Assembly: GCA_964600835.1 (NCBI GenBank)
Contig: CAZRLM010000001.1
Location: forward strand, 1-55,715
Length of the DNA stretch: 55,715 nt
Origin: an uncultured Oscillospiraceae bacterium
GTDB lineage: Bacteria; Bacillota; Clostridia; Christensenellales; Aristaeellaceae
Reading direction: 5' to 3'
The position numbers and the translations under genes were made by a program. The notes beneath the pieces are model-generated. The model ran no database searches, was not told the origin of the DNA, and worked only from the letters and a program-made list of their open reading frames with translations. The stretch's first letter is position 1; each line of letters opens with the position of its first letter. Below, one piece after another: positions 1-55,715 of the stretch.

Positions 1-471
1 GAGGACGACAAGACGCACCCCATTCCCGACCTGACCGGCTACATCACCGAGGGGCAGATTATCCTGTCCCGCGAGCTGTACCGCAAGGGCATCGAGCCGC
101 CGATCGACGTGCTGCCCTCCCTGAGCCGACTCAAAGACAAGGGCATCGGCGACGGCAAGACCCGCAAGGATCACGCCGCGACGATGAACCAGCTCTTTGC
201 CGCCTATTCCCGCGGCAAGGAAGCCAAGGAGCTGGCGGTCATTCTGGGCGAGGCCGCGCTGTCGGACATCGACAAGCTCTACGCCGCCTTTGCCGACGCT
301 TTCGAGAAGGAATACGTCAACCAGGGCTACAACGCCAACCGCTCCGTGCAGGAGACGCTTGACCTGGGCTGGAAGCTGCTCTCGATGCTGCCGAGGACGG
401 AATTGAAGCGTATCCGTGACGATATGCTTGACGAATTCCTGCCCAAGCAGGGTGCGAAGGAGGATGCCTGA
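1..471 (+). CDS. ntpB: V-type ATP synthase subunit B, C-terminal part (5' end lies outside the window)
   Basis: Frame 1 is open from base 1. The translation [44 protein letters not shown]... matches the conserved C-terminal region of V/A-type ATPase B subunits. The stop TGA shares its last base with the next ATG (TGATG at 469-473). Confidence 0.85.
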
Positions 472-1115
472 TGCCCGCCGCTCTTCGCGTGAACCCCACG
501 CGGATGGAGATGACCCGCATCAAGAAGCGCCTCGCCACCGCCACCCGCGGGCACAAGCTGCTCAAGGATAAGCGGGACGAGATGGTGCGGCAGTTCATCG
601 GCATTATCCGCGAAAACGACCGCCTCCGCCGCGAGGTTGAGGAGGAACTGTCCGTCGCGCTCAAGAACTTTGCCCTTGCTCGTGCTGTCATGGAACCGCA
701 GGCTCTGGAGGAAGCGGTGCTCTATCCCGCGCGGCAGGCAGAGCTGGTGCTGGGCAGCAAGAACATTCTTTCCGTGCACGTTCCGACCATCGCCGTCAAG
801 GAGGAATCGCTCCAGGAGACGGTGCAGTCCTACGGCTTTGCGGAAACCTCCTCCCAGCTGGACGGGGCCATCGCCACGCTGGCAGAGCTGCTGCCTAAGC
901 TGGTTCGGCTGGCGGAGATCGAAAAGTCCTGCGATATGCTGGCTGACGAGATCGAAAAGACCCGTCGCCGCGTAAACGCATTGGAGTATGTCATGATCCC
1001 GCAGTTCCAGCAGACCATCCGGGAAATCTCCATGAAACTGGAGGAAAACGAACGCGGCGCGACCACTCGCCTGATGAAGGTGAAGGATATGATGGCGCAG
1101 CGCGACGCATCCTGA
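471..1115 (+). CDS. ntpD: V-type ATP synthase subunit D
   Basis: 214 aa. The N-terminus VNPTRMEMTRIKKRLATATRGHKLLKDKRDEMVRQF is the typical V-ATPase D signature. It is translationally coupled to subunit B. Confidence 0.85.
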   Translation: MPAALRVNPTRMEMTRIKKRLATATRGHKLLKDKRDEMVRQFIGIIRENDRLRREVEEELSVALKNFALARAVMEPQALEEAVLYPARQAELVLGSKNILSVHVPTIAVKEESLQETVQSYGFAETSSQLDGAIATLAELLPKLVRLAEIEKSCDMLADEIEKTRRRVNALEYVMIPQFQQTIREISMKLEENERGATTRLMKVKDMMAQRDAS

Positions 1116-1127
1116 TTGCTGCCTACG

Positions 1128-1170
1128 GCGGCCAGTGTGGCAAACACGTTGCCCGCTGGCCGCGCTTTTG
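1128..1170 (+). terminator. Possible rho-independent terminator after the V-ATPase operon
   Basis: Inverted repeat GGCGGCCAG...CTGGCCGC followed by GCTTTTG. The T-run is short. Confidence 0.35.
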
Positions 1171-1207
1171 CTGAGAGAAAAACAGGGAGGATGGGGGAGG
1201 ACGGTCA

Positions 1208-2947
1208 ATGGACGTCGTGGCGATGCTTTTGAGCGCCGACTTTGACGAGGTGATCGTGCTCTCCGGCGAAGAATGCGGCATCAAGGAGCCTACGCTGCTC
1301 ATCGCGATCCGCGGTTATGAGGCGGAGGAGGCGCCGGAGGACGGGGCATGGATTCATCCGTACTATTACGCCTCCCAGCAGGCGTATCTGGCGGCGCGGA
1401 AAGCGGTGGAGCTGGCCCAACAGGCGGGCGTTCCGCTTTCCTCGCGGGACGAGATCCGCGTGAAGCCGATTTTTGCCCGTTTGCCGCGCTTTCGGCAGGG
1501 GCGCAACACGCTGTCCTACTTGCCGGACTGGGGAAGCCGGTTCCATGTGCAGATTTTCACGCTGGACGCGCCGCTTTCGCCGACGGAACACTTGTTGCCT
1601 GAGGCCAAGCCGCTGCAATGCGGCGAGTGCCGCCGCTGCCTGGACGCCTGTCCGACCGGCGCGCTGGATGAGACGGGCTTTCATCGGGAAAAATGTCTGC
1701 GAAACTGGCAGCTGTCCGGAAAAGCGATGCCGGAAGCTCTGCGAGCGCAAACAGGCAATCGGCTGATCGGCTGCGATGTGTGCCAACGGTGCTGTCCGCA
1801 TAATCCGCCGCCCAAAAAGCACGGCGAATCAGTGCCGCTTCAGCCGCTGCTTGCGGACAGTCGCGCGAGCGCCGCGTCGCTGGCGAAGCGAATCGGTACG
1901 AATCTGGCAATTCCGAACCGGGTGTTGGCGCAGGCGTGTCTGATAGCGGGATGCTCGGAGGACGGACAGTGGTTTGATGCGCTGGCGGCGCTGCGGACGC
2001 ATCCGTCTCCCGTGGTGGCCAGGCACGCCAACTGGGCCTTTGAACGACTCAAACAGAGAAAGGAAATGATCCGTATGGGAAAGGCCAAGGTATATTTCAC
2101 CAAGGAGATCACCAGCGAGTCGCTGCTGAAAATTTACCACGCCCTCGGTCAGCCGCTGAACGGCCGCGTGGCCGTCAAGCTGTCCACCGGCGAGCCGGGC
2201 GGGCATAACTTCCTGAATCCGAAGCTGATTGCGCCGCTGGTGAACGAGGTCAAGGGAACGATCGTCGAGTGCAACACTGCCTATGAGGGCCGTCGCAATA
2301 CGACAGCGGAGCATTGGAAGGCAATTCGTGAGCACGGCTTTATGGACATCGCGCCCTGTGACATCATGGACGAGGATGGGGAGATGGCGCTGCCTGTGCA
2401 CGGGGAGAATACCCATCTGTCCGAGAATATGGTTGGCGCGCACCTGAAGAATTACGATTCGATGATGATGCTTTCCCACTTCAAGGGCCATGCGATGGGC
2501 GGCTTTGGCGGCGCGCTGAAGAATATGTCCATTGGCGTTGCGTCGTCTCACGGCAAGGCGCTGATTCACGGCGTGGGCGATCCGGCGAAGATCTGGTCAG
2601 CTGACCATGACTCCTTCCTGGAGTGTATGGCGGAAGCGGATCTTTCCGTAGTGGAGTACATGAAGCCGGAAAATATGTGCTACATCAACGTGGCGAACCG
2701 CCTGTCGGTGGACTGCGACTGCGACAGCAATCCGAAGGAGCCGGAGATGGGCGACATCGGCATTTTCGCCTCGCTGGATCCGGTCGCCATTGATCAGGCC
2801 TGCTACGATGCGGTGATGAACTCCGAGGATCCGGGCAAGGCCGCGCTGATTGAGCGGATGACCTCCCGCCACGCGATTCACACCGTGGAACGCGCCGCGG
2901 AGCTTGGCGTGGGTGTTCGCGAATACGAGCTGATTTCGCTGGACTGA
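1208..2947 (+). CDS. Single ORF joining a QueG-like 2x[4Fe-4S] reductase domain protein (N-terminal ~289 aa) to a complete DUF362 domain protein (C-terminal ~290 aa)
   Basis: RBS GGGGGAGG lies upstream of ATG 1208. The N-terminal half has CGECRRCLDACPTGA and CDVCQRCCPHNPP ferredoxin-type motifs and a HEAT-like tail, as in epoxyqueuosine-reductase-like proteins. The C-terminal half MGKAKVYFTKEI...LSTGEPGGHNFL...SHFKGHAMGGFGGALKNMSIG...CDCD matches DUF362. An internal in-frame ATG at 2075 is preceded by AGAAAGGAAA. Confidence 0.6.
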   Translation: MDVVAMLLSADFDEVIVLSGEECGIKEPTLLIAIRGYEAEEAPEDGAWIHPYYYASQQAYLAARKAVELAQQAGVPLSSRDEIRVKPIFARLPRFRQGRNTLSYLPDWGSRFHVQIFTLDAPLSPTEHLLPEAKPLQCGECRRCLDACPTGALDETGFHREKCLRNWQLSGKAMPEALRAQTGNRLIGCDVCQRCCPHNPPPKKHGESVPLQPLLADSRASAASLAKRIGTNLAIPNRVLAQACLIAGCSEDGQWFDALAALRTHPSPVVARHANWAFERLKQRKEMIRMGKAKVYFTKEITSESLLKIYHALGQPLNGRVAVKLSTGEPGGHNFLNPKLIAPLVNEVKGTIVECNTAYEGRRNTTAEHWKAIREHGFMDIAPCDIMDEDGEMALPVHGENTHLSENMVGAHLKNYDSMMMLSHFKGHAMGGFGGALKNMSIGVASSHGKALIHGVGDPAKIWSADHDSFLECMAEADLSVVEYMKPENMCYINVANRLSVDCDCDSNPKEPEMGDIGIFASLDPVAIDQACYDAVMNSEDPGKAALIERMTSRHAIHTVERAAELGVGVREYELISLD

Positions 2948-2966
2948 TTGGATGCAATCCCATAAA

Positions 2967-3000
2967 CCCGGGGGCAAAACGCCTCCGGGCTTACTTTTTT
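2967..3000 (+). terminator. Rho-independent terminator
   Basis: CCCGGGGGC-aaaac-GCCTCCGGG hairpin followed by CTTACTTTTTT. Confidence 0.65.
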
Positions 3001-3073
3001 CTTGCGTTTGGGCGGAAAAAAGGCTATAATAAATACTGGTTTTGTGTGGATAATTGGTTTGGAGGAGATAGGT

Positions 3074-4780
3074 TTGCCGCTGAAGCCGATTTATGAAAAG
3101 TCGCCGATGATGCCTCTGTCCGCGCTGCCACTGCGCGCGGGTACCTTCCGTGTATCGCGGAGGGAGGCGTTCATGCTTTATGAGATGACAAAGCACGCGT
3201 CCGCCCGTCCTGAGTTGTGGGAGAGCGCGTTTCGCATGGCTTGCGCGATGACGAAAAAGCCGATGGAAGAACCGGTTGCAGGCTGGATCGTTGGCGCGCT
3301 GGCAGCGCAGAGAGAGGATGGCGCGCTGGCCGAGGACGAGGCGCAGGGTCTTGCGATTGCCCGTGCCGTCTTTGCGATGTACGAGCAGGACGCGCGCCGT
3401 CCATTGCTGGAAAAGTTGCTGCGCTACTGCGCGCATTTGGCCGCCGATTGGGAGCGGGCGATGGCGTGCGGGGCGATTCGCACCAGCCCGGCGGATCTGC
3501 TGGCGCTGCTGGAAGGGCTGTATCGCGTGACAGGCAAAAAGTCCGTTTCGGCGCTCTGTGCGCGGCTGCGGGAGCAAAGCATGGACTGGAGCGGCGTGCT
3601 GCGTACCTTCGCGGTGCAGAGGCCGATGAGCCGCGTGACGTCCTGGCGCGATATGGAAGCCGGATTGGAAGCCGAGGAAGGCAGCGAGGCGGGCTTCTAT
3701 ACCCGGCAATACCTGACCTGCCATGGCGAGGCGCTGGCGGACGGCGCGAGAAGCGCGACGCTGAGCGGCCTGCTGAGCGGCAAGGGGCAGGAGCTGAGTG
3801 CGGCGAAAATCGGCTGGGAGAAGCTTCGGCGCTATCACGGCTCGGTGTGCGGCGGCATAACGGCGGATGAAACGCTGGCGGGCGCGTCGCCCTCCGTAGG
3901 CGTGGACGCGGCTGCACTGGGCGCATGGGCCGAGGCGCTGGCGTCTCAGGACGCATCCGGCGATGATCCCTGGGCTTTTGAGGCGCTGGAAACGCTGCTG
4001 GAAAACGGGCTGTCCGCCGCTGTCGGTGCGGAGGGCCTGGTGCCGTTCCAGCGGGTAAACGGCCTTTCTGCCAACTGCGGGACGAAGGACTGCTATCATG
4101 TTTCCGACGGTGACGAACAGGGCTGGCGAGTTCTGAACCGCCTGTGCCGCGGCTGGGCGGCGGCGCTTGCTGCCGCGGTTATGACGCGGACGGACGGCGC
4201 GCAGATCAACCTGCTGCTGCCGGGGCGGTATGCGCTGCCGATCGACGGTCAAACCGTCGTCGCTTCCGTCAGCGACGGCGAAGACGAATATCGCCTCGTA
4301 TGGGCGCTCAAGCAGTCGGTGAAGTTCACGCTGCGGATGCTGATTCCCGCTTGGGCGGAAAACGCCGCGCTCCTGGTCAACGACGAGCAGGCGGACGTGG
4401 CGACCCCCGGCGTTTACGCGACGCTGACGCGGGAGTGGCAGGACGGCGACACGGTGACGTTACGCTTCCATCGGGCGCTTCGCGTGCATGAGGGCCATCA
4501 CCAGGGCTGCTGGGTGACGCTGGGCGCGCAGGTGCTGGCGTATCCCGCGTCGGCGGAGGATTGGGCGGTCGCGCTTTGCGGCGAACCGGAGCTTGACGCG
4601 TCGGGCACGGTGGTCGCGCCGGTGCGAAACGTGCCGGAATGGCGCAAGAAGGGCAGCGTTCCGGCGGATATCCCGGTGTTGCCATTGACGGTTGGAGAAA
4701 CGCGAAAGGTTCGCTTGACGCCCTATGCGCAGACGCCCTGCCGCATCGCCATGTTCCCGCGGGGGCGCAGCGATGGCTGA
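3074..4780 (+). CDS. DUF1680 / GH127-like six-hairpin glycosidase-like protein (tentative)
   Basis: The long ORF opens at 3002. The preferred start is TTG 3074, 7 nt after GGAGGAG. The C-terminal segment LLLPGRYALPIDGQ...FTLRMLIPAWAENAALLVNDEQ...YATLTREWQDGDTVTLRFHRAL resembles the beta-sandwich end of DUF1680/GH127 proteins. I did not recognise the canonical Cys-rich catalytic motif. Confidence 0.4.
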   Translation: MPLKPIYEKSPMMPLSALPLRAGTFRVSRREAFMLYEMTKHASARPELWESAFRMACAMTKKPMEEPVAGWIVGALAAQREDGALAEDEAQGLAIARAVFAMYEQDARRPLLEKLLRYCAHLAADWERAMACGAIRTSPADLLALLEGLYRVTGKKSVSALCARLREQSMDWSGVLRTFAVQRPMSRVTSWRDMEAGLEAEEGSEAGFYTRQYLTCHGEALADGARSATLSGLLSGKGQELSAAKIGWEKLRRYHGSVCGGITADETLAGASPSVGVDAAALGAWAEALASQDASGDDPWAFEALETLLENGLSAAVGAEGLVPFQRVNGLSANCGTKDCYHVSDGDEQGWRVLNRLCRGWAAALAAAVMTRTDGAQINLLLPGRYALPIDGQTVVASVSDGEDEYRLVWALKQSVKFTLRMLIPAWAENAALLVNDEQADVATPGVYATLTREWQDGDTVTLRFHRALRVHEGHHQGCWVTLGAQVLAYPASAEDWAVALCGEPELDASGTVVAPVRNVPEWRKKGSVPADIPVLPLTVGETRKVRLTPYAQTPCRIAMFPRGRSDG

Positions 4781-5729
4781 GGTTCGTCTGGCCCCGATGG
4801 CCGGTATCACCGACTGGCCGATGCGGGTGCTTTGCTTTGAACAGGGCTGTGACTGCGCGTATACGGAAATGGTGAGCGCCATGGGCTATGTGTACGCGCC
4901 GAAGGATCACACGGCGACGGTTTCCCTGCTCAAGCGCGATCCCCGAGAGCCGAAGCTGATTTTGCAGCTCTTCGGTAAGGATGCGACGCTGATGGCGCGC
5001 GCCGCGGCGGAGCTGTCCGCAACCGAACGTTACGATGGCATTGACATCAACATGGGCTGTCCGGCGCGAAAGGTAGCCTGCTCCGGCGAGGGCAGCGGCC
5101 TGATGCGCGACCCGGACAACGCGCGGCGAATCCTGACGGCGGTCGTCGGGGCCACAACGCTGCCGGTGTCCGTCAAAATGCGGCTGGGCTGGGATGCGCA
5201 GTCGATCAATGTGGTGGACATGGCGCGCATGGCCGAGGATTGCGGTGTGCAGGAAATCGCCGTGCATGGTCGGACGCGGCAGCAGCAGTACAGCGGCGAG
5301 GCAGACTGGGAGGCAATCGCCCGGGTCAAGCAGGCGGTCAGCGTGCCGGTCCTGGGCAACGGCGACGTGTTCACCGCAGAAGACGCGGAGCGACGATTGA
5401 AGGAGTCCGACGTGGACGGCCTGTTGATTGGCCGGGGCGCGATGGGCAATCCATGGCTGTTCCATCAGATCAAGGCTCGGTTGAACGGACAGGAAGCGGC
5501 GATGCCGACCGTCGAGGAGCGCGTCGCAATGGCGCTTCGTCACTACGATATGCTGCTTGGTTGGAAGCCGGAGCGCATTGCCGTTGCGGAGATGCGCAAG
5601 CATATTGCCTGGTATCTGCGCGGGCTGCGCGGCGCGGCACAGGCCCGGGTTGCCATCAACGCCATCGACAGCGCGGAAGAAGCAAAGAAGGCGCTCAGGG
5701 CCTTTGCACAGGCGCTGTCATCAATGTAA
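4773..5729 (+). CDS. dusB: tRNA-dihydrouridine synthase
   Basis: MAEVRLAPMAGITDWPMRVLC..., NMGCPARKV, VKMRLGW and HGRTR motifs mark the Dus family. ATG 4773 overlaps the upstream stop (ATGGCTGA). Confidence 0.85.
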   Translation: MAEVRLAPMAGITDWPMRVLCFEQGCDCAYTEMVSAMGYVYAPKDHTATVSLLKRDPREPKLILQLFGKDATLMARAAAELSATERYDGIDINMGCPARKVACSGEGSGLMRDPDNARRILTAVVGATTLPVSVKMRLGWDAQSINVVDMARMAEDCGVQEIAVHGRTRQQQYSGEADWEAIARVKQAVSVPVLGNGDVFTAEDAERRLKESDVDGLLIGRGAMGNPWLFHQIKARLNGQEAAMPTVEERVAMALRHYDMLLGWKPERIAVAEMRKHIAWYLRGLRGAAQARVAINAIDSAEEAKKALRAFAQALSSM

Positions 5730-5797
5730 ATTCCCCTCTTGCCGGGATGAAAGGCCGCAGGCCGTCCGTTGCGTAGAGGGAAGGAAGTGGTTATCCG

Positions 5798-7213
5798 ATG
5801 CATCATAGAAGGCATTGGATTCGGCGGGCGACGGCATGGATCGTTGCGCTGCTGCTGACAGGCACGGTTGCGATGGCCGATGCAATCGAGATGATTCCTG
5901 GTGTTGATTTACGTGCGCTGGAGGAGAAGCCGCTGTCCGTTACGCTTACGGTGGATGTGGCGGCGCATATGCCCTTTGACGAAACGCGCTGCGGACAATT
6001 AAACGCGCTGCTGCGTCATCTGTCGATGTCGCTGAACTATCAGCAGATAGAGCAGGAAGATTGGAGCCGCATGGCGATCCTGGTCGATGGCCAGGAGGCA
6101 GTGTCGATCGCGCAGCGCAGCAGCGACGCGCGGACGGAAACGCAGTTTTCCAGCCTGCCGGGCAGGACGTTTATCACATCCAGCGCGGCCATCGCGCTGG
6201 GCGGTGAAGCAGACCTTTCCATCTTTGGCCTGGACGGAAGCGAGCGCGAGTGGCTGGACGCGGGCTACGCGCTGATTGGTGCGGTTTCCGAGCCGTTGAG
6301 CGGCTGGGAGAAGCAGACCACGATCAAGACAAAGATTGCCGACATGGGTACCGCGGTTGTCAAGCAGGTATACACCGTGCCCAAGGAGGATGCGTCCGGG
6401 CTGTCGGATACCCTGGCGGCGCTTTGCCCGGAAGGCCGCTTGCGCACGCTGCTGAGCGGGTTGCTGTTTTCGGGCAAGCAGTCCCTGACGCTGTGGCGGG
6501 ACGCGGAGAACGCGGTGCTGCGGCTGGAATACAAGGGCAGATGCGGACGCAGTGAGGACGAGCTGCGGAACGTGACGCTTGTCTGGCGGATGTGCCGCAC
6601 GGGCGAGGCGGAACGGGACGACCTGACGCTCAAAAGCCCAGCCGTCAAGGGCACGGACAGCAACACGCTGTCCTTTGAGCGCTCGCTGACGACGGACGGG
6701 ACAAAGTCCGATCTGAAGGCAAAGTTCAGCTACACGACGGTTTCAGCAAAGAAAAAAACTACGCTGTCCGGAGAAGCGTCGCTGACGGGCGAGGCGGCGG
6801 AGGACGGCGGCACGCTGACGGGCAAGGTGTCAATCAAGCGGATGCTGCCGGGGGCGGAACACGCTGAACAGGTTGTGCTGTCGCCGCAGGTGCTTTTTTC
6901 CGGCGACAAGCTCTCGCCCCGCGCGGAAGGAACGGTTCGGGTACAGACCTATCGGGGATCGGATCCGCAGGAGGACGCTACCATCGGCGCAACCGTTTCG
7001 GTCGGCGAGTTTTTCTCCTGGGAGATGGAACAGAATCAGATCGTTGTGGACGATCAAAAGGGGGAAGCGCTGATGGCGGAAGCCGCTTCCGCCGCGGTGG
7101 CGGCGCTGATCCGCCCGCTGGTGCTGCTGCCGGAGGAGGATACGCTGTATCTTTCCGCCGGGTTGTCAGGCTGGCAGACCATTGTAGAGGCCGCCCGGGA
7201 AGGGCGCGAATAG
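5798..7213 (+). CDS. Exported protein of unknown function (first member of a tandem trio)
   Basis: RBS GGGAAGGAAG. The N-terminus RRATAWIVALLLTGTVAMA-DA looks like a Sec signal peptide. I recognised no known catalytic motif. Confidence 0.6.
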   Translation: MHHRRHWIRRATAWIVALLLTGTVAMADAIEMIPGVDLRALEEKPLSVTLTVDVAAHMPFDETRCGQLNALLRHLSMSLNYQQIEQEDWSRMAILVDGQEAVSIAQRSSDARTETQFSSLPGRTFITSSAAIALGGEADLSIFGLDGSEREWLDAGYALIGAVSEPLSGWEKQTTIKTKIADMGTAVVKQVYTVPKEDASGLSDTLAALCPEGRLRTLLSGLLFSGKQSLTLWRDAENAVLRLEYKGRCGRSEDELRNVTLVWRMCRTGEAERDDLTLKSPAVKGTDSNTLSFERSLTTDGTKSDLKAKFSYTTVSAKKKTTLSGEASLTGEAAEDGGTLTGKVSIKRMLPGAEHAEQVVLSPQVLFSGDKLSPRAEGTVRVQTYRGSDPQEDATIGATVSVGEFFSWEMEQNQIVVDDQKGEALMAEAASAAVAALIRPLVLLPEEDTLYLSAGLSGWQTIVEAAREGRE

Positions 7214-7223
7214 GAGGGGTATC

Positions 7224-8693
7224 ATGAAACGACTTGCGTGCCTTGCGCTGTGCGTACTGCTGCTTGTGACGGCAGTGTGCGCCTCGGCTGCGGAGTATAC
7301 GCTGCCGGAGAAGCTGCGCCGCCAGCTGGACTTTGGCAACGGCTTCCGGGGAACGGTGACCTTCTCTCTGGAAGGCGACGCGCCCTGGACGCAGAGCCTT
7401 CGCGCTATGGATGGGGCAGAGCTGCAGCTGCGGGCGATTCACTCCGACGGGCAGTTCCAGTACCAGCTGTACGGGCTGGAGGGGGAGACGCAGGTCGGTC
7501 TGACGCAGCTGTACGGAGATGCGGAGAACGCGTATTTCCGTAGCGAGCTGCTGCCGGGAAAGCTGCTGACCATGCCCATCGGCGAGTCGCTGACTTCGCT
7601 GGCGCTGGACAAGGCAGGCGCGAATCCCGCCTGGTATGACGCGGCGCTGCGCCTGATGTCCATATCCGACGCGGACTGGGCGGAAAGCTGGGAACCCGCG
7701 CTGCTGCCCTATCAGCAGCAGCTTGAAATGTGGCTGGACGCCTATGCCTCCGCGCCGGAAATGGTGCGCGACAACGAGGGCAACTCCGTCATGGTGGTTC
7801 GCTATGTCCTCCCGGCACAGGCGATCAAGGACGAGCTGGTCAGCCTGATTCGCCTGCTGATGGCGGACGAAACGCTGCTGACGCTCCTGCGCGGACAGAT
7901 GCGGGAAAACGCGCAGGCGGTCTATTTGAACCCTGACCTGATGTATTTTTATGAGGCCGCCATTGCCGCCCTGCCCTTTGAGGAGGATGTGATGGTGGAG
8001 CGCGAGCTGTCCACCATGGGCGAGCTGGTGTCTACGGAGCTTCGCCTGCCAGTCCTGACTGCGGACGGAAGCGCGCGAATGCTGAGCGTCGAGCAGGGCG
8101 ACGGCGGGCTCACCGCGACGCTGGAGGGCGACGAGCAGGACATGACGCTGATCGTGCGAGAATCCTCGCATATGGCGGAAAACATGACTGTGCGCGGCGT
8201 GCTGCGGGTGATCCCGGCGGATATGAGCGAGGATCATCCGGGGCAGTCGATCGGCTTTGTCGTCAAACGGCTTCATGCCACCAGCACGGACAGCAGCAGC
8301 ATCAATCACGACAGCACGAGCTTTACCCTCAGCCTTGCCCCTGATCTGACCGATTTGGCGGACAGCGAAGGTCTGTATGCGGATTTCCTGCCGGTGGAGA
8401 TGAAAGCGCTGGTGCATTTGTCCTCCGGCAGCGCGAACCGGAACCCGACGAACGTCGAGGTAGACGCGTCCTTTGCCTGCGGCGGCGCGACGCTGACCAT
8501 GAACGCTGCCTGCAAGACGACGACGCCCTGGCTGTTGTTCGACCTGCCGACGGAGGGCGCGGAAAGCGTCCTGACCGGCGACATGACCTCAAATCTGCTG
8601 ACGCTGCTGGGCAACCTGCGCGCTGCGCTGGCGAAGCAGACGGCGGATGATCTCCCGTTGCCGGTCGGCACGTCGACCGACCTGACGGAGTAA
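7224..8693 (+). CDS. Exported protein of unknown function (second member of the tandem trio)
   Basis: RBS AGGAGGGG lies 5 nt before the ATG. Signal peptide MKRLACLALCVLLLVTAVCASA-AE. Similar in size and composition to its neighbours. Confidence 0.6.
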   Translation: MKRLACLALCVLLLVTAVCASAAEYTLPEKLRRQLDFGNGFRGTVTFSLEGDAPWTQSLRAMDGAELQLRAIHSDGQFQYQLYGLEGETQVGLTQLYGDAENAYFRSELLPGKLLTMPIGESLTSLALDKAGANPAWYDAALRLMSISDADWAESWEPALLPYQQQLEMWLDAYASAPEMVRDNEGNSVMVVRYVLPAQAIKDELVSLIRLLMADETLLTLLRGQMRENAQAVYLNPDLMYFYEAAIAALPFEEDVMVERELSTMGELVSTELRLPVLTADGSARMLSVEQGDGGLTATLEGDEQDMTLIVRESSHMAENMTVRGVLRVIPADMSEDHPGQSIGFVVKRLHATSTDSSSINHDSTSFTLSLAPDLTDLADSEGLYADFLPVEMKALVHLSSGSANRNPTNVEVDASFACGGATLTMNAACKTTTPWLLFDLPTEGAESVLTGDMTSNLLTLLGNLRAALAKQTADDLPLPVGTSTDLTE

Positions 8694-8705
8694 AGGAGCA
8701 GCCGA

Positions 8706-10100
8706 ATGAAAAAAGCGATTGCGCTTTTGCTGGCGTTGCTGCTTGTGCCGGTGTCCGGACTGGCGGAGGCCCTGCAGTGGACAATCACGCTGGAAATTGC
8801 GCCGATGAACGAATTCCTTTCGACGATTCCGGTCGAATCGACGGACGAATCGGAAAAGCAGTTCCAAGCGATCCTCGACGCTGCCAACGCGCTGCTCAGC
8901 AGCATTTCCGTGCGCGTAACGTGCCAGCAGAACGCGGCGCGTCTGGAGCTTTTGATGCGCGACGGTACGCTGCTGGACGCCACGGCTGTGCTGGACGATA
9001 CGGGCTTTGCATTGTCCTCCAGCCTGATTCCCGGCGTAAAGCTGGCGTGGAAGCCGGATCAGGCGCAGGTTTGGCAAACGGCGGATGCGGTTGCCCGCGT
9101 GGACTGGCCGGCAATCAGCCAGCGGTTGGCCGATTGCTTTGACGAATGGCTTGCTGGCTGCGCGCCCGCGGTGACGGAAACCGGCAGCTTTGCGGGCGAC
9201 GCCTACGAGGGCGGCGTGAAGCGGACGCTCTACCGGTTCGACGACCGGGATCTCGCCATGCTGCTGTCCGCGGCGGGCGCGGCGCTGAACGCGGACGCGG
9301 CCGTGCAGAATATCATCCGTCTGCTGGGTGATTCGCTGACGACGGCGCTTGATGAGGCGCGGGAGTTTAACCGAACGGTCGGACTGAGAAACGAGTATCA
9401 CTATCAGCTTTCGCTTGTCGAGCGGGAGGACGGCGCGCTATGCGGCGTATCCCTGACAGTGCTTCGCGCTGGTGAGGAGCAGGTGTCGACCCTCTCAGTC
9501 GGGTTCACGGAAAACGATACGCGCCTGGTGTGGGGTTATGGCCTGGAGGACGTGAATTACTACGCCGATCTGACCGTTTCCGTTTTGGAAAATACGCAAT
9601 TGATCCGAAGAACCGAAATCAACAGCGCCGTTTATGAGGATCCGGCGTTTGCAGGCTATCAGGCGGCGAAGCAGGGCGAACCGGTTTGGTCGCTGCTGGC
9701 CCAGGAGGTTATCGAGACGGTTGCCGACCATGAAACCGTATCGGACATGACGATGACGGTCGAAGGACGCGATCTTCCACAATATCGCTATGAAATCCAT
9801 GAGGAAGTGGGTCAGTCGCCCTTCCAGGGTCAGTCGACGTCCACGATGTATATCGACAACGCGCGGTACCTGACGGAAACGATCACGGGCGAAATGGTTG
9901 AGGCCTTTGATCCCGCGCAGGACGGTTTGCGGGAAATCAGCCTGCTGCCGGAACTTAGCGCGCAGGATCAGGCCGATCTGGCGGAAATCCTGCAAGAGGG
10001 CCTGTCGACGCTGACGGTACAGCTGTTCAAGCTTGCTCCGCCGGAGGTGCTGACGGTGTTCATGATGCAGGGAATCGGTTTACCGACGCAGTCGGAATAA
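8706..10100 (+). CDS. Exported protein of unknown function (third member of the tandem trio)
   Basis: RBS AAAGGAG. Signal peptide MKKAIALLLALLLVPVSGLA-EA. 464 aa. Confidence 0.6.
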   Translation: MKKAIALLLALLLVPVSGLAEALQWTITLEIAPMNEFLSTIPVESTDESEKQFQAILDAANALLSSISVRVTCQQNAARLELLMRDGTLLDATAVLDDTGFALSSSLIPGVKLAWKPDQAQVWQTADAVARVDWPAISQRLADCFDEWLAGCAPAVTETGSFAGDAYEGGVKRTLYRFDDRDLAMLLSAAGAALNADAAVQNIIRLLGDSLTTALDEAREFNRTVGLRNEYHYQLSLVEREDGALCGVSLTVLRAGEEQVSTLSVGFTENDTRLVWGYGLEDVNYYADLTVSVLENTQLIRRTEINSAVYEDPAFAGYQAAKQGEPVWSLLAQEVIETVADHETVSDMTMTVEGRDLPQYRYEIHEEVGQSPFQGQSTSTMYIDNARYLTETITGEMVEAFDPAQDGLREISLLPELSAQDQADLAEILQEGLSTLTVQLFKLAPPEVLTVFMMQGIGLPTQSE

Positions 10101-10144
10101 ACCCGAACGGGCGGAGTAAAAAGAAAAAAGGAGTATTCGCGACG

Positions 10145-11314
10145 ATGAATCAGCGAGACTTGGCTGAATTGAAACGGCGGCTGAATCCTCAGCATCGCAA
10201 TCCGACGGTAATCCGCGGCTGTTATGTGACCGGCGACGGGCAGGTCATTTCGACGTTTGTCCAGTCGCTGCATGGAATGCCGGACGCGGAAAACGAGAAA
10301 TACATGGCAATCTTCCGCAAGACGCTCTCCGGTACGCAGGGGCAGAACCTGCTGCCGGTGGAGTTCACAGGCGCGCAGGAGACGGAGGCGCATCGTTTGC
10401 TGATGACCCTGCGGGACAGCGCGCTCAAGGACGACGCGGCAGTGGACGCGTTCTTCGAGAAGGTCGTCGCCTACATTCGCGAAAGCGGCGTGGCACGTTT
10501 GCAGTCGGTGGACGCGCAGCAGGCGGCCGATCATTATCTGGTGCTGCTGATGCACGACGGCTATGACGTGCCCTATCGCGACAAGAACGACGAGGCCGAC
10601 ATGGATCGGTCGACGGATGTATTCCACTATATCCTGTGCGGCGTGTGCTCGGTCAAGCAGACAAAGTCGACGCTGAGCTACTTTGCCACGGAGAGCGAGT
10701 TCCACAGCCGCGAGGCGGACTGGGTGGTCGGCGCGCCGGAGCTGGGCTTCCTGTTCCCGGCCTTCGAGGAGCGCAGCGCCAACATCTATGGCGCGATGTA
10801 CTATACGCGCGATATTGCCGATCTGCATGACGACTTTGTCCGCGGCGTGCTGGGGCAGGAGCCGGTCATGCCCGCGCAGGAGCAGAAGGAAACCTTTCAA
10901 ACGCTGCTGCAAGAGACGCTGGGCGAGGAATGCAGCCTGGATGTGATGCAGGCCGTGCACGAGACGGTCAGCACCATGATCGAGGAGCGCAAGGCGGACA
11001 GGCACGCCGATCCGCTGACACTGACCGGTCAGGACGTGCGGAACGTGCTCAAGGACTGCGGCGTGTCCGAGGAGAAGGCGGCGGCTTTCCAGGAGCAGTA
11101 TGGGCAGGCGTTCGGCCAGTTCGCGGAGATTCCCGCGGTGAACGTTGTAACGCCCAAGCAGTTTGTGGTCAACACGCCCAGCGTGTCGATTCATGTTGAT
11201 CCGGAGCACAGCGATCTGATTGAAACCCGCGTGATCGACGGCAAGCGCTACATTCTCGTGCTGGCCGACGGGAACGTCGAAGTCAATGGCGTGAGCGTGG
11301 CCATTCCGGAATAA
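10145..11314 (+). CDS. DUF4317-like cytoplasmic protein
   Basis: RBS AAAGGAG. At 389 aa with the N-terminus MNQRDLAELKRRLNPQHRNPTVIRGCYVTGDG, it resembles the Firmicutes DUF4317 family in length and N-terminal pattern. This is recalled from memory, not searched. Confidence 0.45.
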   Translation: MNQRDLAELKRRLNPQHRNPTVIRGCYVTGDGQVISTFVQSLHGMPDAENEKYMAIFRKTLSGTQGQNLLPVEFTGAQETEAHRLLMTLRDSALKDDAAVDAFFEKVVAYIRESGVARLQSVDAQQAADHYLVLLMHDGYDVPYRDKNDEADMDRSTDVFHYILCGVCSVKQTKSTLSYFATESEFHSREADWVVGAPELGFLFPAFEERSANIYGAMYYTRDIADLHDDFVRGVLGQEPVMPAQEQKETFQTLLQETLGEECSLDVMQAVHETVSTMIEERKADRHADPLTLTGQDVRNVLKDCGVSEEKAAAFQEQYGQAFGQFAEIPAVNVVTPKQFVVNTPSVSIHVDPEHSDLIETRVIDGKRYILVLADGNVEVNGVSVAIPE

Positions 11315-11329
11315 GCAGGCGGATAAGCG

Positions 11330-11370
11330 AAAGCCCTTCGCCCCTCAAATGGGGGGACGAAGGGCTTTTT
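11330..11370. terminator. Bidirectional rho-independent terminator between convergent genes
   Basis: GAAAGCCCTTCGCCCC-tcaaat-GGGGGGACGAAGGGCTTTTT, with an A-run on one side and a T-run on the other. Confidence 0.75.
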
Positions 11371-11388
11371 GATACATGAAACGTCGCG

Positions 11389-11865
11389 TTACGCGTCTGC
11401 CGCGGACAAGGACAGCACGTCCGACAGCGGAATGCGCGTTTCGTCAACCACCAGGATGCGCCGCTGGCTGTCGATGCGCGTCAAACGCCCGGTCAATTGG
11501 ACGCGCTCGCCCAAAGGCGGGCCGGAATCCGGCGCGGGCTGGCTGTCAAGCAGCGCGCGCTCCCGATAGGCGGCGACGGGATGGTAGTACTCGACGGTGA
11601 CGCGGCTGCCGACGGCAAGCTGCGCCATGGCCTGATCAAGGGCGGTCAGCGCGTCCTCGGACAGCTCCGGGCGGGGGATCAGCCGCTGCTCCTTGCGGGC
11701 CATGGCGTCGTCCACACCGGCAACCGCGGCGAAGGGCGCAAATTGCTTGGCGCGGTTGGTGACGCTCATGCGCGGAAATTGTAGCCGGTCGCCCCAGTAT
11801 TCCCGGTGGCGGCGGTATACGGCGGATTTGGTGCGACCTGACGGACGGCGTTGCGTGTCATTCAC
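11389..11865 (-). CDS. YolD-like protein (accessory protein of Y-family polymerase operons)
   Basis: 158 aa with a RAKQFAPFAAVAG motif. It overlaps the upstream polymerase gene by 8 nt, which is the classic uvrX/yolD-type pairing. Confidence 0.65.
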   Translation of the reverse strand: MNDTQRRPSGRTKSAVYRRHREYWGDRLQFPRMSVTNRAKQFAPFAAVAGVDDAMARKEQRLIPRPELSEDALTALDQAMAQLAVGSRVTVEYYHPVAAYRERALLDSQPAPDSGPPLGERVQLTGRLTRIDSQRRILVVDETRIPLSDVLSLSAADA

Positions 11866-13207
11866 CGCTCTTGTGACCTCCGATTTGATGGTTTCTTTCC
11901 CGCATGGTGCCGCAGGCTTGCAGGTTCATGCCGCGCAGCAGGGTGTTGCCGCCAAAGCGGCTGTTGAGCGAAACAGCGGTCTGCTGGACGCGGCGTTCCT
12001 TTTCTCGGCAGGCCGGGCGGTCAAAAAAGCTGAACTGGGCATACTGCTCCGGATGAACGCCGCCGCAGCCGATGGTGACGCGGCGGATGGCGGCGTCACG
12101 GCGGACGACGCGGCGGTAGACCCGCTCAATTTCCGGACGCCAGGTGGCGGCGACGTTGGTCGCTGGCCGCAAACTGGCGGAACTGCCTGCTCCGGCGGGC
12201 TGTTCGCCGTAATCAGCGGAAGGAGCGGCGCTGTAACTGACGAAAAGCGTCATACATTCGGCCACCACGCCTTGGGCGGACAGCTGCATACACAGCGCCT
12301 CCGTCATCTCCTTGACGATCACCAGCCCCTCGTCAAAGGCGTAGTCCCGCATGAGCACCTGACCGGAGGAAAGGCTCCGGCTGCTGGTCTTGTAGCCCTT
12401 GATGTCGGCCATGGTGGTTGTTTCCACGCCCCAGGCGTGATCCAGCAGCAACTCCGCGTCCACGCCGAAAGCCTTGTGGAGCAGATCCTGGCTGACGCGG
12501 GTGACGCCCTCCATGGTGGACACGCCCATCCGGGCCAGGCGGCGTACCGTTCCCGGGCCGATGCGCCAGAAGTCGGTCAGCGGCGTATGACGCCAGAGCG
12601 TGCGGCGATACGTTTCCTCGTCCAAAAATCCGATAAAATCCGGCGCGTGCTTGGCGGTGATGTCCAGCGCGACCTTTGCCAGGTACAGGTTGGTGCCGAT
12701 GCCGCAGGTGGCGCACAGACCCAGCTGACGAGTCACGTCGTCGATGATGGCCACGGCCAGCTCCTTGGCGGTCTTGCCGTAAAGCGCCAGGTAAGGCGTC
12801 ACGTCCAGAAAGCATTCGTCGATGCTGTACACATGAATGTCCTCGGCGCTGACATATTGCAGGTAGACCGCGTAGACGTTGGCGGACATATCCACATAAC
12901 GCTGCATCCGCGGCGGCGCGACGATGTAGCGCAGCGGAACCTGGTGGCCGGATGCGCTGTCGCGATAGGTGGGGGGAATTTCAAAAACGCGGCACCGGTT
13001 GCGCACGCCTTTCGCCTTCATGGCGGGGGACACGGCCAGACAGAGGGTGCTGTTGGAGCGCTCCGGGTCGGCGACGACCAGATCGGTGGTCATGGGATCC
13101 AAGCCGCGGTCGACGCATTCCACCGACGCATAGAAGGACTTCAGGTCGATGCAAAGGTACACGGGGCTTCCGGGCGCGAGACGCGCGGTCGGATCGTCGT
13201 GTGTCAT
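11858..13207 (-). CDS. Y-family (UmuC/DinB/UvrX-like) translesion DNA polymerase
   Basis: VYLCIDLKSFYASVECVDRGLDP...LCLAVSPAMKAKGV...YSIDECFLDVT motifs. RBS GGAGGG. SOS boxes lie in the promoter. Confidence 0.85.
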   Translation of the reverse strand: MTHDDPTARLAPGSPVYLCIDLKSFYASVECVDRGLDPMTTDLVVADPERSNSTLCLAVSPAMKAKGVRNRCRVFEIPPTYRDSASGHQVPLRYIVAPPRMQRYVDMSANVYAVYLQYVSAEDIHVYSIDECFLDVTPYLALYGKTAKELAVAIIDDVTRQLGLCATCGIGTNLYLAKVALDITAKHAPDFIGFLDEETYRRTLWRHTPLTDFWRIGPGTVRRLARMGVSTMEGVTRVSQDLLHKAFGVDAELLLDHAWGVETTTMADIKGYKTSSRSLSSGQVLMRDYAFDEGLVIVKEMTEALCMQLSAQGVVAECMTLFVSYSAAPSADYGEQPAGAGSSASLRPATNVAATWRPEIERVYRRVVRRDAAIRRVTIGCGGVHPEQYAQFSFFDRPACREKERRVQQTAVSLNSRFGGNTLLRGMNLQACGTMRERNHQIGGHKSGE

Positions 13208-13224
13208 CTGTCATCCCTCCTTGC

Positions 13225-13302
13225 AGAACTTATGTTCTCCTTCTGCGCTGATGATAACACGTCGGACGCTATTTGTAAAGCGAACAGGCAAACTTTTGTT
13301 CG
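13225..13302 (-). promoter_or_regulatory. SOS-regulated promoter: -35 TTTACA (13274-13279), -10 TATCAT (13251-13256), flanked by two LexA (Cheo) boxes
   Basis: On the minus strand, TTTACA, a 17 nt spacer, then TATCAT. AGAACTTATGTTCT (13225-13238) is a perfect GAAC-N4-GTTC box. CAAACTTTTGTTCG (13289-13302) has one core mismatch. Confidence 0.7.
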
Positions 13303-13319
13303 TTAATTTCTTCCGGTGC

Positions 13320-13352
13320 AAATAAAAAAGCCGCCCCCACTTGGTTGAGGGC
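13320..13352 (-). terminator. Rho-independent terminator after the methyltransferase gene
   Basis: Minus strand reads GCCCTCaaccaagtGGGGGCGGCTTTTTTATTT. Confidence 0.55.
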
Positions 13353-13366
13353 GAAATGGAAATCGT

Positions 13367-13981
13367 TTATTGCAAGGTCAACAGCCCGGAACAGGCCGAG
13401 AAGCGCTCAAACGTTAAATTGGGGATGCGCCTGGCAAGCTCGTCAAAGACGAAGTAACATTCCTCGTCATCCCATTCGTCGCCGCTGAGCACTTTTTGAC
13501 GCTCCAGCTCCTGACGCGTTTTGAAGGCCACGTCGCCGATATAGATGCAGCCGCCTGGGTTCAGCAGCGAGGGAAGCGTTGAAAGCAGCTTGATCTTCTG
13601 CTCGTCGGTGAGGTGGTGCAGCGAGTAGGTGGCGATAATGGCGTCGTATTTGACGCGGCGGAGCGGCTCGGCCAGCCCGGCGGTCAAATCGCCCGCGCAG
13701 AGCGTCGCGCGGGGCATTTTTTCCTGCGCCAGCGCAATCATCCGCGGCGAGAAGTCCTGGCCGTAGATCGTACAGCCCTGCTCGTAGAGTCGTGCTGTCA
13801 GCGTCGCCGTGCCAAACCCCAGATCAAGCACCGTCCGTTCGGCGCGGGACAGCACGCCGTTATAGATGACATTCAGGATCGCCTTGTAACCGGCGAAGGG
13901 ATAGGCGTCGCTTTCGTCGGACAGGCCGACGCTCTTGTCGTAGCTGTCCGCCCACAGATCAAAGCCTTTGCTGCTCAGCAT
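13367..13981 (-). CDS. Class I SAM-dependent methyltransferase
   Basis: VLDLGFGTATLTARL glycine-rich SAM motif. The preferred start is ATG 13981, 8 nt after AAAGGAG; the ORF track starts at GTG 13990. Confidence 0.75.
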   Translation of the reverse strand: MLSSKGFDLWADSYDKSVGLSDESDAYPFAGYKAILNVIYNGVLSRAERTVLDLGFGTATLTARLYEQGCTIYGQDFSPRMIALAQEKMPRATLCAGDLTAGLAEPLRRVKYDAIIATYSLHHLTDEQKIKLLSTLPSLLNPGGCIYIGDVAFKTRQELERQKVLSGDEWDDEECYFVFDELARRIPNLTFERFSACSGLLTLQ

Positions 13982-13986
13982 GGTAT

Positions 13987-14646
13987 TCACTCCTTTTGCG
14001 CGTACGTCCCGCTGATGAACCGCGCGAGCTTGCCGGGTTCATTCAGGCAGAAGCCCTGCCAGCCGGCGTGCAGCGCGCCCTCGATGTTGCTCGGCGTATC
14101 GTCGATGAACAGCGTGCGGGCGGGTTCCAGGCCGAACTCGTCGATCACGCGGTTATAAATGGCGGGGTCCGGCTTGAGCAGCTTGACTGACGCGGAAACG
14201 ACGAAGCCGTCGAACAGATCAAAAAAGTCATACTTCTTCCGCACATGGTCGAAGGACGCGCCGTGATAGTTGGAAAGCACATACAGCTTTTTGCCGTGGG
14301 CCTTGCAGGCGCGCAGCGCGTCGACGCCCTCCGGAATGACCTCCTTGAGGTCGGGCCAGCGCGCCATCAGCGTGCGGATCAGCGGCAGCAGCTCCTGATC
14401 GCGGCCCGCCATCGCGTTCACCGCCTCCTCGGTGGTGACCAGGCCGTGGTCGAGCATCAGCCAGTAGGGCGTGCGGAAGATTTTGTTCATCAGCTTGGCG
14501 TGAAGCGCTGTTTCCCCAGGAAGGTACTCCTTCAGCAGCTTTTCCGGCGCGAAGGACAGCAGCACGTTGCCAACGTCAAAGACGACCGCGTCCAGCTTGT
14601 CCCAGGGCATGGTGTCATAGAGATCGTCAATCATCAGGCGAATCAT
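13987..14646 (-). CDS. HAD-superfamily hydrolase (subfamily IA-like)
   Basis: VVFDVGNVLLSF (motif I variant), LSNY (motif II) and FIDD (motif IV). RBS AAAGGAGAA. Confidence 0.7.
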   Translation of the reverse strand: MIRLMIDDLYDTMPWDKLDAVVFDVGNVLLSFAPEKLLKEYLPGETALHAKLMNKIFRTPYWLMLDHGLVTTEEAVNAMAGRDQELLPLIRTLMARWPDLKEVIPEGVDALRACKAHGKKLYVLSNYHGASFDHVRKKYDFFDLFDGFVVSASVKLLKPDPAIYNRVIDEFGLEPARTLFIDDTPSNIEGALHAGWQGFCLNEPGKLARFISGTYAQKE

Positions 14647-14768
14647 GAGCGGTTCTCCTTTCTTTCAGGCATCTGTACGCTGTCTATCATAGACGAAAGA
14701 CCGCCGAAAATCAAGCTCTTTTCAATTTCGCGAAAGTGTTGTACAATAGCATTAAGGAGGAGAACAGC

Positions 14769-15929
14769 ATGAAGCGTATATTTTTGACGGTTCTTGACGC
14801 GTGCGGCGTCGGCTGGCTGCCTGACGCGGCCCAGTATGGCGACGAGGGCGCGTGCACCATTGGTCATGTGGTAGACAAGTGCAGCCCTTCGCTGCCGAAC
14901 ATGGCGCGGATGGGATTGGGTCAGATTGAAGGGACGCATTATCCGGCCGATCCCGCGGCGGTTTGCGCGTTCGGGCGTTCCAGAGAGGCCAGCGCGGGCA
15001 AGGATACGACGACCGGCCACTGGGAGTTGAGCGGCCTGCGGCTGGAAAAGCCGTTCCCGACGTTCCCGGGCGGCTTCCCGCAGGCATTCCTGGATCGGTA
15101 CGAGGCGGCGATCGGCCATCGGACGATCGGCAACAAGCCCGCTTCCGGCACTGCCATTCTGGACGAGCTGGGCGCGCAGCATATGCGGGATCATACGCCC
15201 ATCGTGTACACCTCCGCAGACAGCGTGTTCCAAATCGCCTGTCATGAGGACGTGTTCAGTCGAGAAGAGCTGTACGAATTCTGCCGCGTCGCGCGGGAAA
15301 TGCTTCAAGGCGAGCTGGGCGTGGGCCGTGTGATCGCCCGACCCTTTGTGGGCAAGCCGGGCAGCTTTACCCGCACCGCGGGACGGCGGGACTTCTCGCT
15401 GCCGCCCATTGGCCGCACGCTGCTGGACGCGGTCAGCGAGGCGGGAATGCAGTGCTACGGCGTGGGCAAGATCGAGGACATCTTCGACCACAAGGGCCTG
15501 ACCGGCTCCAACCATGCGGCGGGCAATCCGGCCTGCATTGAGGCCTGGATGGACTATATGCGCCAATCCTTCGACGGCCTGTGCTTCACCAATCTGGTGG
15601 ATACCGATATGCTCTACGGCCATCGCAACGACGCGCAGGGCTTTGCGGAGGCGCTCGAATATTTTGACGGCAAGCTGCCAGAGATCAAGGCGCTGATGGG
15701 CGAAAACGATCTGCTGATCGTCACCGCCGATCATGGCTGCGACCCGACCTATCCCGGCACGGATCACACGCGGGAGCATATTCCGCTGATGGTGTGGCAT
15801 CCGGGCATGACGGGCTGCGTCGATCTGGGAACCCGCGAGACGTATGCGGATGTGGCGGCCACCTGCGCGGAATGGCTGGGGCTGCCGGAACGCTTCGGCG
15901 CAACGTCCTTTGCGGATATGCTGAAGTAA
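14769..15929 (+). CDS. deoB: Phosphopentomutase
   Basis: MKRIFLTVLDACGVGWLPDAAQYGDEGACTIGHV matches the DeoB N-terminus. RBS AAGGAGGAG. A TACAAT -10 element lies at 14742-14747. Confidence 0.9.
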   Translation: MKRIFLTVLDACGVGWLPDAAQYGDEGACTIGHVVDKCSPSLPNMARMGLGQIEGTHYPADPAAVCAFGRSREASAGKDTTTGHWELSGLRLEKPFPTFPGGFPQAFLDRYEAAIGHRTIGNKPASGTAILDELGAQHMRDHTPIVYTSADSVFQIACHEDVFSREELYEFCRVAREMLQGELGVGRVIARPFVGKPGSFTRTAGRRDFSLPPIGRTLLDAVSEAGMQCYGVGKIEDIFDHKGLTGSNHAAGNPACIEAWMDYMRQSFDGLCFTNLVDTDMLYGHRNDAQGFAEALEYFDGKLPEIKALMGENDLLIVTADHGCDPTYPGTDHTREHIPLMVWHPGMTGCVDLGTRETYADVAATCAEWLGLPERFGATSFADMLK

Positions 15930-15948
15930 GGGAAAGGGGAAATAGTCA

Positions 15949-16773
15949 ATGGCGGTCACGATGGAAACAATCAGGCAGGCGGCGGAGGCAATCCGCGCAA
16001 AGGTCGGCGAGGCGGAAATCGGCGTGGTGCTGGGCAGCGGTCTGGGCGATTATGCGGAGGCGCTGACGGACGCGCGCTTTGTGGATTATCGGGACATCCC
16101 GGGCTTTCCGACGTCCACCGCGCCCGGACATGCGGGACGGTGGTGGACGGGCATGCTTCACGGTAAGCAGGTATGTATGATGCAGGGGCGCTTCCACGGC
16201 TATGAGGGCTACGATCTGTCCGAGGTCACGATGCCGGTGCGGGTGATGGCGCTGCTCGGCGTGAAAACGCTGATTCTCACCAATGCCGCGGGCGGCGTGA
16301 ACCTGTCCTTCAAGCCGGGCGATTTGATGGTGCTGAACGACTGCATCAACCTCTCCGGCAAAAACCCGCTGACTGGCCCCAACCTGGACGAGTTCGGCCC
16401 GCGCTTCCCGGACATGAGCCGCGCCTATGATCCGGCATTGATTGCGCTCTGCCATGCGCAGGCCGCGCGGCTGGGTCTCGCCGATTCGGTGAAGGAGGGC
16501 GTGTACGTCTGGTTCAACGGCCCGTGCTATGAGACGCCGGCGGAGATTCGCATGGCCCGCGTGATGGGCGCGGATGCGGTGGGAATGTCCACCGTGCCGG
16601 AGACGATCGTGGCGCGTCACTGTGGCATGAGGGTGCTGGGCGTGAGCTGCATCACCAACATGGCCGCCGGCATTCTGGATCAGCCGCTGAACCATCAGGA
16701 GGTCATGGAGGTCGCGAACCGGGTCAAGAACGACTTCCGCGCGCTGCTGGACGCGACCATCGAGGCGATGTGA
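15949..16773 (+). CDS. punA: Purine nucleoside phosphorylase (PNP family, inosine/guanosine type)
   Basis: GVVLGSGLG, GRFHGYEGY, TNAAGG and VGMSTVPE motifs. Confidence 0.9.
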   Translation: MAVTMETIRQAAEAIRAKVGEAEIGVVLGSGLGDYAEALTDARFVDYRDIPGFPTSTAPGHAGRWWTGMLHGKQVCMMQGRFHGYEGYDLSEVTMPVRVMALLGVKTLILTNAAGGVNLSFKPGDLMVLNDCINLSGKNPLTGPNLDEFGPRFPDMSRAYDPALIALCHAQAARLGLADSVKEGVYVWFNGPCYETPAEIRMARVMGADAVGMSTVPETIVARHCGMRVLGVSCITNMAAGILDQPLNHQEVMEVANRVKNDFRALLDATIEAM

Positions 16774-16775
16774 CC

Positions 16776-17510
16776 ATGCGGCGGACAGTGCTGATCACCG
16801 GCGGTTCCCGCGGCATCGGCCGGGCGTGCGTGACGCTGTTCGCGCGCCGGGGCTGGTCGGTATCATTCTTTTGTCGGGAGCGCGAGGACTGCGCGCGGGA
16901 GCTGACCGAATCCTTGCGCGGCGAGGGCTGCGACGTGCGCTGGCTGCGCTGCGACGTGTCCGACCGGGCGCAGGTGACGGAGGCAGTCGAAGCGTTGCTC
17001 AAAACGGAGCATCACTTCGACGCGCTGGTCAACAACGCGGGCGTGAGCCAAATCGGGCTGATGACGGACATGACAGACGACGAGTGGAACCGCCTGTTTG
17101 ACGTGAACGTGAAGGGCGCCTTTCACTGCGTTCAGGCGGTGCTGCCAGGCATGATTTCCCGGCGGCAGGGCGCGATTGTCAATCTGTCGTCCATGTGGGG
17201 CGAGGTGGGCGCGTCCTGCGAGGTGGCCTATTCCGCGTCGAAGGCGGCGGTAATCGGCCTCACCAAGGCGCTGGCCAAGGAGGTTGGCCCGAGCGGCGTG
17301 CGGGTGAACTGCGTTTCGCCCGGCGTGATTGACACGGAGATGAACGCCGCGCTGACAAAGGCCGATCGGGACGCGCTGGCGGAGGAAACCCCGCTTGAGC
17401 GCATCGGTACGGCGGAGGAGGCGGCGCGGGCGGTGCTGTTCCTTGCCGGGGACGACGCGTCCTTCATCACCGGGCAGGTGCTGGGCGTGAACGGCGGGCT
17501 GGTTATTTGA
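16776..17510 (+). CDS. SDR-family oxidoreductase (FabG-like)
   Basis: TGGSRGIGRA cofactor motif, NNAG, and the S...YSASKAA catalytic triad. The start ATG 16776 is preferred over the overlapping GTG 16770. Confidence 0.8.
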   Translation: MRRTVLITGGSRGIGRACVTLFARRGWSVSFFCREREDCARELTESLRGEGCDVRWLRCDVSDRAQVTEAVEALLKTEHHFDALVNNAGVSQIGLMTDMTDDEWNRLFDVNVKGAFHCVQAVLPGMISRRQGAIVNLSSMWGEVGASCEVAYSASKAAVIGLTKALAKEVGPSGVRVNCVSPGVIDTEMNAALTKADRDALAEETPLERIGTAEEAARAVLFLAGDDASFITGQVLGVNGGLVI

Positions 17511-17524
17511 CCATGTGATTCTTG

Positions 17525-17570
17525 AAAGCGGCGTGAGGCGCGTGCGAGATTGCCTTTCTGCCGCTTTTTT
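17525..17570 (+). terminator. Possible terminator
   Basis: AAAGCGGC...GCCGCTTTTTTT with a long loop. Confidence 0.4.
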
Positions 17571-17632
17571 TCGTGCAACAAAAGCGCTGCTTTCGGGTAT
17601 GATAGGGGCAAAACCATGAAGGAGGAAGCAGC

Positions 17633-18808
17633 ATGAGCAAATACCGGAGAATCCTGGCGGCGGCGCTGGCGCTGTGCCTGTGGGTTCCCTTTGCGTCGGC
17701 GTCCGCTGCCCCAGGAAACACGCCCCTGGAGGAAGGTCAGCCGCTTGCGCTTACATCGCCGTCGGTCATTCTGGCGGAAACGTCCACAGGGACAGTTATT
17801 TTTGAAAAGAATGCGGACGAGCAGCGGGAGGCCGCGTCGATCACCAAGCTGATGACTGCGCTGCTGGTCATGGAGGATCTCGACGCGGGAGCCGTCACGC
17901 TGACGCAGCAGGTGACCGTCAGCCCGAATGCCGCGGCGATGAAGGGCAGTCAGGCGCTGCTGGACGCGAACGCCCAGTATTCCCTGGAGGACTTATTGCG
18001 CACCACCATCATGGCCAGTGCCAACGATAGCGCCGTCGCGCTGGCGGAGGCGATCGGCGGCACGGAGGAAGCGTTCGTCCGCCGGATGAACGAGCGCGCC
18101 GCAGCGCTGGGCATGACGGGCACGGTGTACGTCAACTGTACCGGCTACCCGCAGGACGGCCAGCACACCACCGCACGGGACGTGATGCGCCTGTGCTGTG
18201 AGGTGGCGCGCCACCCGGCGTATCACAAGTACGCGAGCGTGTGGATCGACACGCTGACGCATCCGGGCGGACGGGTGACGGATCTGACGAATACCAACCG
18301 GCTTGTCCGGTTCTACGACGGTTGTGACGGCTTCAAAACCGGCTCAACGGATGCGGCAAAGTTCTGTCTGGCGGCCACGGCGGAGAAGAACGGGATGCGG
18401 CTGGTGGCGGTGGTGCTGGGCGCGCCCAACAGTCAAACGCGTTTCAACGAGGCGCGCGCCATGCTGGATTATGGCTTCGCGACCTATCAGCGCACGGTGA
18501 TCGCGCGCAAGGGCGATCGGCTGGGCGCGGCGGTTCCGGTCAAGGGCGGCAGCGCCGAGTCGGTCGAACTGACGCTCGGCAGCGGGCTTTCCATGCTACT
18601 GCGCTCCGGGCAGCAGAAGGGGCTGACGATGGAACTGGCCGTACCCGAGTTTGTCAACGCGCCGATCGCGGAGGGCGACGTGGTGGGCATGGCTCGCGTG
18701 CTGCTGGATGGGCGGATCATCGCCAAGCTGAACTGCCTGGCGGCGTCCGACGTGCCGCGGCCAGGCTTTATTGAGGGGCTGTACAGAATCCTGAACAACT
18801 GGCGCTGA
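17633..18808 (+). CDS. Serine-type D-Ala-D-Ala carboxypeptidase (PBP5/DacF-like)
   Basis: Signal peptide plus SITKLMT (SxxK), SAND (SxN) and KTGST (KTG) motifs. RBS GAAGGAGGAAG. Confidence 0.85.
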   Translation: MSKYRRILAAALALCLWVPFASASAAPGNTPLEEGQPLALTSPSVILAETSTGTVIFEKNADEQREAASITKLMTALLVMEDLDAGAVTLTQQVTVSPNAAAMKGSQALLDANAQYSLEDLLRTTIMASANDSAVALAEAIGGTEEAFVRRMNERAAALGMTGTVYVNCTGYPQDGQHTTARDVMRLCCEVARHPAYHKYASVWIDTLTHPGGRVTDLTNTNRLVRFYDGCDGFKTGSTDAAKFCLAATAEKNGMRLVAVVLGAPNSQTRFNEARAMLDYGFATYQRTVIARKGDRLGAAVPVKGGSAESVELTLGSGLSMLLRSGQQKGLTMELAVPEFVNAPIAEGDVVGMARVLLDGRIIAKLNCLAASDVPRPGFIEGLYRILNNWR

Positions 18809-18831
18809 ACGCGCTGCATCAGGCGGCGGGA

Positions 18832-18856
18832 GGGAAACCTCGCGCCGCTTTTTTGC
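18832..18856 (+). terminator. Rho-independent terminator
   Basis: GCGGCGGGAG-ggaaac-CTCGCGCCGC followed by TTTTTT. Confidence 0.6.
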
Positions 18857-18941
18857 GTGTTGCGATTGATTTTCGGCGGAGCGAGTGCTATGCTGGTGAA
18901 GGGCGGCGTATCTCTTTTGCCGCCGGAAAGAAGGAAAACCT

Positions 18942-19547
18942 ATGAACGATGGCTTTTGTGATCTTTGTCAGGCCATTCCAGGGCTTCGCGCGGAGATTCG
19001 GTATGCGAGCGATCACAATTTGACGGGGAAACCGCTGGATGGCTATTTAGCGCCTCGGGCTTTGGCGACGGTGGAGGCGGCGCGGGCGTTGGCCACCGCC
19101 TGCGGGGAAGCTCGGCGGCTCGGATACGGGATGCTCGTCTTCGACGCATACCGGCCTCAAAAGGCGGTCGATGCCTTTGTGCGCTGGAGCCTCAAACCGG
19201 AGGACGGCAGCACGAAGGCGGAGTTCTATCCGGAGCTGGACAAGTCGGCGCTGTTCCCGCAGGGCTATATTGCGCGTCGTTCCGGACACAGTCGGGGATC
19301 GACCATTGATCTGACGCTGACGGATGCGTCCGGCGCGCCGGTTGATATGGGAACGGCGTTCGACTTCATGAGCGCGCGAAGCCATCACAACGCGGCAGAT
19401 GTGACCGGCTATCAGGCGCGGAATCGGGCGACGCTCTGTGCGCTGATGGCCTATGCGGGCTTTGAAGCCTATGAGAACGAGTGGTGGCATTACCGCCTGA
19501 TGGGCGAGCCGTACCCGGAGACGTACTTTGACTTTGACGTGGTGTGA
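18942..19547 (+). CDS. ddpX: M15-family D-Ala-D-Ala dipeptidase (VanX/DdpX-like)
   Basis: LVFDAYRPQKAVD, SGHSRGSTIDLTL (Zn ligands) and EWWHY motifs. Confidence 0.85.
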   Translation: MNDGFCDLCQAIPGLRAEIRYASDHNLTGKPLDGYLAPRALATVEAARALATACGEARRLGYGMLVFDAYRPQKAVDAFVRWSLKPEDGSTKAEFYPELDKSALFPQGYIARRSGHSRGSTIDLTLTDASGAPVDMGTAFDFMSARSHHNAADVTGYQARNRATLCALMAYAGFEAYENEWWHYRLMGEPYPETYFDFDVV

Positions 19548-19557
19548 TCGGCATTCC

Positions 19558-19586
19558 TTGACAGATGGAAAAAATGGCATTATAAT
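19558..19586 (+). promoter_or_regulatory. Consensus sigma-A promoter for tldD-pmbA
   Basis: TTGACA (19558-19563), exactly 17 nt, then TATAAT (19581-19586). Confidence 0.75.
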
Positions 19587-19613
19587 CGACAAGGGAACGA
19601 CCACACAGAAAGG

Positions 19614-21008
19614 ATGAAGGCAATGCTGGATCAAAATGTGGCCCGCGAGGTACTGGCCTGCGCAATACGCACCGGTGGCGACTTTGCGGAAATTTATGTG
19701 GAGGATCGCGTCGATAATGATTTGGCGATGCGCTCCGGCCGGATCGAAACGGTGAACAGCGGACGGCTGCATGGCGCGGGCGTACGCGTGTTCAGCGGGA
19801 CGAACGCGGTGTATGTGTATACGAACGATACGAGCCGCGCGGGACTGCTGGACTGTGCCGCGAAGGCAGCGGCTGCGGTGAAAGGCGGCAAGGGGACGAC
19901 GATCGCGCCTTTCCGGCCGGTGGATTATACTCGGCCCGAGGAAATTCTCTACCTGCCTACGTCGGTCAAGGCGGCTCGCAAGATCGAGAAGATGCGCGCG
20001 GCTGACGCGGCGGCGCGCGCCGTTTCCGATGAGATTGTCCAGGTGACGGTCGGCTATGCCGACTCCGTGCAGGACGTGTGCGTGTGCAACACCGAGGGCG
20101 TGTTTGCGACGGACCGCCGCGTGTGGTCGCGCCTGCGCTGCACCGCGGTTGCCAGCAATGGCAAGGAGAACCAGATTGGTACGGACTTCCCCGGCGCGGG
20201 CATGGGCTTTGAGCTTTTCGACAACCGGGTTGATCCAGCAAAGAGTGGCGTTCTGGCCGCGACGCAGGCTGTAACCATGCTGCACGCGCCGCTGTGCCCT
20301 GCGGGCATGATGCCTGTCGTGATCGACAACGCCTTTGGCGGTGTGATTTTCCACGAGGCCTGCGGACACAGCCTTGAGGCGACCAGTGTCGGCGTGGGGC
20401 TGAGCGAGTTCTGCGGCAAGCTGGGCCAGCGGGTGGCCGCGCCCTGCGTGACCGCGGTGGACGACGGCACCATCCTCAACGAGTGGGGCAGTCTCCATAT
20501 GGATGACGAGGGTCTGCCGACCACCAAGCTGATCCTGATTGACAAGGGCATTCTAACCAATTACATGGTGGATAAGCTGGGCAGTCGGCGGATGAATATG
20601 CCCACGACCGGTTCCAGCCGTCGCCAGAGCTACGCCTATGCGCCCACCTCCCGGATGCGCAATACCTACATCGCCGCCGGTGAGGACGACGAGGCGGAGA
20701 TGATCGCGACGATGGGCGACGGCCTGTACGCCAAGAAAATGGGAGGCGGCTCCGTCAATCCCGCGACGGGCGAGTTCAACTTTGCGGTCAGCGAGGGCTA
20801 TCTGGTGAAGGACGGCAAGATTGTCCACCCGGTGCGCGGCGCGTCGCTGATCGGTCGGGGCAGCGAGGTGCTGGCAAAGATCGACCGCGTCGGTCGGGAT
20901 ATGCAGATGGGGCAGGGAATGTGCGGCTCCGTCAGCGGCAGCATCCCCACCAACGTGGGCCAGCCGATGATCCGTGTCAGCAGCCTGACCGTCGGCGGCC
21001 AGGGCTGA
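19614..21008 (+). CDS. tldD: TldD-family metalloprotease
   Basis: FHEACGHSLE zinc motif and a conserved C-terminal GGS...G.F pattern. ATG 19623 is an alternative start. Confidence 0.9.
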   Translation: MKAMLDQNVAREVLACAIRTGGDFAEIYVEDRVDNDLAMRSGRIETVNSGRLHGAGVRVFSGTNAVYVYTNDTSRAGLLDCAAKAAAAVKGGKGTTIAPFRPVDYTRPEEILYLPTSVKAARKIEKMRAADAAARAVSDEIVQVTVGYADSVQDVCVCNTEGVFATDRRVWSRLRCTAVASNGKENQIGTDFPGAGMGFELFDNRVDPAKSGVLAATQAVTMLHAPLCPAGMMPVVIDNAFGGVIFHEACGHSLEATSVGVGLSEFCGKLGQRVAAPCVTAVDDGTILNEWGSLHMDDEGLPTTKLILIDKGILTNYMVDKLGSRRMNMPTTGSSRRQSYAYAPTSRMRNTYIAAGEDDEAEMIATMGDGLYAKKMGGGSVNPATGEFNFAVSEGYLVKDGKIVHPVRGASLIGRGSEVLAKIDRVGRDMQMGQGMCGSVSGSIPTNVGQPMIRVSSLTVGGQG

Positions 21009-21039
21009 GCAGGCGCAAGAGAGAAAGGAGAACAAAGCC

Positions 21040-22383
21040 ATGATGGAAATGAACGGCTTTATGAATCGCCTGCTGGACGCGGCGAAGGCCGCCGGGATTG
21101 AAACGGCGGAAATCTTTTATCAGATGGAGGACAGCTTCAACGCGGGCGCGATGAACGGGGAAATTCAGTCCTACAACGTATCCACCACCGGCGGGCTGAG
21201 CCTGCGCGGCACGGTGAACGGCAGGATGGGCTACGCGTCTACCGAGGCCTTCGATGACGCGGCCATTGAGCAGCTGATTGAGGGCGTAAAGGAATCGGCG
21301 GCGTTGGTGGAAGCGCCCGAGCAGGACGAAATCTTCGCCGGCGAGGCGGTTTATCCCACCTATGAGAGCGCGGAGAGCGACGTACTGTCCGTCCCGGCGG
21401 CGGAAAAGCTGAACGCCTGCCTGGATATGGAAAAGGCGGCGGAGGCGGTTGATTCCCGTGTGGGCAAGGTGCGCGCCAACCTGACGACCGCTTGCGAAAC
21501 GATGCGGATTAAGAACAGCTACGGGCTGGACTTGCAGCATACGGCCAATGTCTGCGCAGCCTATGTGTCCGCCATCGCCACCGAGGACGGCTCGACGGCG
21601 TCCGGCTCAAAGATGGTTGGCAAGACCGGCTTTGCCAAGGTGTGCGCGGAAAACATCGGACAGGTTGCCGCGGAGGAAGCGTTATCGAAGCTGCACGCGG
21701 AGCCGGTCGACTCCGGTCGCTATCGGGTGGTATTCAGCGGTTCCGCCATGCGCGGCCTGCTGGCGACCTTCTCGGGCATCTTCTCGGCGGAAAACGCCCA
21801 GCAGAGCCTGTCGCTGTTGGCCGGTAAGGAGGGCACGGTGATTGCCTCCGACGTGGTGACGTTGATGGACGATCCGTTGCTGCCGGACAGCTTTGCGTCC
21901 TGCCCCTTCGACTGCGAGGGTTCGGCGACGCGCACCAAGGCCGTGATCGAGGCCGGTACGCTGACGACCCTGCTGCACAGCCGCAAGACCGCGAAAAAGG
22001 CCGGTACGCAGACCACCGGCAACGCCAGCCGCTCGGGCTATGCGTCCGGGATCCATGTTGCGCCGACGAATTTCTTCTTCAAGGCCGGAGAAAAGACGCT
22101 GGACGAGCTGCTGGCGGAAATGGGCGACGGCCTGCTGATTATGGATATGAGCGGCCATCATGCGGGCGCGAACCAGGCCAGCGGCGACTTCTCGCTGCTC
22201 TCCAACGGCTTCCTGATCAAGGATGGCAAGCGCGTCCAGCCGGTGGAGCGCGTGACCGTCGCGGGCAACTTCTACGATCTGCTCAAGCAGATTCGGGCCT
22301 TCGGCAACGATCTGGAATTCGGCCTGAACGGCATGGGCAGCCCCTGCGCAGACGCGGGTGAGCTGCAGGTTTCCGGCAAGTAA
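21040..22383 (+). CDS. pmbA: PmbA/TldE-family protein (TldD partner)
   Basis: 447 aa, immediately downstream of tldD. Typical C-terminus GDFS...GFLI.DGK...V..VT.AGN. Confidence 0.85.
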   Translation: MMEMNGFMNRLLDAAKAAGIETAEIFYQMEDSFNAGAMNGEIQSYNVSTTGGLSLRGTVNGRMGYASTEAFDDAAIEQLIEGVKESAALVEAPEQDEIFAGEAVYPTYESAESDVLSVPAAEKLNACLDMEKAAEAVDSRVGKVRANLTTACETMRIKNSYGLDLQHTANVCAAYVSAIATEDGSTASGSKMVGKTGFAKVCAENIGQVAAEEALSKLHAEPVDSGRYRVVFSGSAMRGLLATFSGIFSAENAQQSLSLLAGKEGTVIASDVVTLMDDPLLPDSFASCPFDCEGSATRTKAVIEAGTLTTLLHSRKTAKKAGTQTTGNASRSGYASGIHVAPTNFFFKAGEKTLDELLAEMGDGLLIMDMSGHHAGANQASGDFSLLSNGFLIKDGKRVQPVERVTVAGNFYDLLKQIRAFGNDLEFGLNGMGSPCADAGELQVSGK

Positions 22384-22397
22384 ATCAGCTTCAAGAT

Positions 22398-22436
22398 CGG
22401 ACGGGACGCAAACGTCCCGTCCGTTTTTTCTTTTTT
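22398..22436 (+). terminator. Rho-independent terminator
   Basis: CGGACGGGACG-caaa-CGTCCCGTCCG followed by TTTTTTCTTTTTT. Confidence 0.85.
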
Positions 22437-22439
22437 CCC

Positions 22440-22466
22440 AACCGTCGCGGATTGTCGCGCGTCTAA
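22440..22466 (+). promoter_or_regulatory. Candidate ECF-type autoregulated promoter (AAC-N17-CGTC)
   Basis: ccAACcgtcgcggattgtcgcgCGTCTAA lies 45 nt upstream of the sigma gene and matches the generic ECF AAC/CGTC pattern. Confidence 0.25.
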
Positions 22467-22509
22467 TCAGTGTCATGACAAATATTCCATGGGATAGGCG
22501 TGTGAAGCA

Positions 22510-22980
22510 ATGGATGAGCAGAGTTACCTGACGTACCTGATGCAGGCGGAGCGAACGCTGTATCATGTGGCGGCGACGCTTCTTCGGGATGAGCATGATC
22601 GCCAGGACGCGATGCAGGAAACCGCGCTGCGGGCTTGGCAGCATCGAGGCAAGCTGCGGGAGGAGCGGTATTTCACCACCTGGGCGGTGCGCATCATGAT
22701 CAACGTGTGCCGCACCATGCAACGCAGAAGCAGGCGAATGACGCCGACGGCGTGCGTGCCGGAACAGCCTGCGTTCCCTGAGGGGGACGTGGAGCTGCGC
22801 GTGCTGCTGGACGAGCTGCCGGAGCGTCTCCGTTTGCCGCTGGTGCTGTACTATCTGGAGGGGCTTTCGGTGGATGAGATCGCCCGGGCCACCGGCGCGC
22901 CGTCCGGCACGATCAAGTACCGGCTGCATCAGGCGCGGAAGGCGCTGCGCATCGAACTGGACGACGGAAAGGAGGGCTGA
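22510..22980 (+). CDS. ECF-subfamily RNA polymerase sigma-70 factor
   Basis: 156 aa. Region 2 (DAMQETALRAWQH) and a region 4 HTH (LSVDEIARATGAPSGTIKYRLHQARKAL). Confidence 0.85.
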   Translation: MDEQSYLTYLMQAERTLYHVAATLLRDEHDRQDAMQETALRAWQHRGKLREERYFTTWAVRIMINVCRTMQRRSRRMTPTACVPEQPAFPEGDVELRVLLDELPERLRLPLVLYYLEGLSVDEIARATGAPSGTIKYRLHQARKALRIELDDGKEG

Positions 22981-22983
22981 TCG

Positions 22984-24267
22984 ATGAAAGAAAGCGAACT
23001 GCGTCAACGATTGTGTGCAATGTATGGAACGGAGATTCCGCCCGCGGCGCATCAGGCATTCCTCACGGCAGCCTCCGCTGGAAAGGAGAAAAAGGTGAAG
23101 AAAAAGCTGCGTTTTGCGCCTGTGCTGGCGATTTTCCTGCTGCTGGCGCTGTGCTCGGCGGCTTACGCGCTGGTGAGCGGATACAGCGTGAAGGATTACG
23201 AGGCCGGCGGCAATCCGACGGAGGAATTTCTAACGCACAGGATTGACATCCACGAGCGATACGAGAACGACGTGATCGCGCTGACGGTGAACGACGCGGT
23301 GTTCGACGGCGAACGCATCGCGCTGGCGATGGACATTGCGCACAAGAACGTTCCGGTATACATCAGGCCGAAGCTGACGGCTGAGGCGGACGGCGTGAGC
23401 TATGCCGTCGACGTGGAGGGGTTCCGCGGCGGTGATTTCATGACAGGCTTCCTGTACCCCAATCCCTTTGACGCGCAGACGGAGGAAGACGGCTTCGGCT
23501 TTGACGGCGTGCTGTGGAATGAGGACGACGCGCCGCTGCCTGTCGGCGATGTGACCTGGACGCTGACAGTCAAGCTGTATCGTCCTCTGTTCGAGCTTGT
23601 GCAGGATGACACGGTGTTTGTCGGCGATGAAAACGAGTGGGAGGAATACGCTGAAAAAGCCTGCGCGGCCTATCGGGAAAAGAAGCTGCTGGTGCGGGCG
23701 GACGATAATCTGGTTGAGTATCAGTCCGCCATTCAACCGGCGACGGGGATTGACGAGGAAACCTACTGGAGCCTGGACTTCGCCGACGCGCTGGTGGAAG
23801 CGGGCGTGATGGAAAAGACGGACGAGCTTGTCTGCCGCTTTACCACCAGCGGCGATGGCAGCGCGCATAAGGAAAGCCTGACCGGTAAACGATTTGAATT
23901 TGACGAGGTCGCGGTGGTTATCGACAGCGTGAACGCAACCTTCCTGAATCAAGAGATTGTTATGCACTACGATTTCGGTCGGGAAATGACCATGGATGAG
24001 CTGACCGAAATTCGTGAAACGCTGCCGGATGCGTGGAACGTCTACGATCAGGACGGGCAGAGGATACAGCCGAACGCCTTTTCCAGCGGGGTTGACTGGG
24101 ACGTTGATGAAAAGACGGATTTAATGTCGAACCTTCGCTTGCAGTTTACCTTTAGCTTTTCGGGCGAGCGGGAAACGGAAACGCTGACCTTCGTCGGCTG
24201 CTATCGAAGCGAGGAAAATCAGCTTTGGGAAGCGCCGGAATACACCTTTACCCTGCCGCTGACATAA
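22984..24267 (+). CDS. Putative anti-sigma factor: single-pass membrane protein with a ~360-aa extracytoplasmic domain
   Basis: It starts 4 nt after the sigma gene. It has a short cytoplasmic N-terminus, a TM helix FAPVLAIFLLLALCSAAYALV, and a large acidic outside domain. Confidence 0.55.
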   Translation: MKESELRQRLCAMYGTEIPPAAHQAFLTAASAGKEKKVKKKLRFAPVLAIFLLLALCSAAYALVSGYSVKDYEAGGNPTEEFLTHRIDIHERYENDVIALTVNDAVFDGERIALAMDIAHKNVPVYIRPKLTAEADGVSYAVDVEGFRGGDFMTGFLYPNPFDAQTEEDGFGFDGVLWNEDDAPLPVGDVTWTLTVKLYRPLFELVQDDTVFVGDENEWEEYAEKACAAYREKKLLVRADDNLVEYQSAIQPATGIDEETYWSLDFADALVEAGVMEKTDELVCRFTTSGDGSAHKESLTGKRFEFDEVAVVIDSVNATFLNQEIVMHYDFGREMTMDELTEIRETLPDAWNVYDQDGQRIQPNAFSSGVDWDVDEKTDLMSNLRLQFTFSFSGERETETLTFVGCYRSEENQLWEAPEYTFTLPLT

Positions 24268-24282
24268 ATGTCCGCCCCCAGA

Positions 24283-24310
24283 GGAGGAACAAACGTGTTC
24301 CTCCTTTTTT
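24283..24310 (+). terminator. Rho-independent terminator
   Basis: GGAGGAAC-aaacgt-GTTCCTCC followed by TTTTTT. Confidence 0.8.
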
Positions 24311-24438
24311 GTCGGGGTCAAGCATGAAAAAAAGTGAAAAAAAGTGAATTTATTTGGAGGAGGGCGACAACGAACAGCGAATATATTCCATGGGATTATG
24401 AAGCGCCCTGCAGGCGCTCACGCAAGGAGACAGTGGAC

Positions 24439-26868
24439 ATGAAAAAGGTATTGCATATGATCGGCAATTCGCACATTGATCCCGTGTGGCTCTGGCGTTT
24501 GCCGGACGGACTCAGCGAGGTGCGCGCCACCTTCCGCTCTGCGCTGGATCGCATGAACGAGTACCCGGACTTCGTCTTTACCAGCGCGGCGGCATCCTAC
24601 TATGCCTGGATTGAACAGACAGAGCCGGAAATGTTCGCTGAAATTCAGCAGCGGGTCAAGGAAGGTCGGTGGAAGCTGGTTGGTGGCTGGTGGATCCAGG
24701 CGGACTGCAACATTCCCAGCGGGGAGAGCTTTGCCCGGCAGGCGCTGGCGGGACAGCGCTACTTCAAGGAAAAGTTCGGCGTGACGGCACACACGGGCTA
24801 CAATGTGGATTCCTTCGGGCACAACGGCTCGCTGCCGAAGATTCTGCGTCAGTGCGGCATGGAAAATTATGTGTATATGCGTCCCGGTCAGCATGAGAAG
24901 GGCTATCCGGCGTGGACGTTCCGCTGGCAAAGCCCGGAAGGAGTGTCGGTGCGCGCCTTCCGCATTCCCTTTGAGTACTGCACCTGGGGCAAGGAGCTGT
25001 CCACCGCGGTGGAGCGCGTGTCCCATGAAGTGACCGACGAAAACGGCATGATGTGCTTCTATGGCGTAGGCAACCACGGCGGCGGCCCGACGAAGGAGAA
25101 CCTGAACAGCATTGCGGCGCTGAACGGCAAGGACGGCGTGGAGCTGCGCCTGTCCGATCCAGACACGTTCTTTGCCGGTGTGGATGACAGCCGTTTGCCC
25201 GTCGTCTGCGGCGATCTGCTGCACCACGCCAGCGGCTGCTACGCGGGACATTCCGGCGTGAAGCGGAAGAATCGCGAGGCGGAAAACAGGCTACTGACCG
25301 CCGAAAAGTGGGCTTCCGCGGCGCGGGTACTGCTGGGCCGGGCGTATCCTCATGATGCGTATGACAAGGCGTGGAAGAAGGTTCTGTTAAATCAGTTCCA
25401 TGACATCCTGACGGGCTGCTGCCTGCAGGAGGGCTACGAGGACACGATGGAGGACTATTGCTACGCGCTGTCCGTTGCTGCCGAAGAGACGGACGTGGCG
25501 CTGCAGTCGATCATGCGGGCCATCGAGGTGCCGTTTGAGGAAGGCGCGTTCCACTATGTGGTGTTCAATCCGCATGGCTTTGACGCGAAAGCCCCCGTCA
25601 TGATGGAAATTGCGGATTACAGTCAGCCGATGGCGCTCTTTGATGCCGACAACCAGCCGGTGGCCTATCAGCTGACGCACGGCTCTGCCGCGGCGAAGGG
25701 GCGGAAGCGCCTCCACTTTGTGGCGGATGTGCCCGCCATGGGCTGGCAGGTCTACACCATGCGCCCTGTCGAGAGCCAGGAGGAACAGCAGAGCAGCGAC
25801 GGGAGCCTGATGCTGGAAAACGACGCGTTGCAGGTTCGCTTTGACGAGGCGCACGGTTTGTGTGGCGTCACGCTCAAGGCGACGGAAACGGAAATGCTGG
25901 CGGCTCCGATGCAGGCGTTGGTGATGGACGATCCCAGCGATACCTGGTCGCATAGCGTGCTGCGCTTCGATCGCCTGGAGGGCGAGCTGCCCGTCCGTTC
26001 CGTGCGCGTGCTGGAGGATGGCCCGGTGATGAAAACCATCCGCGTGATCATGGCGGACGGCAGCGCGGAGCTTCAAATGGACTTCACCCTGTACCATGCG
26101 CTTCCGCAGGTGTATGTTGCGTGCAGGCTGGACTGGTACAAGCGGCAAAAGCTGCTGAAGCTGCATCTGCCGATGCGTCAGAACTACGCGCACGTTTGCC
26201 CGCAGACGCCCTTCGGCTTCAGCGATCACCCGATGGATGGCGTCGAATACCCGATGCACGCCTTTGTCGACCTGACCGGCGTTGTTGCCGGGGAAGGTCA
26301 GCCGCTGACCGGCATGGCGGTGCTCAACGACGGCAAGTACGCCTATTCCGCCGAAAAGAAGGCGCTGGACATCACGCTGGTTCGCAGCCCCTACTATGCC
26401 AATCACGAACCCTTTGTCGTGGAGGACGGGATGGATTATCCGACCGTTGATTGGGGACGGCAGACATTCCATCTGGCGCTGCTGCCGCACGCGGGCGCTT
26501 TCTTCGACGGTCAGGTGGAACAGGCGGCGCTGCTGCTGAACGCGCCGATGACCATCCTGCCTGAGGGCGCGCATAATGGCACGCTGCCGGGACGCGGCGG
26601 CGTGATGCGTCTTGAGGCGGAGCACGCGGTCGTTGATGCGGTGAAGCTGGCGGAGGAGGACAACGACGCACTGATTGTGCATCTGCACGAGACGGCGCGC
26701 AAGGAAGAAACCTGCCGCTTCCTGCTGCCCGCGCTGGGCTGTGAGGCCGCGATCCGGCTGGTTCCCGGCGAAATCAAGGTACTGCGCGTGTCGCTGACGG
26801 ACGGCAGCGTGCGGGAAACGAACCTGATTGAGATGGACGAAGGAGGGGACGGCTGTGGAGCGCGTTGA
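24439..26868 (+). CDS. GH38 alpha-mannosidase (MngB-like size class)
   Basis: MKKVLHMIGNSHIDPVWLW...GGWW..DCN.PSGES...YNVDSFGH motifs of GH38. RBS AAGGAGA lies before ATG 24439. The track ORF start at 24334 has no RBS. Confidence 0.85.
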   Translation: MKKVLHMIGNSHIDPVWLWRLPDGLSEVRATFRSALDRMNEYPDFVFTSAAASYYAWIEQTEPEMFAEIQQRVKEGRWKLVGGWWIQADCNIPSGESFARQALAGQRYFKEKFGVTAHTGYNVDSFGHNGSLPKILRQCGMENYVYMRPGQHEKGYPAWTFRWQSPEGVSVRAFRIPFEYCTWGKELSTAVERVSHEVTDENGMMCFYGVGNHGGGPTKENLNSIAALNGKDGVELRLSDPDTFFAGVDDSRLPVVCGDLLHHASGCYAGHSGVKRKNREAENRLLTAEKWASAARVLLGRAYPHDAYDKAWKKVLLNQFHDILTGCCLQEGYEDTMEDYCYALSVAAEETDVALQSIMRAIEVPFEEGAFHYVVFNPHGFDAKAPVMMEIADYSQPMALFDADNQPVAYQLTHGSAAAKGRKRLHFVADVPAMGWQVYTMRPVESQEEQQSSDGSLMLENDALQVRFDEAHGLCGVTLKATETEMLAAPMQALVMDDPSDTWSHSVLRFDRLEGELPVRSVRVLEDGPVMKTIRVIMADGSAELQMDFTLYHALPQVYVACRLDWYKRQKLLKLHLPMRQNYAHVCPQTPFGFSDHPMDGVEYPMHAFVDLTGVVAGEGQPLTGMAVLNDGKYAYSAEKKALDITLVRSPYYANHEPFVVEDGMDYPTVDWGRQTFHLALLPHAGAFFDGQVEQAALLLNAPMTILPEGAHNGTLPGRGGVMRLEAEHAVVDAVKLAEEDNDALIVHLHETARKEETCRFLLPALGCEAAIRLVPGEIKVLRVSLTDGSVRETNLIEMDEGGDGCGAR

Positions 26869-27508
26869 GCATATCGCGATTCTTCATACGACGCCCGCCA
26901 CCATTGGCAGCCTTCGGGAAATCAGCGCGCGGCAGCTTCCGGGCGTGTGTGTGTACAACTACCTGGACGAGAGCCTGCTGCCGCAGATCAACGCCGAAGG
27001 GAAGATCACCGATGCGGTGCGCGAGCGATTCTCGGCGCTGGTTGCGCTGGCGGCGGCAGCGGGGCCGAAGTTGATTCTGTCTGCCTGCTCCACGGTGGGC
27101 GGCCTAATGGAATCGCTGCGTCCCGCCTATGCGCCGCTGCACCTTTTGCGCATTGACGAGCCGATGGCAGAGCAGGCGGCGGCCTGCCCGGGTAGTGTGG
27201 TGGTCTGCGCCACGCTGGCTTCAACGCTTGGCCCGACGCTGACGCTGCTCCGGCGCAAGCTGCCTGAGGGCAGGGAAGCGGACAGTCTGCTGATCGAAGA
27301 GGCCGGCCCGCTGCTGGCAGCCGGCAAGCAGGAGGAATACCTTGACGCGATCGCGTCCCGACTGACGGAAGCCGCCAGGTCGCACGATGTGGTTGTGCTG
27401 GCGCAGGCATCCATGGCGAAAGCGCTGGATCGACTGCCGGAGGCGACGCGCGCAAAATTCCTCACCAGCCCGGAAAGCAGCATTGCTGCGCTGAAACAAT
27501 ATCTTTGA
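26855..27508 (+). CDS. Asp/Glu/hydantoin-racemase-superfamily protein
   Basis: GTG 26855 lies 7 nt after GAAGGAGGGG. HIAILHTTPATI...LILSACSTVGG...VVVLAQASMA resembles the two pseudo-symmetric halves of the racemase fold. Confidence 0.5.
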   Translation: MERVEHIAILHTTPATIGSLREISARQLPGVCVYNYLDESLLPQINAEGKITDAVRERFSALVALAAAAGPKLILSACSTVGGLMESLRPAYAPLHLLRIDEPMAEQAAACPGSVVVCATLASTLGPTLTLLRRKLPEGREADSLLIEEAGPLLAAGKQEEYLDAIASRLTEAARSHDVVVLAQASMAKALDRLPEATRAKFLTSPESSIAALKQYL

Positions 27509-27525
27509 AGAAAGAAGTGTACGCC

Positions 27526-28395
27526 ATGAATCGCATGGAATTGCTTGAACAGTTTGATCTGGCCCGCAAGGGCGGCTATGCCATCGGCTCCTTCTCGCCC
27601 CGCAACACGGTGCTCATCGACAGCGTGCTGGCGGCGGGTCAGGCGCGGCGCGCGCCGGTGCTGGTGCAGATGTCGGCCAACGAAATGAACTGGTTTGACT
27701 GCACGCCGGAAACGTTCGCGAACGCCTATTTTGCGGCGAAGAAGCGCTATCACACGGTTGCCGCGCTGCACCTGGATCACACCAAGGACGTGGATACGGT
27801 GTTTCGCGCCATCGAGGCAGGCTTTGAGTCCGTGATGTTTGACGGTTCCCGTCTGCCTTTTGAGGAGAATATGCGCCTGACTCGCCAGGTGGTGGAATAT
27901 GCGCATCCGCGGGGGGTGTGCGTGGAGGCGGAGCTGGGCGCGATCGGCGGCGCGGACAAGCTCGAAACGGGCGACGACGAAACGCTGTATACCGATCCCG
28001 AGCAGGCCGAGCGCTTTGCGCGGGAGACCGGTTGCGACCTGCTGGCCGTCAGCGTGGGCACGGCCCACGGCGTGTATCCAGTGAAGAATCCCAAGATTGA
28101 TTTTGAGCGGCTGGCGCAGATTCGGGAACGTGTGGACGCGGTGCTGGTGCTTCACGGCGGTTCCGGTCTGCCGGAGGAAACCATCCAGCGCGCCATCCGC
28201 GAGGGCGTGGGCAAGGTGAATATCGCGACTGATCTGGAAGTGGTGTTCCAGCAGGTAACCGGCAAGGGCCGGATGCCCAATGCCGAGACGGAGAAGCTGG
28301 ACGCCGCGGTGCTGGCGGAAGCGGTCAAGCAGGTGCAGGCGCTGGTTGAGGATCGCCTGGCGCACTACCTCATGGCAGAAGGAAAGGCGCTGTAA
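27526..28395 (+). CDS. Class II ketose-bisphosphate aldolase family protein (FBA/tagatose-bisphosphate aldolase family)
   Basis: LHLDH, FDGS, EAELGAIGG, LAVSVGTAHGVY, LVLHGGSG and KVNIATD motifs. Confidence 0.85.
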   Translation: MNRMELLEQFDLARKGGYAIGSFSPRNTVLIDSVLAAGQARRAPVLVQMSANEMNWFDCTPETFANAYFAAKKRYHTVAALHLDHTKDVDTVFRAIEAGFESVMFDGSRLPFEENMRLTRQVVEYAHPRGVCVEAELGAIGGADKLETGDDETLYTDPEQAERFARETGCDLLAVSVGTAHGVYPVKNPKIDFERLAQIRERVDAVLVLHGGSGLPEETIQRAIREGVGKVNIATDLEVVFQQVTGKGRMPNAETEKLDAAVLAEAVKQVQALVEDRLAHYLMAEGKAL

Positions 28396-28398
28396 ACG

Positions 28399-29685
28399 AT
28401 GGAACGGAAGGTTCGCGTCGGTGTGGTGGCTGACGACATCACCGGCGCCAACGATATTGGCGCGATGCTGGCGAAAAACGGCTATGTCAGCGTGGTGATT
28501 TCCCTGATCGATCAACCGGTTGAAGCGGATTTTGTCGGCGCGGACGCGCTGATCATCAATACCGGCAGCCGTCTGGATACGCCAAAGGACGCGGTCCGGA
28601 AGTCCGCCGAGGCGGCCAGGCTGCTCGACGCGCTGGGCTGCGAAAAAATCCATACGAAAACGTGCAGCGTGTTTCGCGGCAATATCGGCGCTTCCTTTGA
28701 CGCGGTGCAGGACGCAATTGGTGAGCGCTGCTCCATGGTGGTGCTGGGCTTTCCGGCAAACGGGCGAACGACGCTCCATGGCCGTCACTATGTGCGCGGC
28801 GTACCGCTGGAACAGACCAGCTTCGCGCAGGATCCGGTGAATCCCATGCGCCTGTCGCAGCTGAAGGACATTATCGCGCAGCAGTCCAGCCGCCCCTGCG
28901 CCGAGTTCACCTACGAGTGGCTTGACCGTCCGCTTGAGGAGCAGCAGGCGCGTTTGGCGGCGCTGAAAGCGGAGGCACGCTATGTGATTTTCGACGTGCG
29001 GGACGACAAGGATTTGCGCATCATCGCCCGTCTGATTCGCGATGAGCGGAGCATTGCCGGGGCGAGCGCCATCTGCGCCGCGCTGCCGGAAGCATGGGGA
29101 TGCCGCAGCGAAGCGCTGCCATGCCGTTTCCGGACGGACGTGGAATCAGGCGTGCTTGTTGTTTCCGGGAGCCTCACGCCGCAAACCCGCGCGCAAACGG
29201 CCTATCTGTGCCAGCAGGGCGTTTCCTGTGTGACGCTTGACCCCGCGCGCCTGCTTTCCGGCGGAACGGAGGCGCTTCTGGACGAGCTGGCCGACGCGCT
29301 GACGATGCGCCTGAGCCGCGGGGAGAATGTGCTGCTGTGCGCCGATCAGGACGACGAGCGTATTCACGCTGCCTGCAAGCGGGAAAATGTCGGAAGTCGG
29401 GAAATCGGTCGGCAAATCACCGAAGCGCTGGGCAGCGTGGCGCGCAGGACGTACCAGCGCAGCGGCGTTCGGCGAATCCTGGTGGCGGGCGGTGAAACCA
29501 GCGACGGTGTAAGCGCCGCGCTGCGTGTGCGCACGATGCGCATCTGGCAGGAGCTGGAACCGGGTATCCCGCTGATGACCGGCAAGACCGCGGACGGCGA
29601 GGAGCTGCTGCTGGTGTTCAAGTCCGGGAGCTTTGGTTCGCCTCATTTTCTTTATGATACCATGCTGCAAATGCAAGCGCAATGA
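28399..29685 (+). CDS. Four-carbon acid-sugar kinase family protein (DUF1537; OtnK/DtnK-like)
   Basis: The N-terminus VGVVADDITGANDIG and the C-terminus VAGGETS...L..G.PL are hallmarks of DUF1537 kinases. Confidence 0.8.
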   Translation: MERKVRVGVVADDITGANDIGAMLAKNGYVSVVISLIDQPVEADFVGADALIINTGSRLDTPKDAVRKSAEAARLLDALGCEKIHTKTCSVFRGNIGASFDAVQDAIGERCSMVVLGFPANGRTTLHGRHYVRGVPLEQTSFAQDPVNPMRLSQLKDIIAQQSSRPCAEFTYEWLDRPLEEQQARLAALKAEARYVIFDVRDDKDLRIIARLIRDERSIAGASAICAALPEAWGCRSEALPCRFRTDVESGVLVVSGSLTPQTRAQTAYLCQQGVSCVTLDPARLLSGGTEALLDELADALTMRLSRGENVLLCADQDDERIHAACKRENVGSREIGRQITEALGSVARRTYQRSGVRRILVAGGETSDGVSAALRVRTMRIWQELEPGIPLMTGKTADGEELLLVFKSGSFGSPHFLYDTMLQMQAQ

Positions 29686-29699
29686 CGGAGGTGTTTTGA

Positions 29700-31388
29700 A
29701 TGAAGTGCACTCAACAGCCCACCCTTCGGGTAACGGCGAACGCGTACACGTTCGAGCTGCTGCCGGATCGTCCCGCGGCCGCCTTGACGGATGCCAAAGG
29801 GCAGCGCCTCGGCGAAGTCTTCCTGCTGTCCTCCTGCCATACCATGGCAGGCCGGGATGTTTCCTCCCGCCTGTCGGACTGGATGGTTGAGGAAAAGCCG
29901 GGCGAGGTGGTGCTGACTGCAAAGGCTGATTCCCTGATCTGGCAGGAGAAAACCGTTCGGATTCGACTGCTGGAAGACCGGATTCTGTATCAAATGACGG
30001 TGGAAGGCACGGGTGCGCTGGCGGATACTGAGCTGCTCTCGGGCTATTATACGGGCTGCAACAAGCGGCACAGCAACGCGCGTTTCTACTCCGGCTTCGA
30101 GGGTGACTCGCTCTTTAACCCGGAGCCTGACCGCAACGAGGTGTATGCTCGCCCTGTTTACGAGCGCTCGCTGATCGACATGACCGGCGTGCCGATTCCC
30201 GGCCGTGACGGCTGGTTTTTCACGCCGACGCCCTTCTGCTTTGTGCTGCGCCATGGCGAAACCTGCATGACGCTGGGCGTGACGACAGCGCCCGGAGCGC
30301 ATACCTTTACGGAGCTGGAGTATACCGGCGGCGGCGGACAGGGGCTGATCCTGCGATACGAAGGATATACGCAGGTGAACGGCGCATACGCCCTGCCCGA
30401 GGTCAACATGATCTTTGGCGAGGAGGAGTACGCGCTGCTGGGTGAGTTCTCCAAAACGGAGCGTCTTCCTGAACCGGAACACGACGTTCATGCGTGGTGG
30501 AAGCAGCCCATCTTCTGCGGCTGGGGCGCTCAGAGCGCGCTGTCTCAGGATTATCATGTTCCCGCGCCAACGCTGGCGAATCAGAAGTTCTATGAGGAGT
30601 TCACCGATTCTCTGGACGAGAAGGGCATCAATCCCGGTATCATCGTCATTGATGACAAATGGCAGCAGGCATACGGCCTGAACAATGTGGATCAGGAAAA
30701 GTGGCCGGACATGAAGGGCTTCATTGAGCGGATGCACCAAAAGGGGCGCAAGGTGCTGCTGTGGCTGAAGGCGTGGGATTGCGAGGGCGTGGATCCGGCG
30801 CAGTGCGTTTGCGATTTCGTGGGCGCGCCGCAGTCGATCGACCCGGAAAACCCGGCCTATCTGGCCACCTTTGCGGAAGCCTGCCGCGTGATGCTTTCGC
30901 CTGACGAGTTGAATGCCGATGGCTTCAAGATTGATTTTACCGCGCGGATTCCTTCCTGCCCGGGCTGTCGGCAGTACGGCAACCACTGGGGATTGGAACT
31001 GATGCGCGACTACCTTGCGATGGTATACGACAGCGCCAAGGCGGTCAAGTCCGACGCGCTGGTGATGTGCCATTGCCCGCATCCTTATCTGGCGGACAAG
31101 CTGGACATGATCCGTCTGAACGACGTGAACACGGGCCGCCCCGTTTGCGCGCAGATGCAGCATCGGGCCAAGGTAGTCAAGGCGGTGCTGCCGGATCGGC
31201 TGATCGATACGGACAACTGGCCAATGCCGGACAAGCGCTCCTGGCTTGATTATGTTCGGATTCAGCCGGATCTGGGCGTGCCTTCGCTGTATTACCTCTG
31301 GCATATGGACAACAGCCCCGAGGCGATCGACGACGCGGATCTTGACGTGGTGCGCCAGGCCTGGAAGCGCTGGCGGGAGAAACAATAA
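29700..31388 (+). CDS. TIM-barrel glycoside hydrolase, GH31/GH36-clan-like (tentative)
   Basis: WWKQPIFCGWG, IVIDDKWQQAYG...KWPDMKGFIERMHQKGRKVLLWL and ADGFKIDF resemble clan GH-D/GH31 catalytic barrels. RBS GGAGGTG. Confidence 0.45.
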   Translation: MKCTQQPTLRVTANAYTFELLPDRPAAALTDAKGQRLGEVFLLSSCHTMAGRDVSSRLSDWMVEEKPGEVVLTAKADSLIWQEKTVRIRLLEDRILYQMTVEGTGALADTELLSGYYTGCNKRHSNARFYSGFEGDSLFNPEPDRNEVYARPVYERSLIDMTGVPIPGRDGWFFTPTPFCFVLRHGETCMTLGVTTAPGAHTFTELEYTGGGGQGLILRYEGYTQVNGAYALPEVNMIFGEEEYALLGEFSKTERLPEPEHDVHAWWKQPIFCGWGAQSALSQDYHVPAPTLANQKFYEEFTDSLDEKGINPGIIVIDDKWQQAYGLNNVDQEKWPDMKGFIERMHQKGRKVLLWLKAWDCEGVDPAQCVCDFVGAPQSIDPENPAYLATFAEACRVMLSPDELNADGFKIDFTARIPSCPGCRQYGNHWGLELMRDYLAMVYDSAKAVKSDALVMCHCPHPYLADKLDMIRLNDVNTGRPVCAQMQHRAKVVKAVLPDRLIDTDNWPMPDKRSWLDYVRIQPDLGVPSLYYLWHMDNSPEAIDDADLDVVRQAWKRWREKQ

Positions 31389-31414
31389 CGCTTGACGCAC
31401 TGGGAGGGATGACC

Positions 31415-33985
31415 ATGCTGCACCTGCCCCTGCTGGATTCCTGCGATCATCTGGTGGTCGGCGGTGGAGTGCGCGCGATGATGTGTGCGCTCCGCCTGTC
31501 GGGCCAGGGTGATGTGCTTTTGATGACGGAGGGCACGAGCCTGTATGCTGAAATCAGCCGTAGCGGAGATTATCGCCTCCCGCGCGGACTGTCGGAAAAG
31601 TGGCGCGAACTGCTTTTTCCGGACTCCGTGATGGAGAGCGACGGACGACTGCATCCGGATCGACTGAAGCAATACGGCGAACGCCTGATGGCGGAGCATG
31701 GCGTGCGTTTGCTGTATGCCTGTCAGGCGCTTGGGCGCATGGAAGACTGCGTGCTGGCGGCGCACAAATCGGGCCTTTACGCCATTCGCTGCGGCCATGC
31801 GTGGGATGCGCGTGTTGGAAACGTTGCGCTTGAGGAACCCTGCTTCTGTCTGCACACCATGCTGGACAGGGAACACCGGGTAACCTACATTCCGATGACG
31901 CATGACGACGGGACGCCCCAATCCGTGTTCGCGCGCTATGAAAGCGCGCTTGCCAAGCTGCCAGAGGGACATACGCTGGCGCGCAGCGCGACGGGCCTGA
32001 CGGATCGCGCGGGAATGACGGCGGACTGCTCCGATGCGCAGCCTTTGGCGGACGTGCCCGCAGGGGAGTTTTCCCCGCGGCAGCGCAACCCGCTCTTTGC
32101 GGCGTTACCCTCCGTGGCGCTTCCGCATGGCTTGGCGGTACGGATAGAGGTATACGACGTTGTAGTGATCGGTGGCGGCACGGCGGGCGCGTCGGCGGCG
32201 ATTTTCAGCGCCCGTCAGGGGCTGAAAACGTTGCTGCTGGAAATGAACGATCAGCTGGGCGGCACGGGAACGGTCGGCGGCGTGAGCACGTACTGGTTTG
32301 GTCATCGCGATGGCGCGACCAAACAGATTGACGAGGCGGTAGACGCGTATTACCGTCGGCTGCATCTGCCGCGCCGTGCGTGCCTGTGGTGCGAGGATGA
32401 TGTTTTCGCCCCTGCGCTCAAGGCACACGCGCTGCTTGGAATGTGCTTGAAGGCAGGCGTTGAAGTTCGCTTCGGCAGCGTTGTATGCGGCGTGGAACAG
32501 GAGGAAAACCGGGTCACGGGCGTTTATGAGGCACACGGCGGCGAGCTTCGCCTGAACCGGGCATCCATGCTGCTGGACTGCACCGGAGACGGCGACGTCT
32601 GCATGATGGCCGGTGCGGCGCACACCTATGGCAGCGAGCGTGACGGTATGACCTACTGGGGCTCGCTGGCGCAGTACACGTCGCCCGACCAATACCGGAA
32701 CAATTTCTCAACCATGGTTCATGTGGGCGACCCGAAGGACTACACCCGCTTTATCCGGGCCGGCAGACTGCGGGGCGAAGAGATGTACGACCACGGGCAG
32801 TATGTGGCGGTGCGCGAATCGCGGCATATTGAGGGCATGGAGAAGCTAACGCTGCCGGACATCATGGCGATGCGCCCGGTGAAGGATCCGCTGTATGTGT
32901 GTTTCAGCAACTATGATCCCAAAGGACGACTGACCGCTGATCTGGCCTACTTCGGGCTACTGTGCCCGAATCAGCAGATTCCCGTGCCGCGGGGCGCGGT
33001 GATTCCGGTGGACGAGCAGCGCAAGCCGATTGAGGGCCTGTTGATTGGCGGCAAGGCGATCAGCTGCACCCACGACGCGTTTCCCGGCATCCGAATGCAG
33101 CCTGACCTTCAGCGGCAGGGCCTTGCGCTGGCTGCGCTGGCAGGCTGCGCTATTTGCCAGGAAACAACCGCGTGGCAGGCGGAGAGCGTAACCGAGGCGA
33201 TTCAATCGCTGGGCGGCGATTTGGAGCTGCCGGAGATCGAACCGATGCGCCCGCTGCTGGAAGTCATCGCCGAGTTGCGTGGGGACGAGCCATGGGAATG
33301 GCTGGACGACCCGCCCACAGCGTGCACCTCGCGCGTGGAGCCGATTGTCCAGATCATGACCACGTCCAGCGAGGAGGCGCTGCCGCCGCTTCGGCATGCC
33401 TGGGAAAACGCCCGGACGGAAGCACTGCGCCTGACGCTTGCCCGGTTGCTATTGTGGCACGGCGACGAAATCGGCGCGGAAACGGTGATTGCCCGGGCGA
33501 ATGAAATGCTCGACCAGTGCGACGGTCTGCCGCGCCGGGCCGCGTCTGTCAACTATGGACAGCTGTTGCCGGATCACGGACTGATGCCGGAGGTTGTTTA
33601 CCTGCTCAACAGCCTGAGTCGGAGCCGTCATGCGGACATTTTGCCGGTACTGACGCGGATGGTGGAGCGGCTGGAAGCCGGGCCGCGCGACTGGAAGGAT
33701 CTCCGCGCGGGGATCTACTGCTACTGCGAATGCCCCGCGTATATCGCGGCGCGTCGGAAAGACCTGGCGCTGACACCCTTGCTGCATCGTGTTTTGGCAC
33801 TGCCGGAGCTGAACCGACCCGCGGAGGATGAGCTGCTGCGCGAGCGCTTTGATATGCTGCGGATTACGGTGCTGCACGCGCTGTATCTCCTGGGGGACGA
33901 GGCAGGCCGCAGCGGACTAACGGCCTATATGCAGGACGAGCGCCGCCCGATGGCGCTGGCTGCGTCGATGCTGTTGTCCCAATAA
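31415..33985 (+). CDS. Large FAD-dependent oxidoreductase-family protein with extra N- and C-terminal domains
   Basis: The central VVVIGGGTAGASAAIFSARQGLKTLLLE dinucleotide-binding motif suggests the FAD_oxidored type. A degenerate second motif HLVVGGGVRAMMCALRL sits near the N-terminus. The C-terminus is helical-repeat-like. ATG 31415 lies 6 nt after GGGAGGG; ATG 31409 is also possible. Confidence 0.6.
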   Translation: MLHLPLLDSCDHLVVGGGVRAMMCALRLSGQGDVLLMTEGTSLYAEISRSGDYRLPRGLSEKWRELLFPDSVMESDGRLHPDRLKQYGERLMAEHGVRLLYACQALGRMEDCVLAAHKSGLYAIRCGHAWDARVGNVALEEPCFCLHTMLDREHRVTYIPMTHDDGTPQSVFARYESALAKLPEGHTLARSATGLTDRAGMTADCSDAQPLADVPAGEFSPRQRNPLFAALPSVALPHGLAVRIEVYDVVVIGGGTAGASAAIFSARQGLKTLLLEMNDQLGGTGTVGGVSTYWFGHRDGATKQIDEAVDAYYRRLHLPRRACLWCEDDVFAPALKAHALLGMCLKAGVEVRFGSVVCGVEQEENRVTGVYEAHGGELRLNRASMLLDCTGDGDVCMMAGAAHTYGSERDGMTYWGSLAQYTSPDQYRNNFSTMVHVGDPKDYTRFIRAGRLRGEEMYDHGQYVAVRESRHIEGMEKLTLPDIMAMRPVKDPLYVCFSNYDPKGRLTADLAYFGLLCPNQQIPVPRGAVIPVDEQRKPIEGLLIGGKAISCTHDAFPGIRMQPDLQRQGLALAALAGCAICQETTAWQAESVTEAIQSLGGDLELPEIEPMRPLLEVIAELRGDEPWEWLDDPPTACTSRVEPIVQIMTTSSEEALPPLRHAWENARTEALRLTLARLLLWHGDEIGAETVIARANEMLDQCDGLPRRAASVNYGQLLPDHGLMPEVVYLLNSLSRSRHADILPVLTRMVERLEAGPRDWKDLRAGIYCYCECPAYIAARRKDLALTPLLHRVLALPELNRPAEDELLRERFDMLRITVLHALYLLGDEAGRSGLTAYMQDERRPMALAASMLLSQ

Positions 33986-34041
33986 AAAAAGGAGGCCATG
34001 GGCGGCCTCTTGCAAAGAAAGACGGTTGAGCCGGGAGCGCG

Positions 34042-35472
34042 TCAGAAAACGCGTTCCCGGCCATTTTCCGAATAGGTGATGGTGAAGTCATGCGTTTGCA
34101 GGTTGGCTTGTAAACGTGCGAAATGTTCGCCCTGCCGACGCTCAAGATTGAGCAGATGATCCGGCGTTTCGAGGATTTCCAACGAGCCGTCAAAGGCTGG
34201 ATGCGTGTTTCGGAGACGCATCATGTCCACCAGACGCTTGACAACAGGCCGATTAAGGGCTTCGACGATTTCCTCATGCGTGTAGTTGTGACGGTTGATA
34301 TCGCGATGCTCCGACGGATTGAAGGCCAGGTCGTTGCGACCGGCCAGCATACCGACATAATACACCTGCGGGATGCCCGGCGCGAAGAACTGGATGGCGC
34401 GGGCGAGCAGGTAAGCGCTGTCGTTCTCCTCCAAAATGGAATAGTAAGTGCCGTAGAGCTGGTAGCTCTTGCGGTATTTTTTCTTGGACATATCCATGGG
34501 TTTGTAGCTGTAAGACAGATGCGGTTCTGCGCGCGCAATCACCGCGTCCGCTTCTTCAGGGCTGACGATACCATCCGCGTCGTATACGCCGATGCCGTCA
34601 TGGGTGTCCAGAACGGAGAACTGCGTGGACGGGGCAATGGACAACCAGCGCTTCAGCGCGCGTCCGGAGCCGGTGAACAGCGTATGCAGCACCGTCAGCG
34701 GGAGCACAAAGTCATAGGTGTAATAGCCGTGTCGGCTGATCTTTTGCGCCACGTCGTAGCGATCGTGCACCTCCGGAAGCAGCGTCATATCGTGCTGGGC
34801 GAGTAGCGTCTCCATGTCGTGGATCAGCTCCCAAATCTGCGGCTCCACAAAGAAGCAGTTGGTGCCCCGCACCTTGGTGATATAGCCGTAAGCATCCATT
34901 CGGATGACGGAAATGCCGTGCTGACCCAGCGCGCGAAGGTTCTGCATGATGTAGTCGCGCGTGACGGGGCTGTTGACGTCCAGATCAATCTGCTCGGCGG
35001 AAAAGGAACACCAAAGTTTTTTGCGCGTGCCGTCCGGCAGCGTGATTTCCTGGAAAAGCGGCTTGTCGCTGCGGCGGTAGAGCGATGCAAGCTCCTGCTC
35101 GCTGGGTTCGCCGCCGAAGAACGCCGTGTAGTCAAAGAACATCGGCGCGTAGGCGCTTTTTTTACCCAGACGAAGATAGTCCTGGAACTCATGGCTGCGG
35201 CGGGAGATGTGATTGACCATCATGTCGCACATCAGCATATAATTGCGGGACAGCGCCTCAATGTCTGACCAGGAACCGAAGGTCGGCTCGACCTCATCGT
35301 AGGTGGTCGGGGCGAAGCCGCGGTCGCCGCTGGAAGGGAAAAAAGGGAGGATATGCACGCTGCCCACCGCGCCGGGAACCAGATTGTCCAGCGTGTCCTT
35401 TAAGCCGGACAGACTGCCGCCAAGACTGTCGGGATAGGTGATGAGCATCACTTTGTTGCTGACCTTTTTCAC
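34042..35472 (-). CDS. GH13_18 sucrose-phosphorylase-family glycoside phosphorylase (specificity undetermined)
   Basis: VMLITYPDSLGG...VHILPFFPSSGDRGFAPTTYDEV.P.FGSW.DI...MCDMMVNHIS..S.EF matches the sucrose phosphorylase family. The start GTG 35472 lies 8 nt after AGGAGG. The longer track ORF overlaps the upstream gene. Confidence 0.85.
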   Translation of the reverse strand: MKKVSNKVMLITYPDSLGGSLSGLKDTLDNLVPGAVGSVHILPFFPSSGDRGFAPTTYDEVEPTFGSWSDIEALSRNYMLMCDMMVNHISRRSHEFQDYLRLGKKSAYAPMFFDYTAFFGGEPSEQELASLYRRSDKPLFQEITLPDGTRKKLWCSFSAEQIDLDVNSPVTRDYIMQNLRALGQHGISVIRMDAYGYITKVRGTNCFFVEPQIWELIHDMETLLAQHDMTLLPEVHDRYDVAQKISRHGYYTYDFVLPLTVLHTLFTGSGRALKRWLSIAPSTQFSVLDTHDGIGVYDADGIVSPEEADAVIARAEPHLSYSYKPMDMSKKKYRKSYQLYGTYYSILEENDSAYLLARAIQFFAPGIPQVYYVGMLAGRNDLAFNPSEHRDINRHNYTHEEIVEALNRPVVKRLVDMMRLRNTHPAFDGSLEILETPDHLLNLERRQGEHFARLQANLQTHDFTITYSENGRERVF

Positions 35473-35485
35473 AGCGGACGCCTCC

Positions 35486-37135
35486 TCAGCATTCAAAGAA
35501 TTTGGCTTCCAGCATGGCGCAGAGCGTGTGGTAGATGGGCAAATGATACTCCTGCACGTCTGCCGGGGTGTTCGCGGGCGCGACAATTGCGCAGTCACAC
35601 AGCGCCTTCAACCGCCCGCCGGTGCCGCCGGTCAGGGCGATGGTATGCAGCCCAAGCGCTTTCGCCGCGCTGGCAGCCAGCGCCACGTTGCGCGCATTGC
35701 CGCTGGTGCTGATGCCAATCATCACGTCGCCAGGTCGGCCGTAGCCGATCACCTGCTGCGCCATGGCAAGCTGGGGATCCATGTCATTCTGCACGGCGGT
35801 GGACAACGGCTGATGGCCGGTCAGCGCAATGGCGGGCATACCCTGCTGCATCAGCGCCGCCGCCCCGGGCAGAATCGCGTCCATGGTTTGACGCAGACGA
35901 GTTTGTTTTTCCTCGGAAAGCGGGCGCTTGAGATAGAAACCTTTCATCAATTCGCCGACGATATGCTCACTGTCCGCGCAGCTGCCGCCATTTCCGCCGA
36001 CCAGCAGCTTGCCGCCGGCCTGATAGCAGTCCCGCAGGAGCAGATAAGCCTGCATCACGCTCTCCCGGCAGCAGGACAGCGCCGGGTAACGCTCGAAAAG
36101 GCGCTCGTAGTGGCGGAGCACGCGCTCCTCCGTCTCGTCTCCCATTTGCAGGGGGTCAAGATCAAGCGCGTACAGCGCCGCCATGATGCTGGCGAGGTCG
36201 CCGATGGCTTCTCCGGTCTGGGCAGGCACGACGCGAAGCCCCTGATAGGAGTAGGGGATTGCCTCCTTGCGAAGCTCCTCGTCCATGCTTGGACGCAGCA
36301 GCTCCTCACAGCGGGTAAAGATGCTGCCGATCACAATGCACTCCGGATTGAAGGCGTCCGTCAGCTGGCCCAGTAGACGACCCAGCATCCGACCGACCAG
36401 ATCAAAAAGCTCAAGCGCGTCCTGGTCGCCGCGGCGGGCATAGTCGGCCATCAGGCGCGCGTCTATCTCGCTTGAGGTGTGACCGTCGGCAATCCAGGCA
36501 GGGATGCGGCCATCGCGTTGCAGCCGCTCGGTCAGATCAACCGCCAGGTGCGCAATGGCCTCGCCACTGGTGTAGCCTTCCACCGAGCCAGCCTTGCCAA
36601 AGCCGACGGGGCCGTCCTCCGTCAGCCGCAGATGGCCGATTTCGCCGCCCATGTCCGTGTGTCCGGACAGCAGCCGCCCTTCCGCAATCACGCCGCCGCC
36701 CATCCCCGTACCCATGGTCAGGAAGATCATGTTGCTGGTTCCGCGCCCTGCGCCCAGCCGCCACTCTACCAGCGCGCAGGCGTTCGCATCGTTTTGCAGA
36801 TGGGTTTCTATGCCGTAGCGTTCCTCCAGCATGGCCTTGAGCGGAATGTTGACCCAGCCGGGCAGATGCGGCGGGCAGAGTACAACGCCGCGCTTGGAAT
36901 CCAGCGGCCCGCCACAGCTCACGCCGATCGAGCGCACGTCCTGCGTGGTGATCTGGTGACGGGCAAGCAGCGTATCAATGCCCTCGCAAAGGCGGCGATA
37001 GGCGTCCTCAAAACCGTTCTCCGGGCAGGTGGCAAAGCGAATCTTATCCTCGATATGAATGCCGTGATTGACGGTTGCCAGCAGCACGGCGCATTTGGTA
37101 CCGCCAATATCCAGACCAATCCAATAACTGCTCAT
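35486..37135 (-). CDS. ROK-family sugar kinase fused to a GmhA-like SIS (phosphosugar isomerase) domain
   Basis: ATG 37135 follows AAAGGAGATGG. The N-terminal half has YWIGLDIGGTKCAV, NDANACALVEW and GTGMGGGVI (ROK). The C-terminal half has LLVGGNGGSCADSEHIVGEL...IGISTSGNARNV...IALTGGTGG (SIS). Confidence 0.8.
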   Translation of the reverse strand: MSSYWIGLDIGGTKCAVLLATVNHGIHIEDKIRFATCPENGFEDAYRRLCEGIDTLLARHQITTQDVRSIGVSCGGPLDSKRGVVLCPPHLPGWVNIPLKAMLEERYGIETHLQNDANACALVEWRLGAGRGTSNMIFLTMGTGMGGGVIAEGRLLSGHTDMGGEIGHLRLTEDGPVGFGKAGSVEGYTSGEAIAHLAVDLTERLQRDGRIPAWIADGHTSSEIDARLMADYARRGDQDALELFDLVGRMLGRLLGQLTDAFNPECIVIGSIFTRCEELLRPSMDEELRKEAIPYSYQGLRVVPAQTGEAIGDLASIMAALYALDLDPLQMGDETEERVLRHYERLFERYPALSCCRESVMQAYLLLRDCYQAGGKLLVGGNGGSCADSEHIVGELMKGFYLKRPLSEEKQTRLRQTMDAILPGAAALMQQGMPAIALTGHQPLSTAVQNDMDPQLAMAQQVIGYGRPGDVMIGISTSGNARNVALAASAAKALGLHTIALTGGTGGRLKALCDCAIVAPANTPADVQEYHLPIYHTLCAMLEAKFFEC

Positions 37136-37152
37136 TTGCTTTCCATCTCCTT

Positions 37153-37875
37153 TTAATAGGGATAGTGACGATAGAAATCCTTGAACCAGGGATTGAAATA
37201 GTTGGCGAAGGACTGCACCAGGGAACGGATGCGCGCGTCCGCGTCGCAGAGCAGCTGCGGGTTGCAGTGCCCGAAGGTATAGTAGTCGATATGGCGGTCG
37301 GTCAGCTTTTTCAGGCTGACACGCCAACGCTCGATGTCGGAGCCGATCAGCGGGCTGGAGCCGCCGTGGAGCGTATCTCCGGCGATAAGGAGCGCGGCAC
37401 CACCGGGCTGCTGGACGACGAAGCAGCAGCTGCCGGCGCTGTGTCCCGGCGTATGCAGAACGGTCACGTCGCCCGCGTCCACATGGAAGGTATCGCCCTC
37501 GGCAATGACGCCGTCCACCGGAATCGGCTCCGCTTCTACGCCATAGAGCAGCGAGGCAGTGGTGCGCACGCTGTCGCCTGTCTCCACCTGCGCCTTGTCC
37601 TCCTCGTGGAGATACAGCTTGGTTCCGAACGCGTCGCGGAAGCGCTTGGCGCCGCCGATGTGATCATAGTGGCCGTGGGTGCCATAGATGCGGGTGATCC
37701 GCGCAGGGTCAAAGCCCAGCTCGCGGATGTTGCGGATCAGCGCGTCGTATCCCTCACGGGTGCCACAGTCAATCAGGATGAGATTCTCATCCTGAGGGAG
37801 AAGATAAGCGGTTGCGTCAAAGTGATGGGTTTTGCTCGGGCCAGCAACCTGATAAACGCCAGGAAGCAGCATCAT
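37153..37875 (-). CDS. MBL-fold metallo-hydrolase
   Basis: THGHYDHIGG (HxHxDH) plus downstream His/Asp ligands. 240 aa. Confidence 0.8.
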   Translation of the reverse strand: MMLLPGVYQVAGPSKTHHFDATAYLLPQDENLILIDCGTREGYDALIRNIRELGFDPARITRIYGTHGHYDHIGGAKRFRDAFGTKLYLHEEDKAQVETGDSVRTTASLLYGVEAEPIPVDGVIAEGDTFHVDAGDVTVLHTPGHSAGSCCFVVQQPGGAALLIAGDTLHGGSSPLIGSDIERWRVSLKKLTDRHIDYYTFGHCNPQLLCDADARIRSLVQSFANYFNPWFKDFYRHYPY

Positions 37876-37973
37876 AGGAATAATCAGTCCTTTCTATGAA
37901 TAATCTTTTTTGGCAGAAAGAGCCTGCCGCAGTCAATCGCTCCCGCAGGCTTTTTCTACCATCGCACTTGCGA

Positions 37974-38021
37974 AGGAAAAAACAGGAAAAGCGGGATGCG
38001 GGCTTAGTGTCCGCATCCCGC
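37974..38021 (-). terminator. Rho-independent terminator after the ABC transporter genes
   Basis: Minus strand reads GCGGGATGCGG-acactaag-CCGCATCCCGC followed by TTTTCCTGTTTTTT. Confidence 0.8.
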
Positions 38022-38044
38022 AGTGGTGATGACCGGGAAAAGGA

Positions 38045-39316
38045 TTACTTCACCTTGCTGAAGTCCAGCTCGGGATAGGTATCCTGAATATCGGCCAGGA
38101 AGTCGGCAATGATCTGCTCGTTGGTCTTGCCTTCCTTGATGCCAGAATTCGCGTAGTTGGTGAACTTGTTCTGCAGGCCGCGCGTATACTGGTCAGGCAC
38201 GATATCAGCGATGTTGTTGCAGATAGCGTCGTAGGTCTTCATGATGTTCTGGCCGCCGAAGTTGTCGTTGGTGTAGTCCGGGCCCAGAACGTTGACGATG
38301 TTCTTGTTAGCGGGCATCTGGTTATTGGCCTTGAGGTTCTCCAGCTGATACGTTTCCGTGGTGAGGAACTCGATGAACTTCACGCACAGATCCTTCTTCT
38401 CGGAGTTAGCGTAGATGGCGCGATAGGTGCCGCCCTCATAGGAGGCCAGGAACGGAGCAGCCACGCCCACGTTGCCGGTGTTGATGCTCCAATCGGTGAA
38501 GAAGTCCCAGCTGGGCATGACGCGGATCAGCAGGGTGCCGTTGTTCCAGGCGCTCGCCCAGTCGCCGCCCCAGGACCCCAGGTCAGCCACGATGCCGGCA
38601 TTCCAGAAGTCGCGCATGGTGTCCAGCAGGATGTACCAGCCGTCCTCGATCTCCACAACGCCGTTGCGGGCCAGGGGGGTCAGGCTGTAGCCGGCAACCT
38701 TGACCATCTCGCCCAGGTTGGGCCAGAGGTACACTTCGCCATTGGACTTTTCCTTGATCTCAAGCGCCTTTTCCTTGATGGCGTCCCAGGAGGACAGCAT
38801 CGCGGAAATTTCGGCGTCGTCGCTGGTGCCCAGCCACTTCTCCATCGCGTCGCGCAGATACCAGAAGGCGACGGGGGACACGTTGTCGCACACGCCCTTC
38901 AGCGCGCCGGTGGAGTCAGTGCCCATGGCCACGGCCCAGTCATAGTAGGCGTTGCAAACCTCACCCAGACCCAGATCGTCCAGGTTGGCCAGCAGGGGGC
39001 TGTCGATGAACTTGTAAACGTAGCCTTCCTCCAGGTCGAACAGGTCCGGCACGCCCTGCTGCGTGGGCAGCGTGTTCATCAGCTTGGTCTGGTAGTCATC
39101 GCCGCCAAAGACCTGCAGGTCGATGGTCACGTTGGGGTACTTCTTCTCAAACTGTTCCTTCAGGAAGGGCGCCTGATCGAAGTAGGTCCACCAGGTGAAG
39201 GTGCCGCTCAGGCTCTCGTCCACCTCGTAGGGATTGGTCTCCTCGGCCACCGCGGACACTGCGATGCAGCTCAGCAGCATGGCCAGGCACAGAACCACAG
39301 ACAGGATACGCTTCAT
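38045..39316 (-). CDS. Carbohydrate ABC transporter substrate-binding lipoprotein
   Basis: The signal peptide has the lipobox LLSC. Size and composition fit family-1 sugar-binding proteins. RBS AAGGAGGAGG. Confidence 0.8.
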   Translation of the reverse strand: MKRILSVVLCLAMLLSCIAVSAVAEETNPYEVDESLSGTFTWWTYFDQAPFLKEQFEKKYPNVTIDLQVFGGDDYQTKLMNTLPTQQGVPDLFDLEEGYVYKFIDSPLLANLDDLGLGEVCNAYYDWAVAMGTDSTGALKGVCDNVSPVAFWYLRDAMEKWLGTSDDAEISAMLSSWDAIKEKALEIKEKSNGEVYLWPNLGEMVKVAGYSLTPLARNGVVEIEDGWYILLDTMRDFWNAGIVADLGSWGGDWASAWNNGTLLIRVMPSWDFFTDWSINTGNVGVAAPFLASYEGGTYRAIYANSEKKDLCVKFIEFLTTETYQLENLKANNQMPANKNIVNVLGPDYTNDNFGGQNIMKTYDAICNNIADIVPDQYTRGLQNKFTNYANSGIKEGKTNEQIIADFLADIQDTYPELDFSKVK

Positions 39317-39377
39317 ATTTGGGTTCCTCCTCCTTATTTATTACAGGCAAATGCCTGCTGGGAGCAAATGTTGGATG

Positions 39378-40250
39378 TCAGCCCTTGACGGCCGCACCGA
39401 TGGCGATCTTCTCCATAATCACCTTGTTGGCGAAAGCGAAGATGACCAGCAGGGGAGCGACGGAAATCAGGATGCCGACGTACTGCGCGCCGTAATCGGA
39501 CGAACCGTTACCGCTGCGGATGGAGGCGAGCAGTACAGGCAGGGTCATCATGTCGGTCTTGTTCAGGATCAGCAACGGATTCAGGTAGCTGTTCCAGTTG
39601 CCGATGAAGCTCATGACGCCCTGGGTGACAAGCGCGGCGCCCATGCAGGGCAGCACGATCTTGTGGTAGATGCCAATCTCGCCGCAGCCGTCGATCAGGG
39701 CAGCCTCAATCATCTCATTGGGCAGGCCGGAATCGAGGTACTGCTTGAAGAAGAACACGGCGAAGCAGTTTGATATGGCAGGGATGATCAGCGGCCAATA
39801 GGTGTTGAGCAGCTTCATATCGCTGACCTCGCGGAAGAAGCCGATCACACCGAGCTGCCCGGGGAGCATCATCACAACCATGATGAAGCCAAACAGCGCG
39901 CCACGGCCGCGGAAGTTGAACTTGGCGAAAGCATAGCCCGTCAGCGCCGAAAAATACAGGCACAGGCAGGTGTTGACAACGGACAGCCACATGGAGTTGA
40001 AGAAGCCGAGCCAGATGTTCTTGTTCTGCATCATGCGGTTGTAGTTGTCCATGAACTTATCGCCAGGAATCAGGGAAAACTTGGTCGTAATGGTCAGGTT
40101 GTCCTGCGTGGAGCCAACCAGCATCGCCATGAAAGGGAAGAAGCAGATCGCCGCCATCACAAGCAGCACAAGGTAGAGCAGTGCATGGCACGCATGGCGC
40201 TTGAAGCGGGCCTGCGTATTGATCGCATTGGACGTAGCCAGGCTTGTCAT
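39378..40250 (-). CDS. Carbohydrate ABC transporter permease (MalG-like)
   Basis: Six hydrophobic segments and an EAA-like loop EAALIDGCGEIGIYHKIVLP. Confidence 0.85.
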   Translation of the reverse strand: MTSLATSNAINTQARFKRHACHALLYLVLLVMAAICFFPFMAMLVGSTQDNLTITTKFSLIPGDKFMDNYNRMMQNKNIWLGFFNSMWLSVVNTCLCLYFSALTGYAFAKFNFRGRGALFGFIMVVMMLPGQLGVIGFFREVSDMKLLNTYWPLIIPAISNCFAVFFFKQYLDSGLPNEMIEAALIDGCGEIGIYHKIVLPCMGAALVTQGVMSFIGNWNSYLNPLLILNKTDMMTLPVLLASIRSGNGSSDYGAQYVGILISVAPLLVIFAFANKVIMEKIAIGAAVKG

Positions 40251-40252
40251 GA

Positions 40253-41152
40253 TCAGGCAACCTCCTTCTTATTGCGACCCTGGAAAGCGTTAAAGAGGAT
40301 GGAGAGCAGCGAGAACGCGCCAATGATGAGAGCGATGGTGTACGCAGCTGCCGCGCCATAGCCGAACTGCCAGTTTTCAAAGGCCGATTCGTACATATAC
40401 AGCACCATGGTGCGGGTGGCGTAGGCGTCCGTACCGCCGCCGAAGAGCATCTTCGGAATGTCGAAAATCTGCAAGCCGCCAATGACGGAGGTAATCATGA
40501 TGTACAGCATGATGGGTCGCAGCAGCGGCAGGGTGATCTTGGTGGTTCGATGCCATGCGTTTGCGCCGTCCACTTCAGCGGCCTCGTATACATCCGTGGA
40601 GATGGAATGCAGTCCGGCGGTGATGAAGATGATGTTGTAGCCGAAGTTCTGCCAGCAGATCGCCAGACCGCCGACAAGCTTTGCCAGGACGGGCGTCTCC
40701 TTGAAGTTGACCGCCTGGTCAAACAGCCCGATGGAGGTGAACAGGTTGTTGATCGCGCCGCCCGGATAGCCGAAAAGCAGGGTGAACAGCATACCGATGG
40801 TAATCGGGGTGATCAGATTCGGGAAGTAATACACGCTGCGCAGCGCATTCTTTCCCTTGACCCAGCGCTCGTTGAGGATCAGTGAAAGGATGATCGCGAT
40901 GGTCAGCTGCGGGATAATGGAGATCAGCCAAATCTCGATGGTGTTCAGCACGCTGCTCCAGAAGTAGTTCGATTGGAACAGGCGGATGTAGTTATCCCAG
41001 CCCACCGGCGTAAGCTTCAGCGTCAGCGGATTATAGCTGTGAAAAGAAATATACAGCGAGTAGAAGATCGGGTAAATACTAAAGGTCAAAAACGAGGCGA
41101 AGAACGGGAAAATGAACAGGTAAGCCCATTTTTGACGCTTTCGCGTATTCAT
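40253..41152 (-). CDS. Carbohydrate ABC transporter permease (MalF-like)
   Basis: EAAEVDGANAWHRTTKITLPLL EAA motif. ATG 41152 lies 7 nt after AAGGAG. The RBS overlaps the LacI stop codon. Confidence 0.85.
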   Translation of the reverse strand: MNTRKRQKWAYLFIFPFFASFLTFSIYPIFYSLYISFHSYNPLTLKLTPVGWDNYIRLFQSNYFWSSVLNTIEIWLISIIPQLTIAIILSLILNERWVKGKNALRSVYYFPNLITPITIGMLFTLLFGYPGGAINNLFTSIGLFDQAVNFKETPVLAKLVGGLAICWQNFGYNIIFITAGLHSISTDVYEAAEVDGANAWHRTTKITLPLLRPIMLYIMITSVIGGLQIFDIPKMLFGGGTDAYATRTMVLYMYESAFENWQFGYGAAAAYTIALIIGAFSLLSILFNAFQGRNKKEVA

Positions 41153-41168
41153 ACGTTCACTCCTTCTT

Positions 41169-42161
41169 TCAGGTTGTCTCGCGGACAATCAACTCTGGCG
41201 TGATCAGTGTCGGCGTTTTCTTGGCGAGCGGCTCGCCGGCGATGAGGGCGAGGAGCGTTTCCAGCGCTTTCTCACCGATGCAATGGAACGGCTGCTTCAA
41301 CGTGGTGATGCCGGGTCTGGTATGCGCACAGATTGGATCATCGTCGAAACCCGCGACGGCAATGTCCTCCGGCACGCGGCGACCGCTGTCCGTGACGGCC
41401 AGCAGTCCGCCATAGGTGGAATAGGCGTTGGAACCAATCAGCGCCGTGAAATTTGTCTCTTTCAGCATTTCGCTTACCTGCTTGTAAGCGTCTTTGATGG
41501 TCCAGCTGACCTGCCGGATCAGGGCTTGATCGGGTGCAATCCCGGCTGATTCCAGCGCGTGCAGGTAGCCTTGCAGCCGCGTTTCCGAAGCGGGCATGGA
41601 GGACGGGCCTTGCAGATAAGCGATTCGGCGATGACCGCGCTCAATGAGATAGGCAACCTCTTCCTCCGTGACGCGGCTGTTGTACACATCCACGACCGGC
41701 AATGCGTCGGTTCCACAGGCATCGCCCACCAGAACAATCGGGCTGCCGCTTTGCTCCAGCAGCTGAACGTTTTCCGGAAGCCGTCTGCCCATAGAAACGA
41801 AGATCAGGCCGTCCACCATGCTGGAGGAAACAAGCGGTAGAAAATCGGCTTCGATACGGCTGCCTGTGGCGCGGGAGAGAAAGAGACAGTTGAAGCCATG
41901 CACCCGCGCGGCATCCTGAAAGCCGGCCATCATATCGCCATACACATAGTTGGAAATATCGTCAAATACGATGCCCACCATGCTGCTTTGGCTTTTGACC
42001 AACCGTCTCGCGTTCACATTCGGGCTGTAACCGCTGCGTTCAATGGCGGCTTCAATCTGCTCGGCCTTTTGCGGGCTGATGCTTCCGCCGTTCAGGTAGC
42101 GCGAAACGGTGCTCTTCGAGGTGCCGGCTTGCACCGCAATATCGAAGATCGTAACGGCCAC
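41169..42161 (-). CDS. LacI-family transcriptional regulator
   Basis: The N-terminal HTH VTIFDIAVQAGTSKSTVSRYLNG...ARRL is followed by a periplasmic-binding-protein fold. The start GTG 42161 is preferred, downstream of GGAGGTG. Confidence 0.85.
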   Translation of the reverse strand: MAVTIFDIAVQAGTSKSTVSRYLNGGSISPQKAEQIEAAIERSGYSPNVNARRLVKSQSSMVGIVFDDISNYVYGDMMAGFQDAARVHGFNCLFLSRATGSRIEADFLPLVSSSMVDGLIFVSMGRRLPENVQLLEQSGSPIVLVGDACGTDALPVVDVYNSRVTEEEVAYLIERGHRRIAYLQGPSSMPASETRLQGYLHALESAGIAPDQALIRQVSWTIKDAYKQVSEMLKETNFTALIGSNAYSTYGGLLAVTDSGRRVPEDIAVAGFDDDPICAHTRPGITTLKQPFHCIGEKALETLLALIAGEPLAKKTPTLITPELIVRETT

Positions 42162-42220
42162 TCCATGAACCACCTCCGCCTCAAACGTTGTACCGTGCGG
42201 GAATCCATCAGATTGATTGT

Positions 42221-42236
42221 TTGGGAACGTTCCCAA
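42221..42236. promoter_or_regulatory. 16-bp perfect palindromic LacI-type operator
   Basis: TTGGGAACGTTCCCAA has a central CG and sits just downstream of the -10 of the lacI-ABC operon promoter. Confidence 0.65.
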
Positions 42237-42247
42237 CTGACAAAAAT

Positions 42248-42276
42248 ATATTATCATGAACGATCGCGTGTGTCAA
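42248..42276 (-). promoter_or_regulatory. Sigma-A promoter of the LacI-ABC-MBL-ROK/SIS-phosphorylase gene string
   Basis: Minus strand reads TTGACA (42271-42276), 17 nt, then TAATAT (42248-42253). Confidence 0.65.
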
Positions 42277-42448
42277 TAGATATTTTCACATTTTGGTTGA
42301 TTTTTTTCAGAAAAAATCATCACCGAAGAGAAAAAACAGCCGAGCTTGTCAAAAACAGGAGGATAGGGGACTGATAGGCCATGCGCTTTATGGGTTTTAG
42401 CTGCGTCTGTGCGAAAATTCGACCGATATGAAAAAATATGACGGAATC

Positions 42449-42474
42449 AAAAAAGTGGCCGCAGCCACTTTTTG
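42449..42474. terminator. Bidirectional-looking terminator after the aldolase gene
   Basis: AAAAAAGTGGC-cgca-GCCACTTTTT. Confidence 0.7.
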
Positions 42475-42491
42475 AAACGGTGCATATATTG

Positions 42492-43154
42492 TTACGCCTG
42501 CCAGGGACGGGGCGGTCGATAGCCGCTCTCGGTGAGGAAGGAGCGGCGCTCCTCCTCGCTGACGGGGTGAAGCGGAAGGCCGCACTGCCGGGCTTCCAGC
42601 GCCATATGGCAGGTGTTTTCCAGCACCTCCAGCGCGGCGCGGGCTTCGGTGAGGGACTTGTCGTAGAGGATCACGCCGTGATTCTTCATCAGGATAACGT
42701 TTGCGTCCTTCGCAGCCTGCTCAATCATGTCAGACAGCGCTACGCTGCCGGGATGGGCGTAACCGATGCGCACAAGCCGCTGAAGGTAGTACATATTCTC
42801 CACAAACAGGTTGTTGGGAATTTCCAGCTCGCTCGAAGCCGCCAGCGTGGTATAGAAGGGCGAGACATGAATCGCCGCCTTGGCCCAGGGCGCCTGCCGA
42901 TAAATGCCCAGATGGCATTGAAGCTCCTTGGAAGGCTTACGACCGGTGAAGGTACCGTCCGGAATGGAGCACAGGGCAAAGTCCTGCTCAGTCAGCTGAT
43001 CAAACCGTGTGCCGCTGGCGGTGACGACGGCGTGCGTCTCGTCGATGCGCACGCTCATGTTGCCAGCGCTGCCCCAGGTCATCCGCATCTCCATGATCCA
43101 CTTGCCAGCGTCTATCATGGCGCGAACGGCTTCCTGATAGATTTCGTTATTCAT
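42492..43154 (-). CDS. Class II aldolase/adducin-family protein (fuculose-/ribulose-phosphate aldolase/epimerase-like)
   Basis: WGSAGNMSVR, PSKELQCHLGIY and MKNHGVILY motifs. ATG 43154 overlaps the kinase stop (ATGA). The 313-aa track ORF is an artefactual N-terminal extension. Confidence 0.75.
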   Translation of the reverse strand: MNNEIYQEAVRAMIDAGKWIMEMRMTWGSAGNMSVRIDETHAVVTASGTRFDQLTEQDFALCSIPDGTFTGRKPSKELQCHLGIYRQAPWAKAAIHVSPFYTTLAASSELEIPNNLFVENMYYLQRLVRIGYAHPGSVALSDMIEQAAKDANVILMKNHGVILYDKSLTEARAALEVLENTCHMALEARQCGLPLHPVSEEERRSFLTESGYRPPRPWQA

Positions 43155-44593
43155 AGGGATACCGCCTTTCTGTTTGAAATGGTCAGCCGCATCAGCGGCA
43201 AGTATTGACCGTTGTAAAGCTGCTCGTATGCCGCCTGACGCTCGGCGTTTGGGGAAAAGGTTTCGCTCAGGCGCATTGCGGGGAGCCGTGCTGTTCCGGT
43301 TTGCGGGCCGGACGCCATGCGCGCCGCGCCGTACAGGGTGCCTTCGTCCAGCGCGGGGAGACACACCTGCGCGCCGGTTACATCCGACAGCGTCTGCATC
43401 AACCGACGATGCCGGGTCAGCCCGCCCGTGCATACAAGGCGATCATGCTTGCCCATGGCGGCGAGTACGAAGCGGCTCTCCATCGCCAGTCCCTCGTATA
43501 CAGCTGCCAGAATCGTACCCCGCGCGGTGTCTGACCGCAGACCTGTCAGCGCGCCGACAGCGTGCGGTTCCAGGTGCGGCGCGCCGCTGCCGGCCAGATA
43601 GGGGAGATACGTCAGCCCGGTTGGCCAGGGAGCCGCGCTGGCTTCCGCCATCATCACGTCATAATCGCAGCCGGGGAACAGCAGCGACTTCCAGTAATTG
43701 ATGGAAGCGCCGGCGGACTGGATGGAACCAAGACAGGTGTATGCGTTTTCCACGGGTGACGGGCCGAAGGACAGCCCGGTTTGCGCGTCATCCGGGGAAA
43801 AGTGATGACGTCCACATAGCATCACCTGCGCCGTGCCCATTGAGAGCAGCACGCCACCGCCCTGCAGCAGATCAGCGCCGTAGGCCGCGCAGATGTGATC
43901 ATGGCCGCCGATGCAAACCGGGATGCCTGCGCGCAATCCCAGCACGCCGCCGCGAGTCATACCGACAGGCGTTCCAGAAGGAATGACCTGCGGGAAAACG
44001 GAAAGCGGCAGATGCAGGGCCTGGAGAAACGACGCATCCCAGCGGCGCGCGGCAATGTCATAGGCCAGCGTGCGGGCCGCGAGGGTTTCGTCGGTTGCCA
44101 TTGCGCCGGTGAGCAGAAGCGCCGCCTGCTCCACAACGCCCAGAAAACAAACCTGATCGAGCGGCACCGTTAGCTGCTCTTTCATGGCAAGAAGCTTGAA
44201 AATGCCATATTTGAAGCTCAGCGGCAGGCCGGTAATGGCGGGGCGGGCGGCAAAGAGCGGCGTGTCCTTCAATCGGTCGAAGATCGGAATGGAACGCTGG
44301 TCGTACCAGGGGCGAATGGCTGTTAGCGGTCGGCCCGTCTGCAGTTCCACGAACCCGCCGGATTCTGCCATACCCGTCAATGCAATTGCCTGCACGGTAT
44401 CAAGGCCGGGCAACTCGCTTAGCAGCGCGGCAAGCGTGTCGGGCAGCGCGTGCGGATCAAAGCAGGGGGATCCGTCCTCCGGCACGGTGGGCGTCGGTCG
44501 ATGGGAGAGCGCCGCCAAGCGACCATCCTGATGGAACAGCGCGGCCTTCCAATTGGTAGAGCCAAGATCAAGGGCGAGAATCAATTCCGTCAT
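43151..44593 (-). CDS. FGGY-family carbohydrate kinase
   Basis: ILALDLGSTNWKAALF phosphate-1 motif and C-terminal GGLTRH...DV.G. The exact start is uncertain; TTG 44584 has better RBS spacing. Confidence 0.8.
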   Translation of the reverse strand: MTELILALDLGSTNWKAALFHQDGRLAALSHRPTPTVPEDGSPCFDPHALPDTLAALLSELPGLDTVQAIALTGMAESGGFVELQTGRPLTAIRPWYDQRSIPIFDRLKDTPLFAARPAITGLPLSFKYGIFKLLAMKEQLTVPLDQVCFLGVVEQAALLLTGAMATDETLAARTLAYDIAARRWDASFLQALHLPLSVFPQVIPSGTPVGMTRGGVLGLRAGIPVCIGGHDHICAAYGADLLQGGGVLLSMGTAQVMLCGRHHFSPDDAQTGLSFGPSPVENAYTCLGSIQSAGASINYWKSLLFPGCDYDVMMAEASAAPWPTGLTYLPYLAGSGAPHLEPHAVGALTGLRSDTARGTILAAVYEGLAMESRFVLAAMGKHDRLVCTGGLTRHRRLMQTLSDVTGAQVCLPALDEGTLYGAARMASGPQTGTARLPAMRLSETFSPNAERQAAYEQLYNGQYLPLMRLTISNRKAVSL

Positions 44594-44731
44594 CCTCCGT
44601 CAAAATCTGTCATGATTATATCACCGGCACGAACGCTTTGCAAGACGCGTTCATTTTTTCATTGCAAAAATCACACTTTTGTAATAAAATATATATTGAA
44701 TCAGATCTTGATACAGTTGGAGGATGAGGGC

Positions 44732-45508
44732 ATGATCCCTACGCTGAGACAACAGGAGCTGCTTGATTTGCTGCGCCAAAACAAAAAAATCTTTTTTCTG
44801 ACGGAGCTGGTAGAGCTGCTTAATGTGTCCGAATCAACGCTGCGCCGTGATTTAAAAACGTTGGCGGCGGACGGGAGCATTCAGATGCTTCGCGGCGGCG
44901 GCGTATGTTTGCCCCCGGGCGACGTGGAGCTGGACATGGAGTCCAAGCTGAACGTTTGCCCGGCGGAGAAGAAACGCATCGCCAAATATGCGGCGACGAT
45001 GGTTCAGCCGGGCGACATTGTGTTTATGGATCCGTCGAGCATCTGCTATATGATGATTGATTATCTGACGGCGGAGAATATCACGGTGGTGACGAATTCC
45101 TGCGCGAACGCGGTCAGCCTGCTCAAACAGAACATTCCCTGCATCATGATTGGCGGGCAGACGAAAAAGGGAACCTTTGCCTGCATTGGTAGCATGGCAA
45201 GCGATTTGATGGGCAAGTTGTGGTTCAATAAGTGCTTCCTGGGCGCAAACGGCATCACCGAGCAATTCGGGCTTACCAACCATGATCCGGATGAATGCTC
45301 CATCAAACGGTTGGCCATCAAGCGCTCAAACGACGTGTGCTTTCTGGTCAACTCCGCTAAAGCAGGCGTGATGACGATGTGCCAGGTAGCGCCGATCGAC
45401 CGCTATCGCGTGCTGATGGAACGGCCGGTGGATGCGCTGCGCAAATACAGCAACATTATCACCGTGCCGGAGGACGACGCGGCGGAGGATACCGGCGCGA
45501 CCATGTGA
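44732..45508 (+). CDS. DeoR/GlpR-family transcriptional regulator
   Basis: RQQELLDLLRQNKKIFFLTELVELLNVSESTLRRDLKTLAADGSI HTH plus a C-terminal sugar-phosphate-binding domain. RBS GGAGGATGAGGG. It is divergent from the kinase/aldolase pair. Confidence 0.85.
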   Translation: MIPTLRQQELLDLLRQNKKIFFLTELVELLNVSESTLRRDLKTLAADGSIQMLRGGGVCLPPGDVELDMESKLNVCPAEKKRIAKYAATMVQPGDIVFMDPSSICYMMIDYLTAENITVVTNSCANAVSLLKQNIPCIMIGGQTKKGTFACIGSMASDLMGKLWFNKCFLGANGITEQFGLTNHDPDECSIKRLAIKRSNDVCFLVNSAKAGVMTMCQVAPIDRYRVLMERPVDALRKYSNIITVPEDDAAEDTGATM

Positions 45509-45547
45509 GCCGACACGGTTCAGCCGGAATGAAGAGAGGCGAGGAAA

Positions 45548-45910
45548 ATGGCAGATCAGGAAGTGGAAGCGTGCGGGTATCTGTGCGTCCATGAGGAGCT
45601 GGTGGCGCAGGTACGCCGAACGCTGCCGGAGGACAGAATGCTGTCCCGGCTGGCGGAGCTGTTCAAAATCTTTGGCGACGAGACGCGCATCCGCATTCTG
45701 TATGTGCTCTTTGAAGCGGAAGTGTGTGTGTGCGACCTGGCGAAGCTGCTGGGAATGACCCAGTCTGCCGTATCCCATCAGCTGCGGATTCTCAAGCAGG
45801 CGCGGCTGATCAAAAGCCGACGGGATGGCAAAACCGTGTTTTATTCGCTGGCGGACGAACACGTCCGTACGCTGCTTAGCCAGGGCACAGAGCATTTGCA
45901 GGAGGACTGA
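45548..45910 (+). CDS. ArsR/SmtB-family metal-sensing repressor
   Basis: ELFKIFGDETRIRILYVLFEAEVCVCDLAKLLGMTQSAVSHQLRILK carries the CVC alpha-3 thiolate site, plus extra N-terminal Cys residues. Confidence 0.85.
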   Translation: MADQEVEACGYLCVHEELVAQVRRTLPEDRMLSRLAELFKIFGDETRIRILYVLFEAEVCVCDLAKLLGMTQSAVSHQLRILKQARLIKSRRDGKTVFYSLADEHVRTLLSQGTEHLQED

Positions 45911-45917
45911 GCAGGAG

Positions 45918-45965
45918 AAAGCCCCGAGGGGCGCTGCATGAAGCAGCGTTCTCTCGGGGCTTTTT
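45918..45965. terminator. Bidirectional rho-independent terminator
   Basis: AAAGCCCCGAG...(inner GCGCTGC/GCAGCG hairpin)...CTCGGGGCTTTTT lies between convergent genes. Confidence 0.8.
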
Positions 45966-45984
45966 GTGTGAATTTCCGCGGCTG

Positions 45985-47523
45985 TTATTGCAGGTCAGAG
46001 GGGCTGGCGGGATCAACAGGAGGTTCATCCGTCGGAGGGGTCGTGGGCGGATCCGTCGGAGCCGTGGTGGGCGCATCGGTGGGCGCGTCGGTGGGCGCAG
46101 TGGTCGGAGCTTCTGTCGGAGGGGTCGTCGGCGCGGTTGTGGGCGCGTCCGTCGGCGGAATCGGCGTGGCCGTGCCGGGATTGACCGGCGCATTCGGGTC
46201 AAACAGCGCGATCAGCGTATTTTGATCCGCTTCGCCGGTTACCACCAGCAACGCAACGGACTGGAACTGCGCCACAGCGGCGACGGTGTTCGGGCCGTAC
46301 TTGCCATCCAGCTTGCCGGGATCATAGCCTAGGTCATGCAGCCGCGTCTGCATCAGCAGCACGTCGGTGCCCTTATCGCCATTTTTCAGGGGCGCATAGG
46401 GGTCGTAGACGGGCGCGTCCTTCGCGTAGAGCTTTTTAAGCATCGAAGCGGACGCATAGGAACGCTCGGTATAGTTGATTGCGCACTGGAACAGGTGCAC
46501 GGCCAGCAGCGTATCGTTGCCGAATACGCCGTCCACCTTGCCCACCGGGTAGCCCAGCTCGGCAAGGCGCTTCTGCATCTTGCGCACAGAGGAACCGCGC
46601 GCGCCCTTGCTGATCCGCCCGTCGTCCGAGCTGGAAGAGCTCGAGGAGCTGGAGGAGGGCTTGGGCGTTCTGGTGGGCGCGGGCGTGTTAGTCGGCCGCT
46701 GCGTGGCGGTGGGAGCCGTTGTGACCGCGGGCGCGGGCGAGGTCGTTTCAGCCGTCTTGGCGGTCGCAAAGGTCATGTTATCCAGCGGGGAGACGCTTTC
46801 AATCAGGTAATGGCCGGAAAGATCCTGCGTGTAGCGGTAGACCTGTCCGTTATGGCACACGGCAGCCGCGGTGTTCACGGAGGCCGCGGCGAGCGTGTGG
46901 TACTCGTTGTCCGCCAGGGTCACGACGGTCACGGTGTGATCGCTGCCCAGCATCGTCACCGCGTCCTGCGCAGCAGCCATGAAGATCGGGCTGTCAATGC
47001 CATTGCCAAGGCTGATGGGCGCGGCGGTCAAGCCGGTTTCACTGGTCAGCGCGACGCTCATGAGCGTCGTTTGCCCGTCCGTACCCTGTTCGATATAGAA
47101 CAGCTGCGTGCCGTTGGTGCACGCCATCAGCGCGTTTGTGGAGAGCGGCGCAGTCGAGCCGTCCGCCCGCCGCAGAGAAAGAGCGGCGTCCTCCAGCGTA
47201 TAGGGCAGTACGCCGGCAGCGCTTTCGAGATCGCTTTCGCTGGGCGCGTTGCTGACAATGCTTGTGCTGGTGCCGTCCAGGCGGATCGCGTAAAGCGCGC
47301 CGCCGCTGGCCAGGCAGTAGAGCTGACTGTCATCCATGCCTATCAGGTCGATGATGGGGGAGCGAAGCACCTTCGCGGCGCCCTCCGCGTCCTCCAAATA
47401 GAGGTAATTGCTGTCACCCAGATAGGCTGTGTAGCTGCCATTGGAAACGATTGGCGATGCCATTGCGGTAACCGCGAAGCACAGCGCGGCCAGCAGGCAA
47501 AGCAAAGGAATAACCCGTTTCAT
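45985..47523 (-). CDS. Secreted cell-wall protein: beta-propeller-like N-domain, Ser/Pro/Thr linker, two PG_binding_1 domains, PT-repeat tail
   Basis: Signal peptide MKRVIPLLCLLAALCFAVTAMA. Two repeats of the form G..V..(M/L)Q.RL..LGY..G..DG.(F/Y)G..T..AV..FQ. The C-terminus is PTDAPTTAPTTPPTEAPTTAPTDAPTDAPTTAPTDPPTTPPTD. Confidence 0.75.
   Translation of the reverse strand: MKRVIPLLCLLAALCFAVTAMASPIVSNGSYTAYLGDSNYLYLEDAEGAAKVLRSPIIDLIGMDDSQLYCLASGGALYAIRLDGTSTSIVSNAPSESDLESAAGVLPYTLEDAALSLRRADGSTAPLSTNALMACTNGTQLFYIEQGTDGQTTLMSVALTSETGLTAAPISLGNGIDSPIFMAAAQDAVTMLGSDHTVTVVTLADNEYHTLAAASVNTAAAVCHNGQVYRYTQDLSGHYLIESVSPLDNMTFATAKTAETTSPAPAVTTAPTATQRPTNTPAPTRTPKPSSSSSSSSSSDDGRISKGARGSSVRKMQKRLAELGYPVGKVDGVFGNDTLLAVHLFQCAINYTERSYASASMLKKLYAKDAPVYDPYAPLKNGDKGTDVLLMQTRLHDLGYDPGKLDGKYGPNTVAAVAQFQSVALLVVTGEADQNTLIALFDPNAPVNPGTATPIPPTDAPTTAPTTPPTEAPTTAPTDAPTDAPTTAPTDPPTTPPTDEPPVDPASPSDLQ
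46030..46170. repeat. Degenerate 12-nt tandem repeat encoding (A/P)PT(D/T/E) tetrapeptides
   Basis: GTGGGCGCATCG / GTGGGCGCGTCG / GTGGGCGCAGTG / GTCGGAGCTTCT / GTCGGAGGGGTC ... are visible on the plus strand, inside the 3' end of the minus-strand CDS. Confidence 0.8.
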
Positions 47524-47822
47524 AAAGACCTCCCTTTCTGTCCGTGTCCGCAGGATCGGTGGACAATCAGCCGCCCGGCAGGCGTTGCCACACTCAAGCG
47601 GCTCTTCACTGTATTAGACGAAACAGAAAAGGAAATCGTTGCACGCAAATGAACTTTTTTTCTCTTTTTACGGGTCTTTCCCGTTTGCTTTTTCGGAAGA
47701 ATGCCGAATAGAAATCATGAAAAGTTTTCATATCCGACCAATCGCGGGAAGAAAAGGAAGGAGCCGTCCGTTCAGTTATTAGAGAAGAAACGAAATTTTC
47801 CACCTGCAAGGAGGAACAGGCC

Positions 47823-48988
47823 ATGAGGAACGGTTTGCGGCGCGCGCTTTGTCTGGCCATGCTGACGGTGGCGATGTTGCTCGTGGGCGCAGCCCATGCG
47901 GACGGCCCAATGGCCTATGGCGTGACGTACAGAAGCGACACCGTCAACCTGCGTCGGCAGCCGACTCAGTATTCCGATCGGTTGGGAAGCTACGCGCGGG
48001 GCAGCTGGATGACGATCAACGGCGAGAATGGCAACTGGTACTATGTCACCGCGCCGGATGGTAAGACGGGCTATATGAGCAAGAACTACGTCGAGGTGAT
48101 ACAGGACAACTATGCTACCGTCGGCTTGGTGGCAAACTCCAAGCCAACCGCATTCCTGAACCTGCGGGAGAGGCCGAGCTATTCGGCCAGGGTGCTGGGC
48201 ATCTATTATAACGGCGTTCCTTTTACGCCGCTGAGCTATTCCGGCGGCTGGTACAAGGTGCGGTTGAACGGTACGGAGGGGTATTTTCGGGAGGAGTATG
48301 TTACGCAGCGCTATATGGCCTTTCGGAGGAGGTAGCGACGGTTGTTACGCCCAACAGGGGCGGGGTGAACCTGCGCACAGGTCCGGGCATGGGGTATCCG
48401 TCCATCAAGCAATATCCGGGTGGAACCTATGTGATGGTGCTCCAAAAGGGCGTGGATTGGTGGCGCATATCGGTGGACGGATGCATCGGCTACATGAGCA
48501 CCCGTTTTTTGCGGGAGGGCGTGCTCGATCCCTCCCACAGCGTCGGCGACGGCGGACAGGACGCGACCGTAAACGGGTATGCCATTGTGACGAACCTGCG
48601 TCAAACGCAGCTGCTGAACCTGCGGGAGTCGCCCACGACCACCAGCCGTGTTCTGGGGCAATACGCAAACGGAACGCGGCTGACGGTTCTTTTCCAGGGA
48701 TTGCAGTGGTGCAAGGTGATGAACGCCTCAAACGCGGTCGGCTATATGATGACCGATTACCTGACGCTCTATCAGCTGCCGGACGTGCCGCGCATGAAGG
48801 TCAATCACCCGCAAAAAACCTTTGTCAACCTTCGCTCGACTCCTTCCATGACAGCCAGCCGGGTGTTGGCGCGGGTGCCCCACGGCGCGAGCGTCATCGT
48901 TCTTTCGCCCGAGGAGGGCTGGATCAAGGTGCGGTATAACGGTCAGACGGGATACATGGTTTCCTACTTTCTGCAAGAGGAAAAATAA
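47823..48988 (+). pseudogene. Five-repeat bacterial SH3 (SH3b) exported protein interrupted by a frameshift near 48321-48335
   Basis: ORF 47823-48335 carries a signal peptide and 2 SH3b repeats. ORF 48365-48988 carries 3 SH3b repeats with no signal peptide or credible RBS. The second frame is open upstream and reads SEEVATVVTPNRGGVNLRTGPG, continuing the repeat pattern. Confidence 0.65.
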
Positions 48989-48990
48989 AC

Positions 48991-49035
48991 AAAACGCGGC
49001 ACGCTGGAAAACAAATCCGACGCGCCGCGTTTTTT
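48991..49035. terminator. Bidirectional rho-independent terminator
   Basis: AAAACGCGGCACG...CGCGCCGCGTTTTTT lies between convergent genes. Confidence 0.7.
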
Positions 49036-49046
49036 GCAATCCCTTC

Positions 49047-49529
49047 TTACTGCCCGTAGGTGGTTCGCGTGGAGAAAGGAATCCCCCAGAGATAGTAGGT
49101 GACGTTCAGCTCACGGACGGCGTGCATTCCGATGCTGGTCAGAATGGTGGCGCTGATATCGCCGGTTGAGCGGGCGGGAAGCGCGCGGGCGGTTTCGTCG
49201 TCGATTTGAAGCACGTCGCCGTCCATGGGCGTGACTTGCACCTCCACCATGTCCGCCGTCAGAAAGCTGTTGTTTTTCAACCGAACGGTATAGGTATAGA
49301 ACTGGTAGTTTTCCGCGCTGCTCAGGGGCGCGGCCGTATAGGCTGTGCCGATGACCCGCCCCTCCGCCACCTGCGCTTGCAAACTGGCGAACAAATCGGG
49401 CTGCGTGGAGGCTTCCACGGCGATTACGCCAACTCCGTCGACCGTTACATTGGCAGTCATGTACAGATAGCCCACGCCAACGACGGAGGCAAGAAGCAGA
49501 ACGACCATCAAAATAGCAACATATTTCAC
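49047..49529 (-). CDS. Small N-terminally membrane-anchored protein of unknown function (third gene of the MotAB-like operon)
   Basis: GTG start 8 nt after AGGAGA. TM helix VAILMVVLLLASVVGVGYLY followed by a ~130-aa beta-rich extracytoplasmic domain. Confidence 0.6.
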   Translation of the reverse strand: MKYVAILMVVLLLASVVGVGYLYMTANVTVDGVGVIAVEASTQPDLFASLQAQVAEGRVIGTAYTAAPLSSAENYQFYTYTVRLKNNSFLTADMVEVQVTPMDGDVLQIDDETARALPARSTGDISATILTSIGMHAVRELNVTYYLWGIPFSTRTTYGQ

Positions 49530-49575
49530 GGCTTAAATCTCCTACTCAACGGATCAGTAAAGACTTGTTTATCTC

Positions 49576-50616
49576 TCAGCCTCCGGAGGAAAGAATACGG
49601 TTCAACTCGTCGATCATCTCGCTGTCCTTGAGATTGAACTTGAACTCAACGCGGCGGGATGCATCCAGATTGACGGTGCCATCCGCGTTGTATACGGGAT
49701 TGGACCAGCTCTTACCGGTGGCGGTGAGGATGGAACGCAGCTTGGCCTGCTGCTCAGCGTTCAGAGAGGGCATCTCCAGGCAGTACTTCGCTACGGAGAG
49801 CGCCCGCGCCTGACTCAGCTCCAGGTTGTTCATATAGTTGCCAACCGTGTCAGTATGCCCTTCAATGATGATTTCTCCCAGGTAGTCCGCATATTGCGGC
49901 TGAAGGAGCACCTCCAGATAGACGGGAATGAACCGGTTCAGCAACGCCTGACCGTCCTCCTGAATGGCGGAGGAGTTGGTCTTGAAAAGCACCGCGCTGT
50001 CCAGCGTGATCGCGCCGGTGTTCTTGTCAACGTATGCTTTCAGGTTGGCGTTTGTCAGCGCGACGGAAAGATCCTGAATGATGCGCGTTCGTACGCCGAC
50101 CATTGCGTCGATCTTTGCGGTCTGCGCCGTGAGCGCTTCCTGCTGGGCCAGCAGCGCCGCGGTGGCTGCATCCAGCTCGTCCTGCTTGGTGGCAAGCAGC
50201 GCGCTTTGGGCGTCCAGCTCAGCCTGCTTTGCGTCCAGCGCAGCCTGCAAGGAAGCCAGAAGCGACTCCCGATCGGCCAGCGTCAGTTTTGCCGCGTCCA
50301 GCTCGGCCTGCTGCTCATCCAGGTTCGTTTGCAGCAGCGCCAGCGCGGCGCTTTGCTCATCCAGGGTAGTTTGCTGCTGCGAAAGCTGCAACGCATACTC
50401 GTCTACCTTGGTCTGCTGCTGATTAAGTAGCGCGCTCTGCGCCTCTAACTCAGCGGTTTTTGTTTCCAGCATGGTAAAGTATTGATAGAGGCTGATGGAA
50501 AGAATCAGCACAAACACCAGCAGCAGCGCGGCCATCATATCCGAATAGCTGATCCAGCTTGCGCCGCTGTTGGTCGACTTGCCTGCGCGTTGATTGTGGA
50601 TACGCTGTCTTGCCAT
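49576..50616 (-). CDS. MotB/OmpA-family protein with an extended coiled-coil stalk
   Basis: WISYSDMMAALLLVFVLIL is a MotB-type TM helix with the conserved Asp. Residues ~55-166 form 14-residue repeats. The C-terminal OmpA-like domain is IIIEGHTDTVGNYMNNLELSQARALSV. The RBS GAAGGAGGAG lies within the end of the upstream gene. Confidence 0.8.
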   Translation of the reverse strand: MARQRIHNQRAGKSTNSGASWISYSDMMAALLLVFVLILSISLYQYFTMLETKTAELEAQSALLNQQQTKVDEYALQLSQQQTTLDEQSAALALLQTNLDEQQAELDAAKLTLADRESLLASLQAALDAKQAELDAQSALLATKQDELDAATAALLAQQEALTAQTAKIDAMVGVRTRIIQDLSVALTNANLKAYVDKNTGAITLDSAVLFKTNSSAIQEDGQALLNRFIPVYLEVLLQPQYADYLGEIIIEGHTDTVGNYMNNLELSQARALSVAKYCLEMPSLNAEQQAKLRSILTATGKSWSNPVYNADGTVNLDASRRVEFKFNLKDSEMIDELNRILSSGG

Positions 50617-50622
50617 GCGGGA

Positions 50623-52167
50623 TTACTCCTCCTTCACAGCATCCAGCGTGTCTGCCGCGCGCTGCACGCTGTCGGAAATGGCGGTCAGCATCCGCTGAAG
50701 CTCGCTGACCTGCTTGGCGGTGACGGCCTCGCTGTCGTGGGCGTTGAGCGCATCAATCCGTTCGGAAAGCGTAGAAATCAGGCTGTGCATACTCTCGTCG
50801 AACAGGCCGAGGGAGCGGGACAGCCCTTCCACAACGTTCTGCACGAAGGTATCGTAGCTTTGGGACAACGCTTCGCCAGCGGTTTGTATGGCCTGGCTGG
50901 CGCTGCTCAGGCCGACGGCGCTCTCGCTGCCGACGCGCCCCAGCGCGGTCATTGTTTCCTGACTCTTCTCCTGGAATTGTTGCAGAGCGCGGGACAGGTC
51001 GTCCTGATAGGCCTTGAGGCCACGCAGGGCAGCATTTTGCTGATCGGCGGCATTGTGAAGTTTGGACAGCAGCTCGCTGGTGGCCTGCTCAAAGCGCTCA
51101 TCCCGGCGGCGCGCGTCGCCCAGCTCCTTCACATACTGCTCGAAGCGGGCGATCACGTCGTTGCTCACGCCGCTCAGGCGGGCGGCGTCGTTCAAAACGG
51201 CGGAAGCGGTCTGCATGGACTTTTCCACCTGCGCCGCTTGAGCAGATTGATGCTGGTTCAGCTCGGTCATTGTCTGCCCAAGCGTCAAAAACTGGCCGGA
51301 GAGCGTCTCGTTCATGCGGGAAATGAAATTGTTCACAATCTGATTCACGCCGTCGATTTGCGCGCGGGTCGCGCCAATCAGGAAATTGTCCATCGCGCGG
51401 GCGACAGGCTGCATCGCGCGGGTGACGGACAGCTCGACGCTTCCGGCGATCTGTCCGGGCAGCGACTCGGTGACGGTGCTCAGCAGATGATTGCAGTCCT
51501 GATTCTGGCAAATGAGCTGCACGTCGTTATCCAGCGGGCGCTGCATGGCCAGCTGCGTGAAGGAGGAAACGAAGTCGTCAATGGCCCGATAACTCGAGCC
51601 TTGCGCAATGCGGTTCAACATATTAAAGCACAGCGAGCAGGAAATGCCTGCGATCGAAGTGCCAAAGGCGAACTGCATTCCGGTCAGCAGCTTCGGAATA
51701 CCGGCGATGATGTTGGCGGCGTCAGAGAAATCCAGACCGCCCAGGCCGCGCATCATGCCCATGAAGGTGCCCAGAATGCCCAGCGAGGTGAGCAGGCCGG
51801 GGATCAGATCCGCCAGCGTGGCGTTTCCGGGGCCATGGGTCACGGTATCGTCATTGATATAATCTTCGACATTGCAGGGAAGCCCGCGCCGGTCAAGCTG
51901 CTCGGCGTTTTGCAGGAATCGGAGCCAGGAGCCGCGCAGACGCTTGCCCATAAAGCGGGATTCCTGCCAGACGGGCTTTTCGCCCTGCTGACGTCCCGCG
52001 TCCGCCTGCAAGCGGGAAACGGCGCGCCGCAGCGCATGGGTGGTGTTCCATAGCGGCAGCAAACACTTGATGACGCCGATCAGCGTCACTACGCCGATAG
52101 CGATATACACCAGCGCGTCCGCCAGATTGTCGGGCAACTGCGCGGTCATTGAGCTAAAATCAGGCAT
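50623..52167 (-). CDS. MotA/TolQ/ExbB-family proton-channel protein with a ~280-aa C-terminal coiled-coil tail
   Basis: ATG 52167 lies 8 nt after AAGGAGG. TM1 is VYIAIGVVTLIGVIKCLL. The channel helices are LIPGLLTSLGILGTFMGMM and FAFGTSIAGISCSLCFNML. A long Q/A/S/L/E-rich helical tail follows. The 698-aa track ORF is an artefactual extension. Confidence 0.8.
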   Translation of the reverse strand: MPDFSSMTAQLPDNLADALVYIAIGVVTLIGVIKCLLPLWNTTHALRRAVSRLQADAGRQQGEKPVWQESRFMGKRLRGSWLRFLQNAEQLDRRGLPCNVEDYINDDTVTHGPGNATLADLIPGLLTSLGILGTFMGMMRGLGGLDFSDAANIIAGIPKLLTGMQFAFGTSIAGISCSLCFNMLNRIAQGSSYRAIDDFVSSFTQLAMQRPLDNDVQLICQNQDCNHLLSTVTESLPGQIAGSVELSVTRAMQPVARAMDNFLIGATRAQIDGVNQIVNNFISRMNETLSGQFLTLGQTMTELNQHQSAQAAQVEKSMQTASAVLNDAARLSGVSNDVIARFEQYVKELGDARRRDERFEQATSELLSKLHNAADQQNAALRGLKAYQDDLSRALQQFQEKSQETMTALGRVGSESAVGLSSASQAIQTAGEALSQSYDTFVQNVVEGLSRSLGLFDESMHSLISTLSERIDALNAHDSEAVTAKQVSELQRMLTAISDSVQRAADTLDAVKEE

Positions 52168-52236
52168 TGCAAAAACCTCCTTGGTGCATCCGGGAGCTTC
52201 AAAGCTGGCAGAGCGGATGAACAGATAACCTCTTCT

Positions 52237-52265
52237 ATTGTACATGATTTTTATCCGCTTGTAAA
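52237..52265 (-). promoter_or_regulatory. Near-consensus sigma-A promoter of the MotAB-like operon
   Basis: Minus strand reads TTTACA (52260-52265), 17 nt, then TACAAT (52237-52242) preceded by TG. Confidence 0.6.
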
Positions 52266-52356
52266 TGAACAGCTTGTAAACAAACGGATTTTGCCTTTCG
52301 TTCAGTGTTTCGGAGGACGCGGCGCGCATATGCTGTGATGGAAGCGAGGGATGAAT

Positions 52357-52596
52357 ATGCGCAACGGGTGGAAGCCTGGGCAGGTGCAGACGCGCTGCTA
52401 TCGGCAGGGAAACGGCGCGCTGATTGCGTTGGGCGCGGCTTTGGTGGCGCTTGGGCTGCTGCTGCTCTTTCTGTGCATTCCCGGATGGGCATGGGCAGCG
52501 CTGGCGGGCAGCCTGCTGATCGGCGCCGGCTACCTGCTCATCCGCCTTGGGCGCAGTGCGGGGAAGCAAGGCGGCAAGAGCTGCCGCCGGCGGTGA
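52357..52596 (+). CDS. Small two-TM membrane protein (hypothetical)
   Basis: GAGGG lies 6 nt before ATG 52357 (ATG 52351 is also in frame). There are two clear hydrophobic helices, ALIALGAALVALGLLLLFLCI and AWAALAGSLLIGAGYLLI, and a basic tail. Confidence 0.4.
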   Translation: MRNGWKPGQVQTRCYRQGNGALIALGAALVALGLLLLFLCIPGWAWAALAGSLLIGAGYLLIRLGRSAGKQGGKSCRRR

Positions 52597-52621
52597 GCGC
52601 GTCCTGAAAGGGGGTGAAGCG

Positions 52622-52708
52622 ATGAGCGTCCGCATGGTATGCGTCAAAGCGCCAAGGTTTTTGCGCGGCCTCTTGAAGGCGTGGTCGGAAAGAAAACGGG
52701 GCGCATAG
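52622..52708 (+). CDS. spoVM: SpoVM-like micro-protein (28 aa)
   Basis: Not in the ORF track because it is under 60 aa. AAAGGGGGTG lies 5 nt before the ATG. MSVRMVCVKAPRFLRGLLKAWSERKRGA aligns with B. subtilis SpoVM (IKLPKFLGGIVRAM against VKAPRFLRGLLKAW). A terminator follows. Confidence 0.6.
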   Translation: MSVRMVCVKAPRFLRGLLKAWSERKRGA

Positions 52709-52718
52709 GAGCGCGCCA

Positions 52719-52742
52719 AAGCGGCTTCGGCCGCCTTTTTTA
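52719..52742 (+). terminator. Rho-independent terminator after the spoVM-like ORF
   Basis: GCGGC-ttcg-GCCGC followed by CTTTTTT. Confidence 0.6.
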
Positions 52743-52743
52743 T

Positions 52744-52768
52744 GAAAAAAAGCCGCTCGGTGGCGGCA
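52744..52768 (-). terminator. Rho-independent terminator after the GH25-LysM gene
   Basis: Minus strand reads GCCGCCAccgaGCGGC followed by TTTTTTT. Confidence 0.6.
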
Positions 52769-52772
52769 AGGG

Positions 52773-54170
52773 TCAGGGAATCAGCAGGATCTGGCCGGGG
52801 AAAATCAACTGGTCGCGATAGAGGCCGTTTCGCTCAAGCAGCGCGTCCAGCGTAACGGAGAAACGCGCGGCGATCTTCGTTAGCGTATCGCCGCGATTGA
52901 TCACATAACCGCCGCGAAAACGCTGCGATGTGCCCGCGCCCGAGGGCTTCAAGTGAAGCATCTGTCCGCGGTAAAGGGGTGCGTCTGCAGATAGACCGTT
53001 TGCCTGTGCCAGCACGGTCAGCGAAACGCCGTACTGGGCGGACAGGCTGTGCAGCGTTTGCCCGGCCTGAACGACGAGGGCGCTTTCCAGGAGCGCGCTG
53101 GGAACGCCACGGCCTGCGCCTTCGGGCAGTTTCACGATCTGACCGACCGGAACAGAGGTGGAAGAGAAGCCATTCAGCAGCGCCAGCGACTGAACCGATA
53201 CACCGCAGCGGCGGGCAAGCGTGGACAGGCTTTCCCTTGTTTGCAGGATGTGCAGCGCGTATGCGCCTCCGCCTATTTGACGGTCGCCGGGATAACGAAC
53301 GATCTGACCGGCCTGCGCCACGCCGCCGGGAAACTCGTTTTGATCCAGCAACGCGGTCTGCGTGGTTCCGAGCCGCTCGGCCAGGGCGACAACGGATTCC
53401 GAAGTTTGCACCTGATAGGCGAGCGTAGAACCCACAGGAGCGGGCGTTGGCGCAGGCGTCGGCGAGGGAGCGGTAGACTGGTAGATCTCCCGCGTAAACC
53501 GATCCAGATCGACATGGCCGCGAATCCCGTCAATTTCTCCCTGATCGGAGTACTGAAAGCCGACCCACGAGGTCCACTTGCCATTTGCTTCCGGAAGCGA
53601 CACGCCGTAATTGGCTACCCAGATCGGATAGCGCGCCAGCGCCGCGCCGAAGCGCGCCCGCGCTGCCCAGGCGTCCGTGTACAGCATGGCACGCAGCCCG
53701 GTTCTGCTTTCGACGCGCTCCAGGAAGGCGAGCGCAACGGCGGTCAGTTCCTCTTCGGATAGGGAAACCGCGTCGCCAACGTCCAGCGCGAGCAGGCAGT
53801 CGGCTTCCTTGCCAGCGATGGTTTGGGCGAAAAAATCCGCCTGCCGTTGCGCGCCTGCGATGGTGTCGGCCGTCATGAAGTGGTAGAATCCAACCGCTAC
53901 GCCGGATGATTTTGCGCCTGCATAGTTGCGCTCGAAGGTGCTGTCCACGACCGTTTCACCCTCCGAGGCGCGGAGCATCGCGACCTCAACGCCGCTGCTC
54001 CGCACGGCGCTCCAGTCAATCTCTCCCTGCCACGCGCTCACGTCGATGCCGGACAGGGTAGGCGTTGAGGCGGGCGGAAAGGTTTCCGCGAAGGCGATGG
54101 CGGGCGTCAAGGCGAGCAGCAGGCAGCAGCACAGAACTGCGCCTGTGCGATGGAAGACTTTCACAAGCAT
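52773..54170 (-). CDS. GH25 muramidase (lysozyme) with four C-terminal LysM domains
   Basis: A signal peptide, then GIDVSAWQGEIDW...FYHF (GH25), an APSPTPAPTPAP linker and four LysM repeats such as YVINRGDTLTKIAARFSVTLDALLERNGL. The start ATG 54170 is preferred; GTG 54179 is too close to the RBS. Confidence 0.85.
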   Translation of the reverse strand: MLVKVFHRTGAVLCCCLLLALTPAIAFAETFPPASTPTLSGIDVSAWQGEIDWSAVRSSGVEVAMLRASEGETVVDSTFERNYAGAKSSGVAVGFYHFMTADTIAGAQRQADFFAQTIAGKEADCLLALDVGDAVSLSEEELTAVALAFLERVESRTGLRAMLYTDAWAARARFGAALARYPIWVANYGVSLPEANGKWTSWVGFQYSDQGEIDGIRGHVDLDRFTREIYQSTAPSPTPAPTPAPVGSTLAYQVQTSESVVALAERLGTTQTALLDQNEFPGGVAQAGQIVRYPGDRQIGGGAYALHILQTRESLSTLARRCGVSVQSLALLNGFSSTSVPVGQIVKLPEGAGRGVPSALLESALVVQAGQTLHSLSAQYGVSLTVLAQANGLSADAPLYRGQMLHLKPSGAGTSQRFRGGYVINRGDTLTKIAARFSVTLDALLERNGLYRDQLIFPGQILLIP

Positions 54171-54238
54171 CAAAAGCACGCTCCTTTCCCTTCAGCTTAT
54201 GCAGCATGGGCACGAAGGAGCGCGGGGCAGGATGAAAT

Positions 54239-54796
54239 TCAATGGACAGCCGCAGAGGGAACTGTCAGCCGCTCAAGCGACAGACCATGCCGGAACGCAT
54301 CCTCATAAACGCGCTGACAGCGGCGGAGCCTGGCAAAGGCGCGCAGCGCGCCGTCCGGGTCAGTGTAGCACTTCCAGCAGCCGGAACAGAGCGCGTCGCG
54401 CCCCTGATGGAGCATGAAGCCGGTCACGTCCGCAAGTGGGTAGCCGAGAAAAACACCGATTTCGTGCGGAAAGCCTCCCTGCCGCGCCAAGCGTCGGCGA
54501 AGCGTAATCAGGGCGGCGTCCGGACGGAAATCCGCATAGCCAAACGATTTCAAAAAACTGCGGACATCACTCCTGCTGAGAATAACGGTCAAGTCATCCG
54601 GACGATAAAGGTACATCAGCGCGCGGCCCTGACGCAGACGCAGATGTGTGAGTGTTACGCCTCGCGGAGTCAAACACTGATTCAGCGCGTGAACGGCAGC
54701 CGAGCCAGCGTCCGTCAACGGCACGGAAAACAGACTGCCCGCCTTGAGCCGGGCCAGCGTCGCGCTGCCGTGGGCGATCAACTCGTTTTCCAGCAT
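54239..54796 (-). CDS. DUF3793-family protein
   Basis: ATG 54796 follows AAGGAGG. LKAGSLFSV...FPHEIGVFLGYPLADV.GF...CSGCWKCY is the typical DUF3793 pattern. The 294-aa track ORF is an artefactual extension. Confidence 0.7.
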   Translation of the reverse strand: MLENELIAHGSATLARLKAGSLFSVPLTDAGSAAVHALNQCLTPRGVTLTHLRLRQGRALMYLYRPDDLTVILSRSDVRSFLKSFGYADFRPDAALITLRRRLARQGGFPHEIGVFLGYPLADVTGFMLHQGRDALCSGCWKCYTDPDGALRAFARLRRCQRVYEDAFRHGLSLERLTVPSAAVH

Positions 54797-54867
54797 CGTT
54801 GCGCCTCCTTCCGTGCGAGTAGTATCTCCGTTGCAGCAAAAAAGGCACAGGAAGGTTTTGGTGAAAC

Positions 54868-54902
54868 GAAAAAAGACGGCCGGCCAATGCTGACCGGTCG
54901 TC
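54868..54902 (-). terminator. Rho-independent terminator after the ABC permease gene
   Basis: Minus strand reads GACGACCGG-tcagcattgg-CCGGCCGTC followed by TTTTTTCGTTT. Confidence 0.65.
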
Positions 54903-54915
54903 CCATGAATGACGA

Positions 54916-55715
54916 TTATGCCTGACTGCGTTTTTGGGGCTTGAGCCGCTGGAAGCGCTGCTTCCATTTCTCTCTGGCGGCGATGCGCTCGCCCAGATCG
55001 CGGGCACCCACGCCGTAAACCAGATAGAGGATGATACCGGAGATGACCATGATGAATACCGTTGAGGCGCATCGGCGGCCGGAAGCGTTGACGTTGTAGC
55101 CCTCGCGGCCTTCCTCGGCGCACATATTCTGGATGACCATCGCGTAGCTCTTGCCGTAGCTGGAATGGAACGTGGCGGACATATCGTACTCGGTGAACAG
55201 CGCGTTGAAGTTCAGCGCGAACACCGCTAACACGCTGGGCAACACAATAGGCAGCTTGACGCGAAGGAAGGTGACAAGGCTGCTTGCCCCCAGGTTTCGG
55301 GCTGCATCCTCCAATTCCTCGTCAATGGCGTAGAAGGCGGCCTTGATCATCCGCAGTGCGAAGGGAATCTTGACGACGGTATAGGCCATGACGATCAAGA
55401 AGCGCACGTTTTCCTTCCAGTACAGGTTGGTGTTGAACACATACCATACGCTGTCAGAATTGAAGAAGGTGCGGTAGGAGTAGCAGATGAGGATGGTCGG
55501 CAGCAGCCAGGGGAAAAGCAGGCTGTATTCCAGCACGGAAGCGCGCTTCTTGCTCTTGTTGCGGAAAATATAGTTGACCGCGACCACCACAATCACGCAC
55601 GCCAGCGCCGCGGCGACAGCCGAGAGCACGAAGCTGAGCCGAATGCCGCCGACCGTGTCCGCGTTGGCGAACAGACCGGAAATGGAGCCGACGCGGGTAC
55701 GCAGCTTGCCTCGGG
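54916..55715 (-). CDS. ABC transporter permease (binding-protein-dependent type), 5' end outside the window
   Basis: EAA loop DEELEDAARNLGASSLVTFLRVKLPIVLP. The frame stays open upstream of the tracked start through to base 55715. Confidence 0.8.
   Translation of the reverse strand, partial: RGKLRTRVGSISGLFANADTVGGIRLSFVLSAVAAALACVIVVVAVNYIFRNKSKKRASVLEYSLLFPWLLPTILICYSYRTFFNSDSVWYVFNTNLYWKENVRFLIVMAYTVVKIPFALRMIKAAFYAIDEELEDAARNLGASSLVTFLRVKLPIVLPSVLAVFALNFNALFTEYDMSATFHSSYGKSYAMVIQNMCAEEGREGYNVNASGRRCASTVFIMVISGIILYLVYGVGARDLGERIAAREKWKQRFQRLKPQKRSQA

What the first reader, a model, noticed from the sequence alone, without database searches (positions are those of the whole stretch)
49047..52167. 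Orphan MotA/ExbB-like and MotB/OmpA-like stator pair with long coiled-coil extensions plus a small anchored protein: Zorya-like core without known effectors
Three tightly packed minus-strand genes sit behind a near-consensus promoter. Gene 1 (514 aa) has the MotA/TolQ/ExbB channel helices (GLLTSLGILGTFMGMM, FAFGTSIAGISCSLCFNML) followed by about 280 aa of heptad-like Q/A/S/L/E-rich sequence that canonical MotA/ExbB/TolQ proteins lack. Gene 2 (346 aa) has the MotB-type TM helix with the conserved proton-carrying Asp (SYSDMMAALLLVF), an unusually long coiled coil, and an OmpA-like peptidoglycan-binding domain. Gene 3 (160 aa) is an N-terminally anchored beta-rich protein with no recognisable motif. 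The window contains no flagellar, Tol-Pal or TonB genes, and the host looks like a Gram-positive spore-former. A tailed MotA plus a PG-anchored MotB defines the ZorAB core of Zorya anti-phage systems, yet no ZorC/D/E/F/G-like helicase or nuclease gene is adjacent. This could be a new Zorya-like variant using the 160-aa partner. It could equally be an ion-driven envelope machine tied to cell-wall or sporulation functions, since its neighbours are SH3b, GH25-LysM and spoVM-like genes.
Basis: partly seen in the sequence, partly recalled or inferred. Interest (0 to 1): 0.8.

Follow-up and report, generated by a model that had tools for sequence, protein, structure and literature searches.

The report
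ZorAB-like wall-anchored motor operon, Clostridia
Three tightly linked genes encode a relative of the Zorya phage-defence ion motor, rebuilt for a single-membrane gut bacterium with a long stalk to the cell wall and a new small partner protein. It is inherited like a core chromosomal gene set, which suggests this motor type may have a job other than classical phage defence.

Summary
Window 49047-52167 (minus strand) holds one operon with a sigma-A-type promoter and a terminator.

- **g1 (514 aa)** is ZorA-like. It has three membrane helices, conserved ion-path residues and a helical tail of about 310 aa.
- **g2 (346 aa)** is ZorB-like. It has the channel Asp26, an inserted coiled coil of about 130 aa and an OmpA-like wall-binding domain.
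- **g3 (160 aa)** is a membrane-anchored Ig-like beta-sandwich that matches no known family.

It is not a flagellar stator and not Zorya type I, II or III. No ZorC/D/E/F/G gene was found beside it in 57 loci, among the window's ten largest ORFs, or by Pfam among its other larger genes.

The g1-g2-g3 order is kept in every one of 48 species-level Christensenellales genomes with enough DNA. It is also kept in 4 of 5 distant metagenomic lineages. The flanks are housekeeping genes (asd-dapA-dapB, SH3b wall proteins), the promoter is conserved, and the unit diverges together with its neighbours. I found no g3 relatives in viral contigs and no close g1 or g2 relatives on plasmids.

My best reading (about 0.5) is a vertically inherited, wall-tethered proton motor or sensor adapted to a single-membrane envelope. 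A new effector-poor Zorya type (about 0.3) is not excluded. The function is untested.

The parts
52237..52265 (-). Sigma-A-type promoter of the operon, TTTACA-17 nt-TACAAT.
   Evidence: scores it 10 of 12. The same architecture recurs upstream of g1 in 39-43 species (consensus caTTTACAatcc.g..aaAATC.TGTAcAATa), often with a second TGTTTACA about 14 nt further upstream.
51553..52167 (-). g1 motor part (aa 1-205), ZorA-like. It comprises TM1 (aa 19-37), the cytoplasmic domain (aa 46-115), and TM2-TM3 (aa 116-205) with the ion-path residues P113, P123, I131, T134 and S171.
   Evidence: PADLOC ZorA1 3e-24. PDB ZorA 8qyy/8vvn/8qyd at E 6e-11 to 4e-8. The ungapped alignment equates these residues with EcZorA P126, P136, I144, T147 and S184. 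P123, I131, T134 and S171 are identical in every aligned genome; P113 has one substitution. hhalign against ZorA1 gives probability 96.6%. The top six Foldseek hits are all ZorA.
50626..51552 (-). g1 cytoplasmic tail (aa 206-514). It is all-helical and about 43-46 nm long if extended.
   Evidence: No proline after residue 254 and heptad-like stretches. AF2 predicts helices from 214 to 513. Conserved islands lie at aa 203-228, 250-290, 340-360 and 434-460, and the distal part is more variable.
50479..50562 (-). g2 transmembrane helix with the channel Asp26 (ZorB/MotB type).
   Evidence: Pfam MotB_plug 25.3 bits against a cut-off of 24. It aligns with EcZorB residues 19-45, so D26 equals D26. 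D26 is invariant in 48 sequences.
50089..50478 (-). g2 coiled-coil stalk (aa 47-176). It is an insertion relative to canonical ZorB and is about 19 nm long.
   Evidence: PADLOC ZorB1 matches in two stretches that skip roughly residues 45-153. The stretch is proline-free, rich in A/L/Q and heptad-like. g2 length varies from 318 to 533 aa between species and this region is the least conserved (0.44).
49579..50088 (-). g2 OmpA-like peptidoglycan-binding domain (aa 177-346).
   Evidence: Pfam OmpA 8e-13. PADLOC ZorB1 PDLC00609 at 9.6e-72. PDB ZorB 8qyd_F at 1.2e-15. E252-G-x-T-D256, N264, L267 and R271 (equal to EcZorB N152, L155, R159) are invariant.
49455..49529 (-). g3 N-terminal membrane anchor (aa 1-25), oriented N-in and C-out.
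   Evidence: Hydropathy 2.7 over aa 4-22. AF2 predicts a helix at 2-25. K2, G20 and Y23 are invariant and G18 nearly invariant among close homologues.
49050..49454 (-). g3 extracytoplasmic Ig-like beta-sandwich (aa 26-160) containing one helix (aa 44-56).
   Evidence: AF2 pLDDT 85.9. Only generic Ig-like fold matches were found. The family has 303 clusters at 50% identity, almost all of about 160 aa. N86 and G149 are invariant family-wide.
48981..49031 (-). Intrinsic terminator after g3, shared with the convergent SH3b gene.
   Evidence: Hairpin dG -30.4 kcal/mol, z-score -4.4, followed by UUUUGUUUAUUUUU.
52351..52596 (+). Small protein with two membrane helices (81 aa; motif LLLFLCIPGWAWAALAG), transcribed divergently from the operon. 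It is a possible associated gene, not a proven part of the system.
   Evidence: It sits in the same position and orientation upstream of g1 in about 21 distinct genomes, in both the asd and the GH25 contexts. It matches no family.

Best explanation
The three genes form one constitutively promoted operon. It encodes a ZorAB-type, wall-anchored, proton-driven 5:2 rotary motor adapted to a single-membrane, thick-walled envelope, plus a dedicated third subunit.

**Shown**
- g2 keeps the channel Asp26 and the OmpA-type wall-binding residues. Between them it carries a coiled coil of about 130 aa that canonical ZorB lacks.
- g1 keeps the ZorA fold, the residues that contact the Asp (T134, S171) and a cytoplasmic helical tail of about 310 aa.
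- g3 is a single-pass membrane protein with an Ig-like domain on the outer face.
- The three genes travel together in all 48 related species sampled, among housekeeping genes.

**Inferred**
- Two g2 chains form the stator. Their stalk is about 19 nm long (15-47 nm across species) and carries the wall-binding domain across the inner wall zone to the peptidoglycan.
- Five g1 chains turn around the stator as protons pass, spinning the tail in the cytoplasm.
- g3 docks through its membrane helix on the outside of the g1 ring, as TonB and TolA do on ExbB and TolQ. Its Ig domain sits at the base of the stalk and acts as a regulatory or coupling subunit.
- The unit is vertically inherited, shows no sign of mobility, and has no operon-encoded cytoplasmic effector. 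I therefore think it most likely works as a resident envelope-linked motor or sensor that reports or acts on wall status, not as a classical Zorya defence island.
- What the tail acts on is unknown.
For: **ZorAB identity**
- PADLOC ZorA1 3e-24 and ZorB1 9.6e-72.
- The best PDB sequence matches are ZorA and ZorB, not ExbB or MotB.
- hhalign against ZorA1 gives probability 96.6%.
- The top six Foldseek hits are ZorA; TolQ, ExbB and PomA score about 1000-fold weaker.
- The functional residues are conserved throughout 47 genomes, with a single substitution at P113.

**Stalk insertion and length variation:**

**g3 fold and topology:**

**Operon signals:**

**Conservation of the unit**
- The g1-g2-g3 order is kept in every one of 48 species genomes with enough DNA.
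- It is also kept in 4 of 5 distant lineages where g3 is only 20-26% identical.

**Core-like context**
- The flanks are asd-dapA-dapB, rpsB-tsf, gltX and pgk-tpi, and SH3b wall proteins.
- Only g1, g2 and g3 are universally shared.
- System identity co-varies with asd+dapA identity (Mantel r 0.64, 0 of 2000 permutations).
- The promoter is conserved in 39-43 species.
- The same allele and the same neighbours recur in 21 of 23 contigs of this species.

**No sign of mobility or defence linkage**
- No g3 relatives in 2.9 million viral contigs.
- Plasmid matches to g1 and g2 are only 21-40% identical.
- No PADLOC hits among the ten large window ORFs scanned.

**Precedent:** a third membrane helix docking on the A ring exists in solved TonB-ExbBD and TolQRA structures, which are listed.
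Against: - The only experimentally known role of ZorA/ZorB-type motors is phage defence (PMC11946911, PMC11890865).
- Type III Zorya shows that partner proteins need not be nucleases (PMC8565338).
- A long conserved tail with conserved islands implies a cytoplasmic partner. I could not find one.
- I could not measure what fraction of genomes in the clade carry the operon. 'Core-like' therefore rests on synteny and co-divergence, not on a census.
- The system evolves faster than its asd and dapA neighbours (61-68% against 77-87% mean pairwise identity).
- One g3-like lineage (P0270) lies between nrdG and galT with no ZorAB-like gene nearby. g3-type proteins can therefore exist apart from the motor.
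- The stoichiometry, the docking of g3 and the stalk geometry are inferences. No multimer model could be run.
- The EcZorA calcium-site glutamates are not conserved.
Confidence: 0.5

Rival explanations
1. It is a new, effector-poor type of Zorya anti-phage system for single-membrane bacteria. The long ZorB stalk lets the sensor reach the thick wall. g3 replaces ZorC/D/E/F/G, for example by sensing or blocking phage at the membrane surface, or the tail recruits an effector encoded elsewhere.
For: - Homology to ZorA and ZorB, with every residue needed for Zorya motor function retained.
- A tail is present, and the tail is essential in Zorya (PMC11946911).
- Type III partners (ZorF, ZorG) are also non-nuclease proteins of unknown function (PMC8565338).
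- Zorya is reported as under-represented in monoderms, possibly because of wall architecture (PMC11946911). A stalk would address exactly that problem.
Against: - g3 faces outward, so it cannot be the cytoplasmic DNA-acting partner that the tail recruits in known Zorya.
- No effector lies nearby in 57 loci.
- Synteny with housekeeping genes is stable and the unit co-diverges with them.
- The sigma-A promoter is conserved.
- The system is absent from viral contigs, and no close relatives occur on plasmids.
- NCBIfam Zorya models are all far below their cut-offs.
Confidence: 0.3
2. It is a sporulation- or germination-linked envelope machine, for example acting on spore cortex or engulfment peptidoglycan.
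For: - Frequent neighbours are asd-dapA-dapB, the pathway for diaminopimelate and dipicolinate.
- GerM-type (Germane) proteins lie near the unit in one distant locus.
- Wall hydrolase and wall-binding genes are nearby in the window.
Against: - The conserved promoter is of the vegetative sigma-A type, with no match to sporulation-sigma motifs by eye.
- These neighbours are on opposite strands and change between lineages.
- The 'spoVM-like' gene is not SpoVM.
- Whether the clade forms spores at all was not established.
Confidence: 0.08
3. g3 is only a neighbouring passenger gene. The functional unit is the ZorAB-like pair alone.
For: A g3-like gene occurs without ZorAB-like neighbours in one lineage.
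Against: - Order and spacing are strict in 48 species and in 4 distant lineages, down to 20-26% identity.
- g3 sits inside the promoter-terminator unit.
- g3 is conserved about as well as the motor genes (mean pairwise identity 65%, against 68% for g1 and 61% for g2).
Confidence: 0.05
4. It is the flagellar stator (MotAB) of the host.
For: Pfam MotB_plug and OmpA match g2, and there are weak MotB/MotS matches.
Against: - g1 has the three-helix ZorA/ExbB layout and a tail, not the four-helix MotA with its rotor-contact domain.
- Pfam MotA_ExbB scores below its cut-off.
- PomA ranks far below ZorA in the fold search.
- No flagellar genes appear in the window or in the 57 loci.
Confidence: 0.02

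Closest known systems
Type I Zorya core ZorA-ZorB (E. coli NCTC 9026, PDB 8QYD; Shewanella 8VVN)
   Same: - Best sequence, profile and fold match for both g1 and g2.
- Three-helix A subunit with a long cytoplasmic helical tail.
- Conserved P126/P136/I144/T147/S184 equivalents.
- B subunit with Asp26 and an OmpA-like domain carrying the N152/L155/R159 equivalents.
- Gene order A then B.
   Different: - No ZorC or ZorD.
- The tail is about 310 aa instead of about 500.
- ZorB carries an inserted coiled coil of about 130 aa (100-315 aa across species).
- The calcium-site residues E86/E89 are replaced, and there are no disulfide cysteines.
- A third outward-facing membrane protein is present.
- The unit is chromosomal, syntenic and vertically inherited in monoderm Clostridia.
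- It scores below the NCBIfam cut-offs.
Type III Zorya (ZorA-ZorB-ZorF-ZorG)
   Same: A ZorAB core paired with partners of unknown function that are not recognisable nucleases (PMC8565338).
   Different: g3 matches neither ZorF nor ZorG, nor any other PADLOC model. There is one small membrane-anchored partner here instead of two soluble proteins.
ExbB-ExbD-TonB and TolQ-TolR-TolA
   Same: A three-gene logic: a five-subunit A ring, a two-subunit B stator with a channel Asp, and an N-terminally anchored single-pass third protein facing outward. Solved complexes show the third helix on the A ring (entries listed).
   Different: - g1 and g2 are much closer to ZorAB (ExbB E 0.27 against ZorA 6e-11).
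- g2 has an OmpA domain.
- g1 has a long tail.
- g3 is a compact Ig-like domain with no proline-rich spacer and no TonB/TolA C-terminal domain.
- There is no outer membrane for it to act on.
Flagellar stators MotAB, MotPS and PomAB
   Same: A 5:2 ion motor whose B subunit binds peptidoglycan through an OmpA-like domain. These occur in Gram-positives.
   Different: The A-subunit architecture differs, there is no rotor-contact domain, and the matches are much weaker.
NCBIfam PRK09039-type 'peptidoglycan-binding protein' (NF006542/3/4)
   Same: The C-terminal OmpA-like domain matches these models (E 4.6e-21). The models are long (343-627 aa) and the match falls at their C-terminal end, so they too have a long region ahead of the wall-binding domain.
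   Different: The match is far below the curated cut-off. The family is uncharacterised, and I did not examine it further.

Membership tests
Zorya (ZorAB core) | ZorA is a three-helix MotA/ExbB-like subunit with a long C-terminal cytoplasmic helical tail. | tested here: met
   Hydropathy and AF2 topology. PADLOC ZorA1 aligns over the full length, residues 2-510. The top six Foldseek hits are all ZorA.
Zorya (ZorAB core) | ZorA ion-path and kink residues (EcZorA P126, P136, I144, T147, S184). | tested here: met
   They correspond to g1 P113, P123, I131, T134 and S171 in the ungapped alignment. Four are identical in every aligned genome; P113 has one substitution.
Zorya (ZorAB core) | ZorA calcium site (EcZorA E86/E89), required in E. 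coli. | tested here: not met
   hhalign places R83 and L85/gap at these positions. Whether this site defines the whole family is not known.
Zorya (ZorAB core) | ZorB has a transmembrane Asp (D26) and a wall-binding domain with the N152/L155/R159 motif. | tested here: met
   D26, N264, L267 and R271 are invariant. The Y151 equivalent (N263) varies.
Zorya (ZorAB core) | The ZorB wall-binding domain follows directly after the membrane helix (protein of about 215-290 aa). | tested here: not met
   The PADLOC models are 215-293 positions long. g2 matches them in two pieces separated by a coiled coil of about 110-130 aa.
Zorya types I, II and III (complete system) | Adjacent type-specific partner genes: zorC+zorD, zorE, or zorF+zorG. 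| tested here: not met
   None is present in the window operon, and g3 gives no PADLOC hit. PADLOC found none among ten large window ORFs. None is conserved across 57 loci.
Zorya (NCBI naming models) | Score above the curated cut-off of the NCBIfam ZorA/ZorB models. | tested here: not met
   Best ZorA score is 77.5 against a cut-off of 100. Best ZorB1 score is 79.4 against 400. NCBI records name the homologues 'hypothetical' or 'MotA/TolQ/ExbB family'.
Zorya (as a defence system) | Protects against phage; patchy, island-associated distribution. | tested here: inconclusive
   Phage protection cannot be tested with these tools. The context is syntenic and housekeeping, with co-divergence, and there are no g3 relatives in viral contigs and no close g1/g2 relatives on plasmids. 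No full census of genomes could be made.
Pfam ZorA-like_t1 (PF28082) | A hit to the family model. | tested here: met
   Precomputed hits are recorded on this gene (L007) and on nearly all of the 120 listed homologues. The model is absent from the local Pfam copy, so I could not re-score it.
Flagellar stator MotAB | Four-helix MotA with a rotor-contact cytoplasmic domain; flagellar gene context. | tested here: not met
   g1 has three helices. MotA_ExbB scores 20.2 against a cut-off of 22.9. No flagellar genes appear in the window or the loci. The whole genome was not available.
Ton/Tol (ExbBD-TonB, TolQRA) | The third protein has a TonB/TolA-type C-terminal domain and spacer, and the B subunit lacks an OmpA domain. 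| tested here: not met
   g3 has no such domain. g2 has an OmpA domain. ExbB and TolQ are only weak matches to g1.

The most novel reading that the evidence does not exclude
ZorAB-type rotary motors are not only phage-defence parts. In gut and rumen Christensenellales they form a vertically inherited three-subunit envelope machine: a tailed rotor, a stalked wall anchor, and a new outward-facing Ig-like subunit. This machine has a resident cellular role at the Gram-positive wall. Zorya defence systems and this machine would then be two branches of one motor lineage.
Probability: 0.4. Interest if true: 0.8.

Novelty: new variant of a known kind. Interest (0 to 1): 0.62.

Why it matters
Zorya is a widespread bacterial immune system whose motor core has so far been studied only in double-membrane bacteria. 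It is reported as under-represented in single-membrane bacteria, possibly because of their wall architecture (PMC11946911).

This operon shows one way the same motor can be fitted to a thick wall: a stalk of variable length between the channel and the wall-binding domain. It also pairs the motor with a previously undescribed small outer-face protein instead of DNA-acting effectors.

The unit is conserved across dozens of abundant gut and rumen species and sits among housekeeping genes. It is therefore a concrete test case for two questions:
- Do ZorAB-type motors have functions beyond defence?
- What does a spinning cytoplasmic tail do when no effector is encoded beside it?

Both can be tested directly with the three genes and an Asp26 mutant.

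Tried and rejected
**Searches that gave nothing useful**
- **g3 function from fold.** Foldseek against the PDB and against viral models gave only generic Ig-like hits: gamma-adaptin ear, glycosidase accessory domains, DUF4352-like lipoproteins. TM-scores were about 0.4, so there is no functional lead.
- **g3 and the small two-helix protein.** They match nothing in Pfam, NCBIfam, PADLOC or PHROGs.
- **Literature.** I found no paper describing a ZorA-like three-gene system in Clostridia. Papers on Aristaeellaceae gave no phenotype data.
- **Taxonomy of the distant lineages.** Exact cluster look-ups of g3-like proteins and of their housekeeping neighbours returned no names.

Only the close-relative alignment could be used, so 48 species is a lower bound.
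I used the last protein search to build an allowed alignment instead.
- The profile search with distant g3 members returned only 4 proteins.

**Ideas rejected**
- **Holin-endolysin reading** of the small protein plus the GH25-LysM gene. The two are convergent, and the small gene keeps its place beside g1 in genomes that lack the GH25 gene.
- **The longer g1 start.** The 568/698-aa version would begin upstream of the conserved promoter.
- **Sporulation-sigma promoter.** By eye there is no match to the sigma-E, -K, -F or -G motifs.

Full report
**1. What is in the sequence**

- The g1 frame is open upstream to 52719, but the ATG at 52167 is the real start. It follows AAGGAGG, lies downstream of the promoter, and matches the N-termini of all homologues.
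- The promoter is TTTACA-17 nt-TACAAT at 52265-52237, 10 of 12 matches.
- g1 and g2 are 6 nt apart; g2 and g3 are 46 nt apart.
- A hairpin of -30.4 kcal/mol (z -4.4) followed by a U-tract ends the unit.

It is therefore a self-contained three-gene operon.

**2. Identity of g1 and g2**

*g1 is ZorA-like.*
- PADLOC profiles call g1 ZorA, best at 3e-24, with one model aligning residues 2-510.
- Among solved structures the best sequence matches are ZorA chains (8qyy, 8vvn, 8vvi, 8qyd; E 6e-11 to 4e-8). ExbB reaches only 0.27.
- A profile of 40 g1 homologues aligns to Klebsiella ZorA1 with probability 96.6% over 221 columns. That protein is 729 aa, the same length as the E. coli protein.
- An AlphaFold model of g1 has only moderate confidence (pLDDT 64.8, about 80 in the membrane part). 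It is all-helical, with three membrane helices and tail helices from 214 to 513.
- Its six best Foldseek matches are all ZorA (E 6e-6 to 2e-3, TM-score on the target 0.49-0.68). TolQ, ExbB and PomA follow at about 0.02.
- Pfam MotA_ExbB is below its cut-off.

*g2 is ZorB-like.*
- PADLOC calls g2 ZorB at 9.6e-72, in two stretches.
- Its best solved-structure match is ZorB 8qyd_F at 1.2e-15. MotB scores 2e-5.

*NCBIfam.* Its Zorya models hit both proteins but far below their curated cut-offs.

**3. Functional residues**

The ungapped phmmer alignments let the residues tested by Hu et al. (PMC11946911) be mapped.

| E. coli residue | Window residue | Status in 47 related genomes |
|---|---|---|
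| EcZorA P126 | g1 P113 | conserved (one substitution) |
| EcZorA P136, I144, T147, S184 | g1 P123, I131, T134, S171 | identical in all aligned |
| EcZorB D26 | g2 D26 | invariant |
| EcZorB N152, L155, R159 | g2 N264, L267, R271 | invariant |
| EcZorB Y151 | g2 N263 | variable |
| EcZorA E86, E89 (calcium site) | g1 R83, L85/gap | not conserved |

The E-G-x-T-D motif of the wall-binding domain is also invariant. The motor and its wall anchor are thus under purifying selection as a working ion-driven unit.

**4. What differs from canonical ZorAB**

- **Stalk.** g2 carries about 130 residues (47-176) between the membrane helix and the wall-binding domain. The stretch is proline-free, rich in A/L/Q and heptad-like. 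Canonical ZorB lacks it: the models are 215-293 positions long and EcZorB is 246 aa. It is the least conserved part (0.44), and its length makes g2 vary from 318 to 533 aa between species. As a two-stranded coiled coil it would be about 19 nm long, and 15-47 nm across species. From my own knowledge of cryo-EM work on Gram-positive envelopes, the low-density inner wall zone is roughly 16-22 nm thick, so the stalk has about the right length to carry the binding domain to the peptidoglycan. This is an inference.
- **Tail.** The g1 tail is about 310 aa, or 43-46 nm if extended at the E. coli ratio. The E. coli tail is about 500 aa. It has conserved islands at aa 203-228, 250-290, 340-360 and 434-460, and a more variable distal part.
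- **Third gene.** This is new; see the next section.

**5. The third gene, g3**

- It has no match in Pfam, NCBIfam, PADLOC or PHROGs.
- AlphaFold gives a confident model (pLDDT 85.9): a membrane helix at 2-25, then a beta-sandwich with one helix.
- K2 before the helix and acidic residues after it place the domain outside the cell.
- Foldseek finds only generic Ig-like folds.
- An exhaustive profile search finds 303 clusters at 50% identity, almost all of about 160 aa. N86 and G149 are invariant and a few other residues nearly so.
- Among close homologues K2, G20 and Y23 of the anchor are invariant and G18 nearly so. This fits helix-helix packing in the membrane.

**6. Conservation and context**

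*Synteny*
- A scan of one genome per species found g3 in 48 genomes. All are uncultured gut or rumen Clostridia labelled Christensenellales, Aristaeellaceae, 'Faecalibacterium sp. CAG:74' or Candidatus Egerieenecus.
- In every locus with enough DNA the order g1-g2-g3 is kept, at 47-74% identity.
- Clustering all flanking ORFs shows that only g1, g2 and g3 are universal. The next most common neighbours are asd (25 loci), dapA/dapB (21) and a secreted multi-SH3b protein (19). No helicase or nuclease is shared.
- The commonest arrangement is dapB-dapA-asd, then a small two-helix gene, then g1-g2-g3, then a convergent SH3b protein.
- Distant g3 relatives (20-26% identical) were traced to contigs. 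In four lineages they again follow a ZorA-like and an OmpA-type gene. The neighbours there are rpsB-tsf, gltX and the pgk-tpi glycolysis genes, or a sortase locus.
- In a fifth lineage (P0270) the g3-like gene lies between nrdG and galT with no ZorAB-like gene nearby.

*Co-divergence and stability*
- System identity co-varies with asd+dapA identity across 21 loci (Mantel r 0.64, 0 of 2000 permutations). The system evolves faster than those enzymes.
- The promoter architecture is conserved in 39-43 species.
- Within this species the same allele and the same neighbours recur in 21 of 23 contigs from different samples.

*No sign of mobility or defence linkage*
- No g3 relative exists in 2.9 million viral contigs.
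- Plasmid matches to g1 and g2 are only 21-40% identical and belong to Proteobacteria and Bacteroidota. There the genes sit with ZorC/D, an HNH ZorE or FtsK-like genes.
- PADLOC finds nothing among ten large ORFs of the window. The other window genes I scanned with Pfam are sugar metabolism, wall enzymes and housekeeping.

**7. How it most likely works**

*Shown:* a ZorAB-type pair with every motor residue intact, a stalk insertion, a tail, an outward-facing anchored Ig-like protein, one operon, and stable inheritance.

*Inferred from the solved ZorAB, ExbBD-TonB and TolQRA complexes:*
- Two g2 chains sit inside a ring of five g1 chains.
- The g2 stalk holds the OmpA-like domains in the wall.
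- Proton flow through D26 turns the g1 ring and its tail.
- g3 docks by its helix on the outer face of the ring, with its Ig domain at the base of the stalk. In E. coli that place is occupied by the ZorB wall-binding domain itself.

*Output.* The output is unknown. g3 faces outward, so it cannot be the cytoplasmic partner of the tail, and no such partner is encoded nearby. The unit also behaves like a core chromosomal module. I therefore favour a resident envelope-linked motor or sensor (0.5) over a new Zorya defence type (0.3). A sporulation role (0.08), a passenger g3 (0.05) and a flagellar stator (0.02) are less likely.

**8. Comparison with the known, and novelty**

- The motor works like ZorAB and belongs to the ZorA/ZorB protein families. 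A recent Pfam family, ZorA-like_t1, already covers g1.
- It is not a member of Zorya types I-III, because the defining partner genes are absent.
- NCBI records name these proteins only 'hypothetical' or 'MotA/TolQ/ExbB family'.
- I found no paper describing this three-gene unit.
- Hu et al. note that Zorya is under-represented in single-membrane bacteria and suggest wall architecture as a reason.
- I rate it a new variant of a known kind.

**9. Limits**

- No whole genome was available, so I could not test for flagellar genes, for Zor effectors encoded elsewhere, or for the fraction of genomes that carry the operon.
- No multimer prediction was possible.
- The distant lineages have no taxonomic label.
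- The g1 model is of moderate confidence.
- All functional statements are untested.

Noticed in passing
window 52351-52596 (+): A small 81-aa protein with two membrane helices (motif LLLFLCIPGWAWAALAG, basic tail) is transcribed divergently from the operon. Homologues of about 65 aa hold the same position upstream of g1 in about 21 distinct genomes, in both the asd and the GH25 contexts. It matches no family. It may be a fourth associated gene.
   Followed up: partly
window 52237-52290 and the equivalent region of L001-L060: The operon promoter is conserved at the nucleotide level across 39-43 species whose proteins are only 55-70% identical. This includes AAATC(A/G)TGTA(C/A)AATA and often a second TGTTTACA about 14 nt upstream of the -35. 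The extra repeat could be a regulator site.
   Followed up: partly
window 47823-48335 and 48365-48988 (+): The two SH3b ORFs downstream together align to a single secreted multi-SH3b protein of about 390 aa in related genomes, but in two different frames. The gene is therefore split by a frameshift in this species. The split is also seen in independent samples (L007, L008).
   Followed up: partly
L064 376-861 and L065 7001-7423: A g3-like gene (30% identical, the P0270 lineage, abundant in metagenomes) sits between nrdG and galT with no ZorAB-like gene within 7 kb. In L064 the GC content drops from 0.55 to about 0.40 after 2 kb, which may mean a chimeric contig.
   Followed up: partly
L062 (Prevotella sp. 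E2-28 plasmid pE2-28, NZ_CP091789.1, 17748-30209): A ZorB-like OmpA gene (37% identical to the g2 C-terminal domain) sits in a co-directional run of genes. It is preceded by hypothetical proteins of 566 and 569 aa, and the run includes two FtsK-like DNA translocases and a 3'-5' exonuclease. This may be an unclassified ZorAB-translocase arrangement.
   Followed up: no
L057 345-6762 and L058: In one distant lineage the module is preceded, on the same strand, by a Cna_B surface protein and a sortase-like gene. It is followed 27 nt later by a secreted SH3b protein. In L057 the ZorB-like gene is split into two ORFs (145 and 142 aa), whereas in L058 it is intact at 303 aa.
   Followed up: no
window 5798-10100 (+): Three consecutive genes (471, 489 and 464 aa) have signal-peptide-like N-termini. 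They have no Pfam match and no detectable similarity to one another.
   Followed up: partly
window 45985-47523 (-) and 52773-54179 (-): The operon is bracketed by wall-related genes. One is a 512-aa secreted protein with two PG_binding_1 domains and Pro/Thr-rich linkers. The other is a GH25 muramidase with four LysM repeats. Both are on separate transcription units.
   Followed up: partly
window 19614-22383 (+) and 22510-24267 (+): A TldD/PmbA metallopeptidase pair is followed by an ECF-type sigma factor and a 427-aa protein with no Pfam match, possibly its anti-sigma partner.
   Followed up: no
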